Origin: Candidatus Latescibacterota bacterium
Lineage (GTDB): Bacteria; Latescibacterota; UBA2968; UBA8231
Direction of reading: 5' to 3'
DNA: 64,000 nucleotides
Assembly: GCA_965248265.1 (NCBI GenBank)
Contig: CBDFJF010000001.1
Coordinates: 544,001 to 608,000, forward strand
Both the position numbers and the translations under genes were made by a program. This document shows positions 1-64,000 of this stretch, one piece after another; position 1 is the first letter of the stretch, and every line of letters starts with the position of its first letter. The notes below the pieces were generated by a model, which did no database searches, was not told where the DNA came from, and saw only the letters and a list, made by a program, of their open reading frames with translations.

Positions 1-603
1 CTCAACCCCAGATTCATCGGGCAGCCGCGCACCTTTTTTGCGACCATTAGCGCGCCGGGCGAAGTCGGTGTCGTGCGAGACCTCAATGTGAGGTTCGGCG
101 ATCGGCCTGTTCCCGAAGAAGAGGTGCTTGCGCTCAACGCCAACTACGTGTCGCTGGAGTTGACGCCCAGAGGAGCGGGAGAGCTCGAAGTTCTGGTCGC
201 GAACCGCTACCAGGAGATTGGTGCGGGAAGTGATTTCCATCTGCAAGTGCAATTCGCCAACCGGGGAACGGCAACCGTGCACAACGTCGAGGCAGTCATC
301 GACCTGCCGTATCGTTGGGGGAGCACGGTCGAGCCGAACTTGATAGAATCGATCGAGCCCGGCCGCAGAATCTCCATCCTGGTGTCCGCGAGCCCACCAG
401 ATGAGGTCGCCTCCGCCACCTACGAAATGGGGATCATGGCCCGTGGCCAGGTCGGCAACGAAAACGTCGAATCACGCAAAAAGAGCATCACCATACGCCT
501 GCAACCGTCCTCCGGAACAGCGACAAAATTGCTGCTGGTTGGTGCGGTACTGACGGTGATCATAGTCGTCGGTGTTGCCGCCGTAAGGATAACTCGGCGA
601 TGA
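1..603 (+). CDS. NEW3/Ig-like domain membrane-anchored protein, 5'-truncated by the window edge; paralog of the next gene
   Basis: Frame is open from base 1 (LNPRFIGQPRTFF...). NxG...LPxxW...EP..IESIEPG pattern of NPCBM-associated NEW3 domains. C-terminal hydrophobic helix ending in RR. Aligns by eye with the C-terminal third of 600..2201. Confidence 0.7.
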   Translation, partial: LNPRFIGQPRTFFATISAPGEVGVVRDLNVRFGDRPVPEEEVLALNANYVSLELTPRGAGELEVLVANRYQEIGAGSDFHLQVQFANRGTATVHNVEAVIDLPYRWGSTVEPNLIESIEPGRRISILVSASPPDEVASATYEMGIMARGQVGNENVESRKKSITIRLQPSSGTATKLLLVGAVLTVIIVVGVAAVRITRR

Positions 604-2201
604 TCAAAGTGACATCGACAATCGCAGCACGCGTCGGTCTGCGGTGGCTGTCAATCGTGTTGGCGATCGGCGGCAACCCAGTACCCGCACAAGAGCCCGG
701 TTTCGATTCCTTTGCTCAACGACCGCAACAGGTGAGAACGCAGGCGCAGCGGCTATACGACCTGCAAGTACACAAAGCCCGCTGGAAGGTAGACCGTCAG
801 AAACTGGAAATGGAAAGCAGGAAAAGCGATTACGAAGCAACTCGCGACCTGTTCGATCAAAAGATCGAAACACTCGATCGCCTGCATAGAGCGCTGAGCG
901 AGTACCGGCAGTCGAGCCTTGCGTTCGAGGCGGCACAACTGCAACTGGAGCGCACGCGCCTGTCGTTTCTGACCGATGCCACGCACATCGCCATCTTGGA
1001 AGCGAAGAAGTACCGCACCGCCGACGGACGCAGGCGTGTCGACCTCCTGATCCAGAACGATTCTAATCTCGCTCAGGCGACATCACTCAATCCAGATAGA
1101 GCAGTTGACGACGTCCGCAAACTCCTCGAAGTCCAGGATATCGAAGTATCGCTGCAGGAACAGTCGACAGGCCTCATCATCGCCGAGCCCTACGAGTTGA
1201 CAGTGCCGTCGCTGAAGCACGGGCAAGTGGAGCGCTTGAGTTTTCGATTGATGGAAGACCATGATGACGTCCTCGTAGCGATGGCGGTTCATGGTAGCCG
1301 AAGACAAAACAAGCACATTGTCCTGCGACGAGAAGCCCTGCAGGAGATGCCCTCGCTGTCCTCAGCCCAGTTCTCGCAGGAAGCCGATCTCAATTCGAGG
1401 GTGCGATTCGACCTCGCCATCGAACGACTGGCAGAGGAGGAGCGTGCCTACCATTTGGCCGTGGTCAATCTGCCACAGGAAATCGATGCCTTTTTCTTCG
1501 ACCGGAAGACTGGGGCTGAGCTGCCACAGATCAAGCTCGACGGAAAGACCACCAGACGTGAGGTCGACCTCGAGTTGCGTATCCCAGCGAAATTGGATTC
1601 GCAGTTCGTCGGCGCACCCCTCGTGTTCTACGCTCTGGTCACTGACCAGGAAGGGATCAGGCGAATCGGGCATCTCGGCGATGAGTATGGTGTGAGTGCG
1701 ATCCCGGTTACCCGGATCATCGAGGACGGCGGGAACAACACACAGCGGTTGGAGTTGACGGCGCGAGGACGCGCCGGATTGGAGATCGTCGTCAACGAGC
1801 GCTATCACGAAGTCGGCAGTGGAGATCCAGTCTTAGTGCAGGTTGACCTGTTCAATCCGGGTACACAGCGAGTGATCGAAGTCCGCGTGGATGTCGCCGT
1901 GCCACTGGGCTGGACCTACATGATGGTGCCGGATGAGATCTCGGCACTGATGCCGGGCGAGCGCGAGTCCATGAGTGTCACACTGACCCCAGGTTCGGCA
2001 GAAGGAGTCAGCGAATACGACATTCGCCTGTTCGCCCAGGCCGTCGCGGGCAACGGTGAAAAGATCGAGGCCACCGAGGAGGACATCGCCATTCGCATAG
2101 AACCCCGAGCTGCCGTATGGACCAGTGTTCTCATCATCGCTGCGATGCTGTGCCTGGTCGTGGCCCTGGTTATTGTCACTATCAGGACCAGCCGCCGCTG
2201 A
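600..2201 (+). CDS. Exported protein with N-terminal coiled-coil hairpin, Ig-like/NEW3 domains and C-terminal TM anchor
   Basis: 533 aa with signal-peptide-like N-terminus, NPG...VPLGW...PDEISALMPGE NEW3 pattern, C-terminal TM plus RR. ATGA overlap with the upstream paralog. Confidence 0.7.
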   Translation: MIKVTSTIAARVGLRWLSIVLAIGGNPVPAQEPGFDSFAQRPQQVRTQAQRLYDLQVHKARWKVDRQKLEMESRKSDYEATRDLFDQKIETLDRLHRALSEYRQSSLAFEAAQLQLERTRLSFLTDATHIAILEAKKYRTADGRRRVDLLIQNDSNLAQATSLNPDRAVDDVRKLLEVQDIEVSLQEQSTGLIIAEPYELTVPSLKHGQVERLSFRLMEDHDDVLVAMAVHGSRRQNKHIVLRREALQEMPSLSSAQFSQEADLNSRVRFDLAIERLAEEERAYHLAVVNLPQEIDAFFFDRKTGAELPQIKLDGKTTRREVDLELRIPAKLDSQFVGAPLVFYALVTDQEGIRRIGHLGDEYGVSAIPVTRIIEDGGNNTQRLELTARGRAGLEIVVNERYHEVGSGDPVLVQVDLFNPGTQRVIEVRVDVAVPLGWTYMMVPDEISALMPGERESMSVTLTPGSAEGVSEYDIRLFAQAVAGNGEKIEATEEDIAIRIEPRAAVWTSVLIIAAMLCLVVALVIVTIRTSRR

Positions 2202-2249
2202 TGCCCTTGTAGACCCTGATTTAGCCCCTTCGAGCAGGAAGATAGCCGC

Positions 2250-2278
2250 TTGCCGAATCCTACCTTGTGGTGTAAGTT
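2250..2278 (+). promoter_or_regulatory. Putative sigma70 promoter
   Basis: TTGCCG-17bp-TAAGTT about 105 bp upstream of the ATG at 2383. Confidence 0.4.
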
Positions 2279-2382
2279 GCAGACAATGGTGAGGGGGATC
2301 CAGGGAGGGAACGGGCGATGTGCGATGGTCAGCACGCCAGTGTGGACATCCCGCCAGTACGCGACGATGTGGTGAGTTGAGA

Positions 2383-3180
2383 ATGAAAGACGATATTGGC
2401 GACCTGCTGAAAAACTGGCCCTTCGATCCCGACGAGTTCATCGCCCGGCGGATAACGGCCAGAGACGGTACCGAAAAGATCCAGATCCGCATCGACATGG
2501 GTGTGCTGCAGCTCGAAGTCGAGGGCCGGCCTGACGGTGAACGCCCCCACGATCGCGCGTCGCTGCTATCCTACTATCAAAAGCAAGCAGAGGAATCGGC
2601 AGACGTCACATCAGAGGCGGGTACCAGCCCGCTCGACGAAGAGGCATGCGAGGACCTGTTCCAGGAAGCCTGGCAGTACTACCAGCGTTATTTGAGCCTG
2701 TTTTATCTCGAGGATTTCGCCGGCGTCGTCCGTGATACCCAGCACAATCTCGAAATCTTCGATCTGGTCCAGAGTCACGCCGACAGCGACGAGGCCAAGT
2801 GGTATTTCGAGCAGTACTATCCCCATGCCGTGATGATGCGCGCTCGATCGAGGGCCATGCTTCATCTGGAGGAAGAGAACTACCCCGCGGCCCTGACCGA
2901 GGTCGAGGGCGGCATCGATCAGATCGAACGCTTCATTGAAGAGTGGGAAGGGGAGATCGCCGACGAGGAACTGCCGGAGCTGTCGTTCCTGCGTGACTGG
3001 TACGAAGAGCTTGAAAAGGAGCGTCCGTTGTCGCGCCAGGAGGAGTTGGAGAGAGACCTGACCGTGGCCGTCGATGCCGAGAACTTCGAAGAAGCTGCCC
3101 GCCTCAGAGACAAGCTCCGCATGATGCGTCCTGTTTTTCGGGGACCCAATCCCGAACGGTCTTCGTCCTCCTCCGCCTGA
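2383..3180 (+). CDS. UvrB/UvrC-motif-containing helical protein
   Basis: C-terminal LERDLTVAVDAENFEEAARLRDKL is a UVR motif; N-terminal IQIRIDMGVLQLEVEGRPDGERP block. Start moved to ATG 2383. Confidence 0.75.
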   Translation: MKDDIGDLLKNWPFDPDEFIARRITARDGTEKIQIRIDMGVLQLEVEGRPDGERPHDRASLLSYYQKQAEESADVTSEAGTSPLDEEACEDLFQEAWQYYQRYLSLFYLEDFAGVVRDTQHNLEIFDLVQSHADSDEAKWYFEQYYPHAVMMRARSRAMLHLEEENYPAALTEVEGGIDQIERFIEEWEGEIADEELPELSFLRDWYEELEKERPLSRQEELERDLTVAVDAENFEEAARLRDKLRMMRPVFRGPNPERSSSSSA

Positions 3181-3191
3181 TCCCGACGCCC

Positions 3192-3995
3192 TCAGCCGGA
3201 CAGCACGTCCCCCATATCATACAGCCCTGGCTCGGCATTCACGACAAAACGAACTGCTCGGATTGCGCCAACTGCGAACGCATCACGGCTGGTCGCATGG
3301 TGGCGTAGCTCGAGGTACTCGCCCCCAGCTCCAAAAAAGACCGAATGATCGCCGGCGACATCGCCCAGTCGCAGCGCATGCATGCCGATCTCCTTGCGCG
3401 TCCGCTCACCCACGGCCCCTTCCCGCCCGTGGACGATGACCTCTTCCAGGTTGCGTCGAAGACCCCGTGCCGCGCCCTCAGCCAATCTTAGGGCCGTTCC
3501 GCTCGGGGCATCCACTTTGTGTCTGTGATGCGCTTCGACCACCTCGACGTCGTAGTCGTCTCCGAGAATGCCCGCCGCCTCTTCCACCAGTCTGAACAGC
3601 ACATTCATCGCGGTACTGAAGTTGGGAGCGAACACGCACGCGACCTGTTCGACGGACCTCTTGAATTCGCTCAGTTGATCAGCACTCATCCCGGTCGTTC
3701 CCACGACCAGAGCGCAGCCGTGGCGGGCGCAAACCGCGGCATGTTGAACCGTCGCTGCGGGGGCCGTGAAGGCGATGACGACATCCGCGGCGGCGATCAC
3801 CGTCTCCAGGTCGTCGACCACCTCACCAGCAGCCTCCCCCCCGCCGACCAGCGCAGACACGGGCGAGCCGACAGCCTCGTGACCCGGAGCCTCAACACCT
3901 CCGACGAGCTCCAGGCCTTCGCCCTCGATCGTCAGAGCAGCCAGTCGCTGGCCCATGCGGCCGGCAACGCCGGTTACGACTACACGTATCCTCAA
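3192..3995 (-). CDS. dapB: 4-hydroxy-tetrahydrodipicolinate reductase
   Basis: GVAGRMG, VVGTTG, EAHHRHKVDAPSGTA motifs. Confidence 0.97.
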   Translation of the reverse strand: MRIRVVVTGVAGRMGQRLAALTIEGEGLELVGGVEAPGHEAVGSPVSALVGGGEAAGEVVDDLETVIAAADVVIAFTAPAATVQHAAVCARHGCALVVGTTGMSADQLSEFKRSVEQVACVFAPNFSTAMNVLFRLVEEAAGILGDDYDVEVVEAHHRHKVDAPSGTALRLAEGAARGLRRNLEEVIVHGREGAVGERTRKEIGMHALRLGDVAGDHSVFFGAGGEYLELRHHATSRDAFAVGAIRAVRFVVNAEPGLYDMGDVLSG

Positions 3996-4007
3996 GATTT
4001 CCTCTTT

Positions 4008-5045
4008 TCAGTAGGCGGCGTAGGTCAGCCCCTGAAGCGCGGTCGCGTCATTGAGACGGGCTTCGACATCGACGCCGAAGCATTCGCCTATTGGACTCAG
4101 CACAGATGGGTCGTTGGCGTGGACGGCCAGAGCCGCCTGGACGATCACCTCCAAACCAGCGGGTGTCATCTTGCCCAGGGGTCGGCGGCAGGGCCCGGAA
4201 GGCATGCCCAGAACGGTCATCAGACTCTTGACCGGCACGGGATTGCGCGCCTTGCACTCGACGCTGCCGTGCGACGACGCCTCGGTCGTTGTGACGCCGA
4301 CGCAGCCGAACAGAGGTTGCAGATTCGCGGCGATCTGTTCAGCGCCGGCAATATCCCCGTCGTTCAGCATCTGGGTCATGTTCACCAGCGGGCCGGGTAT
4401 CACGTTCGACATCACGGAGATAACGCCAGCCGCCTTGATGTCATCGCGCTTCATCATCTCCACGGTCTTGTCGTCGTCCCCCGACAGGATGCTGAAACTG
4501 TCACCGCATAGCCGGCGCGTCTTGGCCATGTTGTCGAAGTCGCCGGTGGCTTCCTTCACCGTGGTGACATTGCCGTGAGATTCGGCAAGAATAGCGAGGT
4601 CCTCTACGTGCATCATCGTTCCCGTGCGCCCGGGAATGATGTATGGGATGATCGGCATGTCGGGAAACTCCGTGGCCACCGGTTCGACGTACTCGCGGCG
4701 GATCTCCAGAGAGCTGGGGCCGTTGTAGTAGGGGTCCACCAGCAGTACCCCGTCTGCGTGCACATGCGCTGCGTGCTCGGTGCCGGCGAGAGTTTCGCGC
4801 GTGGAGTTGCTGCCGGTACCCGCGACCAGTTGACAGTGTCCTTCGGTGGCGCTGCGGCTGCGCTCGATCACCTCGTTGTGCTCTTCCCACAGCAAGGTTG
4901 GACTCTCGCCGGTGGTGCCAACCGCTATGATTCCCTGGATTCCGTTGGCAATTTGAAATTCCAGCAGGTTATCGAGCCCGTCGTAATCGACGCTGCCGTC
5001 ATCACGCATCGGGGTTACCGAAGCCGTGTAACATCCTTTGAACAT
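4008..5045 (-). CDS. dapA: 4-hydroxy-tetrahydrodipicolinate synthase
   Basis: GTTGESPTL, GTGSNST, PYYN, YIIPGRTG, catalytic KEATG; adjacent to dapB. Confidence 0.95.
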   Translation of the reverse strand: MFKGCYTASVTPMRDDGSVDYDGLDNLLEFQIANGIQGIIAVGTTGESPTLLWEEHNEVIERSRSATEGHCQLVAGTGSNSTRETLAGTEHAAHVHADGVLLVDPYYNGPSSLEIRREYVEPVATEFPDMPIIPYIIPGRTGTMMHVEDLAILAESHGNVTTVKEATGDFDNMAKTRRLCGDSFSILSGDDDKTVEMMKRDDIKAAGVISVMSNVIPGPLVNMTQMLNDGDIAGAEQIAANLQPLFGCVGVTTTEASSHGSVECKARNPVPVKSLMTVLGMPSGPCRRPLGKMTPAGLEVIVQAALAVHANDPSVLSPIGECFGVDVEARLNDATALQGLTYAAY

Positions 5046-5131
5046 GATATCACCTTGAGAGCTTGCGAATGATCTGCGAAGAAAGTAGGGTTGAGAGCGC
5101 CCGTCACAGCTGTAACGGGGCGAGCGTCCAT

Positions 5132-5160
5132 GATATAACGCGCAGAAAATACAGTGTCAA
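5132..5160 (-). promoter_or_regulatory. Putative sigma70 promoter of dapA-dapB
   Basis: Minus strand TTGACA-17bp-TATATC upstream of dapA. Confidence 0.5.
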
Positions 5161-5206
5161 CGTAGTCGCGCCCGGGAACGGCGCGTTCGCAATCAGTGGA
5201 GATCAC

Positions 5207-6394
5207 ATGGCTGAAGAATTGAGCATGCGTTACGGAGTCAACCCGCACCAGGCTTCAGCCCGCTGTACCAGCACCGGAGCCATGCCGTTGCGCGTCCTGA
5301 ACGGCTCACCCAGCTACATCAACCTGATGGATGCGCTCAATTCCTGGCAACTGGTGCGGGAGCTGAGACAGGCTTGCCGTCTGCCCGCCGCTGCCTCCTT
5401 CAAACACGTCAGTCCTGCCGGTGCCGCAGTCGGAGTACCGTTGAATGACACCTTGCGCGATGCCCTGTTCGTACGCGCCACCGGTAACGGCGAGCAGGAG
5501 TTGAGCCCGCTGGCCACCGCTTATGTGCGTGCCAGGGGAGCTGACCGCATGGCGTCATACGGCGACTGGATCGCACTGAGCGATCGCGTCGACGCCAGTA
5601 CCGCACAGGTTATCAAAGCGGAAGCTTCCGATGGCGTCATCGCCCCTGACTACGACCCGGACGCTCTTGAAATACTGAAGAACAAGAAGGGGGGACAGTA
5701 CCGGATTCTCGCCGTCGATCCTGACTTCGAACCCGAGTCGTCGGAGACCCGCCAGATTTTTGGTCTGACACTCGAGCAACACCGCAACGATTTCGTACCG
5801 GATCGGTCTTTCTTTGAAAACATAGTGACGCAGAGGCGCGAACTCGGCTCCGATGCGATCCGCGATTTGACCGTCGCCACGATAGCGGTCAAATACACCC
5901 AATCGAACTCGGTCTGTCTGGCCATGGATGGCCAGGTGATCGGCGTTGGGGCCGGACAACAGTCGCGCGTGCATTGCGTGCGACTGGCCGCGGACAAGGC
6001 GGACCTTTGGTACCTGCGCCAGCACCCGCGGGTACGTAGTGAACTGAAATTCCGCAAAGGCATCAAACGCCCGGAGCGGGACAACGCAGTGGATCTGTTT
6101 CTTCAGAAAGAGGTCTCGGAAATCGAGCGACCGGCCTGGCTGAGAAGCTTTGCGGAGGAACCCCAACAACTCACCGAAGTGGAGAAACGCCAATGGCTGG
6201 ACGGCCTCAAGTCGGTCGCATTGAGTTCAGACGCGTTCTTTCCATTCCGTGACAACATCGATCGAGCCAGCCGCAGTGGTGTCGAATACATCGTACAGGC
6301 TGGCGGATCGATCATGGACGAGCAGGTGGTCAAAGCCGCTGACGAGTACGGTATGCTGATGGTCCATTCGGGCGTGCGCCTGTTCCACCATTGA
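5207..6394 (+). CDS. purH: AICAR transformylase (PurH C-terminal domain only, no IMP cyclohydrolase domain)
   Basis: Starts at RYGVNPHQ; SFKHVSPAG, KYTQSNSV, GAGQQSRVHC, SSDAFFPFRD, RLFHH. GGAG SD before ATG 5207. Confidence 0.92.
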   Translation: MAEELSMRYGVNPHQASARCTSTGAMPLRVLNGSPSYINLMDALNSWQLVRELRQACRLPAAASFKHVSPAGAAVGVPLNDTLRDALFVRATGNGEQELSPLATAYVRARGADRMASYGDWIALSDRVDASTAQVIKAEASDGVIAPDYDPDALEILKNKKGGQYRILAVDPDFEPESSETRQIFGLTLEQHRNDFVPDRSFFENIVTQRRELGSDAIRDLTVATIAVKYTQSNSVCLAMDGQVIGVGAGQQSRVHCVRLAADKADLWYLRQHPRVRSELKFRKGIKRPERDNAVDLFLQKEVSEIERPAWLRSFAEEPQQLTEVEKRQWLDGLKSVALSSDAFFPFRDNIDRASRSGVEYIVQAGGSIMDEQVVKAADEYGMLMVHSGVRLFHH

Positions 6395-6416
6395 AAGAAG
6401 GACAGCCGCTGGCCTT

Positions 6417-7190
6417 TCAGAGCGGCGCCAGCCACCCTCCGTCCACAGGCAGGGCAGTACCGGTTATCCACTCCGCGTCCTCCGAGGCAAAAAACACACA
6501 GGCGCGACCGATATCGCGGGGCAATCCCAGGCGCGGAAGTGGGGTCTTGTCCCGGCACCATTCGATTTGATCGGGCGTCAGATAGTCCTGGATCGGGGTC
6601 TCGATGTAGCCCGGGCAAATGGCGTTCGCCGTCACCCCGTCGGCCCCGAGTTCGACAGCCGCGTTGCGGGTCATGTTGACGACCCCTGCCTTCGCGGTAG
6701 CGTAGGCAGGGCCGCCTCCACCTCCGAATGCATGAATCGATGCGATGTTGATGATGCGGCCAGCCTGCGACTCCTTCAGGTGAGGAATGCAGTACTTCGA
6801 AGTAAGATACAGGGCGCGGAGATTCACCCCGACGACCCGATCCCAGTCGGCCGTCGGCATCGATTCAGTCGTTCCAGGAATGTGGATGCCGGCGTTGTTG
6901 ACGAGGATGTCAATACCGCCAAAACGCTCGACGGTGGTTGAAATCAGACCAGCAACGGCCGTCTCGTCGGCGATGTCGAGCTGGACGAAAAGTCCTTCGC
7001 TGCCGATTTTTTCGATTTCCGCCACCGTCGGAGTGACCAGATCACGCTCATGGTACTTGCCTTGTTTTGGCTGCTCCTGGACATCCGCGACGACAACACG
7101 GGCGCCCTCGCGCGCCAGTTCGAGACAGATGCCCCGACCGATTCCTGAGCTGCCCCCGGTGACGATGGCTGTGCGGTTTTCCAGTGACAT
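6417..7190 (-). CDS. Short-chain dehydrogenase/reductase (FabG-like family)
   Basis: TGGSSGIG, NNAG, YATAK, PGYIET, VDGG motifs. Confidence 0.93.
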   Translation of the reverse strand: MSLENRTAIVTGGSSGIGRGICLELAREGARVVVADVQEQPKQGKYHERDLVTPTVAEIEKIGSEGLFVQLDIADETAVAGLISTTVERFGGIDILVNNAGIHIPGTTESMPTADWDRVVGVNLRALYLTSKYCIPHLKESQAGRIINIASIHAFGGGGGPAYATAKAGVVNMTRNAAVELGADGVTANAICPGYIETPIQDYLTPDQIEWCRDKTPLPRLGLPRDIGRACVFFASEDAEWITGTALPVDGGWLAPL

Positions 7191-7302
7191 GAAGACGAAC
7201 CCTCTCAATCCGCTTAGTGGCGTCGCTGCAAATCCTGGCTGCGACTACTGCCCAAATACTGCGCCCGTGCGTCCAGCCACGCAACCACCGGCCACTCACC
7301 GC

Positions 7303-7920
7303 ATGATTCTTGCATGTGTGCTGGCGGTGCTGTTGCTCTGTGTTGCCGTGTCGGTGGAAACGGCCCAAGCGCAGGTTTCTGACATCGGCATGGAGGCCAT
7401 AGCCGTCTCCAGAGCCGCCAAGGACAGTCTGTTCCGCTCCTCCGACCCGAATTCACCGATTCCCGCCGAAAGCCGCAATAGCTTCCCGGGCCTTTCCTAT
7501 TTCAAGCCCGACCAGGCCTATAGCTTCAATGGAGAATTGCATCGCTACGGCCGGCCGCGCCAGGTGGAGTTGCTGACAAATACCGGATCCCACCTCCCCT
7601 TGGAGCGCTTTGGCAGGCTCTTTTTCCGCTTCGATGGAAAGGTCTTCTGGTTGGAAATCCATCGGAATATGGAAGCCGGAGAGTTGTCTATTTTTTTCAC
7701 CGATGAGACCAACGGCGACCAGACCTATTCGGGAGGCCGTTACGTGCCGTTGACGGCCTTGGAAAATGGGACCTATCTTGTAGATTTTAATAGATCTTAC
7801 AACCCATACTGCGCCTACAATCCCAGTTACATCTGTCCGCTACCTCCAGCTCACAACCATTTGCCGTTTGCAGTGTTGGCCGGCGAGCGCTCATATGGTC
7901 CGAATGTTGCTCATCCGTGA
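7303..7920 (+). CDS. DUF1684 family exported protein
   Basis: Signal peptide; FTDETNGDQTYSGGRY, DFNRSYNPYCAYN..CPLPP..N.L...V.AGE. Confidence 0.9.
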   Translation: MILACVLAVLLLCVAVSVETAQAQVSDIGMEAIAVSRAAKDSLFRSSDPNSPIPAESRNSFPGLSYFKPDQAYSFNGELHRYGRPRQVELLTNTGSHLPLERFGRLFFRFDGKVFWLEIHRNMEAGELSIFFTDETNGDQTYSGGRYVPLTALENGTYLVDFNRSYNPYCAYNPSYICPLPPAHNHLPFAVLAGERSYGPNVAHP

Positions 7921-8004
7921 ATCGGACCTTACTGTTCTATTGGTTAATGCTGGAACGGTACACTGTAATTGCATGCATCAGCGCCAAGCACAGGAGGTCC
8001 ATTG

Positions 8005-8244
8005 ATGGATATTGCCAGGCGGCTTTTCGCCAGGGAAGTTGACTTCAAGATTGAAACGACGGAAAACTCGTACGCCGCATGTCGCGCGCTGTCAATCAGG
8101 GCGCGACATCTGAACTCCCGCTTCAGGGATCTACCCGAGGGAGCGGTCGACGACAGCAACAACCCGACTGTGGGCGCGCTAAAGGATTACTCACAAGGCC
8201 GGATCGTACTCTCGGAAAATGAGGGGGAGGCCGCCCAGGAGTAA
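8005..8244 (+). CDS. rpoZ: RNA polymerase omega subunit-like protein
   Basis: 79 aa; NSYAACRALSIRARHLN...NPTVGALKDYSQGRI resembles omega N.Y....A.RAR.L...KP...AL.E...G.I; GGAGG SD. Confidence 0.6.
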   Translation: MDIARRLFAREVDFKIETTENSYAACRALSIRARHLNSRFRDLPEGAVDDSNNPTVGALKDYSQGRIVLSENEGEAAQE

Positions 8245-8295
8245 CACCTCGCCGCGGGGCCACGGTAGCCGTCGCCACCTGCACACGAATCGAAT

Positions 8296-8958
8296 ATGTG
8301 GCGCTTTCTAATCGTATCGGCCATCGGAGCCCTCGGCATTCTGGTAGGCCAGGCTGTCCTGGGTTTAGGTCTTTATCCCGGCGCACTGGCTCCTGTCGCA
8401 GCGCTGTTCCAGGGAGCCGTCCTTCTCATCGCGGGTACGGCCCTCTTCGTTTCCGGCATGCTCGGCCTCGCCCAGGGCTACGAGCAGGTCGCCAGCACCC
8501 TGCAACACCTTCTCAATACTAAAGACACCACAGAAGATCCTCCAGCCGTTGCCGATAGTGAGCAGCTCGGCCATCGCAACGATGGTTTCTGGCGCGCTTA
8601 CCAGAGATCGGCCGTTGGCATCTGCCTGTTCGTCGGCGGCCTCCTTGCCCTTGTGATCGGACTGGATCGGTACAGCTTCAATCTGTATGTCACCGCAGTC
8701 GGTTCCGGTGTCGGCATCCTGGGATTAGTGGCGTTCGCCTTTCTCGTTCAAGGCTGGAGAGGGATGAGACGCACCCACAGTGACGTTCTGCAGTCTTCGG
8801 CCGCACTGGGAAAATTGCCCGATATCAGTACCGAGAAGGAGCCCGGGCCACGCTCAAGGCCCAAATTTGCCCGTAGGTACACCCTTTTCGAGAAAAACCG
8901 CGGGCATGGGAGCTCCGATTTTCAGCAGCAGCGCCGCAACCGTGCGTCTGGCCTTTGA
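8296..8958 (+). CDS. Hypothetical membrane protein (about 4 TM helices)
   Basis: 220 aa with two pairs of hydrophobic segments and a basic C-terminal tail. Confidence 0.65.
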   Translation: MWRFLIVSAIGALGILVGQAVLGLGLYPGALAPVAALFQGAVLLIAGTALFVSGMLGLAQGYEQVASTLQHLLNTKDTTEDPPAVADSEQLGHRNDGFWRAYQRSAVGICLFVGGLLALVIGLDRYSFNLYVTAVGSGVGILGLVAFAFLVQGWRGMRRTHSDVLQSSAALGKLPDISTEKEPGPRSRPKFARRYTLFEKNRGHGSSDFQQQRRNRASGL

Positions 8959-9138
8959 TCGTACGTCCACCCCTCTTTCCTCCCATTTACAGCCCTTAGG
9001 CAGAAATTTCTGCAGCATTGGGAAAGACTTTCCCGTATCATTAGTGCAGAAGCATGTCGACGGCGCTTCATGTTCCTAAACATAAATTAATTATTTACTG
9101 TAACTTAGGATCGTTATAGTACCTTTTTTCCCGTCGGG

Positions 9139-9651
9139 ATGAAAAAAGGTACCGTTTTGCGAAGGTGCTGGCGACATCGGTCTGTTCAGCACCTGGCAGA
9201 CATGGTTTCAGAGCTTAGGCAACTCAGAGCAGCTCGGGCCCACCTTCTCGAGCGAAACAAGGACACATACAGGTCAATGACTGATCTCCGTCAGCTGGTT
9301 GAAGGGACTGAGTCGGAGCGATCCGACGGCTTGTGGGACGACCTAGACAATGCATGTGAGGCCGCCTTCGGGATCTCTCAGCATCTGAGTGATCACCTCG
9401 AGAAGGAGGCCTCTGCCGACGAATGTGTGCCCCTGCTCCAGCGCCAGTTGGATCTGGCAGAGAGAATTCGCCAGGGTATCGGCCGCCTGCGGGTCCAGCG
9501 CGACTCCGGACGCCCTTGGGCGTCTGATGGCGCCCGGACACAGCAACTTGTCGGTCGACTCAAAGAGCTGCTCGATCTCGAGCAACAAAACTACGACCTG
9601 CTCACCCGGCACGGCATGCGGCTCAAGGGGCCCATGGGCCGTCTCGGATAG
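9139..9651 (+). CDS. Helical hypothetical protein, weakly FlgN/FliT-like (true start may be 9202 or 9277)
   Basis: Amphipathic helices, LKELLDLEQQNYDLL near the C-terminus; stop lies 11 bp before the kinase. Confidence 0.5.
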   Translation: MKKGTVLRRCWRHRSVQHLADMVSELRQLRAARAHLLERNKDTYRSMTDLRQLVEGTESERSDGLWDDLDNACEAAFGISQHLSDHLEKEASADECVPLLQRQLDLAERIRQGIGRLRVQRDSGRPWASDGARTQQLVGRLKELLDLEQQNYDLLTRHGMRLKGPMGRLG

Positions 9652-9662
9652 GCCACACAGAC

Positions 9663-10922
9663 ATGGAATCCACTGATCTTCCTGAGCATACGCTGGAACT
9701 CGACCATTCCGAGGGACAGCTGGAGGAGGCCTTCGCTCACTCCTACATGCTGTTCAACGAGACCACCCGCAAATACGTGGAGGCGTACAAACAACTCGAG
9801 GAACAATTCGAGTACCTCAACGTCAAGCTGGAAGAGACCAACATCGAGCTGCGTAAGAGCCTGGAGGAGAAGGATCGAGTCAGCAACTATCTGAACAATA
9901 TCCTGACCAGCATGACCGGAGGAGTGCTGGTTCTCGATCTGGACGGCAACATCACCCTGTTCAATCAGTCGGCCGAAGAAATCGCCGGCCGCGCACAAGA
10001 GGACGTGTTGGGCCAGTCCTACGAAAGCATCATGGGCCTCGAGGCGGGGCGAGAGAAAACGGCCCTGCACACACTCGAAACCGGGCAGGGATTGGCCAAC
10101 AAGGAGAAGGAACTCAAGCGCGGCAACAGCACGATTCCGATCGGCTTCAGCACGTCATTGGTGCGCGATAAGGACGGGCGCGTCCTTGGTGCCATAGAGG
10201 CCTTCAATGACCTCACGGAGGTGAAACGCCTCGAGGCACAGGTCAGACGAATGCACACCTTGGCAGCTCTCGGAGAAATGGCGGCCACGGTGGCCCACGA
10301 GATCCGCAATCCACTCGGTGGCATCGCCAGCTTCGCCAACCTGCTCGAAAGAGACCTCGCAGCCGATGACCCGAGTCGCCGGCTGGTGCGCAAGATCACG
10401 GAAGGGGTGGCGCGTCTGAATCGCATCGTCTCCAGCCTGCTGAGTTACACTCGCCCACTGAATCTGAACACCCACTCCATCGATGTCTCCGAAGTAGTCG
10501 AGGAGGCTGCCGCCTTCTTCGAAATCGACACGGAGCGCACGGCAGGCAAAATCGCCATCGTCAGACACTTCCCGGATGAACCATTGGTGTGCCACGTGGA
10601 CACGGAACAATTCCAGCAGGTGATCTTGAACCTGCTGCTGAATGCGACACAGGCCATGCCCGAGGGCGGCGATATAGAGGTCGAGGTCTACCCGATTAGC
10701 CATGCGGACGGCGGAGCGACGCTGTGTGTCCGCGACCACGGAGTTGGCATCAAGGAGGAGTATCAGGAGAAACTGTTCACACCATTTTTCACCACCAAGG
10801 AGGATGGTACGGGCTTGGGGCTCGTGACCTCCAGAAAAATCGTTGAAGCCCATGGAGGGCAGATTCGAGTCACCAGTAAACCAGGTGAAGGCACGAGCTT
10901 CTTCATCGACTTACCCAGTTAA
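9663..10922 (+). CDS. Soluble PAS sensor histidine kinase, FleS/FlrB-like
   Basis: N-terminal coiled coil (AF..FN.....Y..LE...), PAS domain, H-box AHEIRNPL, N-box NLLLNA, DHGVG, FTPFFTTK, GTGLGL; no TM. Confidence 0.92.
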   Translation: MESTDLPEHTLELDHSEGQLEEAFAHSYMLFNETTRKYVEAYKQLEEQFEYLNVKLEETNIELRKSLEEKDRVSNYLNNILTSMTGGVLVLDLDGNITLFNQSAEEIAGRAQEDVLGQSYESIMGLEAGREKTALHTLETGQGLANKEKELKRGNSTIPIGFSTSLVRDKDGRVLGAIEAFNDLTEVKRLEAQVRRMHTLAALGEMAATVAHEIRNPLGGIASFANLLERDLAADDPSRRLVRKITEGVARLNRIVSSLLSYTRPLNLNTHSIDVSEVVEEAAAFFEIDTERTAGKIAIVRHFPDEPLVCHVDTEQFQQVILNLLLNATQAMPEGGDIEVEVYPISHADGGATLCVRDHGVGIKEEYQEKLFTPFFTTKEDGTGLGLVTSRKIVEAHGGQIRVTSKPGEGTSFFIDLPS

Positions 10923-10949
10923 CGCGACAACCAAACAAGGAAGATTATC

Positions 10950-12380
10950 ATGGCTGCATCGAAGCGCATTCTCGTCGTGGACGACGACGCCTATGTCCGG
11001 GGTGCCACAGAAGAAATCCTGCTGCGGAGAGGGTATGAAGTCGATACCGCCTCCGAGGCGAAATCCGCACTGCAGAAGCTGGAAGAGGGTGATTACGATC
11101 TGCTGTTGTCCGATATCAAGATGCCGGGCATGAGTGGACTGGAACTGCTCAACCAGGTCAAGGCGAAGTGGCCGGACATGCATGTCATCCTGATGACGGC
11201 ATACGGCACAGTCGAGGATGCCGTGGATGCGATGAAGATGGGTGCCTACGACTACATCCAGAAGGGTTCGGAATCGACGACAACCGAAACCGAGATCGTC
11301 GTGGAGCGAGCACTGAAGTTCCAGGACACGGAGCGCGAGAACCGCCGCTTGCGATCGGAGTTGCAGACCAAATACAGCTTCAGCAACATGATCGGCAAGA
11401 GCCCCAATATGGAGCAGGTATTCGACTTGATCTCGACGGTGGCCGACAGCCGGGCTACGGTCCTCGTCACGGGAGAGAGCGGCACGGGCAAGGAACTCGT
11501 GGCGCGCGCCCTTCACTACAACAGTTCCCGCAGGAACGGTCCCTTCATACGACTCAACTGCGCCGCCCTCCCCAAAGACTTGATGGAGAGCGAGCTTTTT
11601 GGACATGAGAAAGGTGCCTTCACTGGAGCCATCAAGCAGACCCGAGGACGCTTTGAGATGGCGGATGGCGGAACCCTGCTGCTGGATGAGATAAGCGAGA
11701 TCGACCCTTCCCTGCAGGCGAAGCTGTTGCGAGTATTGCAGGAAAGAGAATTCGAGCGCATCGGTAGCACCCAGACGATCAAGATCGACGTGCGAATAAT
11801 CGCCACCACCAATCGCGACCTGAACAAGGAAGTCGAAGAAGGACACTTCCGCGAGGATCTGTTCTACCGCTTGAACGTCATCGACATCGCCCTGCCGGCC
11901 CTACGTGAACGTCGAGAGGATGTTACTGCACTAGTCAAGAGCTTCATCGACCGCTACAACTCCGAGAACAACAAGGACGTCGTTGGCATCGACGATGAGG
12001 CGCTGGAGTTGCTGACGCAATACGATTGGCCGGGCAATGTCCGCGAGCTCGAAAACTACATTGAGCGCGCGGTCGTCGCCGGCGGAACCACGCTCGGACC
12101 GCAGGACTTCCCCACCAGGCTCTCTGCAGGACCGATGGGCCGGGAACGGGACGAGGGGCTCCAGGTCGGCATGAGCGTCCATGAGATGGAGAAACGGCTG
12201 ATCATGAAGACGCTGGAATACTACCATGGCAACCGCACGGAGGCTGCCGGCCAGCTCGGCATCAGCACCCGGACATTGAGAAACAAGCTGCACGAGTACG
12301 GCGCCATGGATGCCTTCAAGGAGAGCGGAATGGGCGGGGTGGAGGCAGACCAGCCACATCCGGATCCGGCCATGGCATAG
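10950..12380 (+). CDS. Sigma54-dependent response regulator (NtrC family, FleR/FlrC-like)
   Basis: Receiver VVDDD...DIKMP, GESGTGKE, ESELFGHEKGAFTGA, LLLDEI, WPGNVREL, C-terminal Fis-type HTH. Confidence 0.96.
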   Translation: MAASKRILVVDDDAYVRGATEEILLRRGYEVDTASEAKSALQKLEEGDYDLLLSDIKMPGMSGLELLNQVKAKWPDMHVILMTAYGTVEDAVDAMKMGAYDYIQKGSESTTTETEIVVERALKFQDTERENRRLRSELQTKYSFSNMIGKSPNMEQVFDLISTVADSRATVLVTGESGTGKELVARALHYNSSRRNGPFIRLNCAALPKDLMESELFGHEKGAFTGAIKQTRGRFEMADGGTLLLDEISEIDPSLQAKLLRVLQEREFERIGSTQTIKIDVRIIATTNRDLNKEVEEGHFREDLFYRLNVIDIALPALRERREDVTALVKSFIDRYNSENNKDVVGIDDEALELLTQYDWPGNVRELENYIERAVVAGGTTLGPQDFPTRLSAGPMGRERDEGLQVGMSVHEMEKRLIMKTLEYYHGNRTEAAGQLGISTRTLRNKLHEYGAMDAFKESGMGGVEADQPHPDPAMA

Positions 12381-12425
12381 CTGCACCGCCATTCATAGCC
12401 GTCGCAGAGGCGGCGCTGATCTACC

Positions 12426-12455
12426 GAGGGCCGTTGCCACGAGGCAATGGCCCTC
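12426..12455 (+). terminator. Stem-loop after the response regulator
   Basis: GAGGGCCGTTGCC-acga-GGCAATGGCCCTC, 13-bp stem; no clear U tract. Confidence 0.45.
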
Positions 12456-12542
12456 TGCTAGTTGATTTCTATTGCTCCGACAACTAATTTATCACGTCGC
12501 ACAAGATCATCGTCTGCCCACACATAGCAGCAGGAGGCGTCG

Positions 12543-14129
12543 TTGCCCGAAGAGACAGCGAACGCACCGGGCAACCCCCTGATCGTAATGGGGGACAAAA
12601 TCGCCCCCAAGCCCCACCTGACCGCCTTTCTGAAGGATCTGCGCACTGAAAATGCGATGCTCGATCCCGAGGAATCGATCATGTATGCCGTGTGTCAGGA
12701 CAGCAATCAAGTCGCCCTGACCCTGAAGAGGCATCTCGACAACGTCAAAATGGTCTTGATCGGGCCCGGCCTCGTCGGTAACGGCGTGACCGTGGCGCGC
12801 ATGCTGGGAAGCAAGGCGCATATCGTCATGGTCGTGGATCCGAGCGTCAATCCCTTGGGGCCCGATCCGGAGACCTACACCAAAATCCAGCACAATCTGG
12901 AGGAACTGGGCGTCATCATCGTCCTGGCAAAGGACGCCACTGACAGCTTCTACCAGCCCCTGATTCAGCAATACGTGCTCTCCGGGATGGCAGCCGGTGC
13001 TGATTTCGGTGAAATGAGCCCGGAAGAGCGCGCCGCCATGATCGACAAGCGACTGGAGGCGGTTAACTCGTTCCCCTCGCTGCCGGACACCCAGCGCAAA
13101 GTCGCCGAACTCGATGACCTGGACCCACCCAAGAAATGGGCCGAGGCCATAGATCCGGATCTGCCGACCAAGACCGTCATCTTGAAGATTCTCAACAGCG
13201 CCCGCTACGGATTCCGCTCCCGCGTCGAAACCATAGACCAGGCCGTGGCCCTGGCCAGCGCCCGGACGATCCGCGAAATCGTCACCGCCTGTCAGATCCG
13301 GCAGATCTTCTCGAAGACGGAAGAGACCACCATCGACCAGTTCTGGCGCCATTCCCTGGCCGTCGGCTTCCTGGCCAAGCTGCTTTCGCTGCCAGCGGAT
13401 CCCGCTGAGCAGGACTCCCAGCAAAAAACAGAATTCGAGCGTTACCAACTCGAAGAAGACCAGGTCGCGGCCCTGCAGGAAGCCCAACTGTGGAAGAAAC
13501 TGAGTCTGGAACCCAATGACGATGCCTTCACCGCCGGACTGCTGCACGACATCGGTAAGGTATCGATGCAGATGTGTCTGGAAGATTCACTCGAGCTCAT
13601 CATGGCCGTGATCGAGTCTGAAGTGCAGGAGGCCCAGGGGGAGAGCAAGCTGTGGGCGAACCGTGTCATCGACATTGAGCGCCTTTTGATGAAGGATCTC
13701 GATCATCAGGTGATTGGCGGACGTATCGCCGAGAAGTGGGAGGTGGACGATTCCATGCAGGCGGTGGTGACCCGTCTCCACGACCTCCAGGAGCACTCAC
13801 CTGACATCGTCAAAGTCGTCGCCTTCGCCAACGTCGCTGCCAATTGCCTTTTCCCCTACCCGGCAACGGAGACCCAGCACCCCTTCCCTCAGCTCTTCGC
13901 GCGCATCGACGCGGCGGTCAAAAAATCGACCAAGAACGGGGCTGAAGCCGTCGAGGAAGCGATAAATGAAGAGATATTCGAAGACCTCGTCGACGTGCTC
14001 AACCGCTTGAAAATCCCTTCTTTTCTCTGGGAACTCATCGACTTCCGAACTTTTTTCAAGCTCGCCCATATCCTTTCTCCGAAAATCAAAGCAGCCACCA
14101 TAGGATTCCTGCAGCAGACGGGCGGCTGA
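12543..14129 (+). CDS. HDOD domain protein with N-terminal alpha/beta extension
   Basis: FPSLP...DPDL...ILKILNSA.YG...TIDQAVAL, FWRHSLAV, AFTAGLLHDIGK, DHQVIGG.IAEKW; AGGAGG SD before TTG. Confidence 0.88.
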   Translation: MPEETANAPGNPLIVMGDKIAPKPHLTAFLKDLRTENAMLDPEESIMYAVCQDSNQVALTLKRHLDNVKMVLIGPGLVGNGVTVARMLGSKAHIVMVVDPSVNPLGPDPETYTKIQHNLEELGVIIVLAKDATDSFYQPLIQQYVLSGMAAGADFGEMSPEERAAMIDKRLEAVNSFPSLPDTQRKVAELDDLDPPKKWAEAIDPDLPTKTVILKILNSARYGFRSRVETIDQAVALASARTIREIVTACQIRQIFSKTEETTIDQFWRHSLAVGFLAKLLSLPADPAEQDSQQKTEFERYQLEEDQVAALQEAQLWKKLSLEPNDDAFTAGLLHDIGKVSMQMCLEDSLELIMAVIESEVQEAQGESKLWANRVIDIERLLMKDLDHQVIGGRIAEKWEVDDSMQAVVTRLHDLQEHSPDIVKVVAFANVAANCLFPYPATETQHPFPQLFARIDAAVKKSTKNGAEAVEEAINEEIFEDLVDVLNRLKIPSFLWELIDFRTFFKLAHILSPKIKAATIGFLQQTGG

Positions 14130-14203
14130 GCCGGCGGATCTAGAGCCGGTGGCTTCTGCCGACGCCGCCTGTTGTCGGCCGGAATAATCCACCATCGGAG
14201 CGG

Positions 14204-14232
14204 AATACCCACCCACTCCTGGTGGGTATTTT
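14204..14232 (+). terminator. Putative intrinsic terminator
   Basis: Perfect 10-bp stem AATACCCACC-N7-GGTGGGTATT, ending in a short T run. Confidence 0.5.
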
Positions 14233-14302
14233 GGCGAGCACAGCCTGGAATCCCGGTGTCTCTATTCTATAGCAATCATTACCCACCAACACGGAGACAA
14301 CC

Positions 14303-15070
14303 ATGTTGATGGAAGGCAAGACCGGCTTCATCGCCGGCGTGGCAAATCATCGCAGTATCGCCTGGTCGATCGCGCGAGCACTCGACCGGGAGGGTGCGAA
14401 ACTGGCACTGGGATATCTGAGTGACCGGGAAAAACAGGGTATCGAGAAGATCGTCGGCCAGTTGTCGAATCCACCCTTGCTGATTCAGTGCGATGCCAGT
14501 AATGACGAATCCGTTCACCGCGCCTTCGACCAGGTCTCGAATGCGTTTGAGCGCATCGACAGCCTCGTCCACGCCATCGCCTTCGCCAAAAAGGAAGACC
14601 TGGACGGACGCTACGTCGATACTTCTAGAGAGGGCTTCCATCTTGCGCTCGATGTCAGTTCGTTCTCCCTCAACTGCCTGGTGCGGGCAGCCGAGCCGTT
14701 GATGAGCGAGGGGGGCGGGGTGGTCGCCCTCACCTACCTTGGCAGCGAGCGCGCCGTGCCGAAGTACAACGTCATGGGAGTGGCCAAGGCGGCGCTGGAA
14801 TCTGCCGTGCGCTACCTTGCCAGCGAACTGGGAGAAAAAGGAATCCGCGTAAACGGACTCTCTGCCGGCCCCATCAAGACCCTGGCCGCGAGAGGCATCA
14901 AGGACTTCACCACGATGCTCCATCTACACGCCGAGCGCGCGCCTCTGCGTCGAAACGTGGACGTCGAAGAGGTCGCCGACACGGCATTGTTTCTGTGCAG
15001 TTCACTCAGTCGAGGCATCACCGGCGAAATTCTCTTCGTCGATGGGGGCTATCGAATCATGGGAATGTGA
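14303..15070 (+). CDS. fabI: Enoyl-ACP reductase
   Basis: GVANHRSIAW, HAIAFA, LTYLGS, YNVMGVAKAALE, SAGPIKTLAA. Confidence 0.97.
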   Translation: MLMEGKTGFIAGVANHRSIAWSIARALDREGAKLALGYLSDREKQGIEKIVGQLSNPPLLIQCDASNDESVHRAFDQVSNAFERIDSLVHAIAFAKKEDLDGRYVDTSREGFHLALDVSSFSLNCLVRAAEPLMSEGGGVVALTYLGSERAVPKYNVMGVAKAALESAVRYLASELGEKGIRVNGLSAGPIKTLAARGIKDFTTMLHLHAERAPLRRNVDVEEVADTALFLCSSLSRGITGEILFVDGGYRIMGM

Positions 15071-15766
15071 TGTCGCAGAGCATGGCGAGGGCAGTTGTAA
15101 CCGGTTCAGAACCCGCAGGCTGAACTCACCTTCGCGTCCTCCAGCCTTTCTGATGGCTTGCAGGTGGACTTTGAGAAAGGCCGCTTCAGCTGGCGAATCT
15201 ACGTCGTACCAAGGAGGCAGAAGGCCGAGTGAATGGTCGTGGACCTTGCTCAGCGTCTGCTCCAACACGTGACCGGTGCTCCAGTCAACCTCGCGGAAGA
15301 CGCGAGCGTCTGGAGAACTCTGGCCCAGCAGGTAATACCCTCCGTCCACACTCGGCCCCAGGACCAGAGGATGAGCACCCAGAAGCGAGAACGCTTCGTC
15401 CACGATCGAGCTCGGGAGAGACGGACTGTCAGAGCCAACGACGACGACCTGCTCGACCCCCTCGTCAAAGCGATCCCTGAACAGCGCCTCCATGCGCTGC
15501 CCAAGATCAGCGTCGGGTTGAGGCACGTATTCGAACTCTGTAGCCGTTGTTCCTGTCAGCAGATCGCGGACCGCTGCGAGGCCTGAAGCTGGAGTGTAAG
15601 CGATTACCTTCCGGTGGGCGTTGGTTTTGGCGAGAGTAGCAGCCGAATCCGCGACGAAGGCTCTATACAGCTCGGCGGCCTCCGTGGGGCTGAGGTGGGT
15701 GTGCAACCGTGTCTTTACGGACCCCGGAATCGGCTCCTTGACAAACATCATTGCACAGGTCGTCAT
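15002..15766 (-). CDS. DUF2064 / TIGR04282-like glycosyltransferase (GT-A/nucleotidyltransferase fold)
   Basis: FVKEPIPGSVKTRL, DLGQRM, VGSDSPSL, LGPSVDGGYYLLG, WST..VL..T, WYDVD. Confidence 0.88.
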   Translation of the reverse strand: MTTCAMMFVKEPIPGSVKTRLHTHLSPTEAAELYRAFVADSAATLAKTNAHRKVIAYTPASGLAAVRDLLTGTTATEFEYVPQPDADLGQRMEALFRDRFDEGVEQVVVVGSDSPSLPSSIVDEAFSLLGAHPLVLGPSVDGGYYLLGQSSPDARVFREVDWSTGHVLEQTLSKVHDHSLGLLPPWYDVDSPAEAAFLKVHLQAIRKAGGREGEFSLRVLNRLQLPSPCSATSHSHDSIAPIDEENFAGDASTE

Positions 15767-15928
15767 CGTGGTCAGAAGCTCGCGTCATCGATGGCTGCCA
15801 GCAAGCTTCTTGGGTGCGCAGGAATGCGAGGGCCGATGGCGATTGCACAGCGGCCTGTTCAAGATTGTGCGTAGCGGAGGATGACGAAGAAGGACAGGAT
15901 CGAGTATTCGGCCGGAGGGGGGAGCCGA

Positions 15929-17401
15929 TCAGAAGGCGTTCTTGCGGTAACGCTGCGAATTGATGCCCAATTGATCGCGGTACTTGGCAACGGTGCGACG
16001 CGCAATTTGCAGTCCGTCCTTACCCAGAATGTCGGCGATTTCCTGATCCGAGAGCGGTTTGTCTTTGTCCTCGCCGTCAATCAACACGGAAATCTGCTCC
16101 TTGACGCTGCGCGCTGAGACATCTTCACCGTTGTCTCGCTGCACCTTGGAATCGAAGAAATACTTGAGTTCGAACACTCCGTGTGGCGTCTGCATGTACT
16201 TGCCGTTGCTGACCCGCGATATCGTGGAAACGTGCATTTCCACGGCGTCCGCGACGTCCTGAAGGACCATCGGCCTCAGATGGGCAGGGCCCTTCTCAAA
16301 CCAGTCCATCTGGGCACGGACGATGTAGTTGGCCACCTTCAGCATGGTCGCACGGCGCTGATTGATCGCATTGATGAGCCAGCGGGCATCACCCAGTTTC
16401 TTGGACACGTAGGTGCGAATTTCATCCTTGCTACGAGCACCATCCCGCAAAAGCTTGGCGTAGGCGCTATTGACCCGAACGGATGGCAGGGTGCCGTCGG
16501 TCAGACTGACGATCCAATCCTCCCCCGCTTTTTCGACAATCAGATCCGGAGTGACGTAAGAGACATCGGTGTCGAGGGTCAGCAACCCGGAGTAATCGCT
16601 GGTGCTCGTGATGCCGGGATTCGGCTGCAGCTTCTCGATCAACTCGACGGCGGCTTTTAGATCATCATTGGTGATCGCCAACCCCTTGATGATGCGCGAG
16701 TAGCGCCGTTTCGTCAGGTCGTCCCAGTGGTAACGGATAACCCGCAACGCGACATCTCGTCCCGGCTCATCCCGGAACGCCAGCTGTATGGACAAGCACT
16801 CCTGTAGATCGCGGGCGCCAACGCCGGGAGGATCAAACCCCTGGATCACCTTCAGGTTGCGCTCGATGTCCTCCAGCGGCACCCCCAGGGCTTCGGACAC
16901 CTCTTCTGACGAGCAGGTGAGGTAACCTCGATCGTCGATGTTACCGATGATGAATCCAGCAATTTCCACGTCTTTGCCCGCCAAATCACTCAGAGTAAGC
17001 TGCTCGTACAGTTGCTCCACGAGCGGCGGCATCGTGGTGATCCGATTCTCTTGGGGTTCCCTGTCCTGCTCCCAGTTCGGATCGTACTCGCTGTTTTCAT
17101 TGTTATAGGAGCTGGAATCAAATTGGTCGTCTAGCAGAGCATCCCAGTCGACTTCGTCCATGCTCTCGGGCACCTCAGCCTCTTCGTCGAGGGAATCGGT
17201 CGGTGCCTCTTCCTCAGTCTGCTGCTCCTCCTCACCGTCCTCGACCACATCGAGATTTTCCTCAAGCAGCGGATTGATCTCCATCTGCTGCTTGATCTCC
17301 AACTCGAGTTCGAGAGTCGACATCTGCAACAGCTGCAGCGATTGGATGAGCTGAGGAGCCATCCGCTGCTGCATGCTGAGGTTTTGTGAAAGTCTGAGCA
17401 T
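15929..17401 (-). CDS. rpoN: RNA polymerase sigma-54 factor
   Basis: Q/L-rich region I, NPLLE, FDPPGVGARDLQECL, HVSTISR, RpoN box ARRTVAKYR. Confidence 0.98.
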   Translation of the reverse strand: MLRLSQNLSMQQRMAPQLIQSLQLLQMSTLELELEIKQQMEINPLLEENLDVVEDGEEEQQTEEEAPTDSLDEEAEVPESMDEVDWDALLDDQFDSSSYNNENSEYDPNWEQDREPQENRITTMPPLVEQLYEQLTLSDLAGKDVEIAGFIIGNIDDRGYLTCSSEEVSEALGVPLEDIERNLKVIQGFDPPGVGARDLQECLSIQLAFRDEPGRDVALRVIRYHWDDLTKRRYSRIIKGLAITNDDLKAAVELIEKLQPNPGITSTSDYSGLLTLDTDVSYVTPDLIVEKAGEDWIVSLTDGTLPSVRVNSAYAKLLRDGARSKDEIRTYVSKKLGDARWLINAINQRRATMLKVANYIVRAQMDWFEKGPAHLRPMVLQDVADAVEMHVSTISRVSNGKYMQTPHGVFELKYFFDSKVQRDNGEDVSARSVKEQISVLIDGEDKDKPLSDQEIADILGKDGLQIARRTVAKYRDQLGINSQRYRKNAF

Positions 17402-17528
17402 CTCTTCAGTATTTTATTAACTTGTTTATTAACAACAGGTTATAATAATATGCAACCTGCTGATCGCCGAAGCAGTATTCATGCTGCGGTAACCACCTTT
17501 CCGTAAGGTACATCATTTGCTTCCCGAC

Positions 17529-17855
17529 GCGCAAGGTGGAGCGGTGGGCATAGAGGGCGGGGTGCAGGGAGGGTTGGCGGGTGCGCGTCGACGAGCGCAA
17601 GGTGGAGCGGTGGGCATAGAGGGCCGGGTGAAGGGAGGGCGGCTGGGTGCGCATCGACGAGCGCAAGGTGGATGGGTGGGCATAGAAGGCGGCGTGCAGG
17701 GAGGGTTGACGGGTGCGCGTCGTCCAGCGCAAGGCCATCGGGTCCTACCAAAAGAGCCATGCCAGGGTGCATACAATTGACGCGCGTCGACAAGCGCAAG
17801 GCAATCGGGGTCCTACAACAAGAACGAGGTCAGGGGTACCTAAAATTGACCCCCG
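17529..17855. repeat. Tandem array of five 66-67 bp units between lptB and rpoN
   Basis: GCGCAAGG starts at 17529, 17595, 17661, 17727, 17794. Units 1-3 are near-identical and G-rich; units 4-5 are a second related type. Shared junction core GCGCGTCGACGAGCGCAAGG. Confidence 0.9.
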
Positions 17856-18578
17856 TCAATCCAGGCGAAAGCTGTCGCCCAGGTATCTGCGCCTGACCGT
17901 GTCATCTTCCGTGAGCTCACGGGCCGTGCCTTCGGTCAGAATTTCACCATCCGCCATGATGTATGCCCGGCGAGTTATTCTCAGTGTCTCGCGAACGCTG
18001 TGGTCGGTGATCAGGACTCCCAGGCCCTTGTCGGTCAGGTGGGAGATGATTCCCTGAATGTCCTCTGCGGTGCGAGGATCGATGCCGGTGAATGGTTCGT
18101 CGAGGAGCAGATAGCGTACATCCACGGCCAGCGCGCGGGCGATCTCGACCCGGCGCACCTCGCCGCCGGAAAGTGTATCAGCGCGCTGTTGGGCTCGATC
18201 CTGCAAACGCAGCTCTTCCAACAATTGACCGACCCGGGCGTTGCGTTCAGCCTTTCCGAGACCGCGGACCTCCAGAACCGCGGAGATGTTTTCTTCCACG
18301 GTCAGGCCCCGAAAAATGGAGGTCTCCTGAGGCAGGTAGCCGATCCCCTCCTGAGCCCGGCGGTACATGGACAGGCTGGTTATGTCGGCACCATCGAGGA
18401 GTATGCGGCCACCGTCCGGCTTCAGAAAACCGACGATGGTGTGAAAGGTCGTCGTCTTGCCGGCCCCGTTGGGGCCCAACAGCCCCACAATCTCTCCTTG
18501 CTCAACGGCGAGGCTCACCCCCTTCACCACTGGCTTCCTGCCGTATCCTTTGACGAGCTGATCTGTGGTCAGCGGCAA
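17856..18578 (-). CDS. lptB: LPS export ABC transporter ATPase
   Basis: GPNGAGKTT, GYLPQETSIFR, LSGGEVRRVEIARAL, LLDEPFTGIDP, ITDHSVRETL, YLG..F; GGAGG SD before TTG 18578; upstream of rpoN. Confidence 0.96.
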   Translation of the reverse strand: MPLTTDQLVKGYGRKPVVKGVSLAVEQGEIVGLLGPNGAGKTTTFHTIVGFLKPDGGRILLDGADITSLSMYRRAQEGIGYLPQETSIFRGLTVEENISAVLEVRGLGKAERNARVGQLLEELRLQDRAQQRADTLSGGEVRRVEIARALAVDVRYLLLDEPFTGIDPRTAEDIQGIISHLTDKGLGVLITDHSVRETLRITRRAYIMADGEILTEGTARELTEDDTVRRRYLGDSFRLD

Positions 18579-18585
18579 AGCGGAA

Positions 18586-20529
18586 TCAACCTCCGTTTGT
18601 GGTCTCTGTTTTCGATGAGGCAGGCACGAATTCACCTTCAACTGACTCTGACGCTTTGACCTCGAATACAGCTCCATTCTCGATGGTTATCTCCAGGCGA
18701 TTGCCGGCAACTCGGTTGACGGAGCCAGCGCGGTCGGCTCCATCCGGCACGCCCGAGTCGGTCGATCGCTTGGCCTCCTCATCCGCCAGACGCGACTGGA
18801 CCACAGCGCCCCCCTGAGCGATCACCGTAGACAATTCGCCATCGGTGAAGTTCATCTCGATGTCTGCGGCCGTAAAACGGTTGATCGCGTTGCTCTCGAG
18901 ACTACGGTGGGTAACCCTGGCGTCGCCTGTCAGCGTGATCGTTTGAACACGCTCCGAATCGAGGAGCAGGTGACCACCTCCTGCGAACCAACTTGCCTGA
19001 GCTTCGCTGGTCGCGACCGATCCCGTCAATGAGGCCGGCAGCATAACGTCCGTGACCACCCCGTCCACCAGGGTCACGATCATGGAATCGGCATGGATGG
19101 TTTCCGACTCCCTTGCGGTCAGTTCGACATCCCGAGATAGGGTCAGCCTTTCGGATCTGGAGTCGAAATGGCCTTGCTGCGCCCTCAGCGCCAGTGCTCC
19201 CGTGATCACGGAGAACGGGGCGTCCCCCGCCACATGCTGCTCCGCAAGATCCAGCGTCAACGTGCTCGCAGTGATGACGAGGGTGTCCGCCGCTCGCTGC
19301 CTGATCAACCGGGGAGATCCGCTCAGCTTTGCCCGCTCCGTGTCCAGCCAGAAAAGCACGTGCCGCGCCTGCGCCACGCCAGCAAACTCTGGCCCAGTGA
19401 GAGCGACCTCGCCGGCAGCCTCCACGCGACCGGCTTCCCGATAATAGGTGAGACTGTCTGCGACCAGGAGCCGCTCACCATCACGAAATTCGATCTGTCT
19501 TGCCGTTGTCACGTCGCCGGTTGCGGCAAAGGATGCAGGTTCGATTCGACGGTCGTACGTCAGATGTGCGGCCCTGAGGCTGCGCTCTTCCCACTCCACC
19601 TCTACCGGCGCGCCTGACGAGACCCAACGCCCGCCATCCTCATCGACACGAATTGCTTGGGCCTGCAGGCGCCAGTCCCCTTCCGCCACCACGACTGACC
19701 CGTACGCGGATGACGTCCCATCGCTCAGATCATGCTCCAGCTGATCGGCGTTGATCGTCCGCATCGAGTCCACCAGCCCTACACTTCCGGAGAACGTGAT
19801 GAGTCCGTGTTCGGCATCGAATTGGGCTCGCTCGCTGCCAATACTCTGGTCGTCCATACGGACCGTTACGGTTTCGTATGCAGCCTTCAGGAACCCGTCG
19901 CGGGGTCGACTGCTGCTGTCACGCTTGGCGCGAAGTTGCAATTCGTACGGCGCCCCGAGCTTGGTCGTGCCAGTGAGTGACCCGCTCACGTTTCTGGCGG
20001 ACCACCGCTCAAGAGAGGTGGAGGCCGATAGATCACGAAGCCGGAGCGAACCGCCCGGTCGGACTACATCGGCCCAACCGGGTACCTGCAAAAGATCGTC
20101 GGTGCGGGACCATCGGAGGCTGTCGCTGGTCAGCAAGACTGAGTCGGAGGTGACGGCAACGCTCCCCGCGAGAGTGAATCGATCCGTATCGTGCTCGAGC
20201 ACGAGCCGTCGTGCACGGAGCTGGATTCTCGCACTCCCGGTGCTGTCCCTGGCCTTGTCACGAAACTCGATCGACACACCACCTTCGCCCCGAGTAACCT
20301 TGCGTTCATCGAAATCCTGAGCGTAGGGCAGTTGGACAGTGAGGGTTGATTGCGGGCCTTGCAGGTGAATGGTCGAGTTCCAGGATTGTCGGTCCGCCTG
20401 TGGGACTGGTTCGTTGGGGTCCGGATCACCCAGCTCGTCGCTGTCACCACAGCACACCAGACAGGCGGCCACGGCTGCCCATGCTGGCAGCGCAACGGGC
20501 GTCTTGCGCATCAACCAGTGTGATGGCAA
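18586..20529 (-). CDS. Long LptC/LptA(OstA)-like beta-jellyroll protein, probable lipoprotein
   Basis: Occupies the lptC-lptA position before lptB. Signal peptide ending LVCCG; repeated (I/L)xADxL / AxGxV beta-strand motifs across 647 aa. Confidence 0.7.
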   Translation of the reverse strand: MPSHWLMRKTPVALPAWAAVAACLVCCGDSDELGDPDPNEPVPQADRQSWNSTIHLQGPQSTLTVQLPYAQDFDERKVTRGEGGVSIEFRDKARDSTGSARIQLRARRLVLEHDTDRFTLAGSVAVTSDSVLLTSDSLRWSRTDDLLQVPGWADVVRPGGSLRLRDLSASTSLERWSARNVSGSLTGTTKLGAPYELQLRAKRDSSSRPRDGFLKAAYETVTVRMDDQSIGSERAQFDAEHGLITFSGSVGLVDSMRTINADQLEHDLSDGTSSAYGSVVVAEGDWRLQAQAIRVDEDGGRWVSSGAPVEVEWEERSLRAAHLTYDRRIEPASFAATGDVTTARQIEFRDGERLLVADSLTYYREAGRVEAAGEVALTGPEFAGVAQARHVLFWLDTERAKLSGSPRLIRQRAADTLVITASTLTLDLAEQHVAGDAPFSVITGALALRAQQGHFDSRSERLTLSRDVELTARESETIHADSMIVTLVDGVVTDVMLPASLTGSVATSEAQASWFAGGGHLLLDSERVQTITLTGDARVTHRSLESNAINRFTAADIEMNFTDGELSTVIAQGGAVVQSRLADEEAKRSTDSGVPDGADRAGSVNRVAGNRLEITIENGAVFEVKASESVEGEFVPASSKTETTNGG

Positions 20530-20548
20530 CGGGGAGGAATCCCGGCCG

Positions 20549-22429
<1,881 letters not shown>

Positions 22430-22717
22430 TCAGTCCAGAATCCGCGGTACCTTGTAGTAGCGTTCCTGCATTTCCGGAGCCTGTTCGAGGAGTTCGCCGA
22501 TATGGGGAAACACTTCCGCCACGTCGCTGCGGAATGCGTTCACCATCGGCACAACGTGCGAAGTAGGCTCCACGCCATCGGTGTCGAGTTCGTTCAGCTT
22601 CTCCATGTATTGGAGAATGCGATTGAGCTCGAGGACCAGCTTCTCCTCCTCGCCGGACGAGAATTGCAACCTCGCGAGGCCCGCCACGCGACGGACGTCA
22701 TCCACGGTAACAGCCAC
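22430..22717 (-). CDS. gatC: Asp/Glu-tRNA amidotransferase subunit C
   Basis: VRRVAGLARL, ILQYMEKLNELDTDGVEPT, QAP...YYKVPRI; GGGAG SD before GTG 22717. Confidence 0.93.
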   Translation of the reverse strand: MAVTVDDVRRVAGLARLQFSSGEEEKLVLELNRILQYMEKLNELDTDGVEPTSHVVPMVNAFRSDVAEVFPHIGELLEQAPEMQERYYKVPRILD

Positions 22718-22815
22718 CTTAACCGTGCTCCCTTCTAAATTGACGGCCCAAATATGCCGTACTGCCATGGCCGGCGCAAGTTGACGAAAATCTCCTTCGA
22801 AGCTCCGAAGCCGCC

Positions 22816-22844
22816 TTGCCCGGGCTCCACCCCCACGCTATAAT
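22816..22844 (+). promoter_or_regulatory. Sigma70 promoter
   Basis: TTGCCC-17bp-TATAAT, 35 bp upstream of the CDS at 22880. Confidence 0.65.
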
Positions 22845-22879
22845 GCCTGGCCGAATACCTCACACACGTCTAAGGGAGC

Positions 22880-23368
22880 TTGGACCCTCTGCCCAGCAAA
22901 ACGTTCACAGTCGACGAAGCAAACGCCACGGTTCGCGTCCTCGAGGAGGTTTTCGAGCGCATGGACAGCAGGAGAGCCGCGCTGTTCGCTCAACACCAGA
23001 AGCTGCAGATGCTCGAGGTCATGTGGGGAGAACAGATCCGCAAGAGCGAGAACCCGGATCACGCCGAATTCAACGAGCTGCGCGCCGCCTTCGACGGAAG
23101 CATCGACGAGTTGGACCAGTTTGTCACCCGGGAGATTCGCGACCGTGGCTTGCGCTTCCCACCTGGCGGCCTGGAGAACGGGCTCATCGATTTTCCTACC
23201 ACCTACGAGGGCCGTTGGGTGTTCCTTTGCTGGCAGCGGGGCGAACCACAGGTGAGGTACTGGCATGAGATTGAAGCTGGATTCCGCGGTCGCCAGGAAA
23301 TCGCCGCCGAGCACGTCATCGCCATGGGCAAAGACGATGCCGATGACGAGTTGCATGGAGATCTCTGA
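22880..23368 (+). CDS. DUF2203 family protein
   Basis: FTVDEAN, GLIDFP...VFLCWQRGEPQVRYWH...GFRGR. Confidence 0.9.
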   Translation: MDPLPSKTFTVDEANATVRVLEEVFERMDSRRAALFAQHQKLQMLEVMWGEQIRKSENPDHAEFNELRAAFDGSIDELDQFVTREIRDRGLRFPPGGLENGLIDFPTTYEGRWVFLCWQRGEPQVRYWHEIEAGFRGRQEIAAEHVIAMGKDDADDELHGDL

Positions 23369-23371
23369 GTC

Positions 23372-24304
23372 TCAGGTCCTCCCATCTATGACGAAAGCGG
23401 CGACGAGCGCGCTCGCCGGGACCGCGTCATCGTAGCGGATCACCCACGCCGGACAGGACTCCACGACCCGCGCCAGCAGCTCCGTGCACTGCTCCCCCAG
23501 AGATTCGAGATTGTAAGTTTCCAGCAATAGGCGCCGCGCTGCCTCGGCCTGGCCCAGGCGCGCCAACGCCAGTCCCTCGCCGGGCCGGAACGAGGTAAAT
23601 AACAGCTGAGTCAGAGGCACGATCGAAGCGGTCGATCCGGATACAGAATCCAACCGATTGGGAGGGACGTGGCAGTGATCGGGGAAGCGCTTGAAACACG
23701 GTTCTTCACCGTAGGCCGAGTGCGGAAAGAGGCGCTGCGTGCGTCGGTGTACGATCAGATCACGCCGAAACGGAATCAGATCGATCTCGACACCGTGCGT
23801 GTCGGCCCGTAGCAGCCCGACTTCGTCGGTGAGGATGGTGGCGCCGTGACCGGAGAGCCCGACTATCAGAGAGGTTTTACCCGATCCCGGCGGCCCGCAG
23901 ACTAGAAGACCGGCCCCGTGCATGGCGACCGCACCGGCGTGCACCTGAATCAGCGCCCGGCAACCGCTCATGGCCTGTTGCGTCAACGTCCATTCCACGT
24001 CCAGGAAGAAATCGGCCAGATTGCGCTGACGGCATATCTCGACGCCTGCGGCACTCATGCAGTACGCGTCTACACCTGCATTTGTACCATTGTCGTCAGC
24101 GCGAGACAATCGAAAGGCGATGTCGGCGGTGCCGCTGTCCACTCGGGCCGCAGAGTAGACGGCGTTAGCCAGCTCGTGAAGTTCTGAGTCCTCCCCTTCG
24201 AGGGAGAGAAGATAGCCACCCACGCTGTAGAGGTTCATCCAACCGCTATCTCGCATGAGCCCGGGTGGGGTCAAGCCAGGCGGTTGTGTGCGTTCAGGCG
24301 GCAC
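23372..24304 (-). CDS. HPr-kinase-related P-loop kinase (start uncertain)
   Basis: VHAGAVA...GPPGSGKTSL...LTDE pattern of HprK-related kinases. Confidence 0.7.
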   Translation of the reverse strand: MPPERTQPPGLTPPGLMRDSGWMNLYSVGGYLLSLEGEDSELHELANAVYSAARVDSGTADIAFRLSRADDNGTNAGVDAYCMSAAGVEICRQRNLADFFLDVEWTLTQQAMSGCRALIQVHAGAVAMHGAGLLVCGPPGSGKTSLIVGLSGHGATILTDEVGLLRADTHGVEIDLIPFRRDLIVHRRTQRLFPHSAYGEEPCFKRFPDHCHVPPNRLDSVSGSTASIVPLTQLLFTSFRPGEGLALARLGQAEAARRLLLETYNLESLGEQCTELLARVVESCPAWVIRYDDAVPASALVAAFVIDGRT

Positions 24305-24641
24305 GGCGAGCAGGCACCGAATCGGTGTGCTCGCGCAACTGGCGCAGGATCTGCGTCTCCACGCGAATGTCTTCGGCGACGAATGATGCTCTCAACTCGT
24401 ACTGGCGCTTCTGATTGCGCGTCTGCCGCAGATCCTCCAACAGATCCGCGCAACGCGTCCGCAGCTGGCCGTACTCTTCGTCGCTGGCTATGAGTCGATT
24501 CCTCAGTATTTCGATCCGGGAGGCCACCAGATAACGGGCCACCAGGGGCACCGCCAGCAGCAAGGCAATGGTCAGCAAAAGGATCCTCTCTTGGTGTACT
24601 GGGATAAGCACTGCAGTTCGGACTACTATGTAGTACCACAA
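24294..24641 (-). CDS. Hypothetical protein, N-terminal TM plus coiled coil
   Basis: Hydrophobic ILLLTIALLLAVPLV followed by heptad pattern; GAGGAG upstream. Confidence 0.55.
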   Translation of the reverse strand: MWYYIVVRTAVLIPVHQERILLLTIALLLAVPLVARYLVASRIEILRNRLIASDEEYGQLRTRCADLLEDLRQTRNQKRQYELRASFVAEDIRVETQILRQLREHTDSVPARRAA

Positions 24642-24704
24642 AGGCTCCTCTTATTTATCGGCTTGAGCGCCGAACCCTTTGGTTTTTGGCCGCGGCCCCT
24701 TCCT

Positions 24705-24905
24705 TTACTCGACCTCCTGCCGCTCCAGATCGCTCAACAGCAGCTTGGCCAGCCGACGTTCGCGTTTGCTCGCCGTGGCCATGAGCGCGAGCATGAAATG
24801 GCAGTTCTCATCGGCGCCATACTTCTCGACCACCGCATCCACGAGCTTGCGTTTCTCCTCCGGCAGCGCCGCCCGGACATCGTCCATCAGATCCGACAGT
24901 TTCAC
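24705..24905 (-). CDS. Small helical hypothetical protein (66 aa)
   Basis: GGAGGA SD before GTG; protein-like composition; no competing long ORF. Confidence 0.65.
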   Translation of the reverse strand: MKLSDLMDDVRAALPEEKRKLVDAVVEKYGADENCHFMLALMATASKRERRLAKLLLSDLERQEVE

Positions 24906-24999
24906 ACCGTATCCTCCAGCTTCGGTTGGTCGTCCTCAGCAGGCGGCCAATTTAGCCCCGGGCACATCGGTGTCAAGGAACCCGCTGGCCACAAAAACC

Positions 25000-25028
25000 T
25001 TGACCTCTATCGCAACATATGGTAAGAT
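25000..25028 (+). promoter_or_regulatory. Sigma70 promoter upstream of smc leader
   Basis: TTGACC-17bp-TAAGAT with extended -10 TG. Confidence 0.65.
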
Positions 25029-25260
25029 ATGCCCGGTCGTGCACTAGGTATGGTGGCTTCGTCGTCCTTCCCCCTCCCCCGAAGCTGATGCTGGAGTGCT
25101 ATAGGACCAAAAGCGTCCCACTCCCCCCAGGACTATCGCCACCCAATCCCGAAGCTATCCCAAAACGTCATGGATGCGCTCGGCCATGCCCCGTTTTGAT
25201 GCATCTCACGGTACGGGCACGACCGGCACCCGAGGCAGATAACCGACAGGAGTCCGACAC

Positions 25261-28200
25261 TTGCGTCTGTCCAGCATAGAGGTATTCGGTTTCAAATCCT
25301 TCCTCAGCAAGGTTGAAATTCCGTTCGGTCTTGGCACCACCGCGATCGTAGGCCCCAACGGCTGTGGTAAATCGAATATCGTCGAGGCTATCCGCTGGGT
25401 GCTCGGTGAGCAACGGGCCGGGGCCGTCAGGGGCCAACGCATGGAGGACGTCATTTTTTCGGGAACCCGTGAGCGCAAGGCCCTGGGCATGGCGGAAGTC
25501 TCCGTTACCATCGACAACTCCAGCCATATCCTGCCGATCGAATACAGCGAGATCACCATCACCCGACGCCTTTTTCGCTCCGGCGAGAGCGACTACCTCC
25601 TCAACAAGGTTCCCTGCCGTCTGCTCGACATCCAAAACCTGTTGATGGACACGGGGTTGGGACCCGGGGCCTACAGCGTCATGGAACAGGGGATGGTTGA
25701 TGAGATCATCAGCGAAAAGACAGAGAATCGACGACGCATCCTTGAGGAGGCGGCGAGTATCACGAAGTACAAGGCCCGCCGTCGTTCAACCTGGAACAAA
25801 CTCGAATCGACCAACGCGGACCTCACCCAGCTCGAACTCCTGATCACAGAAGTCAAACGGCAGGTTGATTACCTCGGACGCCAGGTCGGGCGGGCCCGGC
25901 GCTATCAAACGCTGAAGCTGGAGCTCGACGAGAAGGAACTGCTCTACGGTCGCTTTCAATACTTCACGATCCTGGCGGAAGTTCGGCCGTTGCGGGAACA
26001 GTTCGGCGAGCTCAGCAAACGCACCGAGTCTTCACTCAGCCACTTCACTGCGCGAGAGGCCGAGCTCGAGAGCAGCAGGTTGGCTGTACTCGAGGCCGAA
26101 AAAGAACTGCAGGCCGTCAACGTTGAGTTGAACCAGTTGGTGGAGGGCATTCACGCCAAGGACCGCGAGCTCATCGCCACTCGCGAGCGACGGGAAGCCA
26201 GGGAGGAATTCGGTCGGCGGTCGTCCTCGGAGCGCGATGAGTCTCAGCGCCAGCTCGAGTCCACGTTGGCACAGTTGGATGAGACCTCCCAAAACATCGA
26301 AACGGCACAGGGTGCCCTGGCCGGATCGGGTGAGCGTCTCACTCAGGGTGAGGAGGAGGCGGCGCGACTCGATTCATCTTGTGAATCAACGCGGGCAGCC
26401 TTGGATTCGGCTCGGCGCAGTTTGCGGGAGCTGCAGCAGCAAAAGGGCGAGGCGACCCGGGGGCTGGAACGAGTGCGCACGGAGCGGGAGTCGTTGACGA
26501 CGTCGGGTAGCCAGATCGAGACCGACATCGCTCGCGTCAGCGCTGACCTGACTTCCTCACACGAACTAGCGGAGGCGACCGCAGACGAATTGAGCGAGGT
26601 GCGTGACCGCGTCGCGGCCCTGAAGGAAGATCTAGCCGGTGCAGAAGAGCGCGTGCGTGAGGTCGAAACGAAGCTGCAGGGATTGGTGAAAAAGGAGAGT
26701 TCCGTCGACCGAGGCGTCGAAGGCCATCTTGCCCGCTTGCAGATTCTGGAACGCGTGCAGTCCGGATATGAGGGAGTCGCCAGCGGCGTCCGCACCCTGG
26801 CCGTGGACTCACCACTCAAGGATACCTTTCAGGGTGTGCTCGCGGACCTTATCGAGGTCGAGCCTCGCTATTTGAAAGCCGTTGAAGCGGCCCTGGGAGA
26901 TGCCCTGGAAGCGCTGGTCGCGGACGATGAGACCGACGCCCTCAAAGCCATCTCCCATCTCAAGCAGCACACCGGAAGAGCGGCGATATTCCCGCTGAAA
27001 TGGGCACCACGCGAAGGGATAGACGCCACACCCGTCGCACCGACTATCGGGGTCGTCGGTCCTTTGCTGGACCAGGTTACCGCCACTGGTCCCGTAGCTG
27101 ACCTGCTGTCTCACCTGTTGCGGAACACCTATCTCGTGGACGACCTGGCAACATCGGTAGCGGCAGCCAAAAGCGTCCCTCACCCCATTCGTCTCGTCTC
27201 TGCGGAAGGGGACGGCGTCGATATCGACGGTCGGTTCTGGGGGGGGACCGAGGACAGTTCGGAAAGCAGCTCGCTGGCGCGCCGGGTAGAGATCGGTGAG
27301 TTGAGATCAACCCTGGCTGGAGAAAAGGCACGCCTGACGGCTCTCACCTTCAATCGCCAGGGTGCCGAGTCCAGGAGATCCATTCTCGCCAGTTATATGA
27401 CGGAGTTGGACGAGCTGTTGGCGGACCTCAAGTCGAACGAGGGCGACCTCGTGTACCGCCACGACTCTGCTCGCAGCGCCCGTGACCGCCTGACGGCCGA
27501 GCTGAGTGCTCTCGAAGCAAAGCGCGACGAAGGAAGGCGGCGAGTGCAAGGTCTTGAAGAAGCCGCGATCGGTGCCGAGGAGCGTGCCGGCACATTGCAG
27601 CGAGAGGAGGAGAGCCTGGAGCAGCGCATAGCCAGCGGAGAGCAGGAACGCCATCGGGCCGAGGAGGAGCGTCGGGAGAAGCTGGAAGCCGTGGCCGCCC
27701 TGCGCATCCAGCAGGCCCGCACGGCAGAGCAGTTCGAGGGCTTACGCAGAGACGACGACAGGCTGGGCGATTTGCGGCAGTCGTACATCTCCACCATCGA
27801 CCGTCTCGACCGTGAGATGGAGCAGGCGGACAGTGACCGGGAGAGCCTAGGCGCCGGGGAAGAACGGATCGCCGCAGAAATCGCCGAGTTGCACGGCACG
27901 CGCGAACGGCGGGTTCAGGACTCACAAAGCAAGCAGCTCAGGTGGCAGGAAGTGAAATCCCGGGAGCGGGAACTGGGTGATGAGATCTCCAAGATGCAGC
28001 GGGAGCTGAGCACGGAACGCGAGCGCCGGCACGGGATCGAGCTGAAACTTACGGAATTGGACAATGAATTGTTGCGTATCCGCGAGCATCTGCAGGAGGC
28101 CCTCTCCGTCGAGGTCGAGAGCCTTGGGCCGTTGGAGGACGACGACTTCGACAGTGAAACCACTGGGCAACGAGTCCAGCAGCTGAGAACCTCAATCCAG

Positions 28201-28827
28201 CGGTTGGGGACCGTGCACGTCGGAGTGCTGGAGGAATACGAGGAACAGAAGGAGCGCTACGATTTCCTCGTCCAACACCGAGATGATCTGCAGGCGGCGG
28301 CGGCGGACCTGCGCAAATCGCTGCAGTTCATCGACCGCACGGCCCGCCAAATGTTTCGGACAACCTTCGATGAGATCCGCGAAAAATTCCGCCACACATA
28401 CGCCCGCTTTTTTCCAGGAGGAGAAGCGGACCTCGTTCTCCAACAGGATGTAGATCCGCTGGAATCGACCATCGAGATCGTCGCCCGGCCCAGGGGAAAA
28501 CGGCCCCAGAGCATCAACCTGCTCTCAGGTGGCGAGCGAGCGCTGACGGCGATCGCTCTGTTGTTCGCCATCTACCAGGTCAAGCCGAGCCCATTCTGCA
28601 TCCTCGACGAGGTCGACGCCCCACTGGACGACTCCAACGTCGACCGCTTCCTGCGAGTGTTGACTGAATTCTCGCAGACGACCCAGTTCATCATGGTGAC
28701 GCACAACAAGCTGTCCATGGCGGCCGCAGACACCCTGCACGGTGTCACCATGCCGGAAGAAGGCGTATCGCAATTGGTCTCGGTGCGGATTGATGAAGCA
28801 GAGGCGCTTGGGGAAGCAGCGGGTTGA
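25261..28827 (+). CDS. smc: Chromosome segregation protein SMC
   Basis: GFKSF, GPNGCGKSN, long coiled coils with hinge, LSGGE, ILDEVDAPLD, QFIMVTH; 1188 aa; AGGAG SD. Confidence 0.98.
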   Translation: MRLSSIEVFGFKSFLSKVEIPFGLGTTAIVGPNGCGKSNIVEAIRWVLGEQRAGAVRGQRMEDVIFSGTRERKALGMAEVSVTIDNSSHILPIEYSEITITRRLFRSGESDYLLNKVPCRLLDIQNLLMDTGLGPGAYSVMEQGMVDEIISEKTENRRRILEEAASITKYKARRRSTWNKLESTNADLTQLELLITEVKRQVDYLGRQVGRARRYQTLKLELDEKELLYGRFQYFTILAEVRPLREQFGELSKRTESSLSHFTAREAELESSRLAVLEAEKELQAVNVELNQLVEGIHAKDRELIATRERREAREEFGRRSSSERDESQRQLESTLAQLDETSQNIETAQGALAGSGERLTQGEEEAARLDSSCESTRAALDSARRSLRELQQQKGEATRGLERVRTERESLTTSGSQIETDIARVSADLTSSHELAEATADELSEVRDRVAALKEDLAGAEERVREVETKLQGLVKKESSVDRGVEGHLARLQILERVQSGYEGVASGVRTLAVDSPLKDTFQGVLADLIEVEPRYLKAVEAALGDALEALVADDETDALKAISHLKQHTGRAAIFPLKWAPREGIDATPVAPTIGVVGPLLDQVTATGPVADLLSHLLRNTYLVDDLATSVAAAKSVPHPIRLVSAEGDGVDIDGRFWGGTEDSSESSSLARRVEIGELRSTLAGEKARLTALTFNRQGAESRRSILASYMTELDELLADLKSNEGDLVYRHDSARSARDRLTAELSALEAKRDEGRRRVQGLEEAAIGAEERAGTLQREEESLEQRIASGEQERHRAEEERREKLEAVAALRIQQARTAEQFEGLRRDDDRLGDLRQSYISTIDRLDREMEQADSDRESLGAGEERIAAEIAELHGTRERRVQDSQSKQLRWQEVKSRERELGDEISKMQRELSTERERRHGIELKLTELDNELLRIREHLQEALSVEVESLGPLEDDDFDSETTGQRVQQLRTSIQRLGTVHVGVLEEYEEQKERYDFLVQHRDDLQAAAADLRKSLQFIDRTARQMFRTTFDEIREKFRHTYARFFPGGEADLVLQQDVDPLESTIEIVARPRGKRPQSINLLSGGERALTAIALLFAIYQVKPSPFCILDEVDAPLDDSNVDRFLRVLTEFSQTTQFIMVTHNKLSMAAADTLHGVTMPEEGVSQLVSVRIDEAEALGEAAG

Positions 28828-28850
28828 TCAGCGATTGAATTTGATGGTCG

Positions 28851-29723
28851 TCAGCCGGATTCCAATCCATACGGGTCCTCGGCGAGGAGCAGTTTCGCGC
28901 GCTCGGCGGTTCGCACGTCACCACTGTTGAGCGCATCCTCGATGAAACTCGGATTGTCTTGCAGGAATTGCTTCATCGCCCCGTCGGGATCCTGAAAATA
29001 AGCCTGCAGGCGTCCGTGTTGAGCCGGGTCGACGAGTCCAGACTCGAGGAGGGCGTCGAAAAGCGTTCCATCCACCCGTAGCAACGCGCCGGCATTCACA
29101 CCGTGGCTCTGGAGGGCGTCGATCCCACCCTGAGCGCGATCGACGACGTTGACGGCAGCGCTCATGTCAGCTCCGCGATCCCGCAACGCGGGGATCCATG
29201 ACCGCAGGTAGCTGGACGCCTCGGTGACCAGATCGGCTACATGTATGGTCTTTGAACCGCTCAGGTCAGTCGTCACCTGCGCGCCGTTTTCCTCCGACCT
29301 AACCGTGGCATTGAGGTCCTTGTAGAGGTAGAGATGGGGCCGTTGCAGCCGGGCAGCCACCGCGACGGAGAAAAACCAGTCCCTTCGCTGACCTCCCGAG
29401 ATGTAGTCGCAGGCCTCCCCCGTTTCTTCGACGGCGTCCGCCAACCGATCGATGACCGCGCTGTACCTGGGATCCCGCGCGTACATGCCCGCTATTTTTT
29501 CTTGTAACTGCGCCGCGAAGGAGTCAGCATTGGGGTCGGCGTTTTCCTCGATGAAGTCCAGAAGCGCCGCCGCTTGCTGAGGACCTCCGAAGAGAAAGTG
29601 GGTGTTAATGTAATAGGGCCCGACCTTGCCCGATGTGTACCAGAACACTTCGCTGGCGGGAGCCACTCGCAGAGCCTCGCTTTCGACGAGAGCCCGGATC
29701 AATTCATGCGAGTGTGGGTTCAT
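28851..29723 (-). CDS. pyrE: Atypical orotate phosphoribosyltransferase-like protein
   Basis: FWYTSGKVGPYYINTHFL, ISGGQRRDWFFS, PRPP-binding-like VADLVTEASS, VVDR.QGG. Confidence 0.6.
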   Translation of the reverse strand: MNPHSHELIRALVESEALRVAPASEVFWYTSGKVGPYYINTHFLFGGPQQAAALLDFIEENADPNADSFAAQLQEKIAGMYARDPRYSAVIDRLADAVEETGEACDYISGGQRRDWFFSVAVAARLQRPHLYLYKDLNATVRSEENGAQVTTDLSGSKTIHVADLVTEASSYLRSWIPALRDRGADMSAAVNVVDRAQGGIDALQSHGVNAGALLRVDGTLFDALLESGLVDPAQHGRLQAYFQDPDGAMKQFLQDNPSFIEDALNSGDVRTAERAKLLLAEDPYGLESG

Positions 29724-30271
29724 GCTGGCAACGACTCTTCAGCGATCTCGTCGAGGCGGGGGTTGGTGGCATCACGCTCGGACACCAGCGGTGGCGAGGC
29801 GCAAGCCCAGTCGAGTCCGAGAGCCGGATCGTCCCAGGCCACACCGAACTCGTCAGCACCTCCGTCATAATACTGATCGACGACGTAGATCAGTGTGATG
29901 TCGGTGACCGCCAGGTAGCCGTGAGCGACGCCGGGTGGTATCAGCAGCCCCTGCGGGCGATCGCCAACCAACTCAAGCACGTCACCTCGGCCCCTGGTGG
30001 CTGAACCGACCCGCATATCGAACAACCCGACGCGGAGCCTGCCGCTTATGCAGTGCCAGTAGTCAGCCTGTCGACAGTGGAAGTGGAGGCCGCGCAGCAC
30101 GCCGGCGATCGATTCCGAGCGATTGCATTGCAGCCGGGTCCAGTCTCGCTGCGGAAACCATTCCACACGGAAAGTCTCCGCGAACATTCCCCGCGGCTCG
30201 GAAATCCCGTTGAGATCGACGGTGTGGACACCTTCGATGCGATCGGACTCGACTCCCTTTGTCGCACTCAT
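29720..30271 (-). CDS. rfbC: dTDP-4-dehydrorhamnose 3,5-epimerase family
   Basis: RGMFAE, N.S.S..GVLRGLHF, DMRVGSAT, IPPGVAHGY, WDDP.LG.DW, SERD. Confidence 0.9.
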   Translation of the reverse strand: MSATKGVESDRIEGVHTVDLNGISEPRGMFAETFRVEWFPQRDWTRLQCNRSESIAGVLRGLHFHCRQADYWHCISGRLRVGLFDMRVGSATRGRGDVLELVGDRPQGLLIPPGVAHGYLAVTDITLIYVVDQYYDGGADEFGVAWDDPALGLDWACASPPLVSERDATNPRLDEIAEESLPA

Positions 30272-30300
30272 TTCCCCATTACCTTGTCACTGCTTCCTTG

Positions 30301-31005
30301 TCACACCTTGCCGCAGCATTTCTTGAATTTCTTGCCACTGCCACAAGGGCATGGATCATTGCGGCCGACCTTGGGCTCTTCACGTCGATAGGTTTCGACT
30401 CGCCCACCCGGAAACAACCGGCCCCCATCCAGTAGGTCCTTGGGCAGCTTGCCCTCGAGTCCCACTCGTGGTGTCTCCAGCCACTCATCCTGGAGCTCCT
30501 GCAGGGCGCCGTCGGTGGCGACCCCCTGCCCCTGGGTCTGCTCCGGATCCACCCCCTTCTCTTGACAGAAGAGGCCGAAGTCGGCGATCAGAGCCGCCCG
30601 GGGGGATGCCATCAGTTGCTCGAACTGGCTGCGATCGATCCCTGGCGGCAGCTCCAACCCATCCATGACCTGGGCAAGGTCCGCAGGCGCGCCGGCCTCG
30701 GGATCGATGGGGACATCCTCCCTCTCACCCGTGGCGACCACGGGAACGGCCATCTCCTGCAACAGTTGCTCGAGTCGAGAGACGGCTTCGGATGACCCCT
30801 CGGAACGTACCTGGTCGATGATCCAACCCGAATCCTCACCGTCGTCGAGCAACTCGACGATTTCCTCGGCCGAGAACCGGGTGATCCCGCCTTGCTCGCA
30901 CAGATCACGAAGCTGTATCAATCGTGAATTTTCCAAAACGGTCGCCTTTTGATCATGACACTGCCAAATGCCCACGGCTGGTTTCGCCAATCTATCTTCG
31001 GTCAC
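30301..31005 (-). CDS. SEC-C metal-binding motif protein (start uncertain)
   Basis: C-terminal [21 protein letters not shown]. Confidence 0.8.
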
Positions 31006-31257
31006 CGGTCATGTCAAAACATCAGAACTCGCCATAAGATGGTGAGACCGGACTGGCATCTGGTGCATCAAATAGTTGAGAGAGCCTCAGAATTCTGACC
31101 CGAGATGCGACCGAAATCTGCGAGTTCTCAGCTATTCGAGAGCCTCCCGTTGGAGTTGATTCGGCGCCACCCTCGGTCAAAAAAAAGATTCTATATCGAA
31201 TATTAACAATGTGTTAAATCTGCTCTCAATGGCTCTTTGCAACGACTTTGTGATAAC

Positions 31258-31273
31258 GGGCACACCTCTTGCT
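31258..31273 (+). promoter_or_regulatory. Sigma54 (-24/-12) promoter upstream of the ECF sigma gene
   Basis: GGGCAC-ACCTC-TTGCT has exact GG-N10-GC spacing of TGGCAC-N5-TTGC; IHF-like TAACAATGTGTTA at 31204-31216; dyad TCAGAATTCTGA at 31087-31098. Confidence 0.65.
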
Positions 31274-31334
31274 CAAATGCTGTGTGATTGAAGCTCAAAC
31301 CCAAGCGGACCGAAATAATAGAAAGGGCACTCTC

Positions 31335-31976
31335 GTGACTCAGACCCTGATTGAAACGCCCGAGCAACTATCCGACAAAGCGGTTCTCATGAAGGCCACA
31401 ACTGACGCGAGTTATCTCGCCATTCTCGTCCGTCGCTACCGGATTCCATTACAAAACTTCGTCTACCGATTTGTGGGTGATCGAGAAACGGCCGAGGACA
31501 TCGTGCAGGAGACCTTTCTGCGCTGCCTGAGACATCGTCACCAGTACCCGGCCATCGAGCAGGTTTCAACCTGGTTATACACCATCGCCGGCAACCTGGC
31601 CAAGACTGAACTGCGTCGCCGCAAGCGCTGGCACTGGGTACCGATAGGCCCCAACGAGGATGACGAGGTGCGCACGTCGTTTTACGAACCCGTCGACAAG
31701 GACGTACTGCCGGGTGAGATCACGGATACCAAAACGGTTCAGGGAACCGTCGTGAAGGCCATTCATGCGTTGCCCGAGGAGTTTCGTGAGGCCGTACAGC
31801 TACGGGACCTGAATGGACTCTCCTACGACGAGATCGCCAAGATCATCGAATGCCCCGTGGGCACGGTGAAGTCGAGGGTGAATCGGGGCCGTATCCGCCT
31901 GCAGCGCAACCTGCGAGGATTGGCTGAGGAAGTCATCGGTACCCTCAACCGCAATCCAGCCCTGAGCGTTGGCTGA
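31335..31976 (+). CDS. ECF sigma-70 family sigma factor
   Basis: AEDIVQETFLR, STWLYTIAGN (region 2), LSYDEIA...PVGTVKSRVNRGR (region 4). Confidence 0.95.
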   Translation: MTQTLIETPEQLSDKAVLMKATTDASYLAILVRRYRIPLQNFVYRFVGDRETAEDIVQETFLRCLRHRHQYPAIEQVSTWLYTIAGNLAKTELRRRKRWHWVPIGPNEDDEVRTSFYEPVDKDVLPGEITDTKTVQGTVVKAIHALPEEFREAVQLRDLNGLSYDEIAKIIECPVGTVKSRVNRGRIRLQRNLRGLAEEVIGTLNRNPALSVG

Positions 31977-31991
31977 AACGCTGCCAGCGCG

Positions 31992-33044
31992 CTAAAAAGC
32001 GCGCTGGACGAAGAATTCGAGCATATCCCTGAGGCGGTCTCTGGCACCGCTGGCAGGGATGTGTTCCAGATGAGCCAGCGCCTTCGATGTCATCTGTTCA
32101 CTAACACCTTCTGCGTATTCCATCGCGCCGTAGCGCTCCGCCAGCTGAATGACTTCCTCTGTTTGAGCTGTCGTCGTCTCCTGCCGCTCACTGTGCAGGA
32201 TCTCGAGAACCCGTTCCCCTTCTTGTGCCGAACACTTTCGCAACAGATCGATTATGATCAAAGTGCGTTTGCCCTCGGCGATATCTCCACCTCGCTCCTT
32301 GCCGTAGGCGCCCGAAGTTATCCCGGGAGCGTGATCAGCGTCCTGAGCAGAGGCGGTCAGGTTCAGCAGGTCATCACGAATCTGGAAGGCAATCGCCGTT
32401 GCCTGACCGAAGGCTGCGATCGAATCACGCTGGGACGACGTCGCCCCGGCGATGATCGCGCCGGCCGTGCAGGGGCCGTGGCCGGTGTACCACCCGGTCT
32501 TCTTCCTCAACATGGTCATGAATTCGTCTTCGCTGGGAACGTAGCGCTCACGAATCCAACCCACGTCGTAGGCCTGTCCTTCGAAGGTTTCGCGCGAACC
32601 CCGGATCATTTCCTCGATCAGCAGCAGGGTCGTCTCACACCCCAGCAGTTCGCTATTCGCTGCCAGGACCTCGAACACCTTGGCGTAGAGGGCGTCGCCG
32701 ATGTTGATGCTGAGTGGAATCCCGTGCAGCTTGTGAATGCAGGGCTTGCCGCGACGAAATTCCGAGTCGTCTTCGATGTCGTCGTGAAGAAGGGCGAACG
32801 ACTGAAACATCTCGAAAGCGGCGGCCGTGCGCAGCGCCTTGCCGGTGTCGCCGCCCAGAGCCTCGCAGGCCAGCAGCACCATCGCAGGCCGCGAGCGCTT
32901 CCCCCCGCGTTCGGGGTAATCCCGCATCGGCCTGTACATGTAGCCTTCCGGTTCGAGTACCGGAAGGAAGGAGAACATCTCCTTTTCGATCAATGGGATG
33001 AAACGTTCGAGAAACTGCTTGAGTGCCGGCGAGGGATCCGACAT
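31992..33044 (-). CDS. Polyprenyl diphosphate synthase (IdsA/GGPP synthase-like)
   Basis: GGKRSRP, FARM FALLHDDIEDDSEFRRG, GQAYD, KKTG, FQIRDDLLN, DIAEGKRT. Confidence 0.93.
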   Translation of the reverse strand: MSDPSPALKQFLERFIPLIEKEMFSFLPVLEPEGYMYRPMRDYPERGGKRSRPAMVLLACEALGGDTGKALRTAAAFEMFQSFALLHDDIEDDSEFRRGKPCIHKLHGIPLSINIGDALYAKVFEVLAANSELLGCETTLLLIEEMIRGSRETFEGQAYDVGWIRERYVPSEDEFMTMLRKKTGWYTGHGPCTAGAIIAGATSSQRDSIAAFGQATAIAFQIRDDLLNLTASAQDADHAPGITSGAYGKERGGDIAEGKRTLIIIDLLRKCSAQEGERVLEILHSERQETTTAQTEEVIQLAERYGAMEYAEGVSEQMTSKALAHLEHIPASGARDRLRDMLEFFVQRAF

Positions 33045-33045
33045 C

Positions 33046-33447
33046 TCAGTCACCGCCGGCGATGCGGAGACGGTTGAGCGCTCTGGTAAGGGCGACCTCT
33101 GCTCGCACCGCATCCACGCCGTCACGCTGATTCAGGCGTTCTTGAGCACGCTCTCGCGCTGCCGAGGCACGGGCTCGATCGATCTCGTCGCCGAACTCGG
33201 CGGCCTCCGCCAGCACGGTGACGCGGTCTCCCCCAACCTCGACGAAGCCGCCGCTGCAGGCGAGAGTGCGTGGCTCGGTGCTGCCTTCTTCGACGAACCC
33301 GAGAGCGCCGACCTTCATCGCCGCGATCATGGGAGCGTGCCGTGCCAGCACTCCGAAGGAGCCCTGGCTGCCCGAGGCCTGCAGGCTTTCAACCGAACCG
33401 GAGTAGATCGTGCGTTCGGGCGTGACGATGTCGAGAGTAAATGCCAT
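33046..33447 (-). CDS. atpC: F1 ATP synthase epsilon
   Basis: LDIVTPER, GSFGVLARHAP, SGGFVEV, VLAEAAE. Confidence 0.96.
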   Translation of the reverse strand: MAFTLDIVTPERTIYSGSVESLQASGSQGSFGVLARHAPMIAAMKVGALGFVEEGSTEPRTLACSGGFVEVGGDRVTVLAEAAEFGDEIDRARASAARERAQERLNQRDGVDAVRAEVALTRALNRLRIAGGD

Positions 33448-33451
33448 GCTA

Positions 33452-34882
<1,431 letters not shown>

Positions 34883-35749
34883 CTAATGCGCTACGGCTTC
34901 GGCGCCGCCGATGATATCCATCAATTCGAGTGTGATGGAGGCTTGGCGCTCCTTGTTCATTTCGCGGGTCAAATCCTCGATCAATTCCCCGGCATTCTTC
35001 GTGGCATTGTCCATGGCGGTCATGCGTGCTGCCTGCTCGCAGGCGTTTGATTCCAGCAACGCGCGCCAGATCTGAAAATTGACGTGACGCGGTACCAACT
35101 CCTCGAGCAGCACCCCTGGATCCGGTTCGAACAGATAGTCCAGACTGGTCTCCTCCTCCGCCCCCTCATCGCCTGGAACGATTGGCAGTAACTGCCTCGC
35201 CACCGGTACTTGCTGCGACACGGAGCGGAACTCGCTGAATACGATGGTCACGCGATCGGCTTCGTCTGACAGAAATCGTCGAGTCAGGTCCTGGCCGATC
35301 TGGGCGGCGCGGCTGAACACGAGGGAACCGAACACGTCCTCATGATCGTGGATGACGTTGTAACCTCTGTTGCGAAAAAAATCACGTCCCTTGCGGCCGA
35401 TGGTGATCACTCCGGCGGACTCGCCCCCTGTTTCCTCGCTCAACTCGCCCTGCGCCACGCGGCACAAATTGCCATTGAAACCGCCACACAAACCGCGGTC
35501 GGATGTCACCGTGACGACGATGGTCTTGTTGACGGGCCGCTCCGCCAACAAAGGGCTCTGCGACACGTCGACGCTGCCGTGCAGGCGCCTGAGCACACTG
35601 CTCAGCTGCTGCGCGTACGGACGCGCGCCTTCAATCGCCTCCTGGGCTCGCCGCATCTTGGCGGCGGCAACCATCTGCATGGCGTTGGTGACGCGCTGGA
35701 TGTTGGAGATGCTGGCAACGCGGGTGCGCAGCTCTCGAAGAGTGGCCAT
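34883..35749 (-). CDS. atpG: F1 ATP synthase gamma
   Basis: TNAMQMVAAAK, SDRGLCGGFN, ARMTAMDNAT, RQASITLEL. Confidence 0.98.
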   Translation of the reverse strand: MATLRELRTRVASISNIQRVTNAMQMVAAAKMRRAQEAIEGARPYAQQLSSVLRRLHGSVDVSQSPLLAERPVNKTIVVTVTSDRGLCGGFNGNLCRVAQGELSEETGGESAGVITIGRKGRDFFRNRGYNVIHDHEDVFGSLVFSRAAQIGQDLTRRFLSDEADRVTIVFSEFRSVSQQVPVARQLLPIVPGDEGAEEETSLDYLFEPDPGVLLEELVPRHVNFQIWRALLESNACEQAARMTAMDNATKNAGELIEDLTREMNKERQASITLELMDIIGGAEAVAH

Positions 35750-35775
35750 CGGCTAGTAGGTCATCCCCCGGCAAT

Positions 35776-37302
35776 TCATGATTGCGACGGTTTGAAATGG
35801 CTGACGAAATCGCGGATGGCTGCGTCGAGTTTCTCTCTCATCTCATCGTTCAGTTCGCGACTCGACTGGATCTGCTGCATCAGATCCTGCTGACGATCGC
35901 GCATGTGGGCGAGCAACTCGTCCTCGAAGCGCATCACATCGGCCGTTGGCAACTCCAGCACATGGTCGATGGCGGCCAAAGCCACCGTCTCATCCGCCAG
36001 TGACATCGGCTTGTACTGACCTTGCTTGAGGACCTCGAGCAACTTCTCGCCACGATTGAGCAGATTGCGCGTGGACTGATCGAGATCTGAGGTGCCAAAC
36101 TGGGCGAACGCCTTGACCTCATTGTAGCGCGACACGTCGCCCTTGATGGTCTTGGCAACGGCCTTCATCGCTTTCGTCTGGGCGTTGCTGCCGACGCGTG
36201 ACACCGACGCGCCCACATCCATGGCTGGACGGTTGCCGGCGTAGAACAATTCGGGCTTGAGCAGGATCTGGCCATCGGTGATGGATATGACATTGGTCGG
36301 CACGAAGGTCGAGACATCACCTTCGAGAATCTCGATGATCGGCAGGGCTGTCAGGGAACCCGCTCCCTTGTCGTCACTCATTTTGGCGGCACGCTCGAGC
36401 AACCGCGAATGCAGATAGAACACATCACCAGGATAGGCTTCGCGGCCCGGCGGACGCCGCAGTACAAGTGACATCTCGCGGTAAGCCCAGGCCTGCTTTG
36501 ACAGATCGTCGTAGATGGCCAAGGCGTGCTGACCACTGTCGCGGAAATACTCCCCCATCGAGGCACCCGAATACGGAGCCAGAAACTGCAGCGGCGCCGG
36601 ATCCGAGGCGGTTGCCGACACCACCGTCGTGTAGGACATGGCGCCGTTGGCCTCCAATTCGGCCACCACCTTGGCAACGGTGGATGCCTTTTGCCCGATT
36701 GCCACGTAGATGCACTTAACGTCCTGGTCCTTCTGATTGATGATGGTGTCCACGGCGATGGCCGTCTTGCCCGTCTGTCGGTCACCGATGATCAACTCTC
36801 GCTGGCCGCGCCCGATGGGTACGGTTGAGTCGATGATCTTGATACCGGTCTGCAGGGGCTCCGTCACCGGCTGACGCTCGATCACGCCCGGCGCCTTGCG
36901 CTCTACCGGCAAGGTCTGGTTCGACGCCACCTCCCCTTTGCCATCCAGGGGCTGACCGAGTGGATTCACCACCCGACCGAGCAGGCCCTCGCCGACCGGC
37001 ACCTCGACGATGCGTCCGGTGCGCTTGACCTGGTCACCCTCACTGATCAGGGTGTCGGCGCCAAACAGCACGCAACCGACATTGTCCTCTTCCAGGTTCA
37101 GGGCCATCCCCATGATGCCGTGGGGAAATTCCACCAACTCAGTGGCCCGCACGTTCGACAGGCCGTGAACGCGGGCGATGCCGTCGCCGACGTACAGCAC
37201 GGTGCCGGTCTCGTAGACATCGATCTCCTTTTCGAATCCCAGCAGCTGCTGCTTCAGTATCTGGGATATCTCATCGGGTTGAACCATCGCTTCTGCGGGC
37301 AT
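35776..37302 (-). CDS. atpA: F1 ATP synthase alpha
   Basis: [40 protein letters not shown]. Confidence 0.99.
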
Positions 37303-37317
37303 GTGTCGGTATCCTCT

Positions 37318-37860
37318 TTAGTGTTCGCCGAGCAGTCTTCGGTGCAGGCGCTGCAACTGCGCTTCAACGGTGCCGTCGAAGACCGTGTCTCCGACCGTGG
37401 CGATCAAACCACCGCGCATGGCGTCGTCGACGCTGACCTCGAGCCTTATCTCGCCGCCGAAGTACCCAGACAGCTTTTGCCGCAAGTGGTCGGTTTGACT
37501 CTGATCGAGCGCTGTGGCCGAACGCACGTGAGCCGTGGAGACCCCGGAGCGCTCATCAATGATCTGCAGGCAAGCCTGCGTGGTTTCCTGGAGCATCTCT
37601 GCGCGCCTACGCTGGACCAACAGGCGCATGAAATTCATCGCCAACGCCTCGACCCGCCCTTCAAACACCTTCTCAAGAGCGGCCTGCTTTGAATCAATAC
37701 TGACCAGTCGATTCTGCAGAAAGTCACACAGTTCGCTGGAGCCGTTGAGCGCCGCGTCGATCCCTTCGAGATCACGACGCGTATTATCCAGCGCACCGGT
37801 TTCCTCTGCTGCATCCAGCAGGGTTACGGCGTAACGTCTGACGACTTCGGGAATGTTCAT
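37318..37860 (-). CDS. atpH: F1 ATP synthase delta
   Basis: RRYA..L, NFMRLL, VD..MRGGL...VGD.VFDG; operon position. Confidence 0.95.
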   Translation of the reverse strand: MNIPEVVRRYAVTLLDAAEETGALDNTRRDLEGIDAALNGSSELCDFLQNRLVSIDSKQAALEKVFEGRVEALAMNFMRLLVQRRRAEMLQETTQACLQIIDERSGVSTAHVRSATALDQSQTDHLRQKLSGYFGGEIRLEVSVDDAMRGGLIATVGDTVFDGTVEAQLQRLHRRLLGEH

Positions 37861-38345
37861 GCTTCGGGAACCTGGGCGATCAGATCGTCCACCAGCTTGC
37901 GGTTGCTGTCAGCATCGATGTTGGCGTCGATAATGGCACCCGCCGCCTGCACGGCCAGGTCAGCGACTTCGCGTCGCAACTCGCCGATGGCGGCCGTCTT
38001 TTCACTCTCGATGGTACGCCGTGCCTGTTCCACGGTCTGCTGCGCTTCCGAGCGTGCCTCTTCGACAATCCCCTGACGCACCTTCTCCGCGGCCTCTCGG
38101 GCCTCGGCGATGATCTGCCGGGATTCAGCTTCAGCGCCGGCGAGCAACTTCTGATGCTCCTCCAGTGTTGACTGAGCGTCCTGGCGCGCGCGGTCAGCGC
38201 CTTCCAGCGCATCCCTGATGCGCGCCTCGCGTTCGTCCAGCGCGCCCAGCAACGGCTTCCAGACGGTGCGCTTCAGCACCAGCAGGACGACGACGAAAGT
38301 GACGATCGTCCAGACGATGAGTCCCGCGTGGGGGGTGAGTAACAT
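37857..38345 (-). CDS. atpF: Fo ATP synthase b
   Basis: GLIVWTIVTF...WKPL..ALDERE..I, coiled coil. Confidence 0.96.
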   Translation of the reverse strand: MLLTPHAGLIVWTIVTFVVVLLVLKRTVWKPLLGALDEREARIRDALEGADRARQDAQSTLEEHQKLLAGAEAESRQIIAEAREAAEKVRQGIVEEARSEAQQTVEQARRTIESEKTAAIGELRREVADLAVQAAGAIIDANIDADSNRKLVDDLIAQVPEA

Positions 38346-38408
38346 AGTCGTGTCTCTCCCTAGGTAGCTATCCGTGCCACTATGTCGTTACGCTTTCCTT
38401 CCAGACCT

Positions 38409-38455
38409 AGACGTGATCTGCCAGACGTGATCTGCCAGACGTGATCTGATAGACG
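38409..38455. repeat. 14-bp tandem repeat x3.4 in the atpE-atpF spacer
   Basis: AGACGTGATCTGCC AGACGTGATCTGCC AGACGTGATCTGAT AGACG. Confidence 0.9.
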
Positions 38456-38486
38456 CGAGCACACGACGTCGAGGTCGGACGAATCG

Positions 38487-38744
<258 letters not shown>

Positions 38745-38777
38745 TCATCACTGTCACCAACCAAACCGCCCACCGCC

Positions 38778-39599
38778 CTAGTGATCGGGATGAGCGGCCA
38801 TGCTGATGAACAGTGCCGAGAGCAGAGTAAAAATGAAGGCTTGGATGAAACCGATGAAAATCTCAAGCATGTAGATGGCTGCTGCGAAGGCGATGGAAAA
38901 CGGGGCCAGATAATAGCTCTTGAGCATTATGATCAGACCCAGAAAAACCAGTATCGCCACGTGTCCGGCGATCATGTTGGCGAACAGACGGATGGCCAGG
39001 GCGAACGGCTTGGACAACAGGCCCATGATTTCGATCGGAATCATGATCGGCAACAGCCAGGTAGGCATTCCAGACGGCACCAGGCTGCGACAGTAGCCGA
39101 CGAATCCGTTGTTGACGATGCCGCTGACCTGAGTGACCGTGAAGGTACACAGGGCCAGCGCCGCGGTAACGCTGATGTTGCCCGTTGCCGTGGCACTGTA
39201 GGGAAACAGGCCGATCAGATTGCAAAACAGGATGAAGAAGAAAACGGTGAGCAGGTACGGCATGTATTTGCGGCCGTCCTCGCCCATGATCGGGAGCACT
39301 ACCTCGTCACGGATGAAAAGGACCATCGCCTCGAACAGGTTGGCCAGCCCGAAGGGCACGGCTTTGGGCCTGCGGAAGGCTACGGTCAACAGCAAAATCA
39401 GCAGGCTGCTGGCCACCCACATCATCAGGACGTGTTTCGAGATGGATAAATCGATGCCGTAGATTGGAGCGAACTGCGGCAAGTTGATGTGCCCGTCGAC
39501 CCAGTTGTGGGCGTTGACGAAGGGCACGTCCAGCTGCTTGGAATCGAGGATGTGCCCGATGATATCTACTTGACCGTCTGACCCTGCGTCACCCGCCAT
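38778..39599 (-). CDS. atpB: Fo ATP synthase a
   Basis: FFILFCNLIGLFP, KPFALAIRLFANMIAGH, IQAFIFTLLS. Confidence 0.97.
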   Translation of the reverse strand: MAGDAGSDGQVDIIGHILDSKQLDVPFVNAHNWVDGHINLPQFAPIYGIDLSISKHVLMMWVASSLLILLLTVAFRRPKAVPFGLANLFEAMVLFIRDEVVLPIMGEDGRKYMPYLLTVFFFILFCNLIGLFPYSATATGNISVTAALALCTFTVTQVSGIVNNGFVGYCRSLVPSGMPTWLLPIMIPIEIMGLLSKPFALAIRLFANMIAGHVAILVFLGLIIMLKSYYLAPFSIAFAAAIYMLEIFIGFIQAFIFTLLSALFISMAAHPDH

Positions 39600-39630
39600 T
39601 CAATCACTCAGCCAATATCGTCAGTGTTAT

Positions 39631-39659
39631 CTATCAGTTGATCTTGCTATCAGTTGATC
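39631..39659. repeat. Direct repeat (13-mer x2, period 16) in the atpI-atpB spacer
   Basis: CTATCAGTTGATC at 39631 and 39647. Confidence 0.75.
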
Positions 39660-39697
39660 CGGTAGACGACTGATCGTCACCTACCAAACGTTCAAAA

Positions 39698-40033
39698 TTA
39701 TGACGCTTGATTGCTCTGGTCAACCCGAGCAGGATCGATCGGCTGTCGCCTCTCGCGCTCGTTGCGGCGCACGACCGCTACGATCTCGACGATCATAGCC
39801 AGGATGCAGGTCGTCCCCAGGCCGGCGACGAAATAGCCCGGATGGATTGGCGTCACCAGGAGCAGGATGGCGGAGGCGGCCGCCATCAGCACCAGCCGGA
39901 GCGCCATGCCTCCCAGAAACACCTTGACGAAAAGTTGCGGCCGGCTGTTCCAGGTCCACCGGATACTCAACCAAGCTATGGCCCCGTTGACGAGCGCCAG
40001 CCCGATACCACAGGCCAACCCTGCCCATATCAT
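39698..40033 (-). CDS. atpI: ATP synthase protein I-like membrane protein
   Basis: Four hydrophobic segments, GMALRL motif; ATGA overlap with upstream gene; precedes atpB. Confidence 0.75.
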   Translation of the reverse strand: MIWAGLACGIGLALVNGAIAWLSIRWTWNSRPQLFVKVFLGGMALRLVLMAAASAILLLVTPIHPGYFVAGLGTTCILAMIVEIVAVVRRNERERRQPIDPARVDQSNQAS

Positions 40034-40320
40034 TCTGTTTCCTCTCCTTTGGCTTGAGGGTCCTGGTTCGTCGCAGGCCCATCGCCGTCCTCGCTGTCTG
40101 GACGGGTCAGCATCCGGTAAAGATGGTAGAAGGCCGCCGTCGCCCCAAAGAGCATGCCGGCGATCAACAGTAAGGGAGATGTAGATAGCTTGTCGTCCAG
40201 CCACCATCCTCCGATGGTCGCGATGATGATGGTAACGGCAAACTGCAATCCCGCTCCCAGCAACAGGCCGGCCTGGGCCATGCCTGCCTGTTTCTTTGTC
40301 CGCTTGTCATCAGCGGTCAT
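40030..40320 (-). CDS. atpZ: AtpZ/AtpI family protein
   Basis: GLQFA...GGWWLDDKLSTSPLLLIAGMLFG. Confidence 0.85.
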   Translation of the reverse strand: MTADDKRTKKQAGMAQAGLLLGAGLQFAVTIIIATIGGWWLDDKLSTSPLLLIAGMLFGATAAFYHLYRMLTRPDSEDGDGPATNQDPQAKGEETE

Positions 40321-40339
40321 GGCTGCTTACCACTATTCC

Positions 40340-41752
40340 TCACCAACCGATCAAGCCGGCCTGGCGAGCGGCACTTACCAATGGTTCTGACCACACACCA
40401 CCTCCTACCGAAAACAAGAGCATCAATACCAGGGCGGCGGCGAGTGGGGGGTCGACATGGACGGCCACCGACTCGCCAGCACCGGGAGGCGATAGTACTC
40501 GGACGATCAACCGCGCATACACGTAAGCCATCAGCAGACTGTTGATCAATATGCCTAGGGCGAGCCCGCCAAAGCCGGCATCCAACACCGAACTCAATAC
40601 CCAGTAGCGGGCAGTGAATCCCATCGTCGGCGGCACCCCGACCAGCGCCAGTAGCAGGACCAGCAGCGTCCCTGCCAGCAGTGGGTGTCTACGTGCCAGG
40701 CCCAGACAGTCGTCGATCTCCAGCTCCGTTTCCCGCTGACGGCAAAGCGCCAGCAGCACGGCGCAGCAACCACATACCGCCATGCCGTAAAAGGACAGAT
40801 AGAACACAACCCCGCCACCACCGCGACTGCCCATCGCGCAGAGCCCGGCCAGGGCGTAGCCGATATGAGCGAGTGAGGCGTAGCCCAGCAGGCGCTTTAG
40901 CCGGCGCTGATTCATCGCCAGCAGATTGCCCACCGTCATCGTCAACACGGCAGCAACCCAGGTCAAGGCGACCGCATACTCCTCGACCAGGTCGAAGCCG
41001 ACGGCGCACAGGCGCATCGCCACGGCAACGGCCGAAGCCGTGCCAGCGGAGGCCAGCAGCGCCGATACCGGTGCGGGCGCGCCATGAAAAACGTCGGCAA
41101 ACCACATGTGTAAAGGGACGACGCCGATGCGGGCGCCGACAGCAACCGCGAGCAGGGCCATTCCCGCCAGCGTCAACCGGCTCACGGTGACGTCCGTACC
41201 GTGATACGCGGCGACGAGTTCCGCCAGGTCGGTCGTACCGGTCGCCCCGTACACGAGGACAAGCCCGAGAAGGAAGAACGCACTGGCGACGGCTCCCGTC
41301 ATCGCCAATCGGAGACCGGCCTCCACGGCGATCCGGCTCGACTTCCCGCAGATGATGAGAGCCTGTAGGGACAGGACAGCCAGCTCGAGACTGACAAACA
41401 GCAGCAACAGGTCATTTGCGCGCACCATCACCATCATCCCCAGCACCGAACACAACAGCAGAGGATAAAACGCCAAGCCCGGGGAATCTGTGTCTGCGCC
41501 GCGGTGGCGAGAGAGAGACATGAGGATGGTCAAGCAGGCAAAGCTCAGGATCAGGACGGTGCAGTAGGAGTAAAATTCGGCGGCGAAGCTCTGTCTGAGC
41601 GCAACGGCGAGAATGGCGAGACTACCGAAAAGACTGGTATAGCCCATGCTTGCCGTCACCCTGGAGCCCAGCGACGTAAAGAAGGCTTCGAGCAGGACCA
41701 CGGCGACGATCAGAGCTGCCAGCAGTAGCTCCGGAGTTGAGAAGAAATCCAT
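40340..41752 (-). CDS. nuoN: Divergent complex I subunit N
   Basis: LFVSLEL, EAG...GA.ASAF.L.G..L.YG.TG, VPLHMW.ADV.HGAP, TMTVGNL.A..Q..LKRLLGY.SLAHIGY, G.PPT.GF. Confidence 0.9.
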   Translation of the reverse strand: MDFFSTPELLLAALIVAVVLLEAFFTSLGSRVTASMGYTSLFGSLAILAVALRQSFAAEFYSYCTVLILSFACLTILMSLSRHRGADTDSPGLAFYPLLLCSVLGMMVMVRANDLLLLFVSLELAVLSLQALIICGKSSRIAVEAGLRLAMTGAVASAFFLLGLVLVYGATGTTDLAELVAAYHGTDVTVSRLTLAGMALLAVAVGARIGVVPLHMWFADVFHGAPAPVSALLASAGTASAVAVAMRLCAVGFDLVEEYAVALTWVAAVLTMTVGNLLAMNQRRLKRLLGYASLAHIGYALAGLCAMGSRGGGGVVFYLSFYGMAVCGCCAVLLALCRQRETELEIDDCLGLARRHPLLAGTLLVLLLALVGVPPTMGFTARYWVLSSVLDAGFGGLALGILINSLLMAYVYARLIVRVLSPPGAGESVAVHVDPPLAAALVLMLLFSVGGGVWSEPLVSAARQAGLIGW

Positions 41753-43362
41753 TAAGGATTCTCCTCGATATTGACTGGATGCTGAGTGCTGTCCGTAGTC
41801 GCCGGTGCCAGCGGAGGCGCCGACTCGTCGTTTCCAACTCTGATGACGGAATACCCGGTCGTCGGCAGCCAACCGGTGATGTGGTCGACGGCCGGTGCCG
41901 TAACCTGCACTAGTGGCGCAGGGTGGAGGCCCAGAAACAGAACCAGTCCCAGGATGGCTACCGCCATCCCGGTGAGCGCGCCCCTGGAGCCGCCGGCTCC
42001 AGTCGAGTCGGCCCCAGTTGTGGCGGACAGCAGGGTGTAGGCAGCGACTGACAACCCCAGGAGCGTTGCTACAGTGTGGCCTGGAAACGCCGCGAAGCCG
42101 GCGACCATGCACAGGATAGCTCCGCTGAACGGGGCCGATGCTGGAAAGCCGAGGAAGGCGACGACAGCACTCCACCACAGCAGCGCTTGCCATCGCCCGA
42201 TCCGCTCGCCGCCCGCGGCCAGAGAAACTGAGAGGGCAAGCGCAACCAACAGCGCCCGCACGAGACCGTGACTGAGAGCATACAGGAAACTGCCCTGGAT
42301 ACCCTCACCCGTGAGCGTCCACAGGCCCAGCAAAATGACTCCGTTGAAGCCCAGGCACAGGTAAGCCAGCCGGCGACGCAAGGAAGAGCGCTGCCCGAGA
42401 GCAAGAGCCCCACCGTACAGAGCAACCCAGGCGGCCAGTGCACCTCCCCAGTGAGCACCGATCTGCTCGACGGGTTCGGGACACAGTGGCATGGCAAACC
42501 GCAGTATCACGTAAGTGGCTATCAGGGGCCAGCCGCCAACGACCACGACCGCGACCAGCGGATTTTTCGTGCGTAGCGCCAATAGATCCACCAACCAACC
42601 ATGAAACGGCGCGATCGGCAGCTGGATGACCAGGTACAATCCGAAGGCGGCGGCGATCCACATCTGCGCCTCAGCGGGCAGCGCAAGCGTCAGCAACTGC
42701 TCTGGATCGAGTTGGGGGCTGCCTGTCTTTTGCTGAGCCGTCGAGCGCACCGACAGGGCTGCAGCCAACAGCGCCAGTGTGGCCGCGTAGTTAAAGAGGA
42801 GAAACCTCAATGCGACCCGGCGGCGCTCACTGCTGCGCACGCCACCCCCTGCCTCGTCATCCTTGGCCATACAAAGAGCGAAAAACAGAGCGAAAACGGC
42901 GGCCTGAGAGAACAGCGTCAGCAGCAGGAGGTTGGCCGCGACGAAGACGCCCTGGAGCGATGCCATAGCCACCAGCAATCCCATGCTTGCCCCCCTACCG
43001 CCGACGGAATTTGCTGACATGGCGATGAGAAACAGGAGTGGGATGACAACCAGCGCGAAGACATTGAGATGGTCGATCCCCAGCTGCAGGTCGAGGCCCA
43101 GTGAAGGCGCCCATGGTACGCTGCCGGCGACCCCCACGGCCTGCGATCCTGCTGATCCGAACAATTCAACGGTTGAGTGGAACTGTTCCGGTAGATCCAG
43201 GAAGTTGCCAACAGCCAGTAACCCTAACGCCAATTCCAGAAAGGTCACGGCCAGCAGGACCAGACGGCGGCCCTGCCCCGACGCGGGTGGCAGGAGAGCG
43301 ACAACGGCTGCGCCGATCAGAGGCACGACCACGAAACTCGACAGGATCAGGGCGGGCATCAT
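41752..43362 (-). CDS. nuoM: Highly divergent complex I subunit M
   Basis: PWAPSLG...LGID, A.RF.LF, P..PFHGWL.D, LRFAMPL.P, YGG.LA..Q, SHGL; position between nuoL and nuoN with ATGA/TAATG coupling. Confidence 0.85.
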   Translation of the reverse strand: MMPALILSSFVVVPLIGAAVVALLPPASGQGRRLVLLAVTFLELALGLLAVGNFLDLPEQFHSTVELFGSAGSQAVGVAGSVPWAPSLGLDLQLGIDHLNVFALVVIPLLFLIAMSANSVGGRGASMGLLVAMASLQGVFVAANLLLLTLFSQAAVFALFFALCMAKDDEAGGGVRSSERRRVALRFLLFNYAATLALLAAALSVRSTAQQKTGSPQLDPEQLLTLALPAEAQMWIAAAFGLYLVIQLPIAPFHGWLVDLLALRTKNPLVAVVVVGGWPLIATYVILRFAMPLCPEPVEQIGAHWGGALAAWVALYGGALALGQRSSLRRRLAYLCLGFNGVILLGLWTLTGEGIQGSFLYALSHGLVRALLVALALSVSLAAGGERIGRWQALLWWSAVVAFLGFPASAPFSGAILCMVAGFAAFPGHTVATLLGLSVAAYTLLSATTGADSTGAGGSRGALTGMAVAILGLVLFLGLHPAPLVQVTAPAVDHITGWLPTTGYSVIRVGNDESAPPLAPATTDSTQHPVNIEENP

Positions 43363-45197
43363 CGGCTCGTCAACCACACAACAGCCACAAGAGTGATGGC
43401 AGCGCTCAGCACGGCGGCCGTGACGGCCGAGGAAAAACGGCCGTCGTGCAGGGTTCCGATCAACCAACCGCAGACGCGAACGCCTGCGCCGATCCCGCGC
43501 AGGCACAGCAACTCGACGGCCACATCGACGAACGTCGATACCCGGTCCGCCAACCAACAGACGGACCGCGCAATGGCCGTGTAGAGATCGTCGAACAGCA
43601 ATCCATTTCCTAGCAGATGCCTCAGGAGGTGCGGCGGACGGCCGGTGACACCCCTGGGGCTCGGTCTCAGGCGCCCCACCAGGACCCACGCCCATCCACA
43701 TCCGGCGAGCGTGAGCACGACGCAGGCGATTCCGACCGTGGACTCCACCAGCACCGCCGAGGGCATCGCGCCGACGTCAGCGAAAGCCCGCGGGATTGCA
43801 GCCGCCAGACGGATCGGAGAAGCCTGGTGACTGATTAACATCGCAATGACAGCAAGACCGGACAGACAGGCCATGAAGGCGACAGGAACTGTGGTCGAGC
43901 CCTCGCGGATCACAGTACGGGGATTGACACCCGTGAAAATGCCGAACAGCAGGCGGAAAAGGTGGAGGGAGGTAAGCAGCACGACCAGGCTTCCCAGAAT
44001 CGCGAAGGGAGTGCTCTCTGCCGCAGCTGCCTCCAGGAACGACAGCTGCACCCAGAAACTCGCGAACGGGGGCAACACCAACACGATGGTGGCTACCAGA
44101 GTGAACCGGTACGCCGTCTTCAAGTGGACCCGCAGACCACCAAGTGTGGACAGCTCAAAGGCCGCCGAACTCGCGCGCTCGGCCAGGCCGGTGGTGAGCA
44201 GGAGTACACATTTGACACAGGTATGAATCGACAACTGCAGCAATGCCACGGCCGGCATTCCCATGGACGCGAGGGTCAGGGCGATCGCGCCCTGGCTTGA
44301 GGTGGAATAGGCCAGCGACCGGCGGGGGTCGCGAGCGGCCGCGGCACAAGCCGCCATCAGCGCGGCACCGGCCAATCCAATGCCCGACAAACCTTCCGGA
44401 GACATCAGCTGCCAGGATCGAACCAGCAGGTAGAGACCGAGCGGGACCGCGAAGACGACCTGGATGAAGGTGGCTGCCGGCGTCCCTAACGACGCGCTTC
44501 GCTCCAACCAGGGATGCAACGGCCACATGCCAGTCCGGGCAATACCAGCCACCGCAATCGACAGGCCGATGACGGCAGTTGTCGAACCCCCCAAGACCTC
44601 CACGAAGGCGACGGAACCCAGGTGCAAGAGCATGAACACGAGCGCGCTCAGGAGTCCCAGCGAGGCGAGGCCCTGGAAGACCAAAGTCCGCGCCGCGGCC
44701 GGACCGTCGCCGCGCAAACGGACCAGCAGCCAGGTCGACAACGCGACTCCCTCCCAACCGGCATACAGCATACCGTAATTGTTGGCGATCACCGCCAAGA
44801 GTGCACAGGACACTCCGAAGTGGACGACGGCGTCCTGGCGGCGCTGCTGATGGAGTTCCTCAGTCTCAAATGCCGATTTGCATACATGGACCGCCAGGTT
44901 GGTCGAGGCCACGACGAAGGCTGTGATCGCGGACATTGGATCGATGAGAAAACCGGCCGTTATGACGGTGTCCTGCCCCAGGACGATCCAGGTCATGACA
45001 TCCCAGTTTGCTGTCACCGCTGTACCGCAGCTCAAGACCAGAAGCACCAGCGCACACAGCCAGGTGAGGGCGGCAGTATTGATACCACGCATGCGCAACG
45101 CGCCTGTAGATCGCGCGCCCGCTGTGGCGACGGCTCCTGCCAGTGGCGTGAGCAGAAGACCGTATGCGGCTATTTTCGTTAGCAGAACCAACTGCAT
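43359..45197 (-). CDS. nuoL: Divergent complex I subunit L
   Basis: GFLIDPMS, ANN..MLYAGWEGV, PLHPWL, LAYST.SQ, H...K..L.L, LGGLR. Confidence 0.88.
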   Translation of the reverse strand: MQLVLLTKIAAYGLLLTPLAGAVATAGARSTGALRMRGINTAALTWLCALVLLVLSCGTAVTANWDVMTWIVLGQDTVITAGFLIDPMSAITAFVVASTNLAVHVCKSAFETEELHQQRRQDAVVHFGVSCALLAVIANNYGMLYAGWEGVALSTWLLVRLRGDGPAAARTLVFQGLASLGLLSALVFMLLHLGSVAFVEVLGGSTTAVIGLSIAVAGIARTGMWPLHPWLERSASLGTPAATFIQVVFAVPLGLYLLVRSWQLMSPEGLSGIGLAGAALMAACAAAARDPRRSLAYSTSSQGAIALTLASMGMPAVALLQLSIHTCVKCVLLLTTGLAERASSAAFELSTLGGLRVHLKTAYRFTLVATIVLVLPPFASFWVQLSFLEAAAAESTPFAILGSLVVLLTSLHLFRLLFGIFTGVNPRTVIREGSTTVPVAFMACLSGLAVIAMLISHQASPIRLAAAIPRAFADVGAMPSAVLVESTVGIACVVLTLAGCGWAWVLVGRLRPSPRGVTGRPPHLLRHLLGNGLLFDDLYTAIARSVCWLADRVSTFVDVAVELLCLRGIGAGVRVCGWLIGTLHDGRFSSAVTAAVLSAAITLVAVVWLTSR

Positions 45198-45509
45198 TTA
45201 GCCCTCGAACTCCGGCGATCGCTTGTCGAGATCGGTGTCACCACCGCGACGGTGGCGCAGGCACAGCAATGACAGCAGGACGACGGCTTGCCCTACACCG
45301 GCGGCCAACGTGATCAGGGCCATCACCTGGCCGGAATCGTCAGCATGAAAGTGTGCGAAGGCTGCGAGGGTGACGACGGCTCCCAACCCCATCAGCTGAA
45401 ACCCCAGGATGACGGCCAGAACGTTGCGCCGCAGGACGATGCCCGTTAGCCCGAGCCCGAACAGGAGCAAACCAAAAAGCGTAGTCACCTGCAGGATCGC
45501 CGCGCTCAT
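45198..45509 (-). CDS. nuoK: Divergent complex I subunit K
   Basis: LFGLGL.GIV.RRN, GQVMAL; 103 aa, 3 TM; operon position. Confidence 0.88.
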   Translation of the reverse strand: MSAAILQVTTLFGLLLFGLGLTGIVLRRNVLAVILGFQLMGLGAVVTLAAFAHFHADDSGQVMALITLAAGVGQAVVLLSLLCLRHRRGGDTDLDKRSPEFEG

Positions 45510-46093
45510 GGACCCTCCCCGGTACTGGCAGGATCATCTACCCGATTGGATTCGACAATCGCCAGCGTGGTGGCGAAAAGGACGAAGCCGATGACGATGA
45601 ATGACACCAAGTGTCTCCTCACCAGTAGACCGGTGAGTGACTCGCTATCGGCAACCACGCCATCGGCGACGATGGCGGCAGTGGTCTCCCCTTGGACGGC
45701 GACCGTTGGAGCTATCCCTGGAGTCGCCGCAATGACACCGAGCGCGACTACCAGGATTGCGGCCGCGCACAAGATCAGCCTTCGCCTCTTGGAATCCGAG
45801 GCGGCTCGCGGACCTTGCCGCGAGTGTCCCACGAGCGGAGTGCCCGATTCTTCTTGATTGACAACCATGTGACCTACGAGATAGACGGCGGCGATGACAC
45901 CACCCTGCATCAGGACTAGCCCGATGGCAACCAGTGGCGCATTCGCGAAGATCCCCACGATGCCGGCTGCGGCCAGGACCACCACGCCGAGAGCGAGAGC
46001 AGACCGAGTCACCGATCGACTGGTGGCGACGACGACGGCGGCGGCCACGGCGAGTGCTGCCAGTAACACGTACAGGACCAGACCGGAGATCAC
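45506..46093 (-). CDS. nuoJ: Highly divergent complex I subunit J
   Basis: Five hydrophobic segments, VV.TSRS.TRSAL.L, ANAPLVA; GTGA overlap with nuoH stop and ATGA overlap with nuoK. Confidence 0.78.
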   Translation of the reverse strand: MISGLVLYVLLAALAVAAAVVVATSRSVTRSALALGVVVLAAAGIVGIFANAPLVAIGLVLMQGGVIAAVYLVGHMVVNQEESGTPLVGHSRQGPRAASDSKRRRLILCAAAILVVALGVIAATPGIAPTVAVQGETTAAIVADGVVADSESLTGLLVRRHLVSFIVIGFVLFATTLAIVESNRVDDPASTGEGP

Positions 46094-47115
46094 GCGTTTG
46101 TCATCATTTTCAGGAGCCGCGAACCGACCGCTACCATCAGCAGATTGGCAAAAGCCAGCGGCAGCAGGTATTTCCAGCCGACGGTGGCTGCGCGCTCGAG
46201 TACCAGCGACGGCAGGCTCGAACGGACCCAGAGAAACAGCAGGACGACAGCGGCGGTTTTGATGACGGTTGCGCTGGCCTGCACATGCGGCACTTCCCCG
46301 TTGCCGACGAGTCCGGGAATGTGCCACCCCCCCAGGTACAGGGTGACGAGGAAGGCGCTGGCGGCTATCAGATGCACCCGCTCCGCCACCAGCATCAAGG
46401 CCAAGTGGCGGCCGCTGTAGAGGCTGCCGAGGCGGCCGCCTCTGGTCGGGTCTCGCTGGGTGAGTGGACGCCAGGGGATAATCTGCAGGAGGGCGGCGAA
46501 GCAGACGACGAAACCCAACGGTTGAACCATCAGGTTCCAGGCGAGGATGACGTGTCCGTCGATCGCTGTCTGGGCGGCGATGATCTGGTCAAAACGAGCT
46601 GTTCCGCCGGCCGTTATGACTCCGAAAACGGCGACCCCGAGCGCCAGGTAACAGCTCAGCTGGCGCGCCACCAGACGCAGTCCTCCGAAATCACGAAAGC
46701 CTCCTATTTGAGCGCGGGTTCCGGCGATCAGACCAACCTGGAGAGCGATGAAGCCCAGGGCCATGACGTAGACGACCCCCAGGCTGGTGTGCCCTCCCCA
46801 CGCCGCCAGCGCTGTCCAGAGCCCACCACCATCACTCTGGCAAAACGGAACCACGGCGAGGGCGGTGAACGAAATGGCCAACAACAGAGGGGCGGCCCAC
46901 TTGCCGCCAGCTCCAGCCGCGGCCCGTGGCGATCTCTTTGACGCCAGCTTGATCAGATCGGCTACGGGGCGCAATCCGAAACCCGCCCGCTGGCGCCTGC
47001 CCGGCGCGGTCCGGTACTCAGCGAGCATGATCGCCATGACTCCGATCGCCGTACATAACAGCAGCGCGCCGTTGGAGCCCAGCGCGTTGATGAGTGGAAG
47101 GTCCTGGAAGGCCAA
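46090..47115 (-). CDS. nuoH: Highly divergent complex I subunit H
   Basis: GLRPVADLIKL, GGLR..A.QLS, QPLGF, YSG...L...AE, TLYLGGW, KT...L.LW.R.SLP, GWK.LLPLAFANL. Confidence 0.87.
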   Translation of the reverse strand: MAFQDLPLINALGSNGALLLCTAIGVMAIMLAEYRTAPGRRQRAGFGLRPVADLIKLASKRSPRAAAGAGGKWAAPLLLAISFTALAVVPFCQSDGGGLWTALAAWGGHTSLGVVYVMALGFIALQVGLIAGTRAQIGGFRDFGGLRLVARQLSCYLALGVAVFGVITAGGTARFDQIIAAQTAIDGHVILAWNLMVQPLGFVVCFAALLQIIPWRPLTQRDPTRGGRLGSLYSGRHLALMLVAERVHLIAASAFLVTLYLGGWHIPGLVGNGEVPHVQASATVIKTAAVVLLFLWVRSSLPSLVLERAATVGWKYLLPLAFANLLMVAVGSRLLKMMTNA

Positions 47116-47116
47116 T

Positions 47117-48796
47117 TCAGTCGGTATCCGCCGGCCGCTGTCTCGACAGCCAGTCTCGTTTGTTGTGATCGTCAACGGCCAGAAAACCACGTCGTTGCAG
47201 AGCGGTGGACCATCCACCGCCGTAGGCCTGTGCGATACCTGCCGCACCGAGCCCCGCACCCGGGTCCCCCTGATTCTGATCGAGGACAGTCTCGGCTTCC
47301 GCTATGACGGAGTTCGGCGCCGCGAATCGAACCGCCACTCGTTTGAGAATCTCGATATCGTCCAGGCACCCGGGAGCGGGTCCAACGGCCTTTTGCAACC
47401 GCTGAAGGTGCCCGTCGGCGTTGGTCATGGTACCGGCTTTTTCTGGGAAACTGCATCCTGGCAGCACGACCCGCGCCAGGGCGGCCAGTTCGTCCTGCAG
47501 GATATCCAGGACGACCAGATTGTCGGCAACAGCACCCAGGGCGCTGAGCTCGATGTCGTCCGGCCGAACGCCCGGTCCCCCACCCACAACGAAGGCCGCA
47601 CCGATCAATCCCTCCTGCAGTGCTTCCACCATCTGATCCATCCCCAGCAAACTCTGGCCCAGCTCTGCCGCCACCCCTTTGATGCCATGCGAATTCGCCG
47701 CCTTGTCGCCTCGAATCGTGAATCCACTCGGGTAGATCGTGTCGCCTTCCGTAGCGAGGGACTGCCGCAAGGATATCAATTCGGTGTCCCAGCCTTGAGC
47801 AAGGCGAATCAACAGACGGGCTTCCTCGTTCGTCATCTGGCCGCCGAGTATGACTCCGATCTGCTGTCCCTGAGAGCGGCAGGCGGTAAAAGCGAGATGA
47901 ATGGCCTCGCACGCGTCCTCCCAAGATGCGACAACGTCTGCAACGCCATCAGCTGACTGGATCAGGGGATGCGTCAACCGCTCCGAACTGTGGACGTAGT
48001 GCCATCCGTGACGTCCATCATCGCACATCCAGTACTCGTTGACATCCATGTTCACGCGGGGCTTGAGTCTCTTCACCTGATCGCCGGCAACATCGATGCG
48101 GATGTTGCATCCGGAGGAACAGCCGGTGCAGATCGAGTCGACACCGCGCAATCTCCAGGCCGGCTGCAGCTGGAAACGCTTGTCGATCAGAGCACCGGCC
48201 GGACACAGATCCACGGTGTTGCCGGACAGCCGATTGTCCATCTTTGACCCGGGAAAGGTAGCGACTTCGAGGCGGTCACCTCGATCGAACATCGACAGCT
48301 CTTCCGTACCGGTGACCTCCGCGCAGAAACGGACGCAACGGGTACAATGGATGCATTTCCCCGGGTCTATGGCAACGTGATCTCCCAGATCCCGAATTTC
48401 ACTCGCGCCCTTTTCGGGAAGCACGTATGGACCGTCGCCGCCGTAGGCGAAGCTGAATTCCTGTAACTCGCACTCTCCCGAATTGTCGCACGATGGACAT
48501 TCCAATGGGTGCCGCACCAGCTGGAACTCAAGCGCTGTAGCTCGCGCCTGCCTTACGGCCTCCGATTCCGTGCGCACCACCATGCTGTCCTGTACCTGCG
48601 CATCGCACGCCGTCGTCAAACGCCAGCCGTCGTCGTCTCGCACCTCTATCGCACATAGCCGACACAGTGCCGGAGTAGACAGGGCCGGATGAAAACACAG
48701 ATGGGGGACGAAAATTTCAGCCTCGAGAGCGCCCATGAGCAGATTGGCCCCGTCCTCGATCTCCAGCGCTCTGCCGTCCCATGTTATTCGGGCCAT
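47117..48796 (-). CDS. nuoG: Complex I subunit G (short form, all Fe-S motifs present)
   Basis: PHLCFH..CRLC..TAC; HPLECPSCDNSGECELQ; CIHCTRCVRFC..DLCPAG; CTGCSSGC..MCDDG. Confidence 0.93.
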   Translation of the reverse strand: MARITWDGRALEIEDGANLLMGALEAEIFVPHLCFHPALSTPALCRLCAIEVRDDDGWRLTTACDAQVQDSMVVRTESEAVRQARATALEFQLVRHPLECPSCDNSGECELQEFSFAYGGDGPYVLPEKGASEIRDLGDHVAIDPGKCIHCTRCVRFCAEVTGTEELSMFDRGDRLEVATFPGSKMDNRLSGNTVDLCPAGALIDKRFQLQPAWRLRGVDSICTGCSSGCNIRIDVAGDQVKRLKPRVNMDVNEYWMCDDGRHGWHYVHSSERLTHPLIQSADGVADVVASWEDACEAIHLAFTACRSQGQQIGVILGGQMTNEEARLLIRLAQGWDTELISLRQSLATEGDTIYPSGFTIRGDKAANSHGIKGVAAELGQSLLGMDQMVEALQEGLIGAAFVVGGGPGVRPDDIELSALGAVADNLVVLDILQDELAALARVVLPGCSFPEKAGTMTNADGHLQRLQKAVGPAPGCLDDIEILKRVAVRFAAPNSVIAEAETVLDQNQGDPGAGLGAAGIAQAYGGGWSTALQRRGFLAVDDHNKRDWLSRQRPADTD

Positions 48797-48797
48797 G

Positions 48798-50156
48798 TTA
48801 GTAACGCACGCTTACGCTATCCGGCACCCTGAACCCGGGGTCTTTCAGCTCCTGCATTGGGCAGGCTCCTGCCGTAGCGTGCGCCTCGAATTCGGCTCTG
48901 AACGAATGGAAGAAATCCTGCACGGTCCAAGCGAAGGCGCTACCGAATCCACACAGCGCCGTGGTCTGCTCAGGCCGGAGCCGGGGGGCGATCTGACGCG
49001 CCACGGATTCGATCAGCTTCACCTCGTCGGCGTCACCCCCCTTACCCTCCTCCAGTCGTTGCAGCAACTGGAGGATCCAACTCGAGCCCTCCCTGCACGG
49101 CGCGCACTGCCCGCACGATTCCACCGCATAGAAGCGCATCATCTGGATCGCCGTGTCCACCATGCAGGTGGTATCATCCAGGACGATGACCGCGCCGTTG
49201 CCGAAGGCTCCATCGATCGGTCCTGCGCCGGGTATCGCCCATTGTTGGGGGTCGAGATCGACATCGAGCTGCTGTGGCTGCAGAACCGTCGACAGTGTGC
49301 CACCGACGATGACCGCCTTGAGCGAGCGACCATCGGGTACACCACCGGCGTAGTCGTCTACCAACTCCCTCAGCGTCGCCTCGCCCAAAGCCAGTTCGTA
49401 CAAACCTGGACGACGCACGTGCCCGCTGACACAAAACACGCACGTACCTGGATAGGCATGCGTGCCGATGGTCCTGAACTCGACCGCACCGGCTGACAGA
49501 ATGTCAGGTAGATAGGCCAGGGTGCCGACGTTGTGGACAACGGCCGGCTCGCCAAAGAGGGTGCGTGGGGACGACGCCGGTGCCGGCTCAGGTCGTCCCC
49601 CTTCGAGCCCCTGTAGCAAGGCCGATTCCTCGGCGGCAATATGGGCACCACCCCCTGGATGCACGTAGACATCCAGGTCGAAACCACTGCCGGCAATATC
49701 ACGCCCCAGCCAGTTGGCTTTGTAGGCCTCGTCTATTGCCTGGTTGATGACGGTGGTTGGACGGGCAAGTTCACCTCTCACGCATAGATAGGCGACCCGT
49801 GCGCCAAGAGCTCGGGCGGCGATGAGTATACCTTCGAGAAGGCGATGAGGTACGCGCTCCATGAGCTTGCGGTCACGAAACAGACCCGGATCGGCATCGT
49901 AGGCATTGACACACAGGTAGGGCGGCGGTGCCGACGTCATCGCCGGCTGCGCCGACCGCCGCCACTTATCCGCGACCGGCTCCCAACCGCCGCCACGACC
50001 GCGCAGACCACTGGCGGCGACTTCCTCCAGCAGCTGCTGTTGGGTCATGGCCAACGCCTTGGCCGCTCCCCGATAGCCGCCGTGGGTGAGGTAGGCCTGG
50101 ATGCCCTCGATGTCGGGGATCTCGATATTCTTGAGGAGCAGTCTGTGCTCAGCCAT
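48798..50156 (-). CDS. nuoF: Complex I subunit F with altered flavin/NADH pocket
   Basis: SGLRGRGG, DR.LME..PH.LLEG, EE.ALL..LEG, SGHVRRPG.YE, ESCGQCAPCREG, LCGFG. Confidence 0.92.
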   Translation of the reverse strand: MAEHRLLLKNIEIPDIEGIQAYLTHGGYRGAAKALAMTQQQLLEEVAASGLRGRGGGWEPVADKWRRSAQPAMTSAPPPYLCVNAYDADPGLFRDRKLMERVPHRLLEGILIAARALGARVAYLCVRGELARPTTVINQAIDEAYKANWLGRDIAGSGFDLDVYVHPGGGAHIAAEESALLQGLEGGRPEPAPASSPRTLFGEPAVVHNVGTLAYLPDILSAGAVEFRTIGTHAYPGTCVFCVSGHVRRPGLYELALGEATLRELVDDYAGGVPDGRSLKAVIVGGTLSTVLQPQQLDVDLDPQQWAIPGAGPIDGAFGNGAVIVLDDTTCMVDTAIQMMRFYAVESCGQCAPCREGSSWILQLLQRLEEGKGGDADEVKLIESVARQIAPRLRPEQTTALCGFGSAFAWTVQDFFHSFRAEFEAHATAGACPMQELKDPGFRVPDSVSVRY

Positions 50157-50160
50157 GGCC

Positions 50161-50667
50161 TCAGTCCTCGATACGCTCTACGGTACGCTCTAGTAATTGA
50201 GTCAGTTTCTCGAGACTCAGGCTTTCATGCAGCTCGTCGTCTACGAGCATCACCGGAGCCGTGCTGCAGGATGCCAGACACGGAACACGTTCGAGGGTGA
50301 AATGGCCGTCCAGGGCCGTGTCCCCCGGCTCAATGCCGAGCGCGACACGCAGTTGGCCCAGAACCGTTTCAGCACCCATCAAGCGGCAGGAGAGGCCATC
50401 GCACACCCGCAGCCGGCTTCTACCAGCCGGCTTGTCAGTCCTCAGCAGGGGATAGAAACTGGCCACGCCGGCAGCTCGAACTGGAGGTATTGCCAACAGG
50501 TCGGCCACGTGGCCGATCACAGACGGTGAGCACCAGCCCCACTCTCGCTGTGCCAGCAGCAGGACCGGAAGAAGCGCACCGCCAGCCTCGGGATAGCGCT
50601 CCCGGATGCGCTGGTACTCGGCCTCCGTGTCCGGACCGAAAGCCAATTTGTCGATGGTCTGCTCCAT
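50161..50667 (-). CDS. nuoE: Complex I subunit E
   Basis: RYP....LLPVL..AQ..WGW, VASFY, VCDGLSC, CLASCSTAP. Confidence 0.93.
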   Translation of the reverse strand: MEQTIDKLAFGPDTEAEYQRIRERYPEAGGALLPVLLLAQREWGWCSPSVIGHVADLLAIPPVRAAGVASFYPLLRTDKPAGRSRLRVCDGLSCRLMGAETVLGQLRVALGIEPGDTALDGHFTLERVPCLASCSTAPVMLVDDELHESLSLEKLTQLLERTVERIED

Positions 50668-52319
50668 CACCGGTCCATCTCCGCAGGCACCACATTGAGA
50701 CTGCACAGAGCCTGGCGCGCTTGTGCCATCGGCAGATCGGCGACCAGGCCTCCGGCGACCTGAAAGTTCAACAACGAAGGCGAGCGCAGGTGGAGCCGGT
50801 AGGGCCGGTCGGTGCCGTCTGCGCACAAGAACACGCCGAGCTCGCCATTCGGACTCTCGGTCGCTTGGTAACACTGGGCGCCCGCCGGCAGGCGAAGGCC
50901 ATGCCCCTCCGTCCACAACTGCATGTGGCGGATCATTACCTCCACGCGTTCGCGCACTTGCTCGGACGTGCCCGGAAAAACGCGGGCGTCCTCGGTGCGC
51001 CAGGCACCGGTCGGCATCGACCGCAAAGCCCGTTCGATGAGGCCGGTACTCTCCACCATCTCCTCCATGCGCACCCGGCAGCGATCCAGCGCGTCGCCGT
51101 TCGAGCCAACGGGCACCTCGAAATCCAGCTCGCCATACGCCAGGTACGGCGTCGTCTTGCGCAGATCCGACTCCGTGCCGCAGGCACGCTGGACCGGACC
51201 ACTCAAACCCCATTCGGCGGCTTCATGGGCGCTCAGCGCTGCCACTCCGTCGACCAGGTCACGCCACAGGCGATTGCCCATGAGCTGCTTGTGCAACCGT
51301 GCCACCGCAACTCGTATCGACCGCGACAAGGCCAGCGCGCAGTTCATGAAATCATCCGGAAAATCGGCTGCCTGTCCCCCGATAGCCAGTAATCCGGTAC
51401 CGGTACCCACACCTCTCAACCGACCCATCGTCTCCAGTACTGCAGCACGCAGCTGCATGGCTTGTCGCCAAACTCTGTCGGCGCCGGCCGTCTCGGTTTG
51501 GATCGACAGCCAAGCCAGGTGTCCCGCGAGGCGGGAAAGCTCGGCGATGACGACACGCTGAAAGTTGCCTCTCGGTGGCACCTCGATTCCCAGCATCGCC
51601 TCGACCGCCAGTGCGAGGGTCAAGCTGGCGGCGTGAGGGGACTGGTCGTTCAGGCGTTCGCACACAACCATGTTCTGTATACAAGTCAACGACTCGGAGA
51701 GCTTCTCGATGCCACTGTGGGCAAATCCAGGCACCGGAGCAGCACGCACCACCCGGCCGGCCACCACCTCGAGGCGCATGCGCAGTGTCGGTATCGGCGC
51801 GACCAGAGCCGCGGTGTCCGGGCCAGTTGGCACAGGATTACCGGTTTCGCCCTCACCGAGCAAGGGATAGCGCTTGCGCAGCGGGTGAACGGAGGAGGGG
51901 GAGTGCAGGATCAGGGCTCGGGTCGTGGATCTGCCGGTAAAGCGGACCCCGAACATCTCCGCCACCTCACGCTCCTGCCAGTCTGCGCCCGGAAACAGAT
52001 CGGTGACGCTGGCCAGCGTGGTTTCTTCTGGATCGAAATCAGCACTCAATTGCAAACACGCAAAGGGTGTCTGGACTGACCGCAACTGGTAGACTATCCG
52101 CAGAGGCGCCGCCTCACCGGCGAGAGCGGACAGATCGACTGCAGTCATATCTGCGAGGGTGTAGCTTCCGTCCGTCCTCAGCGAGGTGAGCACCTCGTGC
52201 ACGGCATCCGCTTCCAGTACCAGCAATGTGCGTCCAGCAACTTCACGGATCTCGGCCGTCGGAAAGTTGACATGCAAGGTGGACAGCACGGTGTCGGCCT
52301 CGGCGAGTGTTTCAGCCAT
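50667..52319 (-). CDS. nuoCD: Fused, divergent complex I subunit C/D
   Basis: C part: D.TAVD, ADWQEREVAEMFGVRF.G, HPLRKRYPL. D part: H.GIEK, AELSRL..HL, GLSGP..RA.G...DLRK..PY..Y, ESPNGELG, PYR...RSPS, EMDR. ATG 52319 overlaps nuoA. Confidence 0.92.
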   Translation of the reverse strand: MAETLAEADTVLSTLHVNFPTAEIREVAGRTLLVLEADAVHEVLTSLRTDGSYTLADMTAVDLSALAGEAAPLRIVYQLRSVQTPFACLQLSADFDPEETTLASVTDLFPGADWQEREVAEMFGVRFTGRSTTRALILHSPSSVHPLRKRYPLLGEGETGNPVPTGPDTAALVAPIPTLRMRLEVVAGRVVRAAPVPGFAHSGIEKLSESLTCIQNMVVCERLNDQSPHAASLTLALAVEAMLGIEVPPRGNFQRVVIAELSRLAGHLAWLSIQTETAGADRVWRQAMQLRAAVLETMGRLRGVGTGTGLLAIGGQAADFPDDFMNCALALSRSIRVAVARLHKQLMGNRLWRDLVDGVAALSAHEAAEWGLSGPVQRACGTESDLRKTTPYLAYGELDFEVPVGSNGDALDRCRVRMEEMVESTGLIERALRSMPTGAWRTEDARVFPGTSEQVRERVEVMIRHMQLWTEGHGLRLPAGAQCYQATESPNGELGVFLCADGTDRPYRLHLRSPSLLNFQVAGGLVADLPMAQARQALCSLNVVPAEMDR

Positions 52320-52713
52320 CGGAATCCGTGACGGGCGAGCGCTCTTCCCAGTCGAAGGCCCGTCGACGGGCAGCGTACACGAAGGCGCAGAGCAGGACGA
52401 TGATGAAAACGGCAACGACACCGAGCACGGCCGCATCACCATCCAGCAACTGATTGAACCCGAGAGCCCATGGCAACAGCAGGACGAGCCCTGCTTGAAA
52501 AACCGCTGCGATGAGCGCGATTCGGTAGAAGGGCAGGATTTGAGCCGGTGTGGACTGCGTTTGAGAGTCCCGCGCGGACGCCGTGTCATCGGCTCTATCG
52601 CGGCTGAGCAAGCGTGCCCCGAACAAGAAAGCCGCCGCAAACAGAAGGATTGCGACGGCTGAGATCACGGCAGCTGGAATTTCGATTGCGACCTCGTAGG
52701 CGGGAAGAGCCAC
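52312..52713 (-). CDS. nuoA: Highly divergent complex I subunit A
   Basis: Three TM; FYRIAL..VF....LLPWA, FVYA.RRRAFDWE; first gene of the nuo run. Confidence 0.82.
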   Translation of the reverse strand: MALPAYEVAIEIPAAVISAVAILLFAAAFLFGARLLSRDRADDTASARDSQTQSTPAQILPFYRIALIAAVFQAGLVLLLPWALGFNQLLDGDAAVLGVVAVFIIVLLCAFVYAARRRAFDWEERSPVTDSDG

Positions 52714-52789
52714 TGGTGCCGGGTCAACCGTCTCGCCGACACTCGGTCACGACTGTGTCAGGCTGTAATGTGGGGAACGGCCATGGAAC

Positions 52790-53038
52790 TCATTGGGCGG
52801 CGCCCACAGCCGCCGGCACGGCCTCAGGCGTGAATACCGCGTCCTTGGCGGCGTCCTCCGAGGCGCAGGAGTCGCCGGGAGACGCGCCGCAGTCGCACAT
52901 CGGCATGCCCAACTCGTCACGCATGTTTCCCAGACCACCGCAGGTGCCCTTCAAGGGTCTGTCACGAAAAATCACGCCCACAGCCATGCCGGCCATGACG
53001 ATGCCGATGATGATGAAGGCTGGAATGAGGAGTTCCAT
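52790..53038 (-). CDS. nqrM: Na+-NQR maturation factor NqrM (DUF539)
   Basis: TM helix, MAVGVIF...LKGTCGGLG, further Cys (CDC...C); directly after nqrF; GGGAG SD. Confidence 0.85.
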   Translation of the reverse strand: MELLIPAFIIIGIVMAGMAVGVIFRDRPLKGTCGGLGNMRDELGMPMCDCGASPGDSCASEDAAKDAVFTPEAVPAAVGAAQ

Positions 53039-53060
53039 CGACCCGCTCCCTGCTATTACC

Positions 53061-54299
53061 CTAACCGAAGTCGTCGAAGCGGATCATCTCTTCTTCCACT
53101 CCGAGCTCGTCCAGCATGTTCATCACTGCTTGCAGCATCATCGGTGGACCGCACAGATAGTACTCGATGTCTTCCGGAGCCGCGTGGGAGCTCAGATAGT
53201 GGTCGAGGACGACCTGGTGAATGAAACCCTGGTACCCGGTCCAGTTGTCTTCTGGCAGAGGCTCCGACATGGCCACATGCCACGAGAAGTTCGGGAACTC
53301 CTCGGCGATAGCCTCGAAGTGGTCCTCGTAGAACAATTCCTTGGAGGATCGAGCCCCGTACCAATACGACACCTTGCGACCGGTCCTCAAGGTGTGGAAC
53401 AGGTGAAAAATGTGCGACCGCAACGGTGCCATGCCAGCGCCGCCACCGATGTAGACCATCTCGCGCTCGGTTTCCTGGATGAAGAACTCCCCGTAGGGAC
53501 CGGAAATGGTAGCCTTGTCTCCAGCCTTCAGATTGAACACGAAGGAAGACACGATGCCGGGGTTGACCTTCATCCAGCCGCCGATGCTCGGATCGAATGG
53601 CGGCGTGGCGATACGGATGTTGAGCATGACGATGTTGCCCTCGGCCGGGTGATTCGCCATCGAGTAGGCACGAAAAACCGTATCGGCGTTCACCGTTCGC
53701 AGATCCCACACCTTGAAACGGTCCCAGTCGCCGTGAAAACGCTCGTCGACTTCGAAATCCCTGAAGGAGCACTGGAAGGACGGTACTTCTATTTGGATGA
53801 AGCCGCCGGATTCGAAATTCAGGTTCTCGCCTTCTGGTAATTTGAGGACGAGTTCCTTGATAAAGGTTGCGACGTTCTTATTGGAGATGACCTCGCATTC
53901 CCAGCGTTTGACCGAGAACACCTCGGGCGGCACTTCGATCTTCAAGCTCTCCTTGACGGCGACCTGACATGAGAGCCGATCCCCTTCGCGGGCTTCACGC
54001 TTGGTGATCTGTTCCAGCTCCGTGGCCAGAATCTCACCGCCCCCCTCGTGTATCTTCACGACACACTGGCCACAGGTACCGCCCCCACCGCATGCCGATG
54101 AAACGAAAAGCTGGTTATCTGCCAGCACGTTGAGCAGCTTGCCGCCCGCTGGCGTGGTCAGGGTGCGTTCATCGTTGATGACGATCTCGACGTCGCCGCT
54201 GGCAACCAGCTTGGAACGGGCTGCCAGGATGACGCCCACCAGCGCCAGCACGACCATCGTGAACATGCCGACACCGGCGGTTATTTCCACGGCCATCAT
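53061..54299 (-). CDS. nqrF: Na+-NQR subunit F
   Basis: [40 protein letters not shown]. Confidence 0.98.
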
Positions 54300-54907
54300 A
54301 GTTGAATACCCGAGAAGGCCATGAAGGCCATCGCCATCAGGCCAACGGTCATGAAGGTAATCCCCAGACCCCGCAGGCCGGGGGGAACGTCACTGTAGCG
54401 CATCTTCTCGCGGATACCTGCCAACGCCACGAGGGCGAGGGCCCAACCGATGCCCGACCCCAGGCCGTAGACGACGCTCTCTCCGAAGTCGTAGTCGCGT
54501 TCCACCATGAACAGCGATCCACCCAGGATGGCGCAGTTGACGGTGATCAAGGGCAGAAAAATGCCCAACGCGTTGTAGAGCTTGGGAACGTACTTGTCCA
54601 GGAACATCTCGAGAATCTGGACGCTGGCCGCGATAACGCCGATGTAGCTGATGAGACCGACGAAGGTCAGGTCGACCCCTTCCAGGCCCAGCCATACCAG
54701 CGCGTTTTCTTTGAGCAGATAGTTGTAGACGAGGTTGTTGATCGGCACGGTCAGTGTCTGTACCACGATTACAGCCACACCGAGCCCGAAGGCGGTGGAA
54801 ACTCGCTTGGAAATGGCCAGGAAGGTGCACATGCCCAGGAAGAAGGCGAGGGCGATGTTCTCGACGAAGATCGCCTTGACGAAGAGATTCAGATAGGCCT
54901 CAAACAT
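54296..54907 (-). CDS. nqrE: Na+-NQR subunit E
   Basis: [38 protein letters not shown]. Confidence 0.98.
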
Positions 54908-54911
54908 CGGC

Positions 54912-55535
54912 TCAAGCCTCCTCTTCGATCTGTTCGGTCTTGAAGGAACGCAGCACCCAGATGAAACCGCCGATTATGAAGAAGGCACTGGGAGGCAGCA
55001 GCATCAATCCGTTGGGGACGTACCAGCCGCCCTCGGTGTTGAGGGCCAGAATCTCCAGACCGAAGAAATTGCCGGCGCCGAACAGCTCCCGCAACACTCC
55101 CACGCACAGCAGTATGACACTGTAGCCGAGGGCGTTGCCCAGGCCGTCCAGCATGCTCATGCCGACACCATTCTTCATGGCAAATGCTTCGGCGCGCCCC
55201 ATGACGATGCAGTTGGTGATGATCAGCCCGACGAACACGGACAGCTGCTTGCTGATATCGAAGGCGTAAGCCCGCAGAAACTGGTCCACGATGATGACGA
55301 GTGAGGCGATGATCGTCATCTGCATGATCATGCGGATGTTCGACGGCATGTGATTGCGAATCAGACTGACGGCGCCGTTGCTGAACACGAGTACGAAGAT
55401 GACCGCCAGACACATGGTCACGGCCGTTTCCATCTTGCTGGTCACCGCCAGCGCCGAACAGATTCCGAGAATCTGCAGAGCGATCGGGTTGTCGTCGAGA
55501 ACGGGACCGAGGAGAGTTTCCCGTGCCTTACCCAT
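54912..55535 (-). CDS. nqrD: Na+-NQR subunit D
   Basis: [34 protein letters not shown]. Confidence 0.98.
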
Positions 55536-55547
55536 TGGGTTTTCCCG

Positions 55548-55572
55548 TGTTTGATACCATGTTTGATACCAT
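55548..55572. repeat. 12-bp tandem repeat x2 in the nqrC-nqrD spacer
   Basis: TGTTTGATACCA TGTTTGATACCA T. Confidence 0.75.
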
Positions 55573-55575
55573 TGT

Positions 55576-56349
55576 CTATCCGGCTCCTTGCGTCTTCAGT
55601 TTGGCCAGGTAAGGACCGTAGCCGTCTGCACTCAACCAGTAACGCAGCATGTAGTGAACACCGCGTGATGTAATCGTGGCCCCGGAAAGGCCGTCCACCT
55701 TGAATTCGGATCCCTTGTCGGCGGGATTGACGCGGCCCTTGATGACTGAAATTTTCGCCTTCCCCGTGGCATCAAACGCCTGCTTGCCGTTCCACAACGC
55801 CTTCCACGTGGGATTGTCGACCTCGCCGCCCAGACCGGGAGTCTCTGCGTGCTCGTAGAAGACGAGGCCCTTGATCGTGGTCAGATCAGCGGCATCGAGA
55901 GCCAGGAATCCGTAGAGGGTCGACCATAGCCCCTTGCCATGAACGGGAAGGATGACTTTGTCGAGCCGGTCACCCTTGCTCACGATATAGACGGACGCGT
56001 TTTTAGCGCGCCGTTTGATTCCAGCCCGCTCCAAGTCCGAGGTCTCCTGACTCGTGGCCGGGTCAGCAGCCGCCTTGCGCGTGTCGTAGGTCGACGCGTC
56101 GATATCCTCAGCATACTGCCCCGTAGACAGGTCGACGACCTTGGGCTCGATGCTCTGGTAGGCGGCGTCGATGTCGATTCCCTCTTCGTACAGTCCGGCG
56201 GCGGTGAGGATGTTGCGTTTTTTATCGAGCGCCTTGTTGATATTCTGCGTTGGCCGCAGCACTACCGCCGCACTCGACACCAGCACCGAGCAGGCAACGC
56301 AAAGCAGAAAGGCGACCGTGAAGGTCTTGGTGATCGTATCTCGCGGCAC
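55576..56349 (-). CDS. nqrC: Na+-NQR subunit C
   Basis: [17 protein letters not shown], flavinylation motif [10 protein letters not shown]. Confidence 0.97.
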
Positions 56350-56364
56350 AGGAATCGTCCCCTG

Positions 56365-57594
56365 TTAGGCGGCGGTGCGGACAAGCCGCCGTTTGATGTT
56401 CGCCTGGACGACGAAATAGTCGAAGACCGGGGCGAACACGTTGCCGAACAAAATTGCCAGCATCACACCCTCGGGAAAAGCCGGGTTGACGACGCGAATC
56501 AGGGCCGTCATGATGCCGATGACACCTCCGTAAATCCACTTACCGCTGTTGGTGAACGAGGCAGATACCGGGTCCGTCGCCATGAAAACGCACCCGAAGG
56601 CGAAACCACCCAGCACCATGTGCCACAGTGCGCTCATACCGAACATCGGGTTTGTCGAACTGTCGACAGTGGCCAACAGGGCTGAGAGCACAAACGTAGT
56701 CAATGTCATACTCAGCATGATGCGCCATGATCCAAGGCCGGTCGCGATCAGAATGAAGGCTCCGATCAAACACGCCAGCACCGAAGTCTCTCCCATGGAT
56801 CCTGGTTGGAGACCGAGAAAACCATCCCACAGGGTTACCGCGCTACCCGAAACCGATCCGCTGTCCATCGCGCCCATGCCCTCGGCCGCGACCAGGCCCA
56901 ACGGCGTGGCGTGAGAGAATCCATCGACGGCGACCCAAACCTTGTCACCGGTGATCTCAGCGGGATAAGCGAAATATAGAAATGCGCGAGCGGTTAGCGC
57001 TGGATTGAGAAAATTCTTGCCCGTTCCCCCGAAAATCTCCTTGCCGATGACGACACCGAAACTGATCCCAACAGCCACCTGCCACAGCGGTATTGTGGGC
57101 GGGAGCGTCAGCGGAAACAGCATACCGGTAACCAGGAAACCCTCGTTGATCTCGTGGCGGCGTATGATCGAAAACAGAGCTTCCCAGAAGCCGCCGGCCA
57201 TCTGACAAACGAGGAACACAGGTATGAAATAGAGGGCACCGTGGAAGATGTTGGCGAAGAAACTGTTGGGACTGTAGCCGATCTCCAGCGCGTCGATGAT
57301 GACGCCGCGCCAGCCCCCGGCCGTTTCCGCTCCGAGACTGGCCAGCGCCAGATTGGTCTGGTAGCCGGTGTTCCACATGGCCATGAAAATGCAAGGCACC
57401 AATGCCCCCACGACCATGATCATGGTACGCTTGAGGTCTAGGCTGTCGCGTACGTGCGAAGCACCCTTGGTGACGTCGGCCGGCGTGTACAGGAAGGTGT
57501 CTATCATCTCGAACGCGGGGTACAACCGTTCGAGCGGCGCGCCTTTCTTGAACGCCGGCTCGGCCTGATCCAACATCTGCCTTAGCAGCTTCAT
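56365..57594 (-). CDS. nqrB: Na+-NQR subunit B
   Basis: [61 protein letters not shown]; TGATG coupling with nqrA. Confidence 0.98.
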
Positions 57595-58958
57595 CAGCCT
57601 TCTTTCTCGAGAATGTCCAGACTGGAGCGCAACAGTGGGCCGTACTCGGTCTTCCCTGGACAGACGAAGGTGCACAGACCCAGATCCTCTTCATCCAGTT
57701 CCAGGCAACCCAGATCCTGGGCCCTGTCGACGTCGCCGACGATGAGCGCCCGCAAAAGGAAGGTGGGCAGAATATCGAGAGGCATGACCGTTTCGTAGGA
57801 TCCGATCGGTACCATGGCCCTGACGCTGCCTTCCGTCGAAGTCGTGAAATCAAACCTCTTGCCGTTGCCGAGAAACTTGGAGAGGAAGACGCTCTTCACC
57901 GAGAACTTGTCCAGACCCGGATCCTGCCAGCCCAGAAACTCGCGCTGCGTCCCCTCGCTGACCGCACCCACCTGTAGATGGTATCGACCCAGGAAATCAC
58001 CCGAACCTTCGGCCGTCCTCCCTGACAGTGCAGGGCCACTGATCAAACGGTTGTGACCGGCCTCCACCTGCCCGGCTGCAAGTTCGCTGATGCAGGCCCC
58101 TACCCGGGTGCGCAACAGCCTCGGCCTGTTGACGACCGGCCCGCTCAGTGCGATGACGCGCTCGGTCCAGATGCTGCCGGTGGTCAGCAACTTACCGATG
58201 GCGATGGTGTCCTGGTAGTTGATCCAGAAAACGGTCTTGTTGACGCCTGCTGCTTCCAGAAAATGGATGTGAGTGCCGGCCAGTCCCGCGGGATGAGGAC
58301 CACCGAATTCCGCGATGGAGATGTTGGGACCCTCCGGCTCCGGCATACCTGAGCCCGGCGCCTTGCAGACAAAGAGCTCGCCCTCGGTGAGCTTCGCCAG
58401 TGCGCGTACGCCAGTGGCGAAGTCCTCTTCATGGCCGGCGGCGGCGATGCTGGGATCAGCTGCCAGCGGATTTGTGTCCATGGCAGTGACGAAGATGGCC
58501 CGCGGAGCCGTGTCTGGTGTCGGCACCTTGCTGAAGGGACGTGCCCGCAACGCCGTCCACAATCCCGATTCGACCAACAGGTCCTTGATCTGGTCGGCCG
58601 TGAGATCTGCAGGTGCGGCCGGAATGTCGAAAGTCTGCGCCCTCTCTTGACTGGGTAGGCTCAGTTCAACGACAACCGACAGCAGTGCCCGCTTGGCGCC
58701 GCGATTGATCGCCACCACTTTGCCGCCACCCGGCGAGGTGAACTTGACTCCCGGGGTGCGCTTGTCTTCGAACAGGAGCTGACCGGTTGCGACATCATCA
58801 CCTTCCTGAACGGCCATGGTCGGTCGGAGCCCGTGATGATCGGGGCCGACGACGGCGACCTGCGTCACGGCGGGCGCATCATCGATGGCCTGGGCGCAGT
58901 CTCCGGAAATTGGCAGATCAAGACCCTTCTTCAGGGAAAAGGATCGACGCTCACCCAT
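57594..58958 (-). CDS. nqrA: Na+-NQR subunit A
   Basis: [51 protein letters not shown]. Confidence 0.98.
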
Positions 58959-59078
58959 ACGTGACTGTCAGACCTCCACAGATCGCCTCGCGGACACGGT
59001 ATCCAGCCCAGGAACCATGGCGGTTGCTATTATTGTCGGAAAGAGAAAGATTGGAATCGCTAAATCGCACTGAACGCT

Positions 59079-59178
59079 GTGACCATGGTTGTGACCAAGG
59101 GCAGTGATCAAAAGGCAGTGATCAACAATGGTGGGCTCGTGGAAATACCGGCCGTAAATACCGTAAGTGCCGTAAATA
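59079..59178. repeat. Two short-repeat clusters in the predicted nqrA leader
   Basis: GTGAYCA at 59079, 59091, 59104, 59118; CCGTAARTR x3 at 59152-59178. Confidence 0.75.
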
Positions 59179-59208
59179 AAACAACCTAAGTGCAGTTGAT
59201 AACATCCT

Positions 59209-59237
59209 ATCCTAAGGCGATTTAGGGCTGATGTCAA
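59209..59237 (-). promoter_or_regulatory. Sigma70 promoter of the nqr (and possibly nuo-atp) transcript
   Basis: Minus strand TTGACA-17bp-TAGGAT, about 250 bp upstream of nqrA. Confidence 0.7.
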
Positions 59238-59366
59238 GGAGTGTTAAAGAGCGCTGGCCTCGTGGTAGTTTTGCTTTCCCTGCGAACATCCAGGGCTCAG
59301 CCGGTGTCTACCGAAAATAAGCCCTGTTGAGCCAATACTTTCCCGCAACCGGATGGATTAGGACTG

Positions 59367-61256
59367 ATGATTCGATCCTTGCTCATGTGCCGAAGTGGCA
59401 TGGCTGTGTGTTTGGTAGGCATTTTTGCCACCTCGAATGCCGTTACTTCCGAAACACCGCCTCAACGTGAGGCTTACCTGCTGCCAACCGTCTACGTCAG
59501 TGCCTCACGCATGCCTGTCGACGGGGAAGGGGCGCGAAACGTCCTCGTCATCGATAGCGACGAGATCTCCCGGATGGCTCCAGAAAGCATTACCGACCTG
59601 CTCGCCGGCCTACCTGGTGTCGACGCCCGGACCCGAGGACCCTTTGGAGTGCAGACCGACCTGGAGGTGAATGGCGCGACCTACAGTCAGGTGCTCGTCC
59701 TCGTCGACGGTATGCGAGTGAACGATCCGCAGACTGGTCACCACACCATGAACCTGCCGTTTACTCCTCAGGATCTCGAACGAGTGGAAATCACTTACGG
59801 ACAGGGGTCCGCCGTCCACGGACCGGACGCCCTGGGTGCTGTCGTCAATCTGGTCCCTCGGGACGATGCAGCCAATCGGCTCAGTCTGACTGGTCATTGG
59901 GGCGACACCCAGGGGGGTAACACCTTCGACGATGCGCTGGAGGTGGCTCGCGGCGGCCAGGATGCCAGCCTGAACTACGGACTGCGGGGAGAGTGGGGGT
60001 CCGTCTGGGCGGCGGTGGGAAAAAGTCGCTCGGGCGGTTATCGCCCCGACACCGACTTCGACGCGGATCGGGCGATGGCGTCAGCACGCCTGCCCCTCGC
60101 CGCGGGACACTTGAGCTTGCTCTGGGGTGTGCAGGACAAGGCATTCGGAGCCAATCAGTTTTACGGTGACTCCAACTCAGTGGAGTGGACGAGGAACTGG
60201 CTGTACAGCGCCCGGTACCGTAGAGCCACCGCGAGTTCGCGCTCGATTGAGGCCGCCATTTCCTACAAACGGCATCGCGATCGCTTTGTCTGGATCAGGG
60301 GCAATCCAGCTTATTCCGAAAACATCCACACCAGCGAGTTGGTCACGGCGCAGGTCCATGCAACGGTGGCTTCTGGGTCTTGGGGAGCCGTGGTTGCTGG
60401 CAGCGAGGTCGCTCAGGAAAAGATCGACAGTAACAACCTCGGCGATAGACAGCAAAACCGGGGCGGCGTGTTCTCCGAGTACGTCGGCGGCGCGGGTCGC
60501 TGGAGCTACAGCGCGGGCGCACGCTTGGACAACCACGAGGAATTCGGCTGGGAAAGCTCGCCGTCGCTGGCTCTGAGCCTTCGGCACACCCCGAAAACCA
60601 GGTATTTCGCCTCGGCTGGACGTTCTTTCCGGGCTCCGGACTTCACCGAGCGATTTCTGAATTCTCCCGCGAACACCGGCAATCCCGATCTCGAAGCGGA
60701 GAACGCCTGGTCCTACGAACTTGGTGCCCAGATCACCCCAGCCAAGGCAGTACAGGTAACGACGACGGGGTTCGCCCGTTTCGAGAAAAACCGGGTCGAC
60801 TACATCAGCCGCGTGGACCCAGTGCAGTGGAAGGCAGAAAATTTGGGCGAGATGCGCACCCTGGGTATGCAACTGTCTGCTTCCGGAAGCTGGCCGGTCG
60901 TGCGCACACGGCTCGACTATACACTCGTGGACAAGGAACAGACTCTGGAGAACGGCGTACAGTCAAAGTACGTGTTCACCCAACCACGCCATCAGTTGGG
61001 CCTGCGATTCGACCACGCCCTTCGCGCCGGATTCGAAGCGGGTTGGATCCTGACTGCGAAAGAACGCAGTGTGCAGGAAGACTACATGGTGATAGATCTG
61101 ATCGTGCAACGGCGTTTTGCCCATGGCCGCTCGTTGCTGCGCATCCGCAATCTGACGAATCGGCACTACGAATCTGCCCTCTATAATTCACATCCACCCC
61201 GCGGCATACCGATGCCGGGGCGCTGGTTCAGTCTGGAGACTCAGATCGACCTGTAA
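59367..61256 (+). CDS. TonB-dependent receptor (substrate unknown)
   Basis: Signal peptide, TVYVSASR TonB-box-like segment, plug LPGVD...VLVLVDG.RVND...ERVEI..G..S..HG.DALGAVVN, barrel FRAP...GNPDLEAE, NLTN..Y, MPGR. Confidence 0.93.
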   Translation: MIRSLLMCRSGMAVCLVGIFATSNAVTSETPPQREAYLLPTVYVSASRMPVDGEGARNVLVIDSDEISRMAPESITDLLAGLPGVDARTRGPFGVQTDLEVNGATYSQVLVLVDGMRVNDPQTGHHTMNLPFTPQDLERVEITYGQGSAVHGPDALGAVVNLVPRDDAANRLSLTGHWGDTQGGNTFDDALEVARGGQDASLNYGLRGEWGSVWAAVGKSRSGGYRPDTDFDADRAMASARLPLAAGHLSLLWGVQDKAFGANQFYGDSNSVEWTRNWLYSARYRRATASSRSIEAAISYKRHRDRFVWIRGNPAYSENIHTSELVTAQVHATVASGSWGAVVAGSEVAQEKIDSNNLGDRQQNRGGVFSEYVGGAGRWSYSAGARLDNHEEFGWESSPSLALSLRHTPKTRYFASAGRSFRAPDFTERFLNSPANTGNPDLEAENAWSYELGAQITPAKAVQVTTTGFARFEKNRVDYISRVDPVQWKAENLGEMRTLGMQLSASGSWPVVRTRLDYTLVDKEQTLENGVQSKYVFTQPRHQLGLRFDHALRAGFEAGWILTAKERSVQEDYMVIDLIVQRRFAHGRSLLRIRNLTNRHYESALYNSHPPRGIPMPGRWFSLETQIDL

Positions 61257-61419
61257 CGGTTCAGCATCCAGGCACAGTAGCGGTACGTGATTCTTGACCC
61301 GTGCAAAGCGGGGATCTATTATTGGCCAACGCCGCAAAACGAGCCTGCCTGTGCTGCAGGCCGGCGTGCCCACGACCATCCCTTTTTGTGCTAATCCTGT
61401 CCAGTAATTTTCCACAAGG

Positions 61420-62964
61420 ATGAAAATGCCGATGCTGCCGCGCGTGCTGATGCTGTTGATGCTCCTGTTGATTGTGACTGGGGACTCGACTCCCGCATGG
61501 AGCGCCACCGGAGAAGAAGCAACGACCTTGACCGAAGATCTGGACGCGGCCTTCGGTTCCATCGTGAAAGCCCTCATCTTCGTCATCTTTGCCGACTTCG
61601 GCACTGGACTGCCTCTCGTCGTCGCCGTGCTGTTGGGAGGTGGCATCTTCTACAGCTTTTACTTTCGCTGGTTGCCGATCCGCGGCTTCCGCCACGCCAT
61701 CGACGTGGTCCGCGGACGCTATGACGAGCCGGATGACCCGGGGGAAATCAGCCACTTTCAAGCACTGAGCAGCGCCTTGTCCGCAACCATTGGACTGGGC
61801 AACATCGCCGGCGTCGCTATCGCCGTGAGCCTGGGCGGTCCGGGCGCCGTGTTCTGGATGCTGATCACGGCCGTGTTCGGCATGTCCTCCAAGCTCGCCT
61901 CGTGCACCCTGGCGGTGATGTATCGGAAGATCAACCCGGACGGTCATGTATCGGGTGGGCCGATGTATTACCTGGAACAGGGGCTGGCGGCCAAGGGTCC
62001 AGCCTGGGGCGTTCTCGGGCGCACACTGGCCGTCATCTTTGCGATCCTGACCATCGGCGGCAGCCTTGGGGGCGGCAACATGTTCCAGGCCAATCAGACC
62101 CTCGAGATCTTGAGCACCGTTTCCCCGGTGTTTCGTGAGTACAACTGGGTGGTCGGCATCGTCCTGGCCTCCTTCGTGGCCCTCGTCATCATCGGCGGCA
62201 TTCGCCGCATCGGTCACGTGACCTCCCGCATAGTACCGTTCATGTGTGTGTTGTACCTGTTGACGTCGGCACTGATCGTCCTGTCACACGCATCCCTGAT
62301 ACCGGACATGATCGCCAAGATCGTCTCCGATGCTTTCACCGGGCCGGCGATGTATGGAGGATTCGTCGGAGTGTTGGTGATGGGCATTCGCCGCGCTTCG
62401 TTTTCCAACGAGGCCGGCCTCGGATCGGCCGCGTTCGCCCATGCGGCGGCGCGCACCAATGAGCCGGCGCGCGAGGGCATGGTTGCCATGCTCGGTCCGT
62501 TCATCGACACCATCGTCGTGTGCATGATGACGGCGATGGTTTGTATGATCACTGGGGTGTACGCTGACCCGGAGTTCCAGGCCTCTCAGGGATTTTTGGT
62601 CGGCTCCAAAATGACCGCCGCCGCGTTCGAGTCCTTCATACCGGGTGCCCGGTATGTTCTGGCCGTGGCGGTTTTGCTGTTTGCCTACTCGACGATGATC
62701 TCCTGGTCATACTACGGTGAGCGCGCCTGGGAGTACTTGTTCGGCATGGGCTCCACGCTGATCTATCGGATCATCTTCGTCTGCTTCGTGTTCGTAGGCG
62801 CCGTAACGGCCCTCAGCAACGTCCTCGATTTCTCCGACATGATGATCCTGGGTATGGCCTTCCCCAATATTGTCGGCGGGGTGATACTGAGTCCGCGGAT
62901 CAAGGCCTGTCTGAACGAGTACTGGGATCGCTACAAGAGCGGTGAGATGGTGCGCATCAAGTAG
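61420..62964 (+). CDS. Alanine/glycine:cation symporter (AGCS family)
   Basis: ISHFQAL..ALSATIGLGNIAGVA, GGPGAVFWM, GGPMYY, FSNEAGLGS, FIDTIVVC, SWSYYGE, MAFPN. Confidence 0.96.
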   Translation: MKMPMLPRVLMLLMLLLIVTGDSTPAWSATGEEATTLTEDLDAAFGSIVKALIFVIFADFGTGLPLVVAVLLGGGIFYSFYFRWLPIRGFRHAIDVVRGRYDEPDDPGEISHFQALSSALSATIGLGNIAGVAIAVSLGGPGAVFWMLITAVFGMSSKLASCTLAVMYRKINPDGHVSGGPMYYLEQGLAAKGPAWGVLGRTLAVIFAILTIGGSLGGGNMFQANQTLEILSTVSPVFREYNWVVGIVLASFVALVIIGGIRRIGHVTSRIVPFMCVLYLLTSALIVLSHASLIPDMIAKIVSDAFTGPAMYGGFVGVLVMGIRRASFSNEAGLGSAAFAHAAARTNEPAREGMVAMLGPFIDTIVVCMMTAMVCMITGVYADPEFQASQGFLVGSKMTAAAFESFIPGARYVLAVAVLLFAYSTMISWSYYGERAWEYLFGMGSTLIYRIIFVCFVFVGAVTALSNVLDFSDMMILGMAFPNIVGGVILSPRIKACLNEYWDRYKSGEMVRIK

Positions 62965-64000
62965 AGTCCAGGTGCTCGCCCATGACGTCCGGGCCATCGG
63001 CGGGCTTGGCCTCGACCTCCTCGAACTCAAGGTCCACGGCGTCTGCTCGGGGCGTGGGGGAGGAAGAAAGGAAATACCGCATCGCCTCCAGGGCGGCCTC
63101 GTACCGATTGCTCGGATTCCACAGCAACCAACCGGAAGCCCCGCCTTCTCTGGCCGCCCGTAGTTGTTCCGCTACGTAGAGGGCCGAGTAGTCGGTTACC
63201 CCCCAGGGAAACGCCTGGATCCACGGGCGCAGCGTGACACCGTGATGGGCGGCCGTGGCACGGGTTCGTACACACCCTCGGTAGACCAGGTCGAAAGGCC
63301 GTTGCGAGGGATCTTCTATCTCGCCAAACCCAGCGGAAAAATGAGAAGGGTACAGCATCGGGCTGACGATGTCGAGAAACGGCAGCATGCGTTGCAGATC
63401 CTGACCGGTCCGGTGAGAGTCCTCCTCGTGCGCCCAGGCGGCAACACCGAAGACATCGGCCGACATCTGTACTCCATGCGCCTCAGCCACGGCAGAAGCC
63501 TTCTCCACGAAGTCGGTAATGATATCGGCCCGTGAGGGCTCCGAGTGCCCGGGCAGCGCACCGTCGCCGACCGTGGGAAAACGCACGTAGTCAAGTTGAA
63601 GCTCGTCGACTCCCAGCGACGCCGCTTCCTGTATGAGCTCGAAGAGATAACCCTGAACCTCTGGCAGATCCGGATCAACCCACCTCGAAGACCCGTGCTG
63701 GGACCACGCCTGTCCTGTCGCCGTGAGGGGGACCAGGTCAGGCCGGGACGCCGCCAAATGGACGTCTTGGAAGCATACCAGGCGGGCGATCACGTACAGA
63801 CCGAGCTCGTGCAGTCGCTGAACGAAAACACGGGGATCGGCGATTACCGTCTCCCCGGTGGCGCCGAAATCCACGGCGAAATCCACGCGTGAATGGTAGG
63901 TCAGCATGCCATCCCGGTCTTTGATGTCGAAGACGATGGCGTTACCCCCCGCCTCCTTCAGCCGCCGGGCCATGCCAATGCCACCGGTCTCCCCGGACCG
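62957..64000 (-). CDS. Putative glycoside hydrolase (DUF4015-like TIM barrel), 5' end beyond the window
   Basis: IVFDIKD..G, IARLVCFQD, WVDP, QLDYVRFP, SADVFG, SPMLYPSH, RPWIQAF, LLWNPSNRY; frame open to 64000. Confidence 0.85.
   Translation of the reverse strand, partial: RSGETGGIGMARRLKEAGGNAIVFDIKDRDGMLTYHSRVDFAVDFGATGETVIADPRVFVQRLHELGLYVIARLVCFQDVHLAASRPDLVPLTATGQAWSQHGSSRWVDPDLPEVQGYLFELIQEAASLGVDELQLDYVRFPTVGDGALPGHSEPSRADIITDFVEKASAVAEAHGVQMSADVFGVAAWAHEEDSHRTGQDLQRMLPFLDIVSPMLYPSHFSAGFGEIEDPSQRPFDLVYRGCVRTRATAAHHGVTLRPWIQAFPWGVTDYSALYVAEQLRAAREGGASGWLLWNPSNRYEAALEAMRYFLSSSPTPRADAVDLEFEEVEAKPADGPDVMGEHLDST

What the first reader, a model, noticed from the sequence alone, without database searches (positions are those of the whole stretch)
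40340..52713. Intact but rewired complex I operon lacking exactly nuoB and nuoI (top candidate for an undescribed system)
Seen: order A-CD-E-F-G-H-J-K-L-M-N. nuoA overlaps nuoCD by 8 bp and nuoH overlaps nuoJ by 4 bp (GTGA), so B and I are cleanly excised with no remnants. All 11 ORFs over 12.4 kb are near full length, without stops or frameshifts, and tightly coupled. Known: NuoI (N6a/N6b) and NuoB (N2) form the wire from NuoG to quinone. Familiar complex I variants lose the NuoEFG input module and keep B/I; this is the reverse. Inference: with the residue losses listed separately, this is not a canonical NADH:quinone proton pump. It is either a neofunctionalised membrane-associated Fe-S/flavin complex or complex I under relaxed selection after Nqr took over. 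Deep divergence with no frame disruption favours retained function.
Basis: partly seen in the sequence, partly recalled or inferred. Interest (0 to 1): 0.92.

Follow-up and report, generated by a model that had tools for sequence, protein, structure and literature searches.

The report
Degenerate second complex I, two genes unlinked
This gene cluster encodes a second, fast-evolving respiratory complex I whose two "missing" iron-sulfur subunits are encoded elsewhere in the genome. The enzyme keeps its whole electron wire but has lost the residues needed to bind quinone and pump protons, and selection still preserves it.

Summary
The minus strand carries nuoA-CD-E-F-G-H-J-K-L-M-N (40340-52713), 11 intact, tightly coupled ORFs with no nuoB or nuoI.

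The headline reading does not hold. The genome has two nuoB and two nuoI. One pair sits in a canonical 11-subunit cluster. The other pair is unlinked and divergent (mrp-nuoB-prmA; rny-nuoI-dxr).

Among 41 related genomes, all 12 with this cluster type have both unlinked genes in those same slots. Three nuo-less relatives have all three slots empty. One complete genome has only this cluster plus the two unlinked genes.

So this is a 13-subunit enzyme with a split gene layout, in a lineage that often fragments nuo operons.

In this family the enzyme keeps 36 of 36 Fe-S ligands. It has lost the NuoD quinone Tyr and His, both NuoK Glu, most NuoH/NuoA carboxylates and 16 of 26 channel residues checked in NuoL/M/N. 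Sister-family orthologues keep nearly all of them.

dN/dS is 0.04-0.36, and a relative 5% diverged over the cluster shows only two insertions (6 nt and about 33 nt, read as in-frame). That indicates relaxed but real purifying selection.

Best reading: a non-pumping complex I derivative of unknown acceptor, lying between the nqr and atp operons.

The parts
52312..52713 (-). nuoA (133 aa, GTG start); divergent
   Evidence: NCBIfam NuoA models, best E 5e-10 and 39.8 bits against a cut-off of 155. 5 of 11 reference-invariant columns kept. D79Q, E81G, E51A in E. coli numbering.
50667..52319 (-). nuoCD fusion (550 aa); quinone-site Tyr and His replaced
   Evidence: NuoD model 293 bits against a cut-off of 360. 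Best PDB matches are 49-kDa/NuoD chains, E 4.8e-66. H224A and Y273D. 50 of 72 invariant columns kept. Docks with the unlinked NuoB in the model, ipSAE 0.72 against 0.00 for the best control.
50161..50667 (-). nuoE (168 aa); N1a ligands kept
   Evidence: TIGR01958 132.4 bits against a cut-off of 142.4. The 4 Cys are kept and 10 of 11 invariant columns are kept.
48798..50156 (-). nuoF (452 aa); N3 ligands kept, FMN/NADH pocket altered
   Evidence: TIGR01959 378.7 bits against a cut-off of 558.65. 69 of 101 invariant columns kept. E93D, E95D, Y178H, and the K200 column is a gap. The 4 N3 Cys are kept. dN/dS 0.04-0.09 against close metagenome relatives.
47117..48796 (-). nuoG (559 aa, short form); N1b, N4, N5 and N7 ligands kept
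   Evidence: TIGR01973 366.7 bits against a cut-off of 470. 63 of 73 invariant columns kept, and all 15 Cys plus 1 His ligands kept. dN/dS 0.13-0.19.
46090..47115 (-). nuoH (341 aa from the inferred TTG start); E-channel and Q-cavity charges lost
   Evidence: NuoH models up to 102.5 bits against cut-offs of 305 or more. 23 of 56 invariant columns kept. R37Y, E71R, E157Y, E216Q, E220T, E228L, R293V. dN/dS 0.18-0.30. The ESM Atlas places it in NADHdh clusters.
45506..46093 (-). nuoJ (195 aa, GTG start overlapping the nuoH stop)
   Evidence: Weak NuoJ hits, E 1e-4. 4 of 8 invariant columns kept and Y59Q. dN/dS 0.33.
45198..45509 (-). nuoK (103 aa); both membrane Glu replaced
   Evidence: NF004320 51.5 bits against a cut-off of 57. 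E36Q and E72Q; R25 and R26 kept.
43359..45197 (-). nuoL (612 aa); antiporter-like, channel residues largely lost
   Evidence: NF005141 165 bits against a cut-off of 556. 41 of 97 invariant columns kept. D178S, K229R, H254Q, H334Q, K399Q, D400L.
41752..43362 (-). nuoM (536 aa); antiporter-like, channel residues largely lost
   Evidence: TIGR01972 165.7 bits against a cut-off of 263.8. 24 of 50 invariant columns kept. E144Q, K173R, K234Q, K265L, H322F, E407A.
40340..41752 (-). nuoN (470 aa); Lys to Arg/Thr at channel positions
   Evidence: TIGR01770 274.8 bits against a cut-off of 332.6. K158R, K217R, K247T, K395R. Against a relative about 5% diverged over the cluster, 25 synonymous and 11 non-synonymous among the 36 listed differences.
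53061..55535 (-). nqrF, nqrE, nqrD (end of the Na+-NQR operon) directly upstream on the same strand
   Evidence: Pfam Fer2 + FAD_binding_6 + NAD_binding_1, and Rnf-Nqr twice. The order nqr - nuo - orf169 - atp is conserved in 6 other family genomes.
37857..40207 (-). orf169 (39698-40207, no family hit), then ATP synthase a (38778-39599) and b (37857-38345), directly downstream on the same strand
   Evidence: Pfam ATP-synt_A E 6e-63 and ATP-synt_B E 6e-33; orf169 has no Pfam or NCBIfam hit. orf169 stays next to atpB in nuo-less relatives.

Best explanation
The window holds 11 of the 13 genes of a second NDH-1 (complex I) isoform. The other two genes are unlinked, not lost. nuoB (142 aa) overlaps the stop codon of an Mrp/NUBPL-family Fe-S carrier gene by 1 nt, in the order dnaJ-mrp-nuoB-prmA. 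nuoI (144 aa) overlaps the stop codon of rny by 1 nt, in the order rny-nuoI-dxr. Together the 13 proteins give a full L-shaped enzyme with every Fe-S ligand of the chain N1a, N3, N1b, N4, N5, N7, N6a/b and N2.

In the window's family this isoform has lost the chemistry that defines complex I. The NuoD Tyr and His that hold the quinone head group are replaced. The carboxylates of the NuoH/A/J/K 'E-channel' are mostly replaced. Most Lys/Glu/His of the three antiporter-like subunits are replaced, often Lys to Arg or Gln. Part of the NuoF NADH/FMN pocket has changed too.

Inferred mechanism. The complex still assembles in the membrane and still passes electrons along its Fe-S wire from a nicotinamide-type donor. 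It delivers them to menaquinone or another acceptor without translocating protons. The membrane arm serves as an anchor or scaffold. The enzyme works beside the Na+-pumping Nqr encoded directly upstream and the ATP synthase directly downstream.

Shown: gene content, unlinked partners, residue losses, purifying selection. Inferred: assembly with the unlinked subunits, absence of pumping, residual redox activity and its acceptor.
For: Partners exist.
- Whole-genome HMM searches find two Oxidored_q6 (NuoB) and two NuoI-like genes.
- The unlinked NuoB passes the curated NuoB subfamily cut-off (135.1 bits against 116) and keeps 4 of 4 N2 Cys. The unlinked NuoI keeps 8 of 8 Cys.

Co-occurrence in 41 genomes.
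- 12 of 12 genomes with a B/I-less EFG-containing cluster have an unlinked nuoB and an unlinked nuoI next to rny.
- 11 genomes have neither a NuoD nor a NuoB match. In the 3 of those that I examined (G002, G010, G015), all three slots are empty: mrp-prmA, rny-dxr, nqrF-orf169.
- G024 lacks the cluster and keeps only a 96-aa nuoB remnant in the slot.
- G008 (1 contig), G021 and G013 each have exactly one NuoB-family hit, the unlinked one, and no canonical cluster.

Co-divergence. Retention of invariant columns in the unlinked NuoB tracks that in cluster NuoD (Spearman 0.99 over 8 genomes; 0.99 over the 6 family genomes; kin are not independent).

Docking. The window NuoD domain with the unlinked NuoB scores ipSAE 0.72 (three runs, 0.72-0.73) against 0.00 for the best of 3 controls. 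That mark was reached by 58 of 80 solved complexes and 2 of 110 mismatched pairs. Partner pLDDT is 76 and the runs agree in at least 93% of contacts. This is a textbook pair, so the pass may reflect likeness to solved complex I.

Loss of pump and quinone residues: backed by the invariant-column counts (H 23/56, L 41/97, M 24/50, N 25/40, D 50/72). The sister-family orthologues G030 and G040 have the same unlinked layout and keep D 72/72 and 71/72, H 53/56 and 56/56, L 95/97 and 92/97.

Wire intact: 35 Cys plus 1 His ligands, 36 of 36.

Selection.
- Window against metagenome relatives: dN/dS is F 0.04-0.09, G 0.13-0.19, H 0.18-0.30, J 0.33.
- G008 against G021: 0.12-0.36 for 9 cluster genes, against 0.07 for Mrp, DnaJ and Rny.
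- A relative about 5% diverged over the cluster (636 substitutions over 12,374 nt) shows only two insertions, of 6 nt and about 33 nt.
Against: - No expression or protein data. No RNA run holds the locus, so assembly and activity are not observed.
- Selection is relaxed. Omega is about 2-5 times that of Rny/Mrp/DnaJ in the same genome pair, though similar to the less constrained neighbours Dxr (0.22) and PrmA-like (0.29). In the sister family omega roughly equals that of Rny.
- Long-term divergence is extreme. NuoL is 26% identical between G000 and G008 where Rny is 65%.
- The complex is absent from 11 of 24 other family genomes. G021 has nuoCD and nuoF each split into two ORFs. Both facts fit an ongoing loss.
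- It is not obvious why about 2,700 residues of membrane arm should stay under selection if they only anchor.
- Few derived residues are shared by all family members at formerly invariant columns. Leaving out NuoA, where only one family row was available, there are 3 such columns. So there is no clear signature of a new common active site.
- The residue roles are recalled from the E. coli literature, not from a call. 4 of the NuoCD positions I recalled did not match the E. coli sequence and were dropped.
Confidence: 0.6

Rival explanations
1. Vestigial complex. After Nqr (and, in this genome, the 11-subunit complex) took over, the cluster has no remaining function and is drifting towards loss. 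The open frames are only inertia.
For: - Massive loss of universally invariant residues.
- Patchy absence in the family: 11 of 24 other family genomes have no NuoD and no NuoB match.
- G021 has split nuoCD and nuoF. G024 has a nuoB remnant.
- Omega is higher than in the best-conserved housekeeping neighbours.
Against: - Omega is 0.04-0.36, not about 1, in three separate lineage pairs.
- 11 ORFs over 12.4 kb stay open in G000, G008, G013 and in a relative 5% diverged over the cluster, whose only indels are insertions of 6 nt and about 33 nt.
- 36 of 36 Fe-S ligands are kept.
- The degenerate state is shared by six genera whose Rny proteins are only 65-78% identical to the window's. It has therefore persisted for a long time.
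- The unlinked nuoB and nuoI are co-retained.
Confidence: 0.12
2. One reading: a complex that truly lacks NuoB and NuoI and has been rewired into a new Fe-S/flavin membrane complex.
For: No nuoB or nuoI in the locus, with clean overlaps at both junctions. The same order occurs in 4 other genomes.
Against: - Unlinked nuoB and nuoI with all cluster ligands are present in 12 of 12 genomes that have the cluster, and absent from the 3 nuo-less genomes examined.
- G008 has no other possible partner for its single nuoB and its single orphan-type nuoI match.
- Sister-family orthologues with the same layout are canonical in every checked residue.
- The lineage splits nuo operons in other ways too: A-B-C-D and H-I-J-K-L lie more than 1 Mb apart in G029 and G032. 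In G030 the 11-subunit-type cluster also lacks B and I in place.
Confidence: 0.03
3. The isoform still pumps ions, using an unconventional set of residues (for example Arg/Gln/His and water wires) or another ion.
For: - The full-length membrane arm is under purifying selection (L, M, N omega 0.16-0.23 in G008/G021).
- Several Lys are replaced conservatively by Arg, for example NuoN K395R in all 5 family genomes shown and all 6.
- The cluster lies between a Na+ pump operon and the ATP synthase operon.
Against: - Both NuoK Glu are gone, as are most NuoH carboxylates, NuoM E144/K234/K265/E407 and NuoL K229/K399. Different family members carry different replacements at those sites.
- Arg is a poor proton shuttle (established chemistry, recalled).
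- The quinone Tyr and His that start the coupling are gone too.
Confidence: 0.1
4. Module sharing. The window's NuoEFG serve as the NADH-input module of the canonical 11-subunit complex encoded elsewhere in the genome. The rest of the window cluster is dispensable. A variant of this reading has the cluster borrow the canonical NuoB and NuoI.
For: - The canonical cluster has no nuoEFG.
- The only other NuoF/G-like genes in the genome belong to a selenocysteine formate dehydrogenase.
- E, F and G are the best-kept parts of the window cluster (G 63/73, E 10/11; F omega 0.04-0.09).
Against: - G008, G021 and G013 have no canonical cluster yet keep the whole window-type cluster with omega 0.12-0.36.
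- All 12 genomes of the sister family f2 show only the 11-subunit-type NuoD match and no window-type cluster.
- H and J are under purifying selection in the window's own lineage.
Confidence: 0.1

Closest known systems
Bacterial NDH-1 / respiratory complex I (E. coli NuoA-N with fused NuoCD; 13 genes)
   Same: - Homologues of every core subunit, including a fused NuoCD.
- The same gene order apart from B and I.
- All 36 Fe-S ligands.
- NuoL/M/N of full length.
- Best solved-structure matches are complex I 49-kDa/NuoD chains.
   Different: - nuoB and nuoI are unlinked.
- 0 of 11 cluster proteins reach curated family cut-offs.
- The quinone Tyr and His, both NuoK Glu and most channel Lys/Glu/His are replaced.
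- NuoG is the short 535-560 aa form.
Orthologous clusters in the sister families of the same class (G026, G028, G030, G040)
   Same: - The same A-C-D-E-F-G-H-J-K-L-M-N order without B and I.
- nuoI next to rny.
- orf169 and atpB downstream in G028 and G030.
   Different: They keep essentially all invariant and catalytic residues (D 72/72 and 71/72; H 53/56 and 56/56; L 95/97 and 92/97; unlinked B 38/40; unlinked I 19/19 in the three f3 genomes). C and D are separate genes. They look like working complex I. The unlinking therefore predates the degeneration and did not cause it.
11-subunit complex I-like enzymes without NuoEFG (as in cyanobacterial NDH-1 and many anaerobes)
   Same: The same genome carries one (C1:~252000-261600) with canonical residues. 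It shows that complex I modules can be gained and lost.
   Different: The window cluster has the opposite make-up in the locus: EFG present, B and I absent. Once the unlinked genes are counted it is a full 13-subunit set.
Ind1/NUBPL, the Mrp/NBP35-family Fe-S carrier needed for complex I assembly in mitochondria (recalled; abstracts of PMC6196649 and PMC7980591 seen in a search listing)
   Same: The unlinked nuoB overlaps the stop codon of a PF10609 'NUBPL iron-transfer P-loop NTPase' gene by 1 nt (E 5e-99). The order is conserved in 9 family genomes.
   Different: The mrp gene stays in place in nuo-less relatives. It is therefore a general Fe-S carrier, not a dedicated assembly factor. A functional link to NuoB is only suggested by position.

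Membership tests
Respiratory complex I / NDH-1 (proton-pumping NADH:quinone oxidoreductase) | Genes for all 14 core subunits NuoA-N (13 genes when C and D are fused) | tested here: met
   11 genes in the window, plus an unlinked nuoB and nuoI found by whole-genome HMM search. Both co-occur with the cluster in 12 of 12 genomes. That they join this complex is inferred.
Respiratory complex I / NDH-1 (proton-pumping NADH:quinone oxidoreductase) | Proteins score above the curated NCBIfam cut-offs of the Nuo families | tested here: not met
   0 of 11 cluster proteins reach any curated cut-off. The unlinked NuoB passes NF005012 (135.1 bits against 116). The unlinked NuoI does not (75.6 against 113.05).
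Respiratory complex I / NDH-1 (proton-pumping NADH:quinone oxidoreductase) | Complete set of Fe-S cluster ligands (N1a, N3, N1b, N4, N5, N6a/b, N2; N7 in this clade) | tested here: met
   36 of 36 ligand columns kept: E 4, F 4, G 16, B 4, I 8.
Respiratory complex I / NDH-1 (proton-pumping NADH:quinone oxidoreductase) | Conserved NADH/FMN pocket of NuoF | tested here: inconclusive
   69 of 101 invariant columns kept. The changes cluster in the Gly-rich loop and the nucleotide site (A65G, G66W, F67E, E93D, E95D, Y178H, K200 column gapped). Whether FMN and NADH still bind cannot be told from sequence.
Respiratory complex I / NDH-1 (proton-pumping NADH:quinone oxidoreductase) | Quinone head-group ligands of NuoD (E. 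coli H224 and Y273; roles recalled) | tested here: not met
   H224A and Y273D in the window. Both columns are invariant in 26 of 26 reference sequences and kept in the sister-family orthologues.
Respiratory complex I / NDH-1 (proton-pumping NADH:quinone oxidoreductase) | E-channel carboxylates (NuoH, NuoA, NuoJ Tyr, NuoK E36/E72; roles recalled) | tested here: not met
   NuoK E36Q and E72Q. NuoH has 7 of 10 checked residues changed. NuoA has 4 of 4 changed. NuoJ Y59Q.
Respiratory complex I / NDH-1 (proton-pumping NADH:quinone oxidoreductase) | Conserved Lys/Glu/His of the antiporter-like subunits NuoL/M/N (roles recalled) | tested here: not met
   16 of 26 checked residues changed: L 6 of 10, M 6 of 8, N 4 of 8. 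Invariant columns kept: L 41/97, M 24/50, N 25/40.
Respiratory complex I / NDH-1 (proton-pumping NADH:quinone oxidoreductase) | NuoB docks on NuoD to place N2 next to the quinone site | tested here: inconclusive
   The model supports binding: ipSAE 0.72 against 0.00 for the best control. This is a textbook pair, so the pass may come from likeness to solved structures. No physical data.
11-subunit complex I-like enzyme (no N-module) | Absence of nuoE, nuoF, nuoG from the cluster | tested here: not met
   nuoE, nuoF and nuoG are present in the window. A separate 11-subunit cluster exists elsewhere in the genome.
Group 4 membrane-bound [NiFe] hydrogenase (Ech/Hyf/Mbh type) | Large subunit matches hydrogenase models and carries the Ni-Fe Cys motifs | tested here: not met
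   All 22 NCBIfam families listed for the window's NuoCD are Nuo/Ndh/Fpo subunit C or D models, none a hydrogenase large subunit. No column of alignment A1 holds an invariant Cys.

The most novel reading that the evidence does not exclude
A family of marine planctomycete-like bacteria has kept a full-size complex I for a long time. Its electron wire is intact, but its quinone chemistry and all four proton paths have been dismantled. It would be a natural 'pump-dead' complex I, conserved between the nqr and atp operons. It either has a new redox job (uncoupled NADH oxidation or a new acceptor at N2) or a structural job in the respiratory membrane. Its two smallest Fe-S subunits each overlap the stop codon of an upstream housekeeping gene by 1 nt, one of them an Fe-S carrier of the NUBPL family.
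Probability: 0.4. Interest if true: 0.8.

Novelty: new variant of a known kind. Interest (0 to 1): 0.6.

Why it matters
Two lessons follow.

First, a gene 'missing' from an operon in this lineage is not missing from the organism. nuo operons here are split in at least three different ways. Locus-level calls of 'rewired' complexes need a genome-wide check.

Second, what remains is unusual. This is a complex I paralogue in which evolution has done the experiment that mutagenesis labs do one residue at a time. It has removed the quinone ligands, the E-channel carboxylates and the antiporter lysines, while selection keeps all 13 proteins and every Fe-S ligand.

If it assembles, it offers a natural system for asking three questions:
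- what the membrane arm contributes apart from pumping;
- how far the redox wire can work without coupling;
- how a large respiratory complex is dismantled or re-purposed once a Na+-pumping Nqr is present.

The graded series in one bacterial class makes the order of events tractable. The stages are: canonical with unlinked genes, then degenerate, then gene remnant, then empty slot.

Tried and rejected
- Search for nuoB or nuoI remnants inside the locus: no room, since both junctions overlap.
- Second NuoEFG set at C2:~2984000-2988000. It turned out to be an NAD-type formate dehydrogenase: an E-F fusion plus an alpha subunit with an in-frame TGA. It is not a complex I module.
- Apparent absence of nuoH/J/K in G017, G005 and G019 (no blastp hit). 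Rejected as a deletion for G005 and G019, where hydrophobic ORFs of the right sizes and order lie between nuoG and nuoL. G017 remains unclear.
- NuoB tree. The 13 unlinked NuoB form one side of a branch (SH-aLRT 80). Their end branches are up to 4.5 changes per column and the tool warns of long-branch joins. I use it only as weak support and built no NuoD or NuoI trees.
- Search for residues switched to one new state in all family members. Outside NuoA, where only one family row was available, it found 3 columns. It gives no clear new active site.
- ESM Atlas for NuoH: only confirmed the NADHdh family.
- RNA evidence: no RNA holder listed. The contigs laid cannot show expression.
- Literature. 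Five full-text searches and passages of PMC11588811 and PMC4758237 gave no description of this layout or of a pump-residue-less bacterial complex I. PMC11588811 (passage read) reports nuo present or absent among Stieleria strains with nqr in all six genomes analysed. I could not see supplements. Supplementary Fig. [quoted passage not shown]
- Organism name: the window's own record is withheld. Named relatives of NuoG are mostly Planctomycetota, plus Poribacteria and Latescibacterota. 'Planctomycete-like' is therefore an inference.
This call repeats it with the field added.

Full report
**What is in the window.** The minus strand between 40340 and 52713 carries 11 open reading frames in the order nuoA, nuoCD (fused), nuoE, nuoF, nuoG, nuoH, nuoJ, nuoK, nuoL, nuoM, nuoN. 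Every junction is an overlap of 1-8 nt or a gap of 0-4 nt. Each protein hits the NCBIfam model of the matching Nuo subunit, but none of the 11 reaches a curated cut-off. The best solved-structure matches of NuoCD are complex I 49-kDa/NuoD chains (E 4.8e-66). In detail: no nuoB, no nuoI, no remnant and no frame disruption.

**The rest of the genome.** The window is G000:C1:544001-608000 of a 7.32-Mb, two-contig genome.
- Whole-genome searches find a second nuo cluster at C1:~252000-261600 with the order A-B-C-D-H-I-J-K-L-M-N, about 26-34% identical to the window's proteins.
- They also find one more NuoB-family gene at C2:3819245-3819670 and one more NuoI-like gene at C2:3326499-3326930.
- The extra nuoB (142 aa) starts on the last base of the stop codon of an Mrp/NUBPL-family Fe-S carrier gene (PF10609, E 5e-99) and is followed by a PrmA-like gene.
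- The extra nuoI (144 aa) starts on the last base of the rny stop codon and is followed by dxr.
- The extra NuoB passes the curated NuoB subfamily cut-off. It keeps all four N2 cysteines, and the extra NuoI keeps all eight.
- A NuoF/NuoG-like set on C2 is a formate dehydrogenase with an in-frame TGA, not a complex I module.

**Are the unlinked genes the missing subunits?** I searched 41 genomes, G000 included, and annotated the loci.
- 12 genomes hold an EFG-containing cluster without B and I: G000, G004, G005, G008, G013, G017, G019, G021, G026, G028, G030, G040. Two of these contigs end early.
- All 12 have an unlinked nuoB. In the window's family it always sits in the order dnaJ-mrp-nuoB-prmA. 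All 12 also have an unlinked nuoI next to rny.
- 4 genomes (G006, G020, G012, G023) have EFG-containing clusters with B in place, and with I in place where the contig reaches.
- 12 genomes of a sister family have only the 11-subunit type.
- 11 genomes have neither a NuoD nor a NuoB match. In the 3 of those that I examined (G002, G010, G015), mrp is followed directly by prmA, rny directly by dxr, and nqrF by orf169-atpB. All three slots are empty.
- G024 lacks the cluster and keeps a 96-aa nuoB remnant in the slot.
- G011 (84% complete) has both unlinked genes but neither NuoCD nor NqrF was found, so the region is probably unassembled.
- G008 (one contig), G021 and G013 each have exactly one NuoB-family hit, the unlinked one, and no canonical cluster.

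Divergence of the unlinked NuoB tracks that of cluster NuoD across genomes (Spearman 0.99, n = 8; kin are not independent).

A model of the window's NuoD domain with the unlinked NuoB scored ipSAE 0.72 (three runs, 0.72-0.73) against 0.00 for the best of 3 controls. That mark was reached by 58 of 80 solved complexes and 2 of 110 mismatched pairs. Partner pLDDT was 76 and the runs agreed in at least 93% of contacts. The pair resembles solved complex I, so this shows likeness rather than binding.

I conclude with high confidence that nuoB and nuoI are unlinked, not lost.

**Operon fragmentation is common in this class.** In G030 the 11-subunit-type cluster also lacks B and I, and two nuoB and a nuoI lie together elsewhere. 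In G029 and G032, A-B-C-D and H-I-J-K-L lie more than 1 Mb apart. Poribacteria and Latescibacterota clusters among the 80 loci from genome contigs lack nuoI in place.

**What the enzyme has kept and lost.** I aligned each subunit with 18-26 reference sequences: 17 complete clusters, plus the in-cluster and 11-subunit forms. I then counted columns that are at least 95% invariant in the references.

| Subunit | Window keeps | Sister-family orthologues (same unlinked layout) keep |
|---|---|---|
| NuoD | 50/72 | 72/72 and 71/72 |
| NuoF | 69/101 | not compared here |
| NuoG | 63/73 | not compared here |
| NuoH | 23/56 | 53/56 and 56/56 |
| NuoL | 41/97 | 95/97 and 92/97 |
| NuoM | 24/50 | not compared here |
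| NuoN | 25/40 | not compared here |
| unlinked NuoB | 24/40 | 38/40 |
| unlinked NuoI | 14/19 | 19/19 (three f3 genomes) |

With E. coli K-12 added for numbering (residue roles recalled), the window shows these changes:
- NuoD: H224A, Y273D
- NuoH: R37Y, E71R, E157Y, E216Q, E220T, E228L, R293V
- NuoA: K46R, E51A, D79Q, E81G
- NuoJ: Y59Q
- NuoK: E36Q, E72Q
- NuoL: D178S, K229R, H254Q, H334Q, K399Q, D400L
- NuoM: E144Q, K173R, K234Q, K265L, H322F, E407A
- NuoN: K158R, K217R, K247T, K395R

Other genera of the family have lost most of the same positions, often to different residues. By contrast, all 36 Fe-S ligand columns are kept. The NuoF nucleotide pocket is partly changed. The electron wire is intact while the quinone site and every proton path are dismantled.

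**Is it decaying or kept?**
- Against metagenome contigs 74-90% identical in NuoG, dN/dS is 0.04-0.09 for F, 0.13-0.19 for G, 0.18-0.30 for H and 0.33 for J.
- A public run holds a relative with 636 substitutions over the 12,374 nt. Its only indels are insertions of 6 nt and about 33 nt. The tool printed 32 letters between two pieces that share one window position, so 33 is my reading.
- Of the 36 listed nuoN differences, 24 are at third codon positions and 25 are synonymous.
- In the genus pair G008/G021, nine cluster genes give 0.12-0.36. The controls are 0.07 for Mrp, DnaJ and Rny, 0.22 for Dxr and 0.29 for PrmA-like. The unlinked nuoB gives 0.14 and nuoI 0.34.
- In the sister family, the canonical-looking orthologues give 0.17-0.18, about the same as Rny there at 0.19.
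- Over the long term the family's subunits are only 26-48% identical between genera whose Rny is 65% identical. In the sister family they are 71-88% identical against 78% for Rny.

Selection is therefore relaxed by a few-fold but clearly present. The degenerate state is shared by six genera, so it is old. Signs of onward loss also exist: split nuoCD and nuoF in G021 (or assembly errors), a remnant in G024, and 11 family genomes without the complex.

**Context.** The cluster lies directly downstream of nqrD-E-F and directly upstream of orf169 and the ATP synthase a and b genes, all on one strand. The order nqr-nuo-orf169-atp is conserved in six other family genomes.

**Verdict.**
- Locus-level observation: confirmed.
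- 'Lacking exactly nuoB and nuoI': not true of the organism.
- 'Not a canonical NADH:quinone proton pump': supported.

My best reading (confidence 0.6) is a 13-subunit complex I derivative that still assembles and conducts electrons but does not pump. Its donor site is altered and its acceptor is unknown.

Rivals:
- functionless relic (0.12)
- unconventional pump (0.10)
- donor of an NADH module to the 11-subunit complex (0.10)
- truly B/I-less complex (0.03)

I found no description of this in five literature searches.

Noticed in passing
window 53061-55535 and 37857-40207 (both minus strand): The nuo cluster lies between the end of the Na+-NQR operon (nqrD, E, F) and orf169 plus the ATP synthase a and b genes. 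The order nqr-nuo-orf169-atp is conserved in 6 other family genomes. In 3 nuo-less relatives nqrF is followed after about 0.6 kb by orf169-atpB.
   Followed up: partly
window 39698-40207 (-): A conserved 169-aa ORF between nuoN and atpB has no Pfam or NCBIfam hit. It stays next to atpB in nuo-less relatives, so it probably belongs to the atp operon (AtpI-like?).
   Followed up: partly
L029 (G000:C2:2980000-2992000), 3556-8142 (-): An NAD-type formate dehydrogenase. It has a NuoE-NuoF fusion (586 aa) and an alpha subunit read as two ORFs (388 + 552 aa) separated by a single in-frame TGA, in a context that looks like a selenocysteine site.
   Followed up: partly
L002 344-1803 (G000:C2, around 3819245): The unlinked nuoB overlaps the stop codon of an Mrp/NUBPL-family Fe-S carrier gene by 1 nt (TAATG), with dnaJ upstream and a prmA-like gene downstream. 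The order is conserved in 9 family genomes. It recalls the Ind1/NUBPL-complex I link in mitochondria.
   Followed up: partly
L056 and L063 (G030): In G030 the 11-subunit-type cluster (A-C-D-H-J-K...) also lacks nuoB and nuoI. Two nuoB and one nuoI lie together at another locus. In G029 and G032, A-B-C-D and H-I-J-K-L lie more than 1 Mb apart.
   Followed up: partly
L068, L071, L073, L076, L078 (Latescibacterota and Poribacteria records): The closest named NuoG relatives outside the class have clusters A-B-(C)D-E-F-G-H-J-K-L-M(-N) with no detectable nuoI between H and J. nuoI unlinking may therefore be wider than this class.
   Followed up: no
L027 (G040), about 14350-18351: The window-type cluster of G040 has about 2 kb of extra sequence and a 638-aa antiporter-like gene between nuoM and the end of the cluster. 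Its NuoN-like protein has lost three checked residues (K158Q, K247T, E154T).
   Followed up: no
L061 (G021), 11399-15011: nuoCD (262 + 417 aa) and nuoF (62 + 416 aa) are each split into two overlapping ORFs in this 5-contig assembly. This is either recent frameshifts or assembly indel errors.
   Followed up: no
L163 (metagenome contig CEUS01244371.1): A contig with A-B-CD-E-F-G, that is fused CD with nuoB still in place. Its NuoG is 45% identical to the window's. It may represent an intermediate gene order.
   Followed up: no

What the first reader, a model, noticed from the sequence alone, without database searches (positions are those of the whole stretch)
40340..46093. Systematic neutralisation of the proton-translocation axis, often to Gln or Arg
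Seen, aligned by eye (E. coli numbering). NuoK E36 and E72 both Q (GFQLM, GVGQAV). NuoM E144 Q (LFSQAA), K234 Q (VIQLP), K265 and E407 absent (WPLIATY, FSGAI). NuoL K229 R (IARTG), H254 Q (FIQVV), H334 Q, K399 Q (FWVQL); E144, H338 and K342 kept. NuoN K217 R (GARIG), K247 absent, K395 R (FTARY); E133 kept. NuoJ Y59 absent; NuoA D79/E81 read VFQAG. Known: these residues are required for pumping. Inference: repeated near-isosteric E/D/K/H-to-Q and K-to-R changes look more like selection to seal the channels while keeping the fold (or to change the ion) than random decay.
Basis: partly seen in the sequence, partly recalled or inferred. Interest (0 to 1): 0.85.

Follow-up and report, generated by a model that had tools for sequence, protein, structure and literature searches.

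The report
Complex I stripped of pumping residues
This bacterium keeps an intact, inherited second copy of respiratory complex I in which nearly every residue known to move protons or bind quinone has been replaced, so it probably no longer pumps but is still kept by selection for some other job.

Summary
In all, 25 of 31 canonical charged or polar sites in NuoA, H, J, K, L, M and N are replaced.

The change is not confined to the proton axis or to this genome. The genes belong to an operon nuoA-CD-E-F-G-H-J-K-L-M-N with no nuoB or nuoI, lying between the Na+-NQR and ATP synthase operons. Lone nuoB-like and nuoI-like genes lie elsewhere in the genome.

Positional orthologs in two sister families have the same gene order and keep 31 of 31 canonical residues. 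Every genus of the window's own family that holds the operon has lost many of them, with different replacements in each genus. The NuoD quinone ligands and the NuoH acidic residues are also gone, and the NuoF flavin/NADH motifs are eroded. All 24 Fe-S ligands and the predicted NuoM fold are kept.

The ORFs are intact. dN/dS is 0.12-0.22, and 13 of 17 former key sites are invariant within the clade.

My reading is a vertically inherited complex I relic that has lost pumping and is kept under mildly relaxed purifying selection for an unknown role. "Not random decay" is supported. "Selected sealing by Gln/Arg" or an ion change is not. I found no description of this in print.

The parts
40340..41752 (-). 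nuoN-like gene (about 470 aa). E133 and H305 are kept; K217R, K247T, K395R.
   Evidence: PF00361 at 183.8 bits. Alignments. The same residues occur in metagenomic ortholog L018. dN/dS 0.117 against L018.
41752..43362 (-). nuoM-like gene (535-536 aa; start at 43362 or 43359). E144Q, K234Q, K265L, H322F, E407A; H348 kept.
   Evidence: PF00361 at only 52.5 bits. Mapping. Orthologs in A1. AlphaFold2 model pLDDT 81, pTM 0.85. Foldseek TM 0.78-0.83 to solved NuoM chains.
43359..45197 (-). nuoL-like gene (612 aa). E144, H338 and K342 kept. D178S, K229R, H254Q, K305R, H334Q, K399Q, D400L.
   Evidence: PF00361 at 76.4 bits. Alignments. In 7 of 7 clade members the residues are R229, Q254, R305 and Q334.
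45198..45509 (-). nuoK-like gene (103 aa). E36Q and E72Q.
   Evidence: PF00420 at 61.7 bits. Alignment to 3rko_K. Q/Q in 10 of 10 clade members.
45506..46093 (-). nuoJ-like gene (195 aa, GTG start). Y59 is replaced.
   Evidence: PF00499 at 35.9 bits.; the replacing residue depends on the alignment (M or Q).
46090..47115 (-). nuoH-like gene (start uncertain). E157Y, D213T, and the acidic residues 216-228 of the TM5-6 loop are lost. It directly abuts nuoJ, so there is no nuoI.
   Evidence: PF00146 at 121.5 bits.. No NuoI match in the window by tblastn.
47117..48796 (-). nuoG-like gene, short form (559 aa). All 16 Fe-S ligands are kept.
   Evidence: Pfam domains..
48798..50156 (-). nuoF-like gene (452 aa). 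The four Cys of the 4Fe-4S cluster are kept. The FMN/NADH motifs are altered (GRGGGWE, NAYDADPG, IAAEES).
50161..50667 (-). nuoE-like gene. The four Cys of the 2Fe-2S cluster are kept.
   Evidence: PF01257 at 136.9 bits..
50667..52319 (-). Fused nuoCD-like gene (550 aa). The quinone-site loop histidines, Tyr273 and Asp325 (L003 numbering) are replaced by G, A, D and T. It starts right after nuoA, so there is no nuoB.
   Evidence: PF00346 at 221.5 bits and PF00329 at 88 bits.. PF01058 has no match in the window.
52312..52713 (-). nuoA-like gene (133 aa). D79Q and E81G.
53061..54299 (-). nqrF, the last gene of the Na+-NQR operon immediately upstream (flank, not part of the complex). The same flank is present in relatives of the family.
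   Evidence: Translation. NqrF adjacency in G008, G013, G017, G005 and G019.
38778..40320 (-). Start of the F1Fo ATP synthase operon immediately downstream (two small membrane proteins, then the a subunit). This is a flank.
   Evidence: AtpB adjacency in G030, G028, G008, G013, G017, G005 and G019. The names of the two small genes are recalled, not tested.

Best explanation
What it is. The region encodes the membrane arm of a vertically inherited, second complex-I-type enzyme. The operon is nuoA-CD-E-F-G-H-J-K-L-M-N. Paralogous nuoB-like and nuoI-like genes lie elsewhere in the genome.

What happened. In this bacterial family (probably Planctomycetota) the enzyme has lost the residues that make complex I a redox-driven proton pump:
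- the Glu/Lys/His axis of NuoL, M, N and K;
- the NuoL uptake Lys and junction His;
- the acidic residues of NuoA and NuoH;
- the quinone-ligating His, Tyr and Asp of NuoD.

How it most likely works. It most likely assembles as a folded complex that carries its Fe-S clusters but cannot couple electron transfer to proton translocation. Energy conservation is left to the adjacent Na+-NQR and, in this genome, to a canonical 11-gene complex I elsewhere.

Why the replacements look as they do. They are conservative (Gln, Arg, small or hydrophobic residues). Buried polar positions must still pack, but Lys/Glu/His proton chemistry is no longer needed.

Shown: the substitutions, their conservation, the synteny, the descent from an ancestor with canonical residues, purifying selection, the retained Fe-S ligands and the predicted fold.

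Inferred: loss of pumping, assembly with the lone NuoB-like and NuoI-like proteins, and the residual role (uncoupled electron transfer or a structural role).
For: (1) Substitutions. 25 of 31 canonical sites are replaced in the window, against 0 of 31 in the syntenic operons of sister-family genomes G030 and G028.

(2) Same architecture in relatives. The same gene order without B or I, the fused CD and the short G, next to atpB and/or nqrF, is seen in G004, G005, G008, G013, G017, G019, G021, G028, G030 and G040.

(3) Descent. In the NuoF tree the operons without B and I form one clade (support 99). The degenerate ones of the window's family are monophyletic (support 100) and sit on longer branches.

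(4) Family-wide loss. Every genus of the family that holds the operon is degenerate: 18-21 of 25-28 recovered sites are replaced in G004, G013 and G008. Some changes are shared, namely L K229R and N K395R.

(5) NuoL uptake pathway. K305R and H254Q occur in 7 of 7 clade members. In E. coli, K305Q and H254F are inactive (preprint 10.64898/2026.10.08.757549, sections 6-7 read). In E. coli NuoN, K247A and K395A leave 6-17% activity (PMC13073174, passages read).

(6) Quinone site. H220G, H224A, Y273D and D325T in NuoCD.

(7) Selection.
- dN/dS is 0.117-0.217 against L018 and L019.
- The orthologs with canonical residues give 0.11-0.13 for L, M and N.
- 13 of 17 former key sites are invariant, against 434 of 1252 columns overall.
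- All 24 Fe-S ligands are kept.
- The NuoM-like model has pLDDT 81 and TM 0.78-0.83 to solved NuoM chains.

(8) Backup systems. A canonical operon A-B-C-D-H-I-J-K-L-M-N lies at C1:251967-261629 of the same genome. NQR lies upstream.

(9) Lone nuoI-like gene. It is found at 77 bits or more elsewhere in the genome in 9 of the 10 verified operon-bearing relatives. The lone B-like and I-like genes of this genome keep all cluster cysteines.
Against: - No expression or biochemical data exist. No RNA run was available.
- Selection is relaxed relative to the neighbours. In the G008/G021 pair the nuo genes have dN/dS 0.12-0.45, against 0.031 for nqrF.
- G021's copy has a split CD, a stop inside the F match and a disturbed H.
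- 13 of the 24 relatives of the family gave only NuoF matches of 36-42% or none, so the operon was not found in them. The operon is therefore dispensable.
- The window keeps L E144, H338 and K342, and N E133 and H305, so a residual or unconventional proton path is not excluded.
- G011 has the lone B-like and I-like genes but no NuoD or PF00361 match. That genome is 84% complete. This weakens the claim that the lone genes serve this operon.
- The within-clade invariance test ignores relatedness and the generally higher conservation of transmembrane cores.
- The most divergent relatives (G017, G005, G019) align poorly, so their residue calls are uncertain.
Confidence: 0.68

Rival explanations
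1. Slow pseudogenisation. After NQR (and a canonical complex I) took over, the operon has had no function and is simply decaying. The conservative replacements are the first steps of that decay.
For: - The operon was not found in many genomes of the family.
- G021 shows a frameshift and a stop.
- dN/dS is 4-14 times that of nqrF in the G008/G021 pair.
- Every catalytic site is eroding, including the NADH/FMN motifs in G017, G005 and G019.
Against: - All 11 ORFs are intact in the window.
- The metagenomic orthologs of L, M and K at 55-91% identity are mostly full length; three are partial (P0004, P0007, P0049).
- No stop or frameshift appears across dS 0.5-1.6.
- dN/dS of 0.12-0.22 is only about 1.5-2 times that of the orthologs with canonical residues.
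- All 24 Fe-S ligands are kept.
- 13 of 17 former key sites are invariant.
Confidence: 0.12
2. Directed sealing or a change of ion. Gln and Arg were specifically selected to close the proton channels, or to change the translocated ion, while keeping the fold.
For: - Gln is at 8 replaced sites against a 2.5% background.
- Q36 and Q72 in NuoK occur in 10 of 10 clade members. R229, Q254 and Q334 in NuoL occur in 7 of 7.
- L K229R and N K395R are shared across genera.
- 14 of the 150 nearest NuoK cluster representatives are Q/Q.
Against: - Other genera carry G, A, V, T, Y, N or P at the same sites.
- Three sites vary within the clade among uncharged residues.
- All of the changes are one-step or conservative replacements.
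- No new conserved acidic or Na+-type set was found.
- The ATP synthase c subunit next door lacks the Ser/Thr after its Glu (the motif is recalled). This is only indirect evidence.
- The quinone site and the E-channel are lost too, which sealing does not require.
Confidence: 0.08
3. The enzyme still conserves energy at low stoichiometry. It would be an extreme of the natural silencing of pump modules described for menaquinone-using complex I, with one remaining unconventional proton path.
For: - The preprint 10.64898/2026.10.08.757549 (abstract and sections 6-7 read) argues that evolution silences antiporter-like modules.
- The window keeps L E144, H338 and K342, and N E133 and H305.
- The polar character of the axis is retained.
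- Purifying selection persists.
Against: - The same preprint reports the NuoL uptake triad as universally conserved in solved structures. Here it is K305R and H254Q.
- Both NuoK Glu, NuoA D79/E81 and NuoH E157 are gone.
- The NuoD quinone ligands are gone.
Confidence: 0.1

Closest known systems
Canonical bacterial complex I (NDH-1; E. coli Nuo13 with fused NuoCD)
   Same: - Homologs of NuoA, CD, E, F, G, H, J, K, L, M and N lie in the canonical order.
- All Fe-S ligands of E, F and G are present.
- The predicted NuoM fold is retained.
   Different: - nuoB and nuoI are not in the operon.
- 25 of 31 conserved proton-path sites and the NuoD quinone ligands are replaced.
- Pfam scores are very low for M (52.5 bits) and L (76.4 bits).
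Syntenic operons with canonical residues but without nuoB and nuoI in sister families (G030, G028, G040)
   Same: - Same gene order, fused CD and short G, next to atpB.
- Same NuoF clade.
- A lone nuoI-like gene elsewhere in the genome.
   Different: - They keep 31 of 31 canonical sites (G030, G028).
- They score 335-392 bits against E. coli M and L, against about 86-104 bits for the window.
Naturally silenced pump modules in menaquinone-type complex I (M. smegmatis ND4; E. coli ND4 and ND2), per preprint 10.64898/2026.10.08.757549
   Same: Evolutionary loss of proton-uptake residues in antiporter-like subunits, with the fold kept (sections 6-7 read).
   Different: In those enzymes the ND5/NuoL pathway, the central axis, the E-channel and the quinone site stay intact. 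Here NuoL's uptake Lys and junction His and all the other elements are changed as well.
Nitrospina gracilis NUO-2 (PMC3578206)
   Same: A second, atypical complex I with nuoB encoded away from the other nuo genes (passages read).
   Different: NUO-2 is described with extra Fe-S clusters and is proposed for reverse electron flow. No loss of pumping residues is reported there.
Mrp Na+/H+ antiporter
   Same: It shares antiporter-like subunits of family PF00361.
   Different: A genuine Mrp operon (MnhB, MrpF and MnhG domains) lies elsewhere in this genome. The window operon carries NuoCD, E, F, G and H and lacks the Mrp-specific subunits.

Membership tests
Respiratory complex I (NDH-1) | Homologs of all 14 core subunits | tested here: inconclusive
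   Twelve subunit homologs are encoded in 11 genes of the operon. NuoB and NuoI are absent from it. Lone paralogs with all cluster cysteines exist at C2:3819245 and C2:3326499. Whether they join this complex is untested.
Respiratory complex I (NDH-1) | Fe-S cluster ligands of NuoE, F and G | tested here: met
   24 of 24 Cys/His ligands are kept. Which ligand belongs to which cluster is recalled.
Respiratory complex I (NDH-1) | Quinone-ligating Tyr and His (and the partner Asp) in NuoD | tested here: not met
   H220G, H224A, Y273D and D325T in L003 numbering. The role of these residues is recalled.
Respiratory complex I (NDH-1) | Conserved Glu/Lys/His axis in NuoL, M and N, the two Glu of NuoK, and the acidic residues of NuoA and NuoH | tested here: not met
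   25 of 31 sites are replaced. NuoL K305R and H254Q.
Respiratory complex I (NDH-1) | FMN/NADH-binding motifs of NuoF | tested here: inconclusive
   GRGG is kept, but AGF has become GWE, DESEPGT has become YDADPGL, and CGEE has become AAEE.
Respiratory complex I (NDH-1) | Antiporter-like fold with broken helices TM7 and TM12 | tested here: met
   Tested for NuoM only. AlphaFold2 gives pLDDT 81 with helix breaks at residues 247-255 and 404-410. Foldseek gives TM 0.78-0.83 to NuoM chains.
Respiratory complex I (NDH-1) | Redox-driven proton translocation | not testable with these tools
   This needs vesicle or proteoliposome assays.
Mrp antiporter | MrpB, C, E, F and G subunits alongside MrpA and MrpD | tested here: not met
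   No such domains occur in the window operon. They occur in a separate operon.
Pseudogene cluster | Frameshifts or stops, and dN/dS near 1 | tested here: not met
   The ORFs are intact. dN/dS is 0.12-0.22.

The most novel reading that the evidence does not exclude
A 'pseudo-complex I'. Across a whole bacterial family, a complete complex I has been converted into a catalytically silent assembly that is still selected. It keeps its fold and Fe-S clusters but not its NADH, quinone or proton chemistry. It would then serve a non-bioenergetic role, for example as a membrane scaffold or a partner of the flanking Na+-NQR or ATP synthase. It would also be a natural all-modules-off control for complex I mechanism.
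Probability: 0.25. Interest if true: 0.85.

Novelty: new variant of a known kind. Interest (0 to 1): 0.68.

Why it matters
Complex I's conserved charged axis is treated as near-universal. Its mechanism is argued largely from single point mutants.

Here nature has replaced almost all of those residues at once. The proteins stay intact under selection across several genera, and sister lineages with canonical residues and the same operon architecture are available for direct comparison.

This gives a natural series from fully canonical to fully stripped. It can be used to test which residues are needed for folding, assembly, electron transfer and pumping.

It also warns that annotated nuo genes in these bacteria do not imply a proton-pumping NADH dehydrogenase. 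One comparative study of planctomycetes found only nuoL by automatic annotation in a strain that has NQR (PMC11588811, passage read).

Tried and rejected
- Close orthologous loci. The genome-contig scan gave only 24-29% relatives. The metagenome scan gave 54 loci, of which only 2 were close and both were short: L018 and L019. NuoA, H and J therefore have no close ortholog, and their conservation within the clade is untested.
- Search of 40 relatives with the NuoM-like protein. The best non-self match was 35% identical. This first looked like absence of orthologs. Synteny later showed that the distant hits are positional orthologs.
- 'No B or I means no N2 chain'. I dropped this after finding the lone B-like and I-like genes and the same architecture in relatives with canonical residues.
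- The lone B-like gene as a specific partner. Its identities (41-56%) overlap those of in-operon NuoB (38-42%). No NuoB tree was built, so only the NuoI-like co-occurrence is used.
- In-frame TAG stops in the lone-B matches of G005 and G019 were not examined.
- Expression. No RNA holder was listed.
- Complex prediction was not used, because a pass for a textbook NuoB-NuoD pair would not have changed my odds.
- Literature. Seven searches found no description of a complex I with neutralised residues or without nuoB and nuoI in these bacteria. Supplements are closed; the supplementary tables of PMC11588811 and of preprint 10.64898/2026.10.08.757549 might bear on this.
- Taxon. 'Planctomycetota' rests only on the nearest Atlas clusters.
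- dS is near saturation for L019, for G030 against G028 and for G005 against G019, so those ratios are rough. Stop-to-stop ORFs inflate the nuoA and nuoE values.

Full report
**What is there.** On the minus strand the window carries eleven contiguous or overlapping genes:
- nuoA 52312-52713
- fused nuoCD 50667-52319
- nuoE 50161-50667
- nuoF 48798-50156
- a short nuoG 47117-48796
- nuoH 46090 to about 47115
- nuoJ 45506-46093
- nuoK 45198-45509
- nuoL 43359-45197
- nuoM 41752-43362
- nuoN 40340-41752

Pfam recognises all of them, but weakly for the membrane subunits: M 52.5, L 76.4 and J 35.9 bits. There is no room for nuoB between nuoA and nuoCD, or for nuoI between nuoH and nuoJ. PF01058 has no match in the window, and E. 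coli NuoI finds nothing there. The Na+-NQR operon ends just upstream (nqrF 53061-54299). The F1Fo ATP synthase operon starts just downstream.

**The observation.** I took E. coli K-12 nuo proteins from locus L003. I aligned them with the window's proteins and with a canonical nuo operon of the same genome at C1:251967-261629.
- NuoK: E36Q, E72Q, also by phmmer against 3rko_K.
- NuoL: K229R, H254Q, H334Q, K399Q, with E144, H338 and K342 kept.
- NuoM: E144Q, K234Q, K265L, E407A.
- NuoN: K217R, K247T, K395R, with E133 kept.
- NuoA: D79Q, E81G.
- NuoJ: Y59 replaced.

A profile of the NuoM-like family aligned to E. coli chain 7p61_M gives the same mapping for NuoM, the least certain case. Further losses are L D178S and D400L, M H322F, and NuoH E157Y, D213T and the acidic residues 216-228. 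In all, 25 of 31 tabulated sites are replaced.

**The genome has other systems.** It also holds:
- a canonical operon A-B-C-D-H-I-J-K-L-M-N;
- a separate nuoEFG-like set on C2;
- a true Mrp operon;
- a lone nuoB-like gene (142 aa, all four cluster cysteines) directly after an apbC-like gene;
- a lone nuoI-like gene (144 aa, both 4Fe-4S motifs).

**Close orthologs.** Searches of the 5.8-billion-protein collection found a small clade, followed by a gap down to 24-32% identity:
- 6 NuoM-like sequences at 59-88%;
- 6 NuoL-like sequences at 55-90%;
- 9 NuoK-like sequences at 70-91%.

Within the clade:
- Q36 and Q72 of NuoK occur in 10 of 10.
- In NuoL, E144, S178, R229, Q254, Q334, H338 and K342 occur in 7 of 7. 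Position 399 is Q, L or Y, and position 400 is L or V.
- In NuoM, Q144, L265, F322 and H348 occur in 5 of 5. Position 234 is Q, M or V, and position 407 is A, F or V.

So 13 of 17 former key sites are invariant, against 434 of 1252 columns overall (hypergeometric P about 5e-4). This test ignores relatedness. The NuoN sites are identical in metagenomic locus L018.

Nei-Gojobori dN/dS values:
- N against L018: 0.117
- M against L018: 0.217
- L against L019: 0.215
- M against L019: 0.171

There are no stops or frameshifts across dS 0.5-1.6. These are genes under purifying selection.

**The turn: positional orthologs.** Relatives in the same family (G008, G013, G021, G004, G017, G005, G019) and in two sister families (G030, G028, G040) carry an operon with the same unusual architecture. 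It has no B and no I, a fused CD and a short G, and it lies next to atpB and/or nqrF. In a NuoF tree these form one clade (support 99). The copies from the window's family are monophyletic (support 100) on longer branches.

G030 and G028 keep 31 of 31 canonical sites. Their E. coli bit scores are 340-392 for M and L. G040 lacks only two NuoN sites of the 29 recovered.

Every copy in the window's family is degenerate. For G004, G013 and G008, 18-21 of 25-28 recovered sites are replaced. In G017, G005 and G019 an E. coli query no longer detects L, K, J or H.

The replacing residues differ by genus:
- NuoK E36 is E, G, G, Q or Q.
- NuoL E144 is T, A, V, E or E.
- NuoM E144 is E, E, E, G or Q.

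A few changes are shared. L K229R occurs in four lineages, N K395R in six, and N K217R in the window's subclade.

G008 is a one-contig genome. This operon holds its only NuoD, and its only NuoB is the lone type. So the degeneration does not depend on having a canonical backup.

In 13 of the 24 relatives of the family, NuoF matches were only 36-42% identical or absent, so the operon was not found there. G021's copy is split or interrupted.

**Beyond the proton axis.** The NuoD quinone-site residues are replaced in the window: H220G, H224A, Y273D and D325T. They are also replaced in most degenerate relatives, though G004 and G008 keep the Tyr. The NuoF FMN/NADH motifs are altered in the window and destroyed in G017, G005 and G019.

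By contrast, all 24 Fe-S ligands of NuoE, F and G are kept in the window. They are kept in nearly all relatives too. The exceptions are one Cys-to-Arg change in G008 and one gap at a contig edge in G004.

An AlphaFold2 model of the NuoM-like protein, built from a 19-row alignment, has pLDDT 81 and pTM 0.85 and shows both broken helices. It matches solved NuoM chains at TM 0.78-0.83.

**The missing B and I.** Hits of 77 bits or more to the lone NuoI-like protein lie elsewhere in the genome in 9 of the 10 verified operon-bearing relatives. G013 reaches 60 bits. The in-operon NuoI of this genome scores only 33 bits.

G011 and G026 have such a hit without a verified operon. G011 also lacks any NuoD or PF00361 match, at 84% completeness. 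That counts against a strict link.

The apbC-like to nuoB-like adjacency holds in 4 of 4 loci of the family. A nuoB encoded away from its operon has a precedent in Nitrospina NUO-2 (PMC3578206, passages read).

I infer that B and I are supplied from elsewhere in the genome. Their absence from the operon does not mean an interrupted Fe-S chain.

**Function.** Published mutagenesis gives the yardstick.
- In E. coli NuoN, K247A and K395A leave 6-17% of activity, and K217R leaves 58-88% (PMC13073174, passages read).
- A 2026 preprint reports that E. coli NuoL K305Q and H254F are inactive, and that the NuoL uptake triad is conserved in all solved structures. It proposes that evolution tunes stoichiometry by silencing modules (10.64898/2026.10.08.757549, abstract and sections 6-7 read).
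- The window's NuoL has K305R and H254Q in 7 of 7 clade members.

Both NuoK Glu, the NuoA and NuoH acidic residues and the quinone ligands are also lost. Canonical redox-driven proton pumping is therefore very unlikely.

dN/dS in the clade (0.17-0.22 at comparable saturation) is only about 1.5-2 times that of the orthologs with canonical residues, G030 against G028 (0.11-0.13). It is well above that of nqrF (0.031). Selection is mildly relaxed, not absent.

I found no new conserved acidic network. The ATP synthase c subunit nearby shows no Na+-type motif (the motif is recalled).

**How widespread.** A profile of the NuoK clade against 1.84 billion cluster representatives gave 859 hits at E up to 0.001. 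Only two representatives reached E-values of 1e-26 or lower; they probably represent the clade itself.

Among the best 150 hits, 104 have both Glu, 46 lack at least one, and 14 are Q/Q. The list is biased towards sequences that resemble the query.

The nearest Atlas clusters to the NuoM-like protein are 'hypothetical' Planctomycetota proteins. PF00361 is recognised in only 47-80% of their members.

Seven literature searches found no description of this.

**Verdict.** The genes are maintained, not decaying, and conservative polar replacements are kept within the clade. But the pattern across genera, and the loss of the quinone site, the E-channel and the NADH motifs, point to a family-wide loss of complex I catalysis. 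After that loss came lineage-specific drift under structural constraint. This does not look like a targeted Gln/Arg seal or a new ion specificity. What the retained complex does is unknown.

Noticed in passing
own genome C2:3818589-3819673 (L002/L072); relatives L073-L075: A lone, short nuoB-like gene with all four cluster cysteines directly follows an apbC/Nbp35-like Fe-S carrier gene. The adjacency is conserved in 4 of 4 loci of the family. The mitochondrial relative Ind1 is a complex I assembly factor (recalled; see also the abstract listing of PMC7980591).
   Followed up: partly
own genome C2:3326499-3326933 (L078): A lone nuoI-like 2x[4Fe-4S] gene lies between two unrelated genes. Which genomes carry it largely matches which genomes carry the operon without nuoB and nuoI.
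   Followed up: partly
L087 (G017), L090 (G005), L091 (G019): Between nqrF and atpB these relatives keep an even more degenerate version. An E. coli query no longer detects NuoL, K, J or H, and the NuoF NADH/FMN motifs are destroyed. Yet all Fe-S cysteines of E, F and G remain.
   Followed up: partly
L083 (G021): In this relative nuoCD is split into two overlapping ORFs, the nuoF match holds a TAA, and the nuoH region is disturbed. The same-genus genome G008 has intact genes. This is either pseudogenisation or sequencing error.
   Followed up: no
own genome C1:258522-260195; L088, L089: The NuoM of the otherwise canonical operons has a non-Lys residue at the K234 position. It is L in this genome. 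In G023 and G012 it is W, with N at K265. This may be an alignment artefact or a natural variant.
   Followed up: no
own genome C2:2932000-2939300 (L079): A complete Mrp-type antiporter operon: three PF00361 subunits, a NuoK-like MrpC, MnhB, MbhD/E, MnhG and MrpF. A similar three-subunit cluster exists in G008 and G021.
   Followed up: partly
L086 (G040) 17679-19900 and beyond: The sister-family operon carries extra antiporter-like subunits after nuoM. There are six PF00361 matches in a row on contig C3.
   Followed up: no
window 38487-38708: The ATP synthase c subunit has the motif LVEGVA around its carboxylate, without the Ser/Thr typical of Na+-binding rings (the motif is recalled). The ATP synthase next to NQR therefore looks H+-coupled.
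   Followed up: no
G005:C1:2187-2606 and G019:C96:143413-143817: The matches to the lone NuoB-like protein each contain one in-frame TAG. These are the two genomes with the most degenerate operon.
   Followed up: no

Follow-up and report, generated by a model that had tools for sequence, protein, structure and literature searches.

Why does a bacterium keep, next to the operon for its Na+-translocating NADH:quinone reductase (Na+-NQR), a complex I-like gene cluster with a complete set of Fe-S ligands in NuoE, NuoF and NuoG and a rewritten NADH/FMN pocket in NuoF? The locus lies in a 64,000-nucleotide stretch of a Candidatus Latescibacterota genome, referred to here as the window. We lean, with little more than even confidence, towards the explanation that these three proteins belong to a derived paralogue of the 14-subunit complex I, remodelled after NQR took over.

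Gene content of the nqr-nuo-atp region

All genes of this region are on the minus strand. The nqrABCDEF operon (53061..58958), directly upstream of the nuo-like cluster, consists of nqrA (57594-58958; 646 bits against an NCBIfam equivalog cut-off of 505), nqrB (56365-57675), nqrC (55576-56349), nqrD (54912-55535) and nqrE (54296-54907), the last four also scoring above their equivalog cut-offs, and nqrF (53061-54299; 638 bits against 295). Directly downstream of the cluster, Pfam matches define an F-type ATP synthase operon (33452..40207) composed of an atpI-like gene (39698-40207), atpB (38778-39599), atpE (38487-38708), atpF (37857-38345), atpH (37318-37860), atpA (35776-37302), atpG (34883-35749) and atpD (33452-34849).

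The 11 nuo-like open reading frames between these operons (A, CD, E, F, G, H, J, K, L, M and N) are all intact. They begin with a highly divergent NuoA-like protein of 133 aa (52312..52713; PF00507, 37.8-38.9 bits versus 102.5 bits for the genome's other NuoA) and a 550-aa NuoC-NuoD fusion (50667..52319, ATG at 52319; PF00329 and PF00346), whose NuoD part reaches 292.7 bits, under the NCBIfam cut-off of 360. NuoE, NuoF and NuoG follow as three abutting reading frames, where the sequence-only reading had placed them: NuoE (168 aa; 50161..50667; PF01257, 139.7 bits; TIGR01958, 135.5 bits, under the cut-off of 142.4), whose ATG overlaps the stop of NuoCD; NuoF (452 aa; 48798..50156; PF01512, 101 bits, SLBB, and PF10589, 84.3 bits; TIGR01959, 378.7 bits, under 558.65); and a short form of NuoG (559 aa; 47117..48796; Fer2_4, NADH-G_4Fe-4S_3, Fer4_Nqo3 and Molybdop_Fe4S4; TIGR01973, 366.7 bits, under 470.05). 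Next come a NuoH-like protein (46090..47259 as listed, with the real start probably near 47100; PF00146, 121 bits versus 384 for the genome's other NuoH), a NuoJ-like protein (45506..46327 as listed, the homologous stretch starting near 46090; PF00499, 34.7 bits), a NuoK-like protein of 103 aa (45198..45509; PF00420, 61.7 bits) and three antiporter-like subunits with PF00361 matches (40340..45197), namely NuoL-like (43359-45197; 76.4 bits), NuoM-like (41752 to about 43350; 51.9 bits) and NuoN-like (40340 to about 41750; 182.8 bits). Every subunit of the cluster scores under its NCBIfam equivalog cut-off, and the close gene junctions suggest co-translation.

The cluster lacks nuoB and nuoI, and the H-J interval is too small for any nuoI; both genes are found elsewhere in the genome (G000), unlinked. 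nuoB (C2:3819245-3819673; 125 bits) follows apbC in a dnaJ-apbC-nuoB-prmA-like context conserved in four other genomes, with dnaK and an rsmE-like gene also alongside where the stretch extends far enough, and it keeps the N2 ligands as CC/C/C, or as CxC/C/C in genus g12. nuoI (C2:3326499-3326933; 75 bits) lies directly after rny, an order shared by three class-level relatives whose NuoI scores 144-146 bits, and all 8 Cys are present in 10/10 derived-type NuoI sequences. Among the 31 genomes of g12, the nuo-like cluster occurs in G080, G084 and G095, all of which have NuoB-like and NuoI-like genes; G091 additionally has a NuoB-like gene, G085 a NuoI-like gene, and the 26 remaining genomes neither, so that in this genus the unlinked genes co-occur with the cluster. 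Cluster-bearing genomes of g5 and g12 have a single NuoB each, and therefore no parts are borrowed from a separate 11-subunit operon. With its 11 cluster genes, the unlinked nuoB and nuoI, and ligands for all nine Fe-S clusters, the derived complex is complete.

Fe-S ligands and the NuoF pocket

In the window, all 24 Fe-S ligands of NuoE, NuoF and NuoG are present: C89, C94, C130 and C134 for the 2Fe-2S cluster of NuoE; C348, C351, C354 and C402 in NuoF; and, in NuoG, C34, C45, C48 and C64 (N1b), H96, C100, C103 and C109 (N5), C148, C151, C154 and C198 (N4), and C223, C226, C230 and C258 (N7). By homology we take the NuoE and NuoF clusters to be N1a and N3, and those of NuoG to be N1b, N5, N4 and N7. 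The completeness of these motifs, already noted by the sequence-only reading, extends to derived-type orthologues, with 4/4 ligands in 21/21 NuoE (84/84 cells) and in 20/20 NuoF sequences (80/80 cells) and 319/320 ligand cells in NuoG, where the sole miss is the first N4 Cys, replaced by Arg in one relative (L130); the orthologues are kin to one another, so these counts are not independent events.

The same reading had described the FMN/NADH motifs of NuoF as rewritten, and all five are: the window protein carries LRGRGGGWEPVADKW, CVNAYDADPG, GGGAHIAAEES and VVHNVGT, and its alignment has a gap at the canonical KPPFPA, the K-P-P-F loop being deleted or unrecognisable. Residue alignment against M. 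smegmatis 8e9g_F and A. aeolicus 9fii_B/6hl2_B displays the same differences along the full length. Of 149 NuoF columns that are near-invariant (at least 95%) in 68 canonical NuoFs, only 71 are still found in 90% or more of 43 derived NuoFs. Because the ligands were kept across 20 to 21 orthologues while most invariant NuoF columns changed, their retention beside a changed pocket exceeds chance. The Cys ligands may persist just for cluster-dependent folding, and they do not prove electron flow.

Could NuoF still oxidise NAD(P)H, with flavin and nucleotide bound in some atypical manner? Its fold signature is intact, both in its domains and in end-to-end alignment with solved NuoF chains (E 1e-86 to 1e-72), and derived NuoFs retain RGRGG, the Lys/Arg-Trp pair, E95 (18/20) and E97 (16/20), with the GEE pair in about half. 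However, at pocket positions read off the alignment to solved chains (A. aeolicus numbering), F71, F79, D94, C182, N219 and E222 are kept in 0/20 derived NuoFs, Y180 in 7/20, and E184 and N220 in 10/20 each, compared to eight sister-family NuoFs that keep all of these residues except E222 (Gln in 8/8). D94-E97 and E184 are pocket residues according to PMC6560083. The PF01512 score of 101 bits likewise falls below the 152.6 bits of the second NuoF-like protein in this genome, a NuoE-F fusion (P0121) with all five motifs in canonical form. With the quinone site downstream lost as well (see below), retained dehydrogenase activity is highly improbable, and, judged by its residues, NuoF has ceased to have an NADH/FMN-type pocket.

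What, then, has replaced it? Several changes are fixed across the 43 derived NuoFs (Gly to Trp58 in 43, Lys to Arg94 in 41, Glu to Gly211 in 39 and Gly to Ala62 in 38), and Trp58, Arg94 and Gly211 could signal new sites rather than decay. The window NuoF ends in ...FRVPDSVSVRY, a tail (consensus VP[DE]S[VI]xVR[FY]) that is conserved and confined to the derived clade. Within lineages, 19/61 motif columns vary versus 163/391 other NuoF columns; since the motifs are no more variable within lineages than the rest of NuoF, some constraint on the pocket region remains and a lineage-specific ligand is possible. These features, and the strong constraint on NuoF and NuoE described below, favor a six-cluster wire with a pocket now tailored to a single, definite new donor or cofactor, whether ferredoxin, flavodoxin, another flavin or nucleotide, or a partner such as NqrF, in an otherwise respiratory complex. 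The sequence-only reading had also put forward redox sensing or Fe-S storage as possible roles. Yet key positions have no new consensus: entropy reaches 2.4-3.3 bits at those of F71, F79, D94 and the PPF loop, the residue after Trp differs among genera (R in 10, Y in 4, E in 2, H in 2, K in 1 and Q in 1 of 20), and pocket residues in general vary from genus to genus. Trp58 itself is not part of a re-specification, since sister-family enzymes with all the other FMN/NADH residues in place have it too, and no candidate partner gene is found inside the cluster. One newly specified cofactor is thus disfavored because the rewritten pocket differs by genus without a new consensus, and we regard such a donor as quite unlikely. 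The pocket change would represent a loss of NADH/FMN specificity and not the acquisition of a single, definite new cofactor site.

Quinone site, pumping residues and selection

The sequence-only reading pictured an intact wire with a swapped donor site. Its two halves stand, as the ligands are kept and the pocket, across derived NuoFs, is changed; what does not stand is the pocket as the sole change, since nuoB and nuoI lie apart from the cluster and the stations for quinone and pumping are rewritten too. In the window NuoD, a deletion has removed the quinone-site His loop, and Asp (ERLNDQSP) replaces the Tyr that normally follows it by 49 residues. The GPQHPxTHG loop is intact in 0/20 derived versus 8/8 sister-family sequences, and the Tyr is kept in 3/20 versus 8/8, with Glu in 12 and Asp in 3; the acidic side chain that 15/20 sequences carry where Tyr-87 used to be could signal a new site rather than decay. 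Both membrane glutamates of the window NuoK are Gln (FQLM, GVGQAV), and both are Gln or Gly in four full derived sequences, compared to six references that all keep them; a fifth, truncated derived NuoK (L139) has Gln at the first. In the window NuoH-like protein, the conserved acids of the TM5-6 loop and the E-channel are replaced, and E159, E208, E218, E230 and others are lost in 6/6 derived NuoH. Most channel Lys/Glu of the window L, M and N subunits are replaced as well: in derived NuoN the TM8 Lys is lost and the TM12 Lys is Arg (both 5/5), in NuoL the TM7 Lys is Arg and the TM12 Lys is lost (both 4/4), and in NuoM the TM8 Lys is lost (4/4). For His-38, Tyr-87, Glu-32/Glu-67 and the Lys/Glu pairs, we follow the role assignments of PMC5938582. 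Because NADH-binding, quinone-reducing and proton-pumping residues are lost, ordinary respiration is not expected of the derived complex, which by these residues can no longer act as an NADH:quinone proton pump. This also counts against a new donor feeding an otherwise respiratory enzyme, as the remaining enzyme would not be working as usual.

Are these genes still under selection? Window-lineage dN/dS, calculated against an 81%-identical relative and with dS saturated (above 1) in several dN/dS comparisons, is lowest in the cluster for NuoF (0.083-0.089; 0.089 against that relative) and NuoE (0.090), followed by NuoG (0.12-0.14; 0.139) and NuoCD (0.146-0.155). The NuoA-like (0.28, against L139), NuoH-like (0.18-0.29) and NuoJ-like proteins (0.33-0.39) are less constrained, and nqrE/F (0.026-0.038; nqrF 0.038) are more constrained than any nuo gene. 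The sequence-only claims of selection on the six-cluster wire and of a NuoG less eroded than the membrane arm are thereby borne out. In a second lineage, nuo dN/dS is 0.10-0.25 (0.16-0.25 for L, M and N). Given values of 0.09-0.39, the nuo-like genes are not pseudogenes; in no fewer than 18 genomes, from five genera, all of them are intact and purifying selection acts on them.

A dying operon of incipient pseudogenes not yet interrupted would agree with progressive, lineage-specific erosion, with all subunits falling under NCBIfam cut-offs, with NuoF branches about 2.2 times as long as those of the sister clade, with the higher dN/dS (0.31-0.39) of a close pair in genus g18, and with patchy presence, the cluster being absent from 28/31 g12 and 7/8 g11 genomes. 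We nevertheless consider it very unlikely: dN/dS is far under 1 in three separate lineages, the window-lineage peripheral arm (0.09-0.17) is as constrained as the normal-looking operons of sister families (0.07-0.14 for CD, E, F, G and H), the 11 window reading frames are intact, 20 relatives have untruncated E, F, G and CD, nearly every ligand cell is kept, and the unlinked nuoB and nuoI are retained or lost along with the cluster.

Distribution, relatives and origin

The nqr-nuo-atp order recurs in five relatives' loci (L125, L126, L127, L130 and L136); in a sixth, L138, the stretch stops inside NuoG, so the nqr-nuo order alone is visible. In 18/76 family genomes, nqrF lies 2.6-3.0 kb upstream of a derived NuoF on the same strand. 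NQR is present in 65/75 family genomes. The nuo-like cluster has been lost from most of the family and is therefore dispensable.

Might the assembled complex carry no electrons at all, and serve as a structural body, for instance by providing a membrane scaffold or by assisting the assembly of Na+-NQR or ATP synthase, its Fe-S ligands kept only since clusters are needed for folding? The fixed nqr-atp position in 18 genomes, the suggested co-translation and the loss of defining residues at every catalytic and coupling station examined all fit, and derived-type sequence comparison found no conserved new entry or exit pocket. With differing pockets of this kind, a scaffold fits as well as a conduit. 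On the other hand, constraint is strongest at the NuoE/NuoF tip, the part most remote from a possible membrane partner; 20/20 orthologues retain the off-pathway cluster N7 and the N5 His ligand; and in cluster-free family genomes (G092 and G067) nqrF is followed directly by atpI-atpB, both operons intact, so neither needs the cluster. The literature searched contained no precedent, and we know of none for a complex I relative kept purely as a structural body. This explanation, the folding-only role of the ligands included, is unlikely. Tentatively, and a little short of an even chance, we propose that the complex is still assembled with its clusters and passes electrons along its chain from one partner to another, neither of them NADH or quinone, and pumps no ions.

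Where did the derived complex come from? Its direct relative in the NuoF tree is the Trp-type complex I of sister families in the same class, found in named records titled Candidatus Latescibacterota (L032, L065; P0038). Both types share the Gly-to-Trp change in the glycine-rich loop, two NuoF insertions, a short NuoG, the NuoCD fusion and nuoI after rny. Unlike the derived type, the sister enzyme keeps FMN/NADH, quinone-site and pumping residues (with pocket E222 as Gln), its NuoH scores about 420 bits, it lacks the C-terminal ...SVSVRF tail, and it does not adjoin nqr but occurs in genomes without NQR. Outside the window family, NQR presence across the class is complementary to this normal Trp-type enzyme: NQR is found in 0/25 genomes of families f2 and f3, in 24/24 of genera g27 and g31, and in 0/7 of g26 and g28-30, while Trp-type NuoF occurs in 2/3 f2 genomes, 21/22 f3 genomes and all six g28-30 genomes and is absent from those of g27 and g31. 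The 22nd f3 genome (G008, 80% complete) has only a second NuoF-like match of about 235 bits. Sister families without Na+-NQR thus retain a normal-looking enzyme, and sister genera with NQR have lost it. The ancestor would have been an NADH-dependent enzyme as still found in the sister families lacking Na+-NQR; it would have become redundant once NQR carried NADH oxidation, and would then have been deleted in most relatives or remodelled in the window lineage. Na+-NQR belongs to an unrelated enzyme family, but it catalyses the NADH:quinone step within the same membrane, its operon directly precedes the cluster, and it is likely the functional replacement of normal complex I.

Compared with canonical Nuo/Nqo (T. 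thermophilus, E. coli, M. smegmatis, A. aeolicus NuoEF), the window type has the same 14 subunit families, the NuoE-F-G-H...N gene order and ligands for nine Fe-S clusters, but differs in its unlinked nuoB and nuoI, in its replaced FMN/NADH, quinone-site, NuoK, NuoH and antiporter residues, and in its subthreshold NCBIfam scores. In Campylobacter and Helicobacter, complex I takes electrons from flavodoxin instead of NADH, with NuoE and NuoF replaced by unrelated proteins, and the remaining enzyme is a normal pump. The window type resembles it in an electron-input end that does not use NADH, but it keeps NuoE and NuoF with cluster ligands and loses quinone and pumping residues. Complex I-like enzymes of 11 subunits without the N-module (cyanobacterial or chloroplast NDH-1, and those of many bacteria; abstracts of PMC3144371 and PMC11238625) are also relatives that do not oxidise NADH through NuoF, and they are the opposite of the window type in lacking NuoEFG and keeping quinone and pumping residues. 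Such an operon is present in this genome as well (C1:251973-261629), and its NuoD, NuoH and NuoK are canonical.

Gene layout of the nuo-like cluster and its unlinked subunits

The window carries, all on the minus strand, the six Na+-NQR genes nqrABCDEF (58958-53061), each scoring above its NCBIfam equivalog cut-off, followed after a 348-bp gap by a nuo-like cluster and, directly downstream of it, by an F-type ATP synthase operon (atpI-like gene through atpD; 40207-33452). The cluster comprises a NuoA-like ORF (52312-52713), a NuoC-D fusion (50667-52319), NuoE (50161-50667), NuoF (48798-50156), and NuoG (47117-48796), and then NuoH, NuoJ, NuoK, and the antiporter-like L, M, and N down to 40340. 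Its genes are closely packed: the stop of NuoCD and the start of NuoE overlap, and gaps of 4 bases and 1 base separate E from F and F from G, respectively. The third-position GC content of the nuo-like genes (0.68 to 0.76) matches that of their neighbors (0.72 to 0.78). Every nuo-like protein matches the right Pfam family, and each falls below its own NCBIfam equivalog cut-off (for NuoH, 102.5 bits at a cut-off of 305). Promoter and terminator scans of window positions 39500 to 59400 gave no sites above shuffled controls; a promoter-like site upstream of nqrA (TTGACA and TAGGAT spaced by 17 bases; 59209-59237, minus strand) and a terminator-like hairpin just 3' of nqrF (52978-52998, minus strand) are both of classes no commoner than in shuffled sequence. 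An Rfam search of positions 30000 to 60000 returned no match, and no RNA run was present among the 14 runs listed for positions 45000 to 54900, 4 of which, from one sample, cover nearly the whole stretch.

Within the cluster, the A-CD interval is too short for a nuoB and the H-J interval too short for a nuoI; a whole-genome search found two copies of each. One nuoB and one nuoI lie inside a canonical 11-subunit operon (A, B, C, D, H, I, J, K, L, M, N) on contig C1 of the window's genome (251973-261629), which has no E, F, or G and whose NuoB and NuoH score 218.9 and 384 bits. The window cluster differs from the 11-subunit complex I-like enzyme in its intact E, F, and G, the genome's true operon of that kind being located elsewhere. 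The NuoM of that operon (C1, 258564-260195) has Leu at the position of the sister-family TM7 Lys and keeps the TM8 Lys and TM12 Glu.

The other two copies are divergent, unlinked genes on contig C2 of the same genome: a lone NuoB-like gene (3819245-3819673; 125 bits) that immediately follows an apbC/mrp-type gene preceded by dnaK-dnaJ, and a lone NuoI-like gene (3326499-3326933; 75 bits) directly after rny. The dnaJ-apbC-nuoB-prmA-like order also occurs in four other genomes from three genera, and the rny-nuoI order in three class-level relatives, where NuoI scores 144 to 146 bits. The lone NuoB keeps its N2 ligands, and all eight Cys of the lone NuoI are found in 10/10 sequences of the derived type, that is, from operons whose NuoF has a rewritten FMN/NADH pocket. 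The region at 3818214-3819673 of contig C2 pairs the gene for an apbC/mrp-type Fe-S carrier ATPase with the lone nuoB in the conserved order dnaJ-apbC-nuoB; eukaryotes have a relative of this ATPase (Ind1/NUBPL) that supplies complex I with clusters.

Among the 31 genomes of genus g12, the cluster is found in three (G080, G084, and G095); a NuoB-like gene occurs in these three and in G091, a NuoI-like gene in these three and in G085, and neither in the other 26. The presence of the lone nuoB and nuoI tracks the cluster. Cluster-bearing genomes of genera g5 and g12 encode a single NuoB, in the apbC context, and the complex is therefore independent of the 11-subunit operon; on the same ground we rejected the idea that the cluster borrows NuoB and NuoI from that operon or lends NuoEFG to it. 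Judged from its genes, the enzyme is complete, with the 14 core subunit families (11 ORFs in the cluster, B and I unlinked) and predicted ligands for nine clusters.

Iron-sulfur ligands and the NuoF pocket

In the window, NuoE, NuoF, and NuoG together have their full set of 24 Fe-S ligands, as the sequence-only reading had said, and the check that it had proposed, per-site conservation in orthologues, bears this out: ligand cells are kept in 84/84 cases for NuoE, 80/80 for NuoF, and 319/320 for NuoG. The N3 cysteines of NuoF (C348, C351, C354, and C402) are invariant in both of our NuoF alignments, A1 and A2, and also in 20/20 orthologues. The ligands of the complex I chain (N3, N1b, N4, N5, N6a, N6b, and N2) as well as those of N1a and N7 are complete. 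Exceptions among the relatives are an Arg in place of the first N4 Cys at one locus (L130) and a CxC in place of the tandem CC of NuoB in genus g12.

NuoF has the expected domain order (PF01512 at residues 46-217, SLBB at 240-293, and PF10589 at 335-426) but scores 378.7 bits against the NCBIfam TIGR01959 equivalog, below the cut-off of 558.65, and is also below the cut-offs of the other two NuoF models. The five rewritten strings that had been picked out by eye are all in the sequence, and in alignments they occupy, position by position, the places of the canonical motifs in solved NuoF chains and canonical homologues, with five of the five motifs (GAGFPTGxKWxF, NADESEPG, GAGAYICGEE, KPPFP, and NNVET) rewritten in the window. 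Read off the alignment to the solved chains in A. aeolicus numbering, the changes are G70->W, F71->E, T73->V, G74->A, and F79->R in the glycine-rich motif; D94-E95-S96-E97 to Y-D-A-D; Y180->H, C182->A, and G183->A; deletion of K202-P-P-Y/F; N219->H; and E222->G. The canonical residue at F71, F79, D94, C182, N219, and E222 is each time found in 0/20 derived orthologues. The listed residues other than D94 to E97 and E184 are treated here as FMN/NADH-pocket residues. D94 to E97 and E184 are given as substrate-pocket residues in the relevant portion of PMC6560083. With the normal domain order on one side and the five rewritten motifs on the other, it would be extremely unlikely that an NAD(P)H site still works in this protein.

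The genome's other NuoF-like gene, on contig C2, served as an internal control: it keeps the five canonical motifs and scores 152.6 bits against PF01512, versus 101 bits for the window NuoF. This second gene (2984902-2989122 of C2; positions 1480-3183 and 313-1467, minus strand, of locus L001) encodes a 567-aa NuoE-F fusion with canonical FMN/NADH motifs, followed 3' by a NuoG-like Fe-S protein (384-aa ORF), and has a counterpart in nearly every genome of the class. The locus probably specifies a soluble module, of the NAD(P)H-linked dehydrogenase or hydrogenase type.

Whether the pocket has been re-specified or released can be approached through 149 reference columns whose invariance in 68 canonical NuoFs is 95% or more. 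Among 43 derived NuoFs, 71 of these columns are retained in 90% or more of the sequences, and another 38 survive in under half. Losses are concentrated in the five motifs, and most of the lost columns have high entropy (2.4 to 3.3 bits at F71, F79, D94, and the PPF loop positions); therefore, there is no new consensus. Genera differ from one another, with R, Y, H, E, K, or Q following the Trp and N, L, Y, S, or T standing in for D94. Erosion is graded, with two changes in the sister type, retention of NESEPG, YIAGEET, and PPF in genus g12, and loss of nearly all of these features in the window's lineage. Changes fixed in the derived NuoFs are Trp58, Arg94, Gly211, Ala62, and a new C-terminal tail, VP[DE]S[VI]xVR[FY]. 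A single new cofactor in NuoF, which such fixed residues might serve, is unlikely given the entropy of the lost columns; the pattern fits better with a loss of specificity than with one new defined cofactor, and lineage-specific ligands in the derived pocket are possible.

Within single derived lineages, 19/61 motif columns are variable, compared to 163/391 other columns (Fisher p = 0.13), whereas in canonical NuoFs the same columns are much less variable than the others (24/61 against 324/391; p = 6e-12). The derived motif columns are no more variable than the rest, and therefore the special constraint of the FMN/NADH site is gone while the ordinary constraint of a packed core remains. A purely structural role of the complex is rather unlikely.

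Quinone site, membrane arm, and selection

For the remaining subunits, we compared 20 to 21 derived orthologues (the window, four close metagenome contigs, and loci of genera g4, g5, g11, g12, g17, and g18), which are related to each other so that their counts are not of independent events, with 8 sister-family operons and the genome's own 11-subunit enzyme. The mapping of residues to alignment columns was checked by inter-residue spacings for NuoD and the antiporter subunits; the Tyr-87 column of NuoD was set by its 49-residue spacing from the His, verified in 8/8 sister sequences. The part of PMC5938582 that treats these sites describes His-38 and Tyr-87 of NuoD (Thermus numbering), at the quinone site, as functionally important, together with NuoK Glu-32/Glu-67 and the Lys/Glu pairs of the antiporter subunits.

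These residues are largely gone. The GPQHPxTHG loop of NuoD, which holds His-38, is intact in 0/20 derived sequences versus 8/8 sister sequences and is deleted in the window; Tyr-87 is kept in 3/20 versus 8/8, its position being Glu in 12/20 and Asp in 3/20 derived sequences, with the window among the latter. Both membrane glutamates of NuoK are Gln in the window and are Gln or Gly in four full-length derived sequences, compared to both being kept in all six references; in the truncated L139, a close relative's locus, the first is Gln. The TM5-6 loop and E-channel acids of NuoH, E159, E208, E218, and E230 among them, are lost in 6/6. In the antiporter-like subunits, NuoL has its TM7 Lys replaced by Arg and its TM12 Lys lost (4/4 derived), NuoM has lost its TM8 Lys (4/4), and NuoN has lost its TM8 Lys and has Arg for its TM12 Lys (5/5). 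The window itself has K230 = Arg and K399 = Gln in NuoL; E190 = Gln, K302 = Leu, and E449 = Ala in NuoM; and K213 = Arg, K243 = Thr, and K388 = Arg in NuoN. The sequence-only reading, which saw an Fe-S wire under selection beside a changed nucleotide site, stands on both points but was too narrow in confining the rewriting to the NuoF pocket, as the quinone and pumping residues have changed too. A membrane arm working as a Na+/H+ antiporter between NQR and ATP synthase was rejected as the leading idea because the Lys and Glu residues common to such antiporters are those that were lost.

All 11 cluster ORFs are intact in the window. Against L139 (81% identical), dN/dS is 0.089 for F, 0.090 for E, 0.139 for G, and 0.155 for CD, with 0.18 for H, 0.17 for K, 0.28 for A, and 0.39 for J; the comparison genes nqrE and nqrF give 0.026 and 0.038. 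Two closer contigs with unsaturated dS (0.2 to 0.3) give 0.146 for CD, 0.17 for E, 0.13 for G, 0.29 for H, and 0.33 for J. NuoG had been read as less eroded than the membrane arm, and the peripheral arm does have the lower dN/dS in the window's lineage. A pair within genus g12 gives 0.10 to 0.25 for all cluster genes tested, L, M, and N included, and a close pair within genus g18 gives 0.31 to 0.39. In the normal-looking sister-family operons, dN/dS is 0.07 to 0.14 for CD, E, F, G, and H; by this comparison, the peripheral arm of the window's lineage is constrained about as strongly as that of a working complex I.

A pseudogene cluster, for which interrupted frames and dN/dS near 1 would be expected, was ruled out by the 11 intact ORFs and dN/dS of 0.09 to 0.39. 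Ongoing decay without function, to which the graded erosion and the higher values in genus g18 might be credited, is very unlikely beside these same frames and ratios. Two matches among the relatives are split over two reading frames, nuoH at 8011-8962 of L127 (genome G080), a locus with ambiguous bases, and nuoL at 15023-16637 of L132 (genome G025); each could be a frameshift or an assembly error.

Distribution, origin, and possible role

NuoF homologues were sorted into three groups: canonical (GAGFPTG), derived, and a Trp type (GAWFPTG) that keeps all other pocket residues except for Gln in place of the NNVET Glu (8/8). The Trp type occurs in sister families, and the named records that carry it are Candidatus Latescibacterota. 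A profile search of genome contigs with alignment A1 returned mostly canonical NuoFs, with L015, L032, and L065 being the useful ones among 80 loci kept. In a FastTree phylogeny, the derived NuoFs are monophyletic and group with the Trp type, the Trp and the C-terminal tail having in part served to define the two groups; no weight is placed on the support value of the derived node, which was taken from the re-rooted tree. Branches of the derived NuoFs are ~2.2 times longer (1.30 versus 0.58 substitutions per site from the shared node).

The distribution survey covered 132 genomes of the class. NQR is encoded in 65/75 genomes of the window's family and in 0/25 of families f2 and f3; in family f4, it is found in 24/24 genomes of genera g27 and g31 and in 0/7 of g26 and g28 to g30. 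Trp-type NuoF is found in 2/3 f2 genomes, 21/22 f3 genomes, and 6/6 genomes of g28 to g30, and none was found in g27 or g31. The 22nd f3 genome (G008, 80% complete) gave just a ~235-bit match of the second NuoF-like gene. NQR and Trp-type NuoF are therefore mutually exclusive outside the window's family. Within the family, a derived NuoF lies 2.6 to 3.0 kb downstream of nqrF on the same strand in 18/76 genomes, and in two cluster-free genomes (G092 and G067) nqrF is followed directly by atpI-atpB. Genus g15 (NQR in 1/5 genomes) has an ordinary 14-gene nuo operon at L260 (genome G114, contig C147), whose NuoF is of the Gly type and which includes nuoB and nuoI at their usual positions. A genus g31 genome with NQR and no Trp-type complex I carries antiporter-like genes ~5.6 to 9.5 kb downstream of nqrF (L248, 4211-8157); their matches are weak and NuoL/NuoN-like, and they may belong to an Mrp-type system.

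Overall, the cluster, together with the lone nuoB and nuoI, encodes a complete, ligand-bearing complex that is under selection without its NADH, quinone, and pumping residues; the cluster is fixed between nqr and atp. We infer that Na+-NQR took over NADH:quinone turnover, after which the old NADH-dependent complex I would have been lost in most lines and remodeled in the window's line. The most likely reading of the present complex, held tentatively, is that it would still bind its clusters and relay electrons through them, with neither NADH nor quinone as a partner and with no ion pumping. A bolder reading is possible though doubtful: a "pseudo-complex I," assembled and Fe-S loaded, without NADH binding, quinone chemistry, or proton pumping, long selected and hard-wired between the Na+-NQR and ATP synthase operons for a new, non-respiratory job. 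Such a complex might be an electron conduit with new entry and exit sites, of which the acidic replacement of the Tyr (15/20) and the new NuoF C-terminal tail would be the marks, or else a redox-sensing or organizing partner of the sodium-based respiratory chain.

Few machines in biology are as conserved as complex I, whose variants are mostly described in terms of the module they lack. Here all modules and the whole chain of Fe-S sites are kept under selection, and the textbook-essential NADH, quinone, and pumping residues are gone. If the complex is made, it would reveal uses of the iron-sulfur and membrane arms apart from respiration or, alternatively, would be a natural experiment in decay after a sodium pump takes over the job. 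The class holds a graded series, from the normal sister-family enzyme through the partly eroded g12 forms to the fully rewritten window form, which could help to separate residues needed for assembly from those needed for catalysis. Neither a nuo operon whose NuoF pocket is degenerate nor a nuo cluster lying between nqr and atp was described in the full-text articles searched (main texts outside subscription journals), a provisional negative to which PMC11323493 and PMC4758237 contributed nothing further.

Two features of the adjoining ATP synthase operon were also seen. The atpE-atpF spacer (38409-38448) contains a perfect 14-bp tandem repeat (AGACGTGATCTGCC, 2.9 copies). In the c subunit (38487-38708, minus strand; 73 aa, PF00137), the carboxylate sits in ...AALVEGVAL and neither Ser nor Thr follows the Glu; by this sequence feature, the subunit looks like a proton-type rotor, which is notable beside a sodium-pumping NQR.
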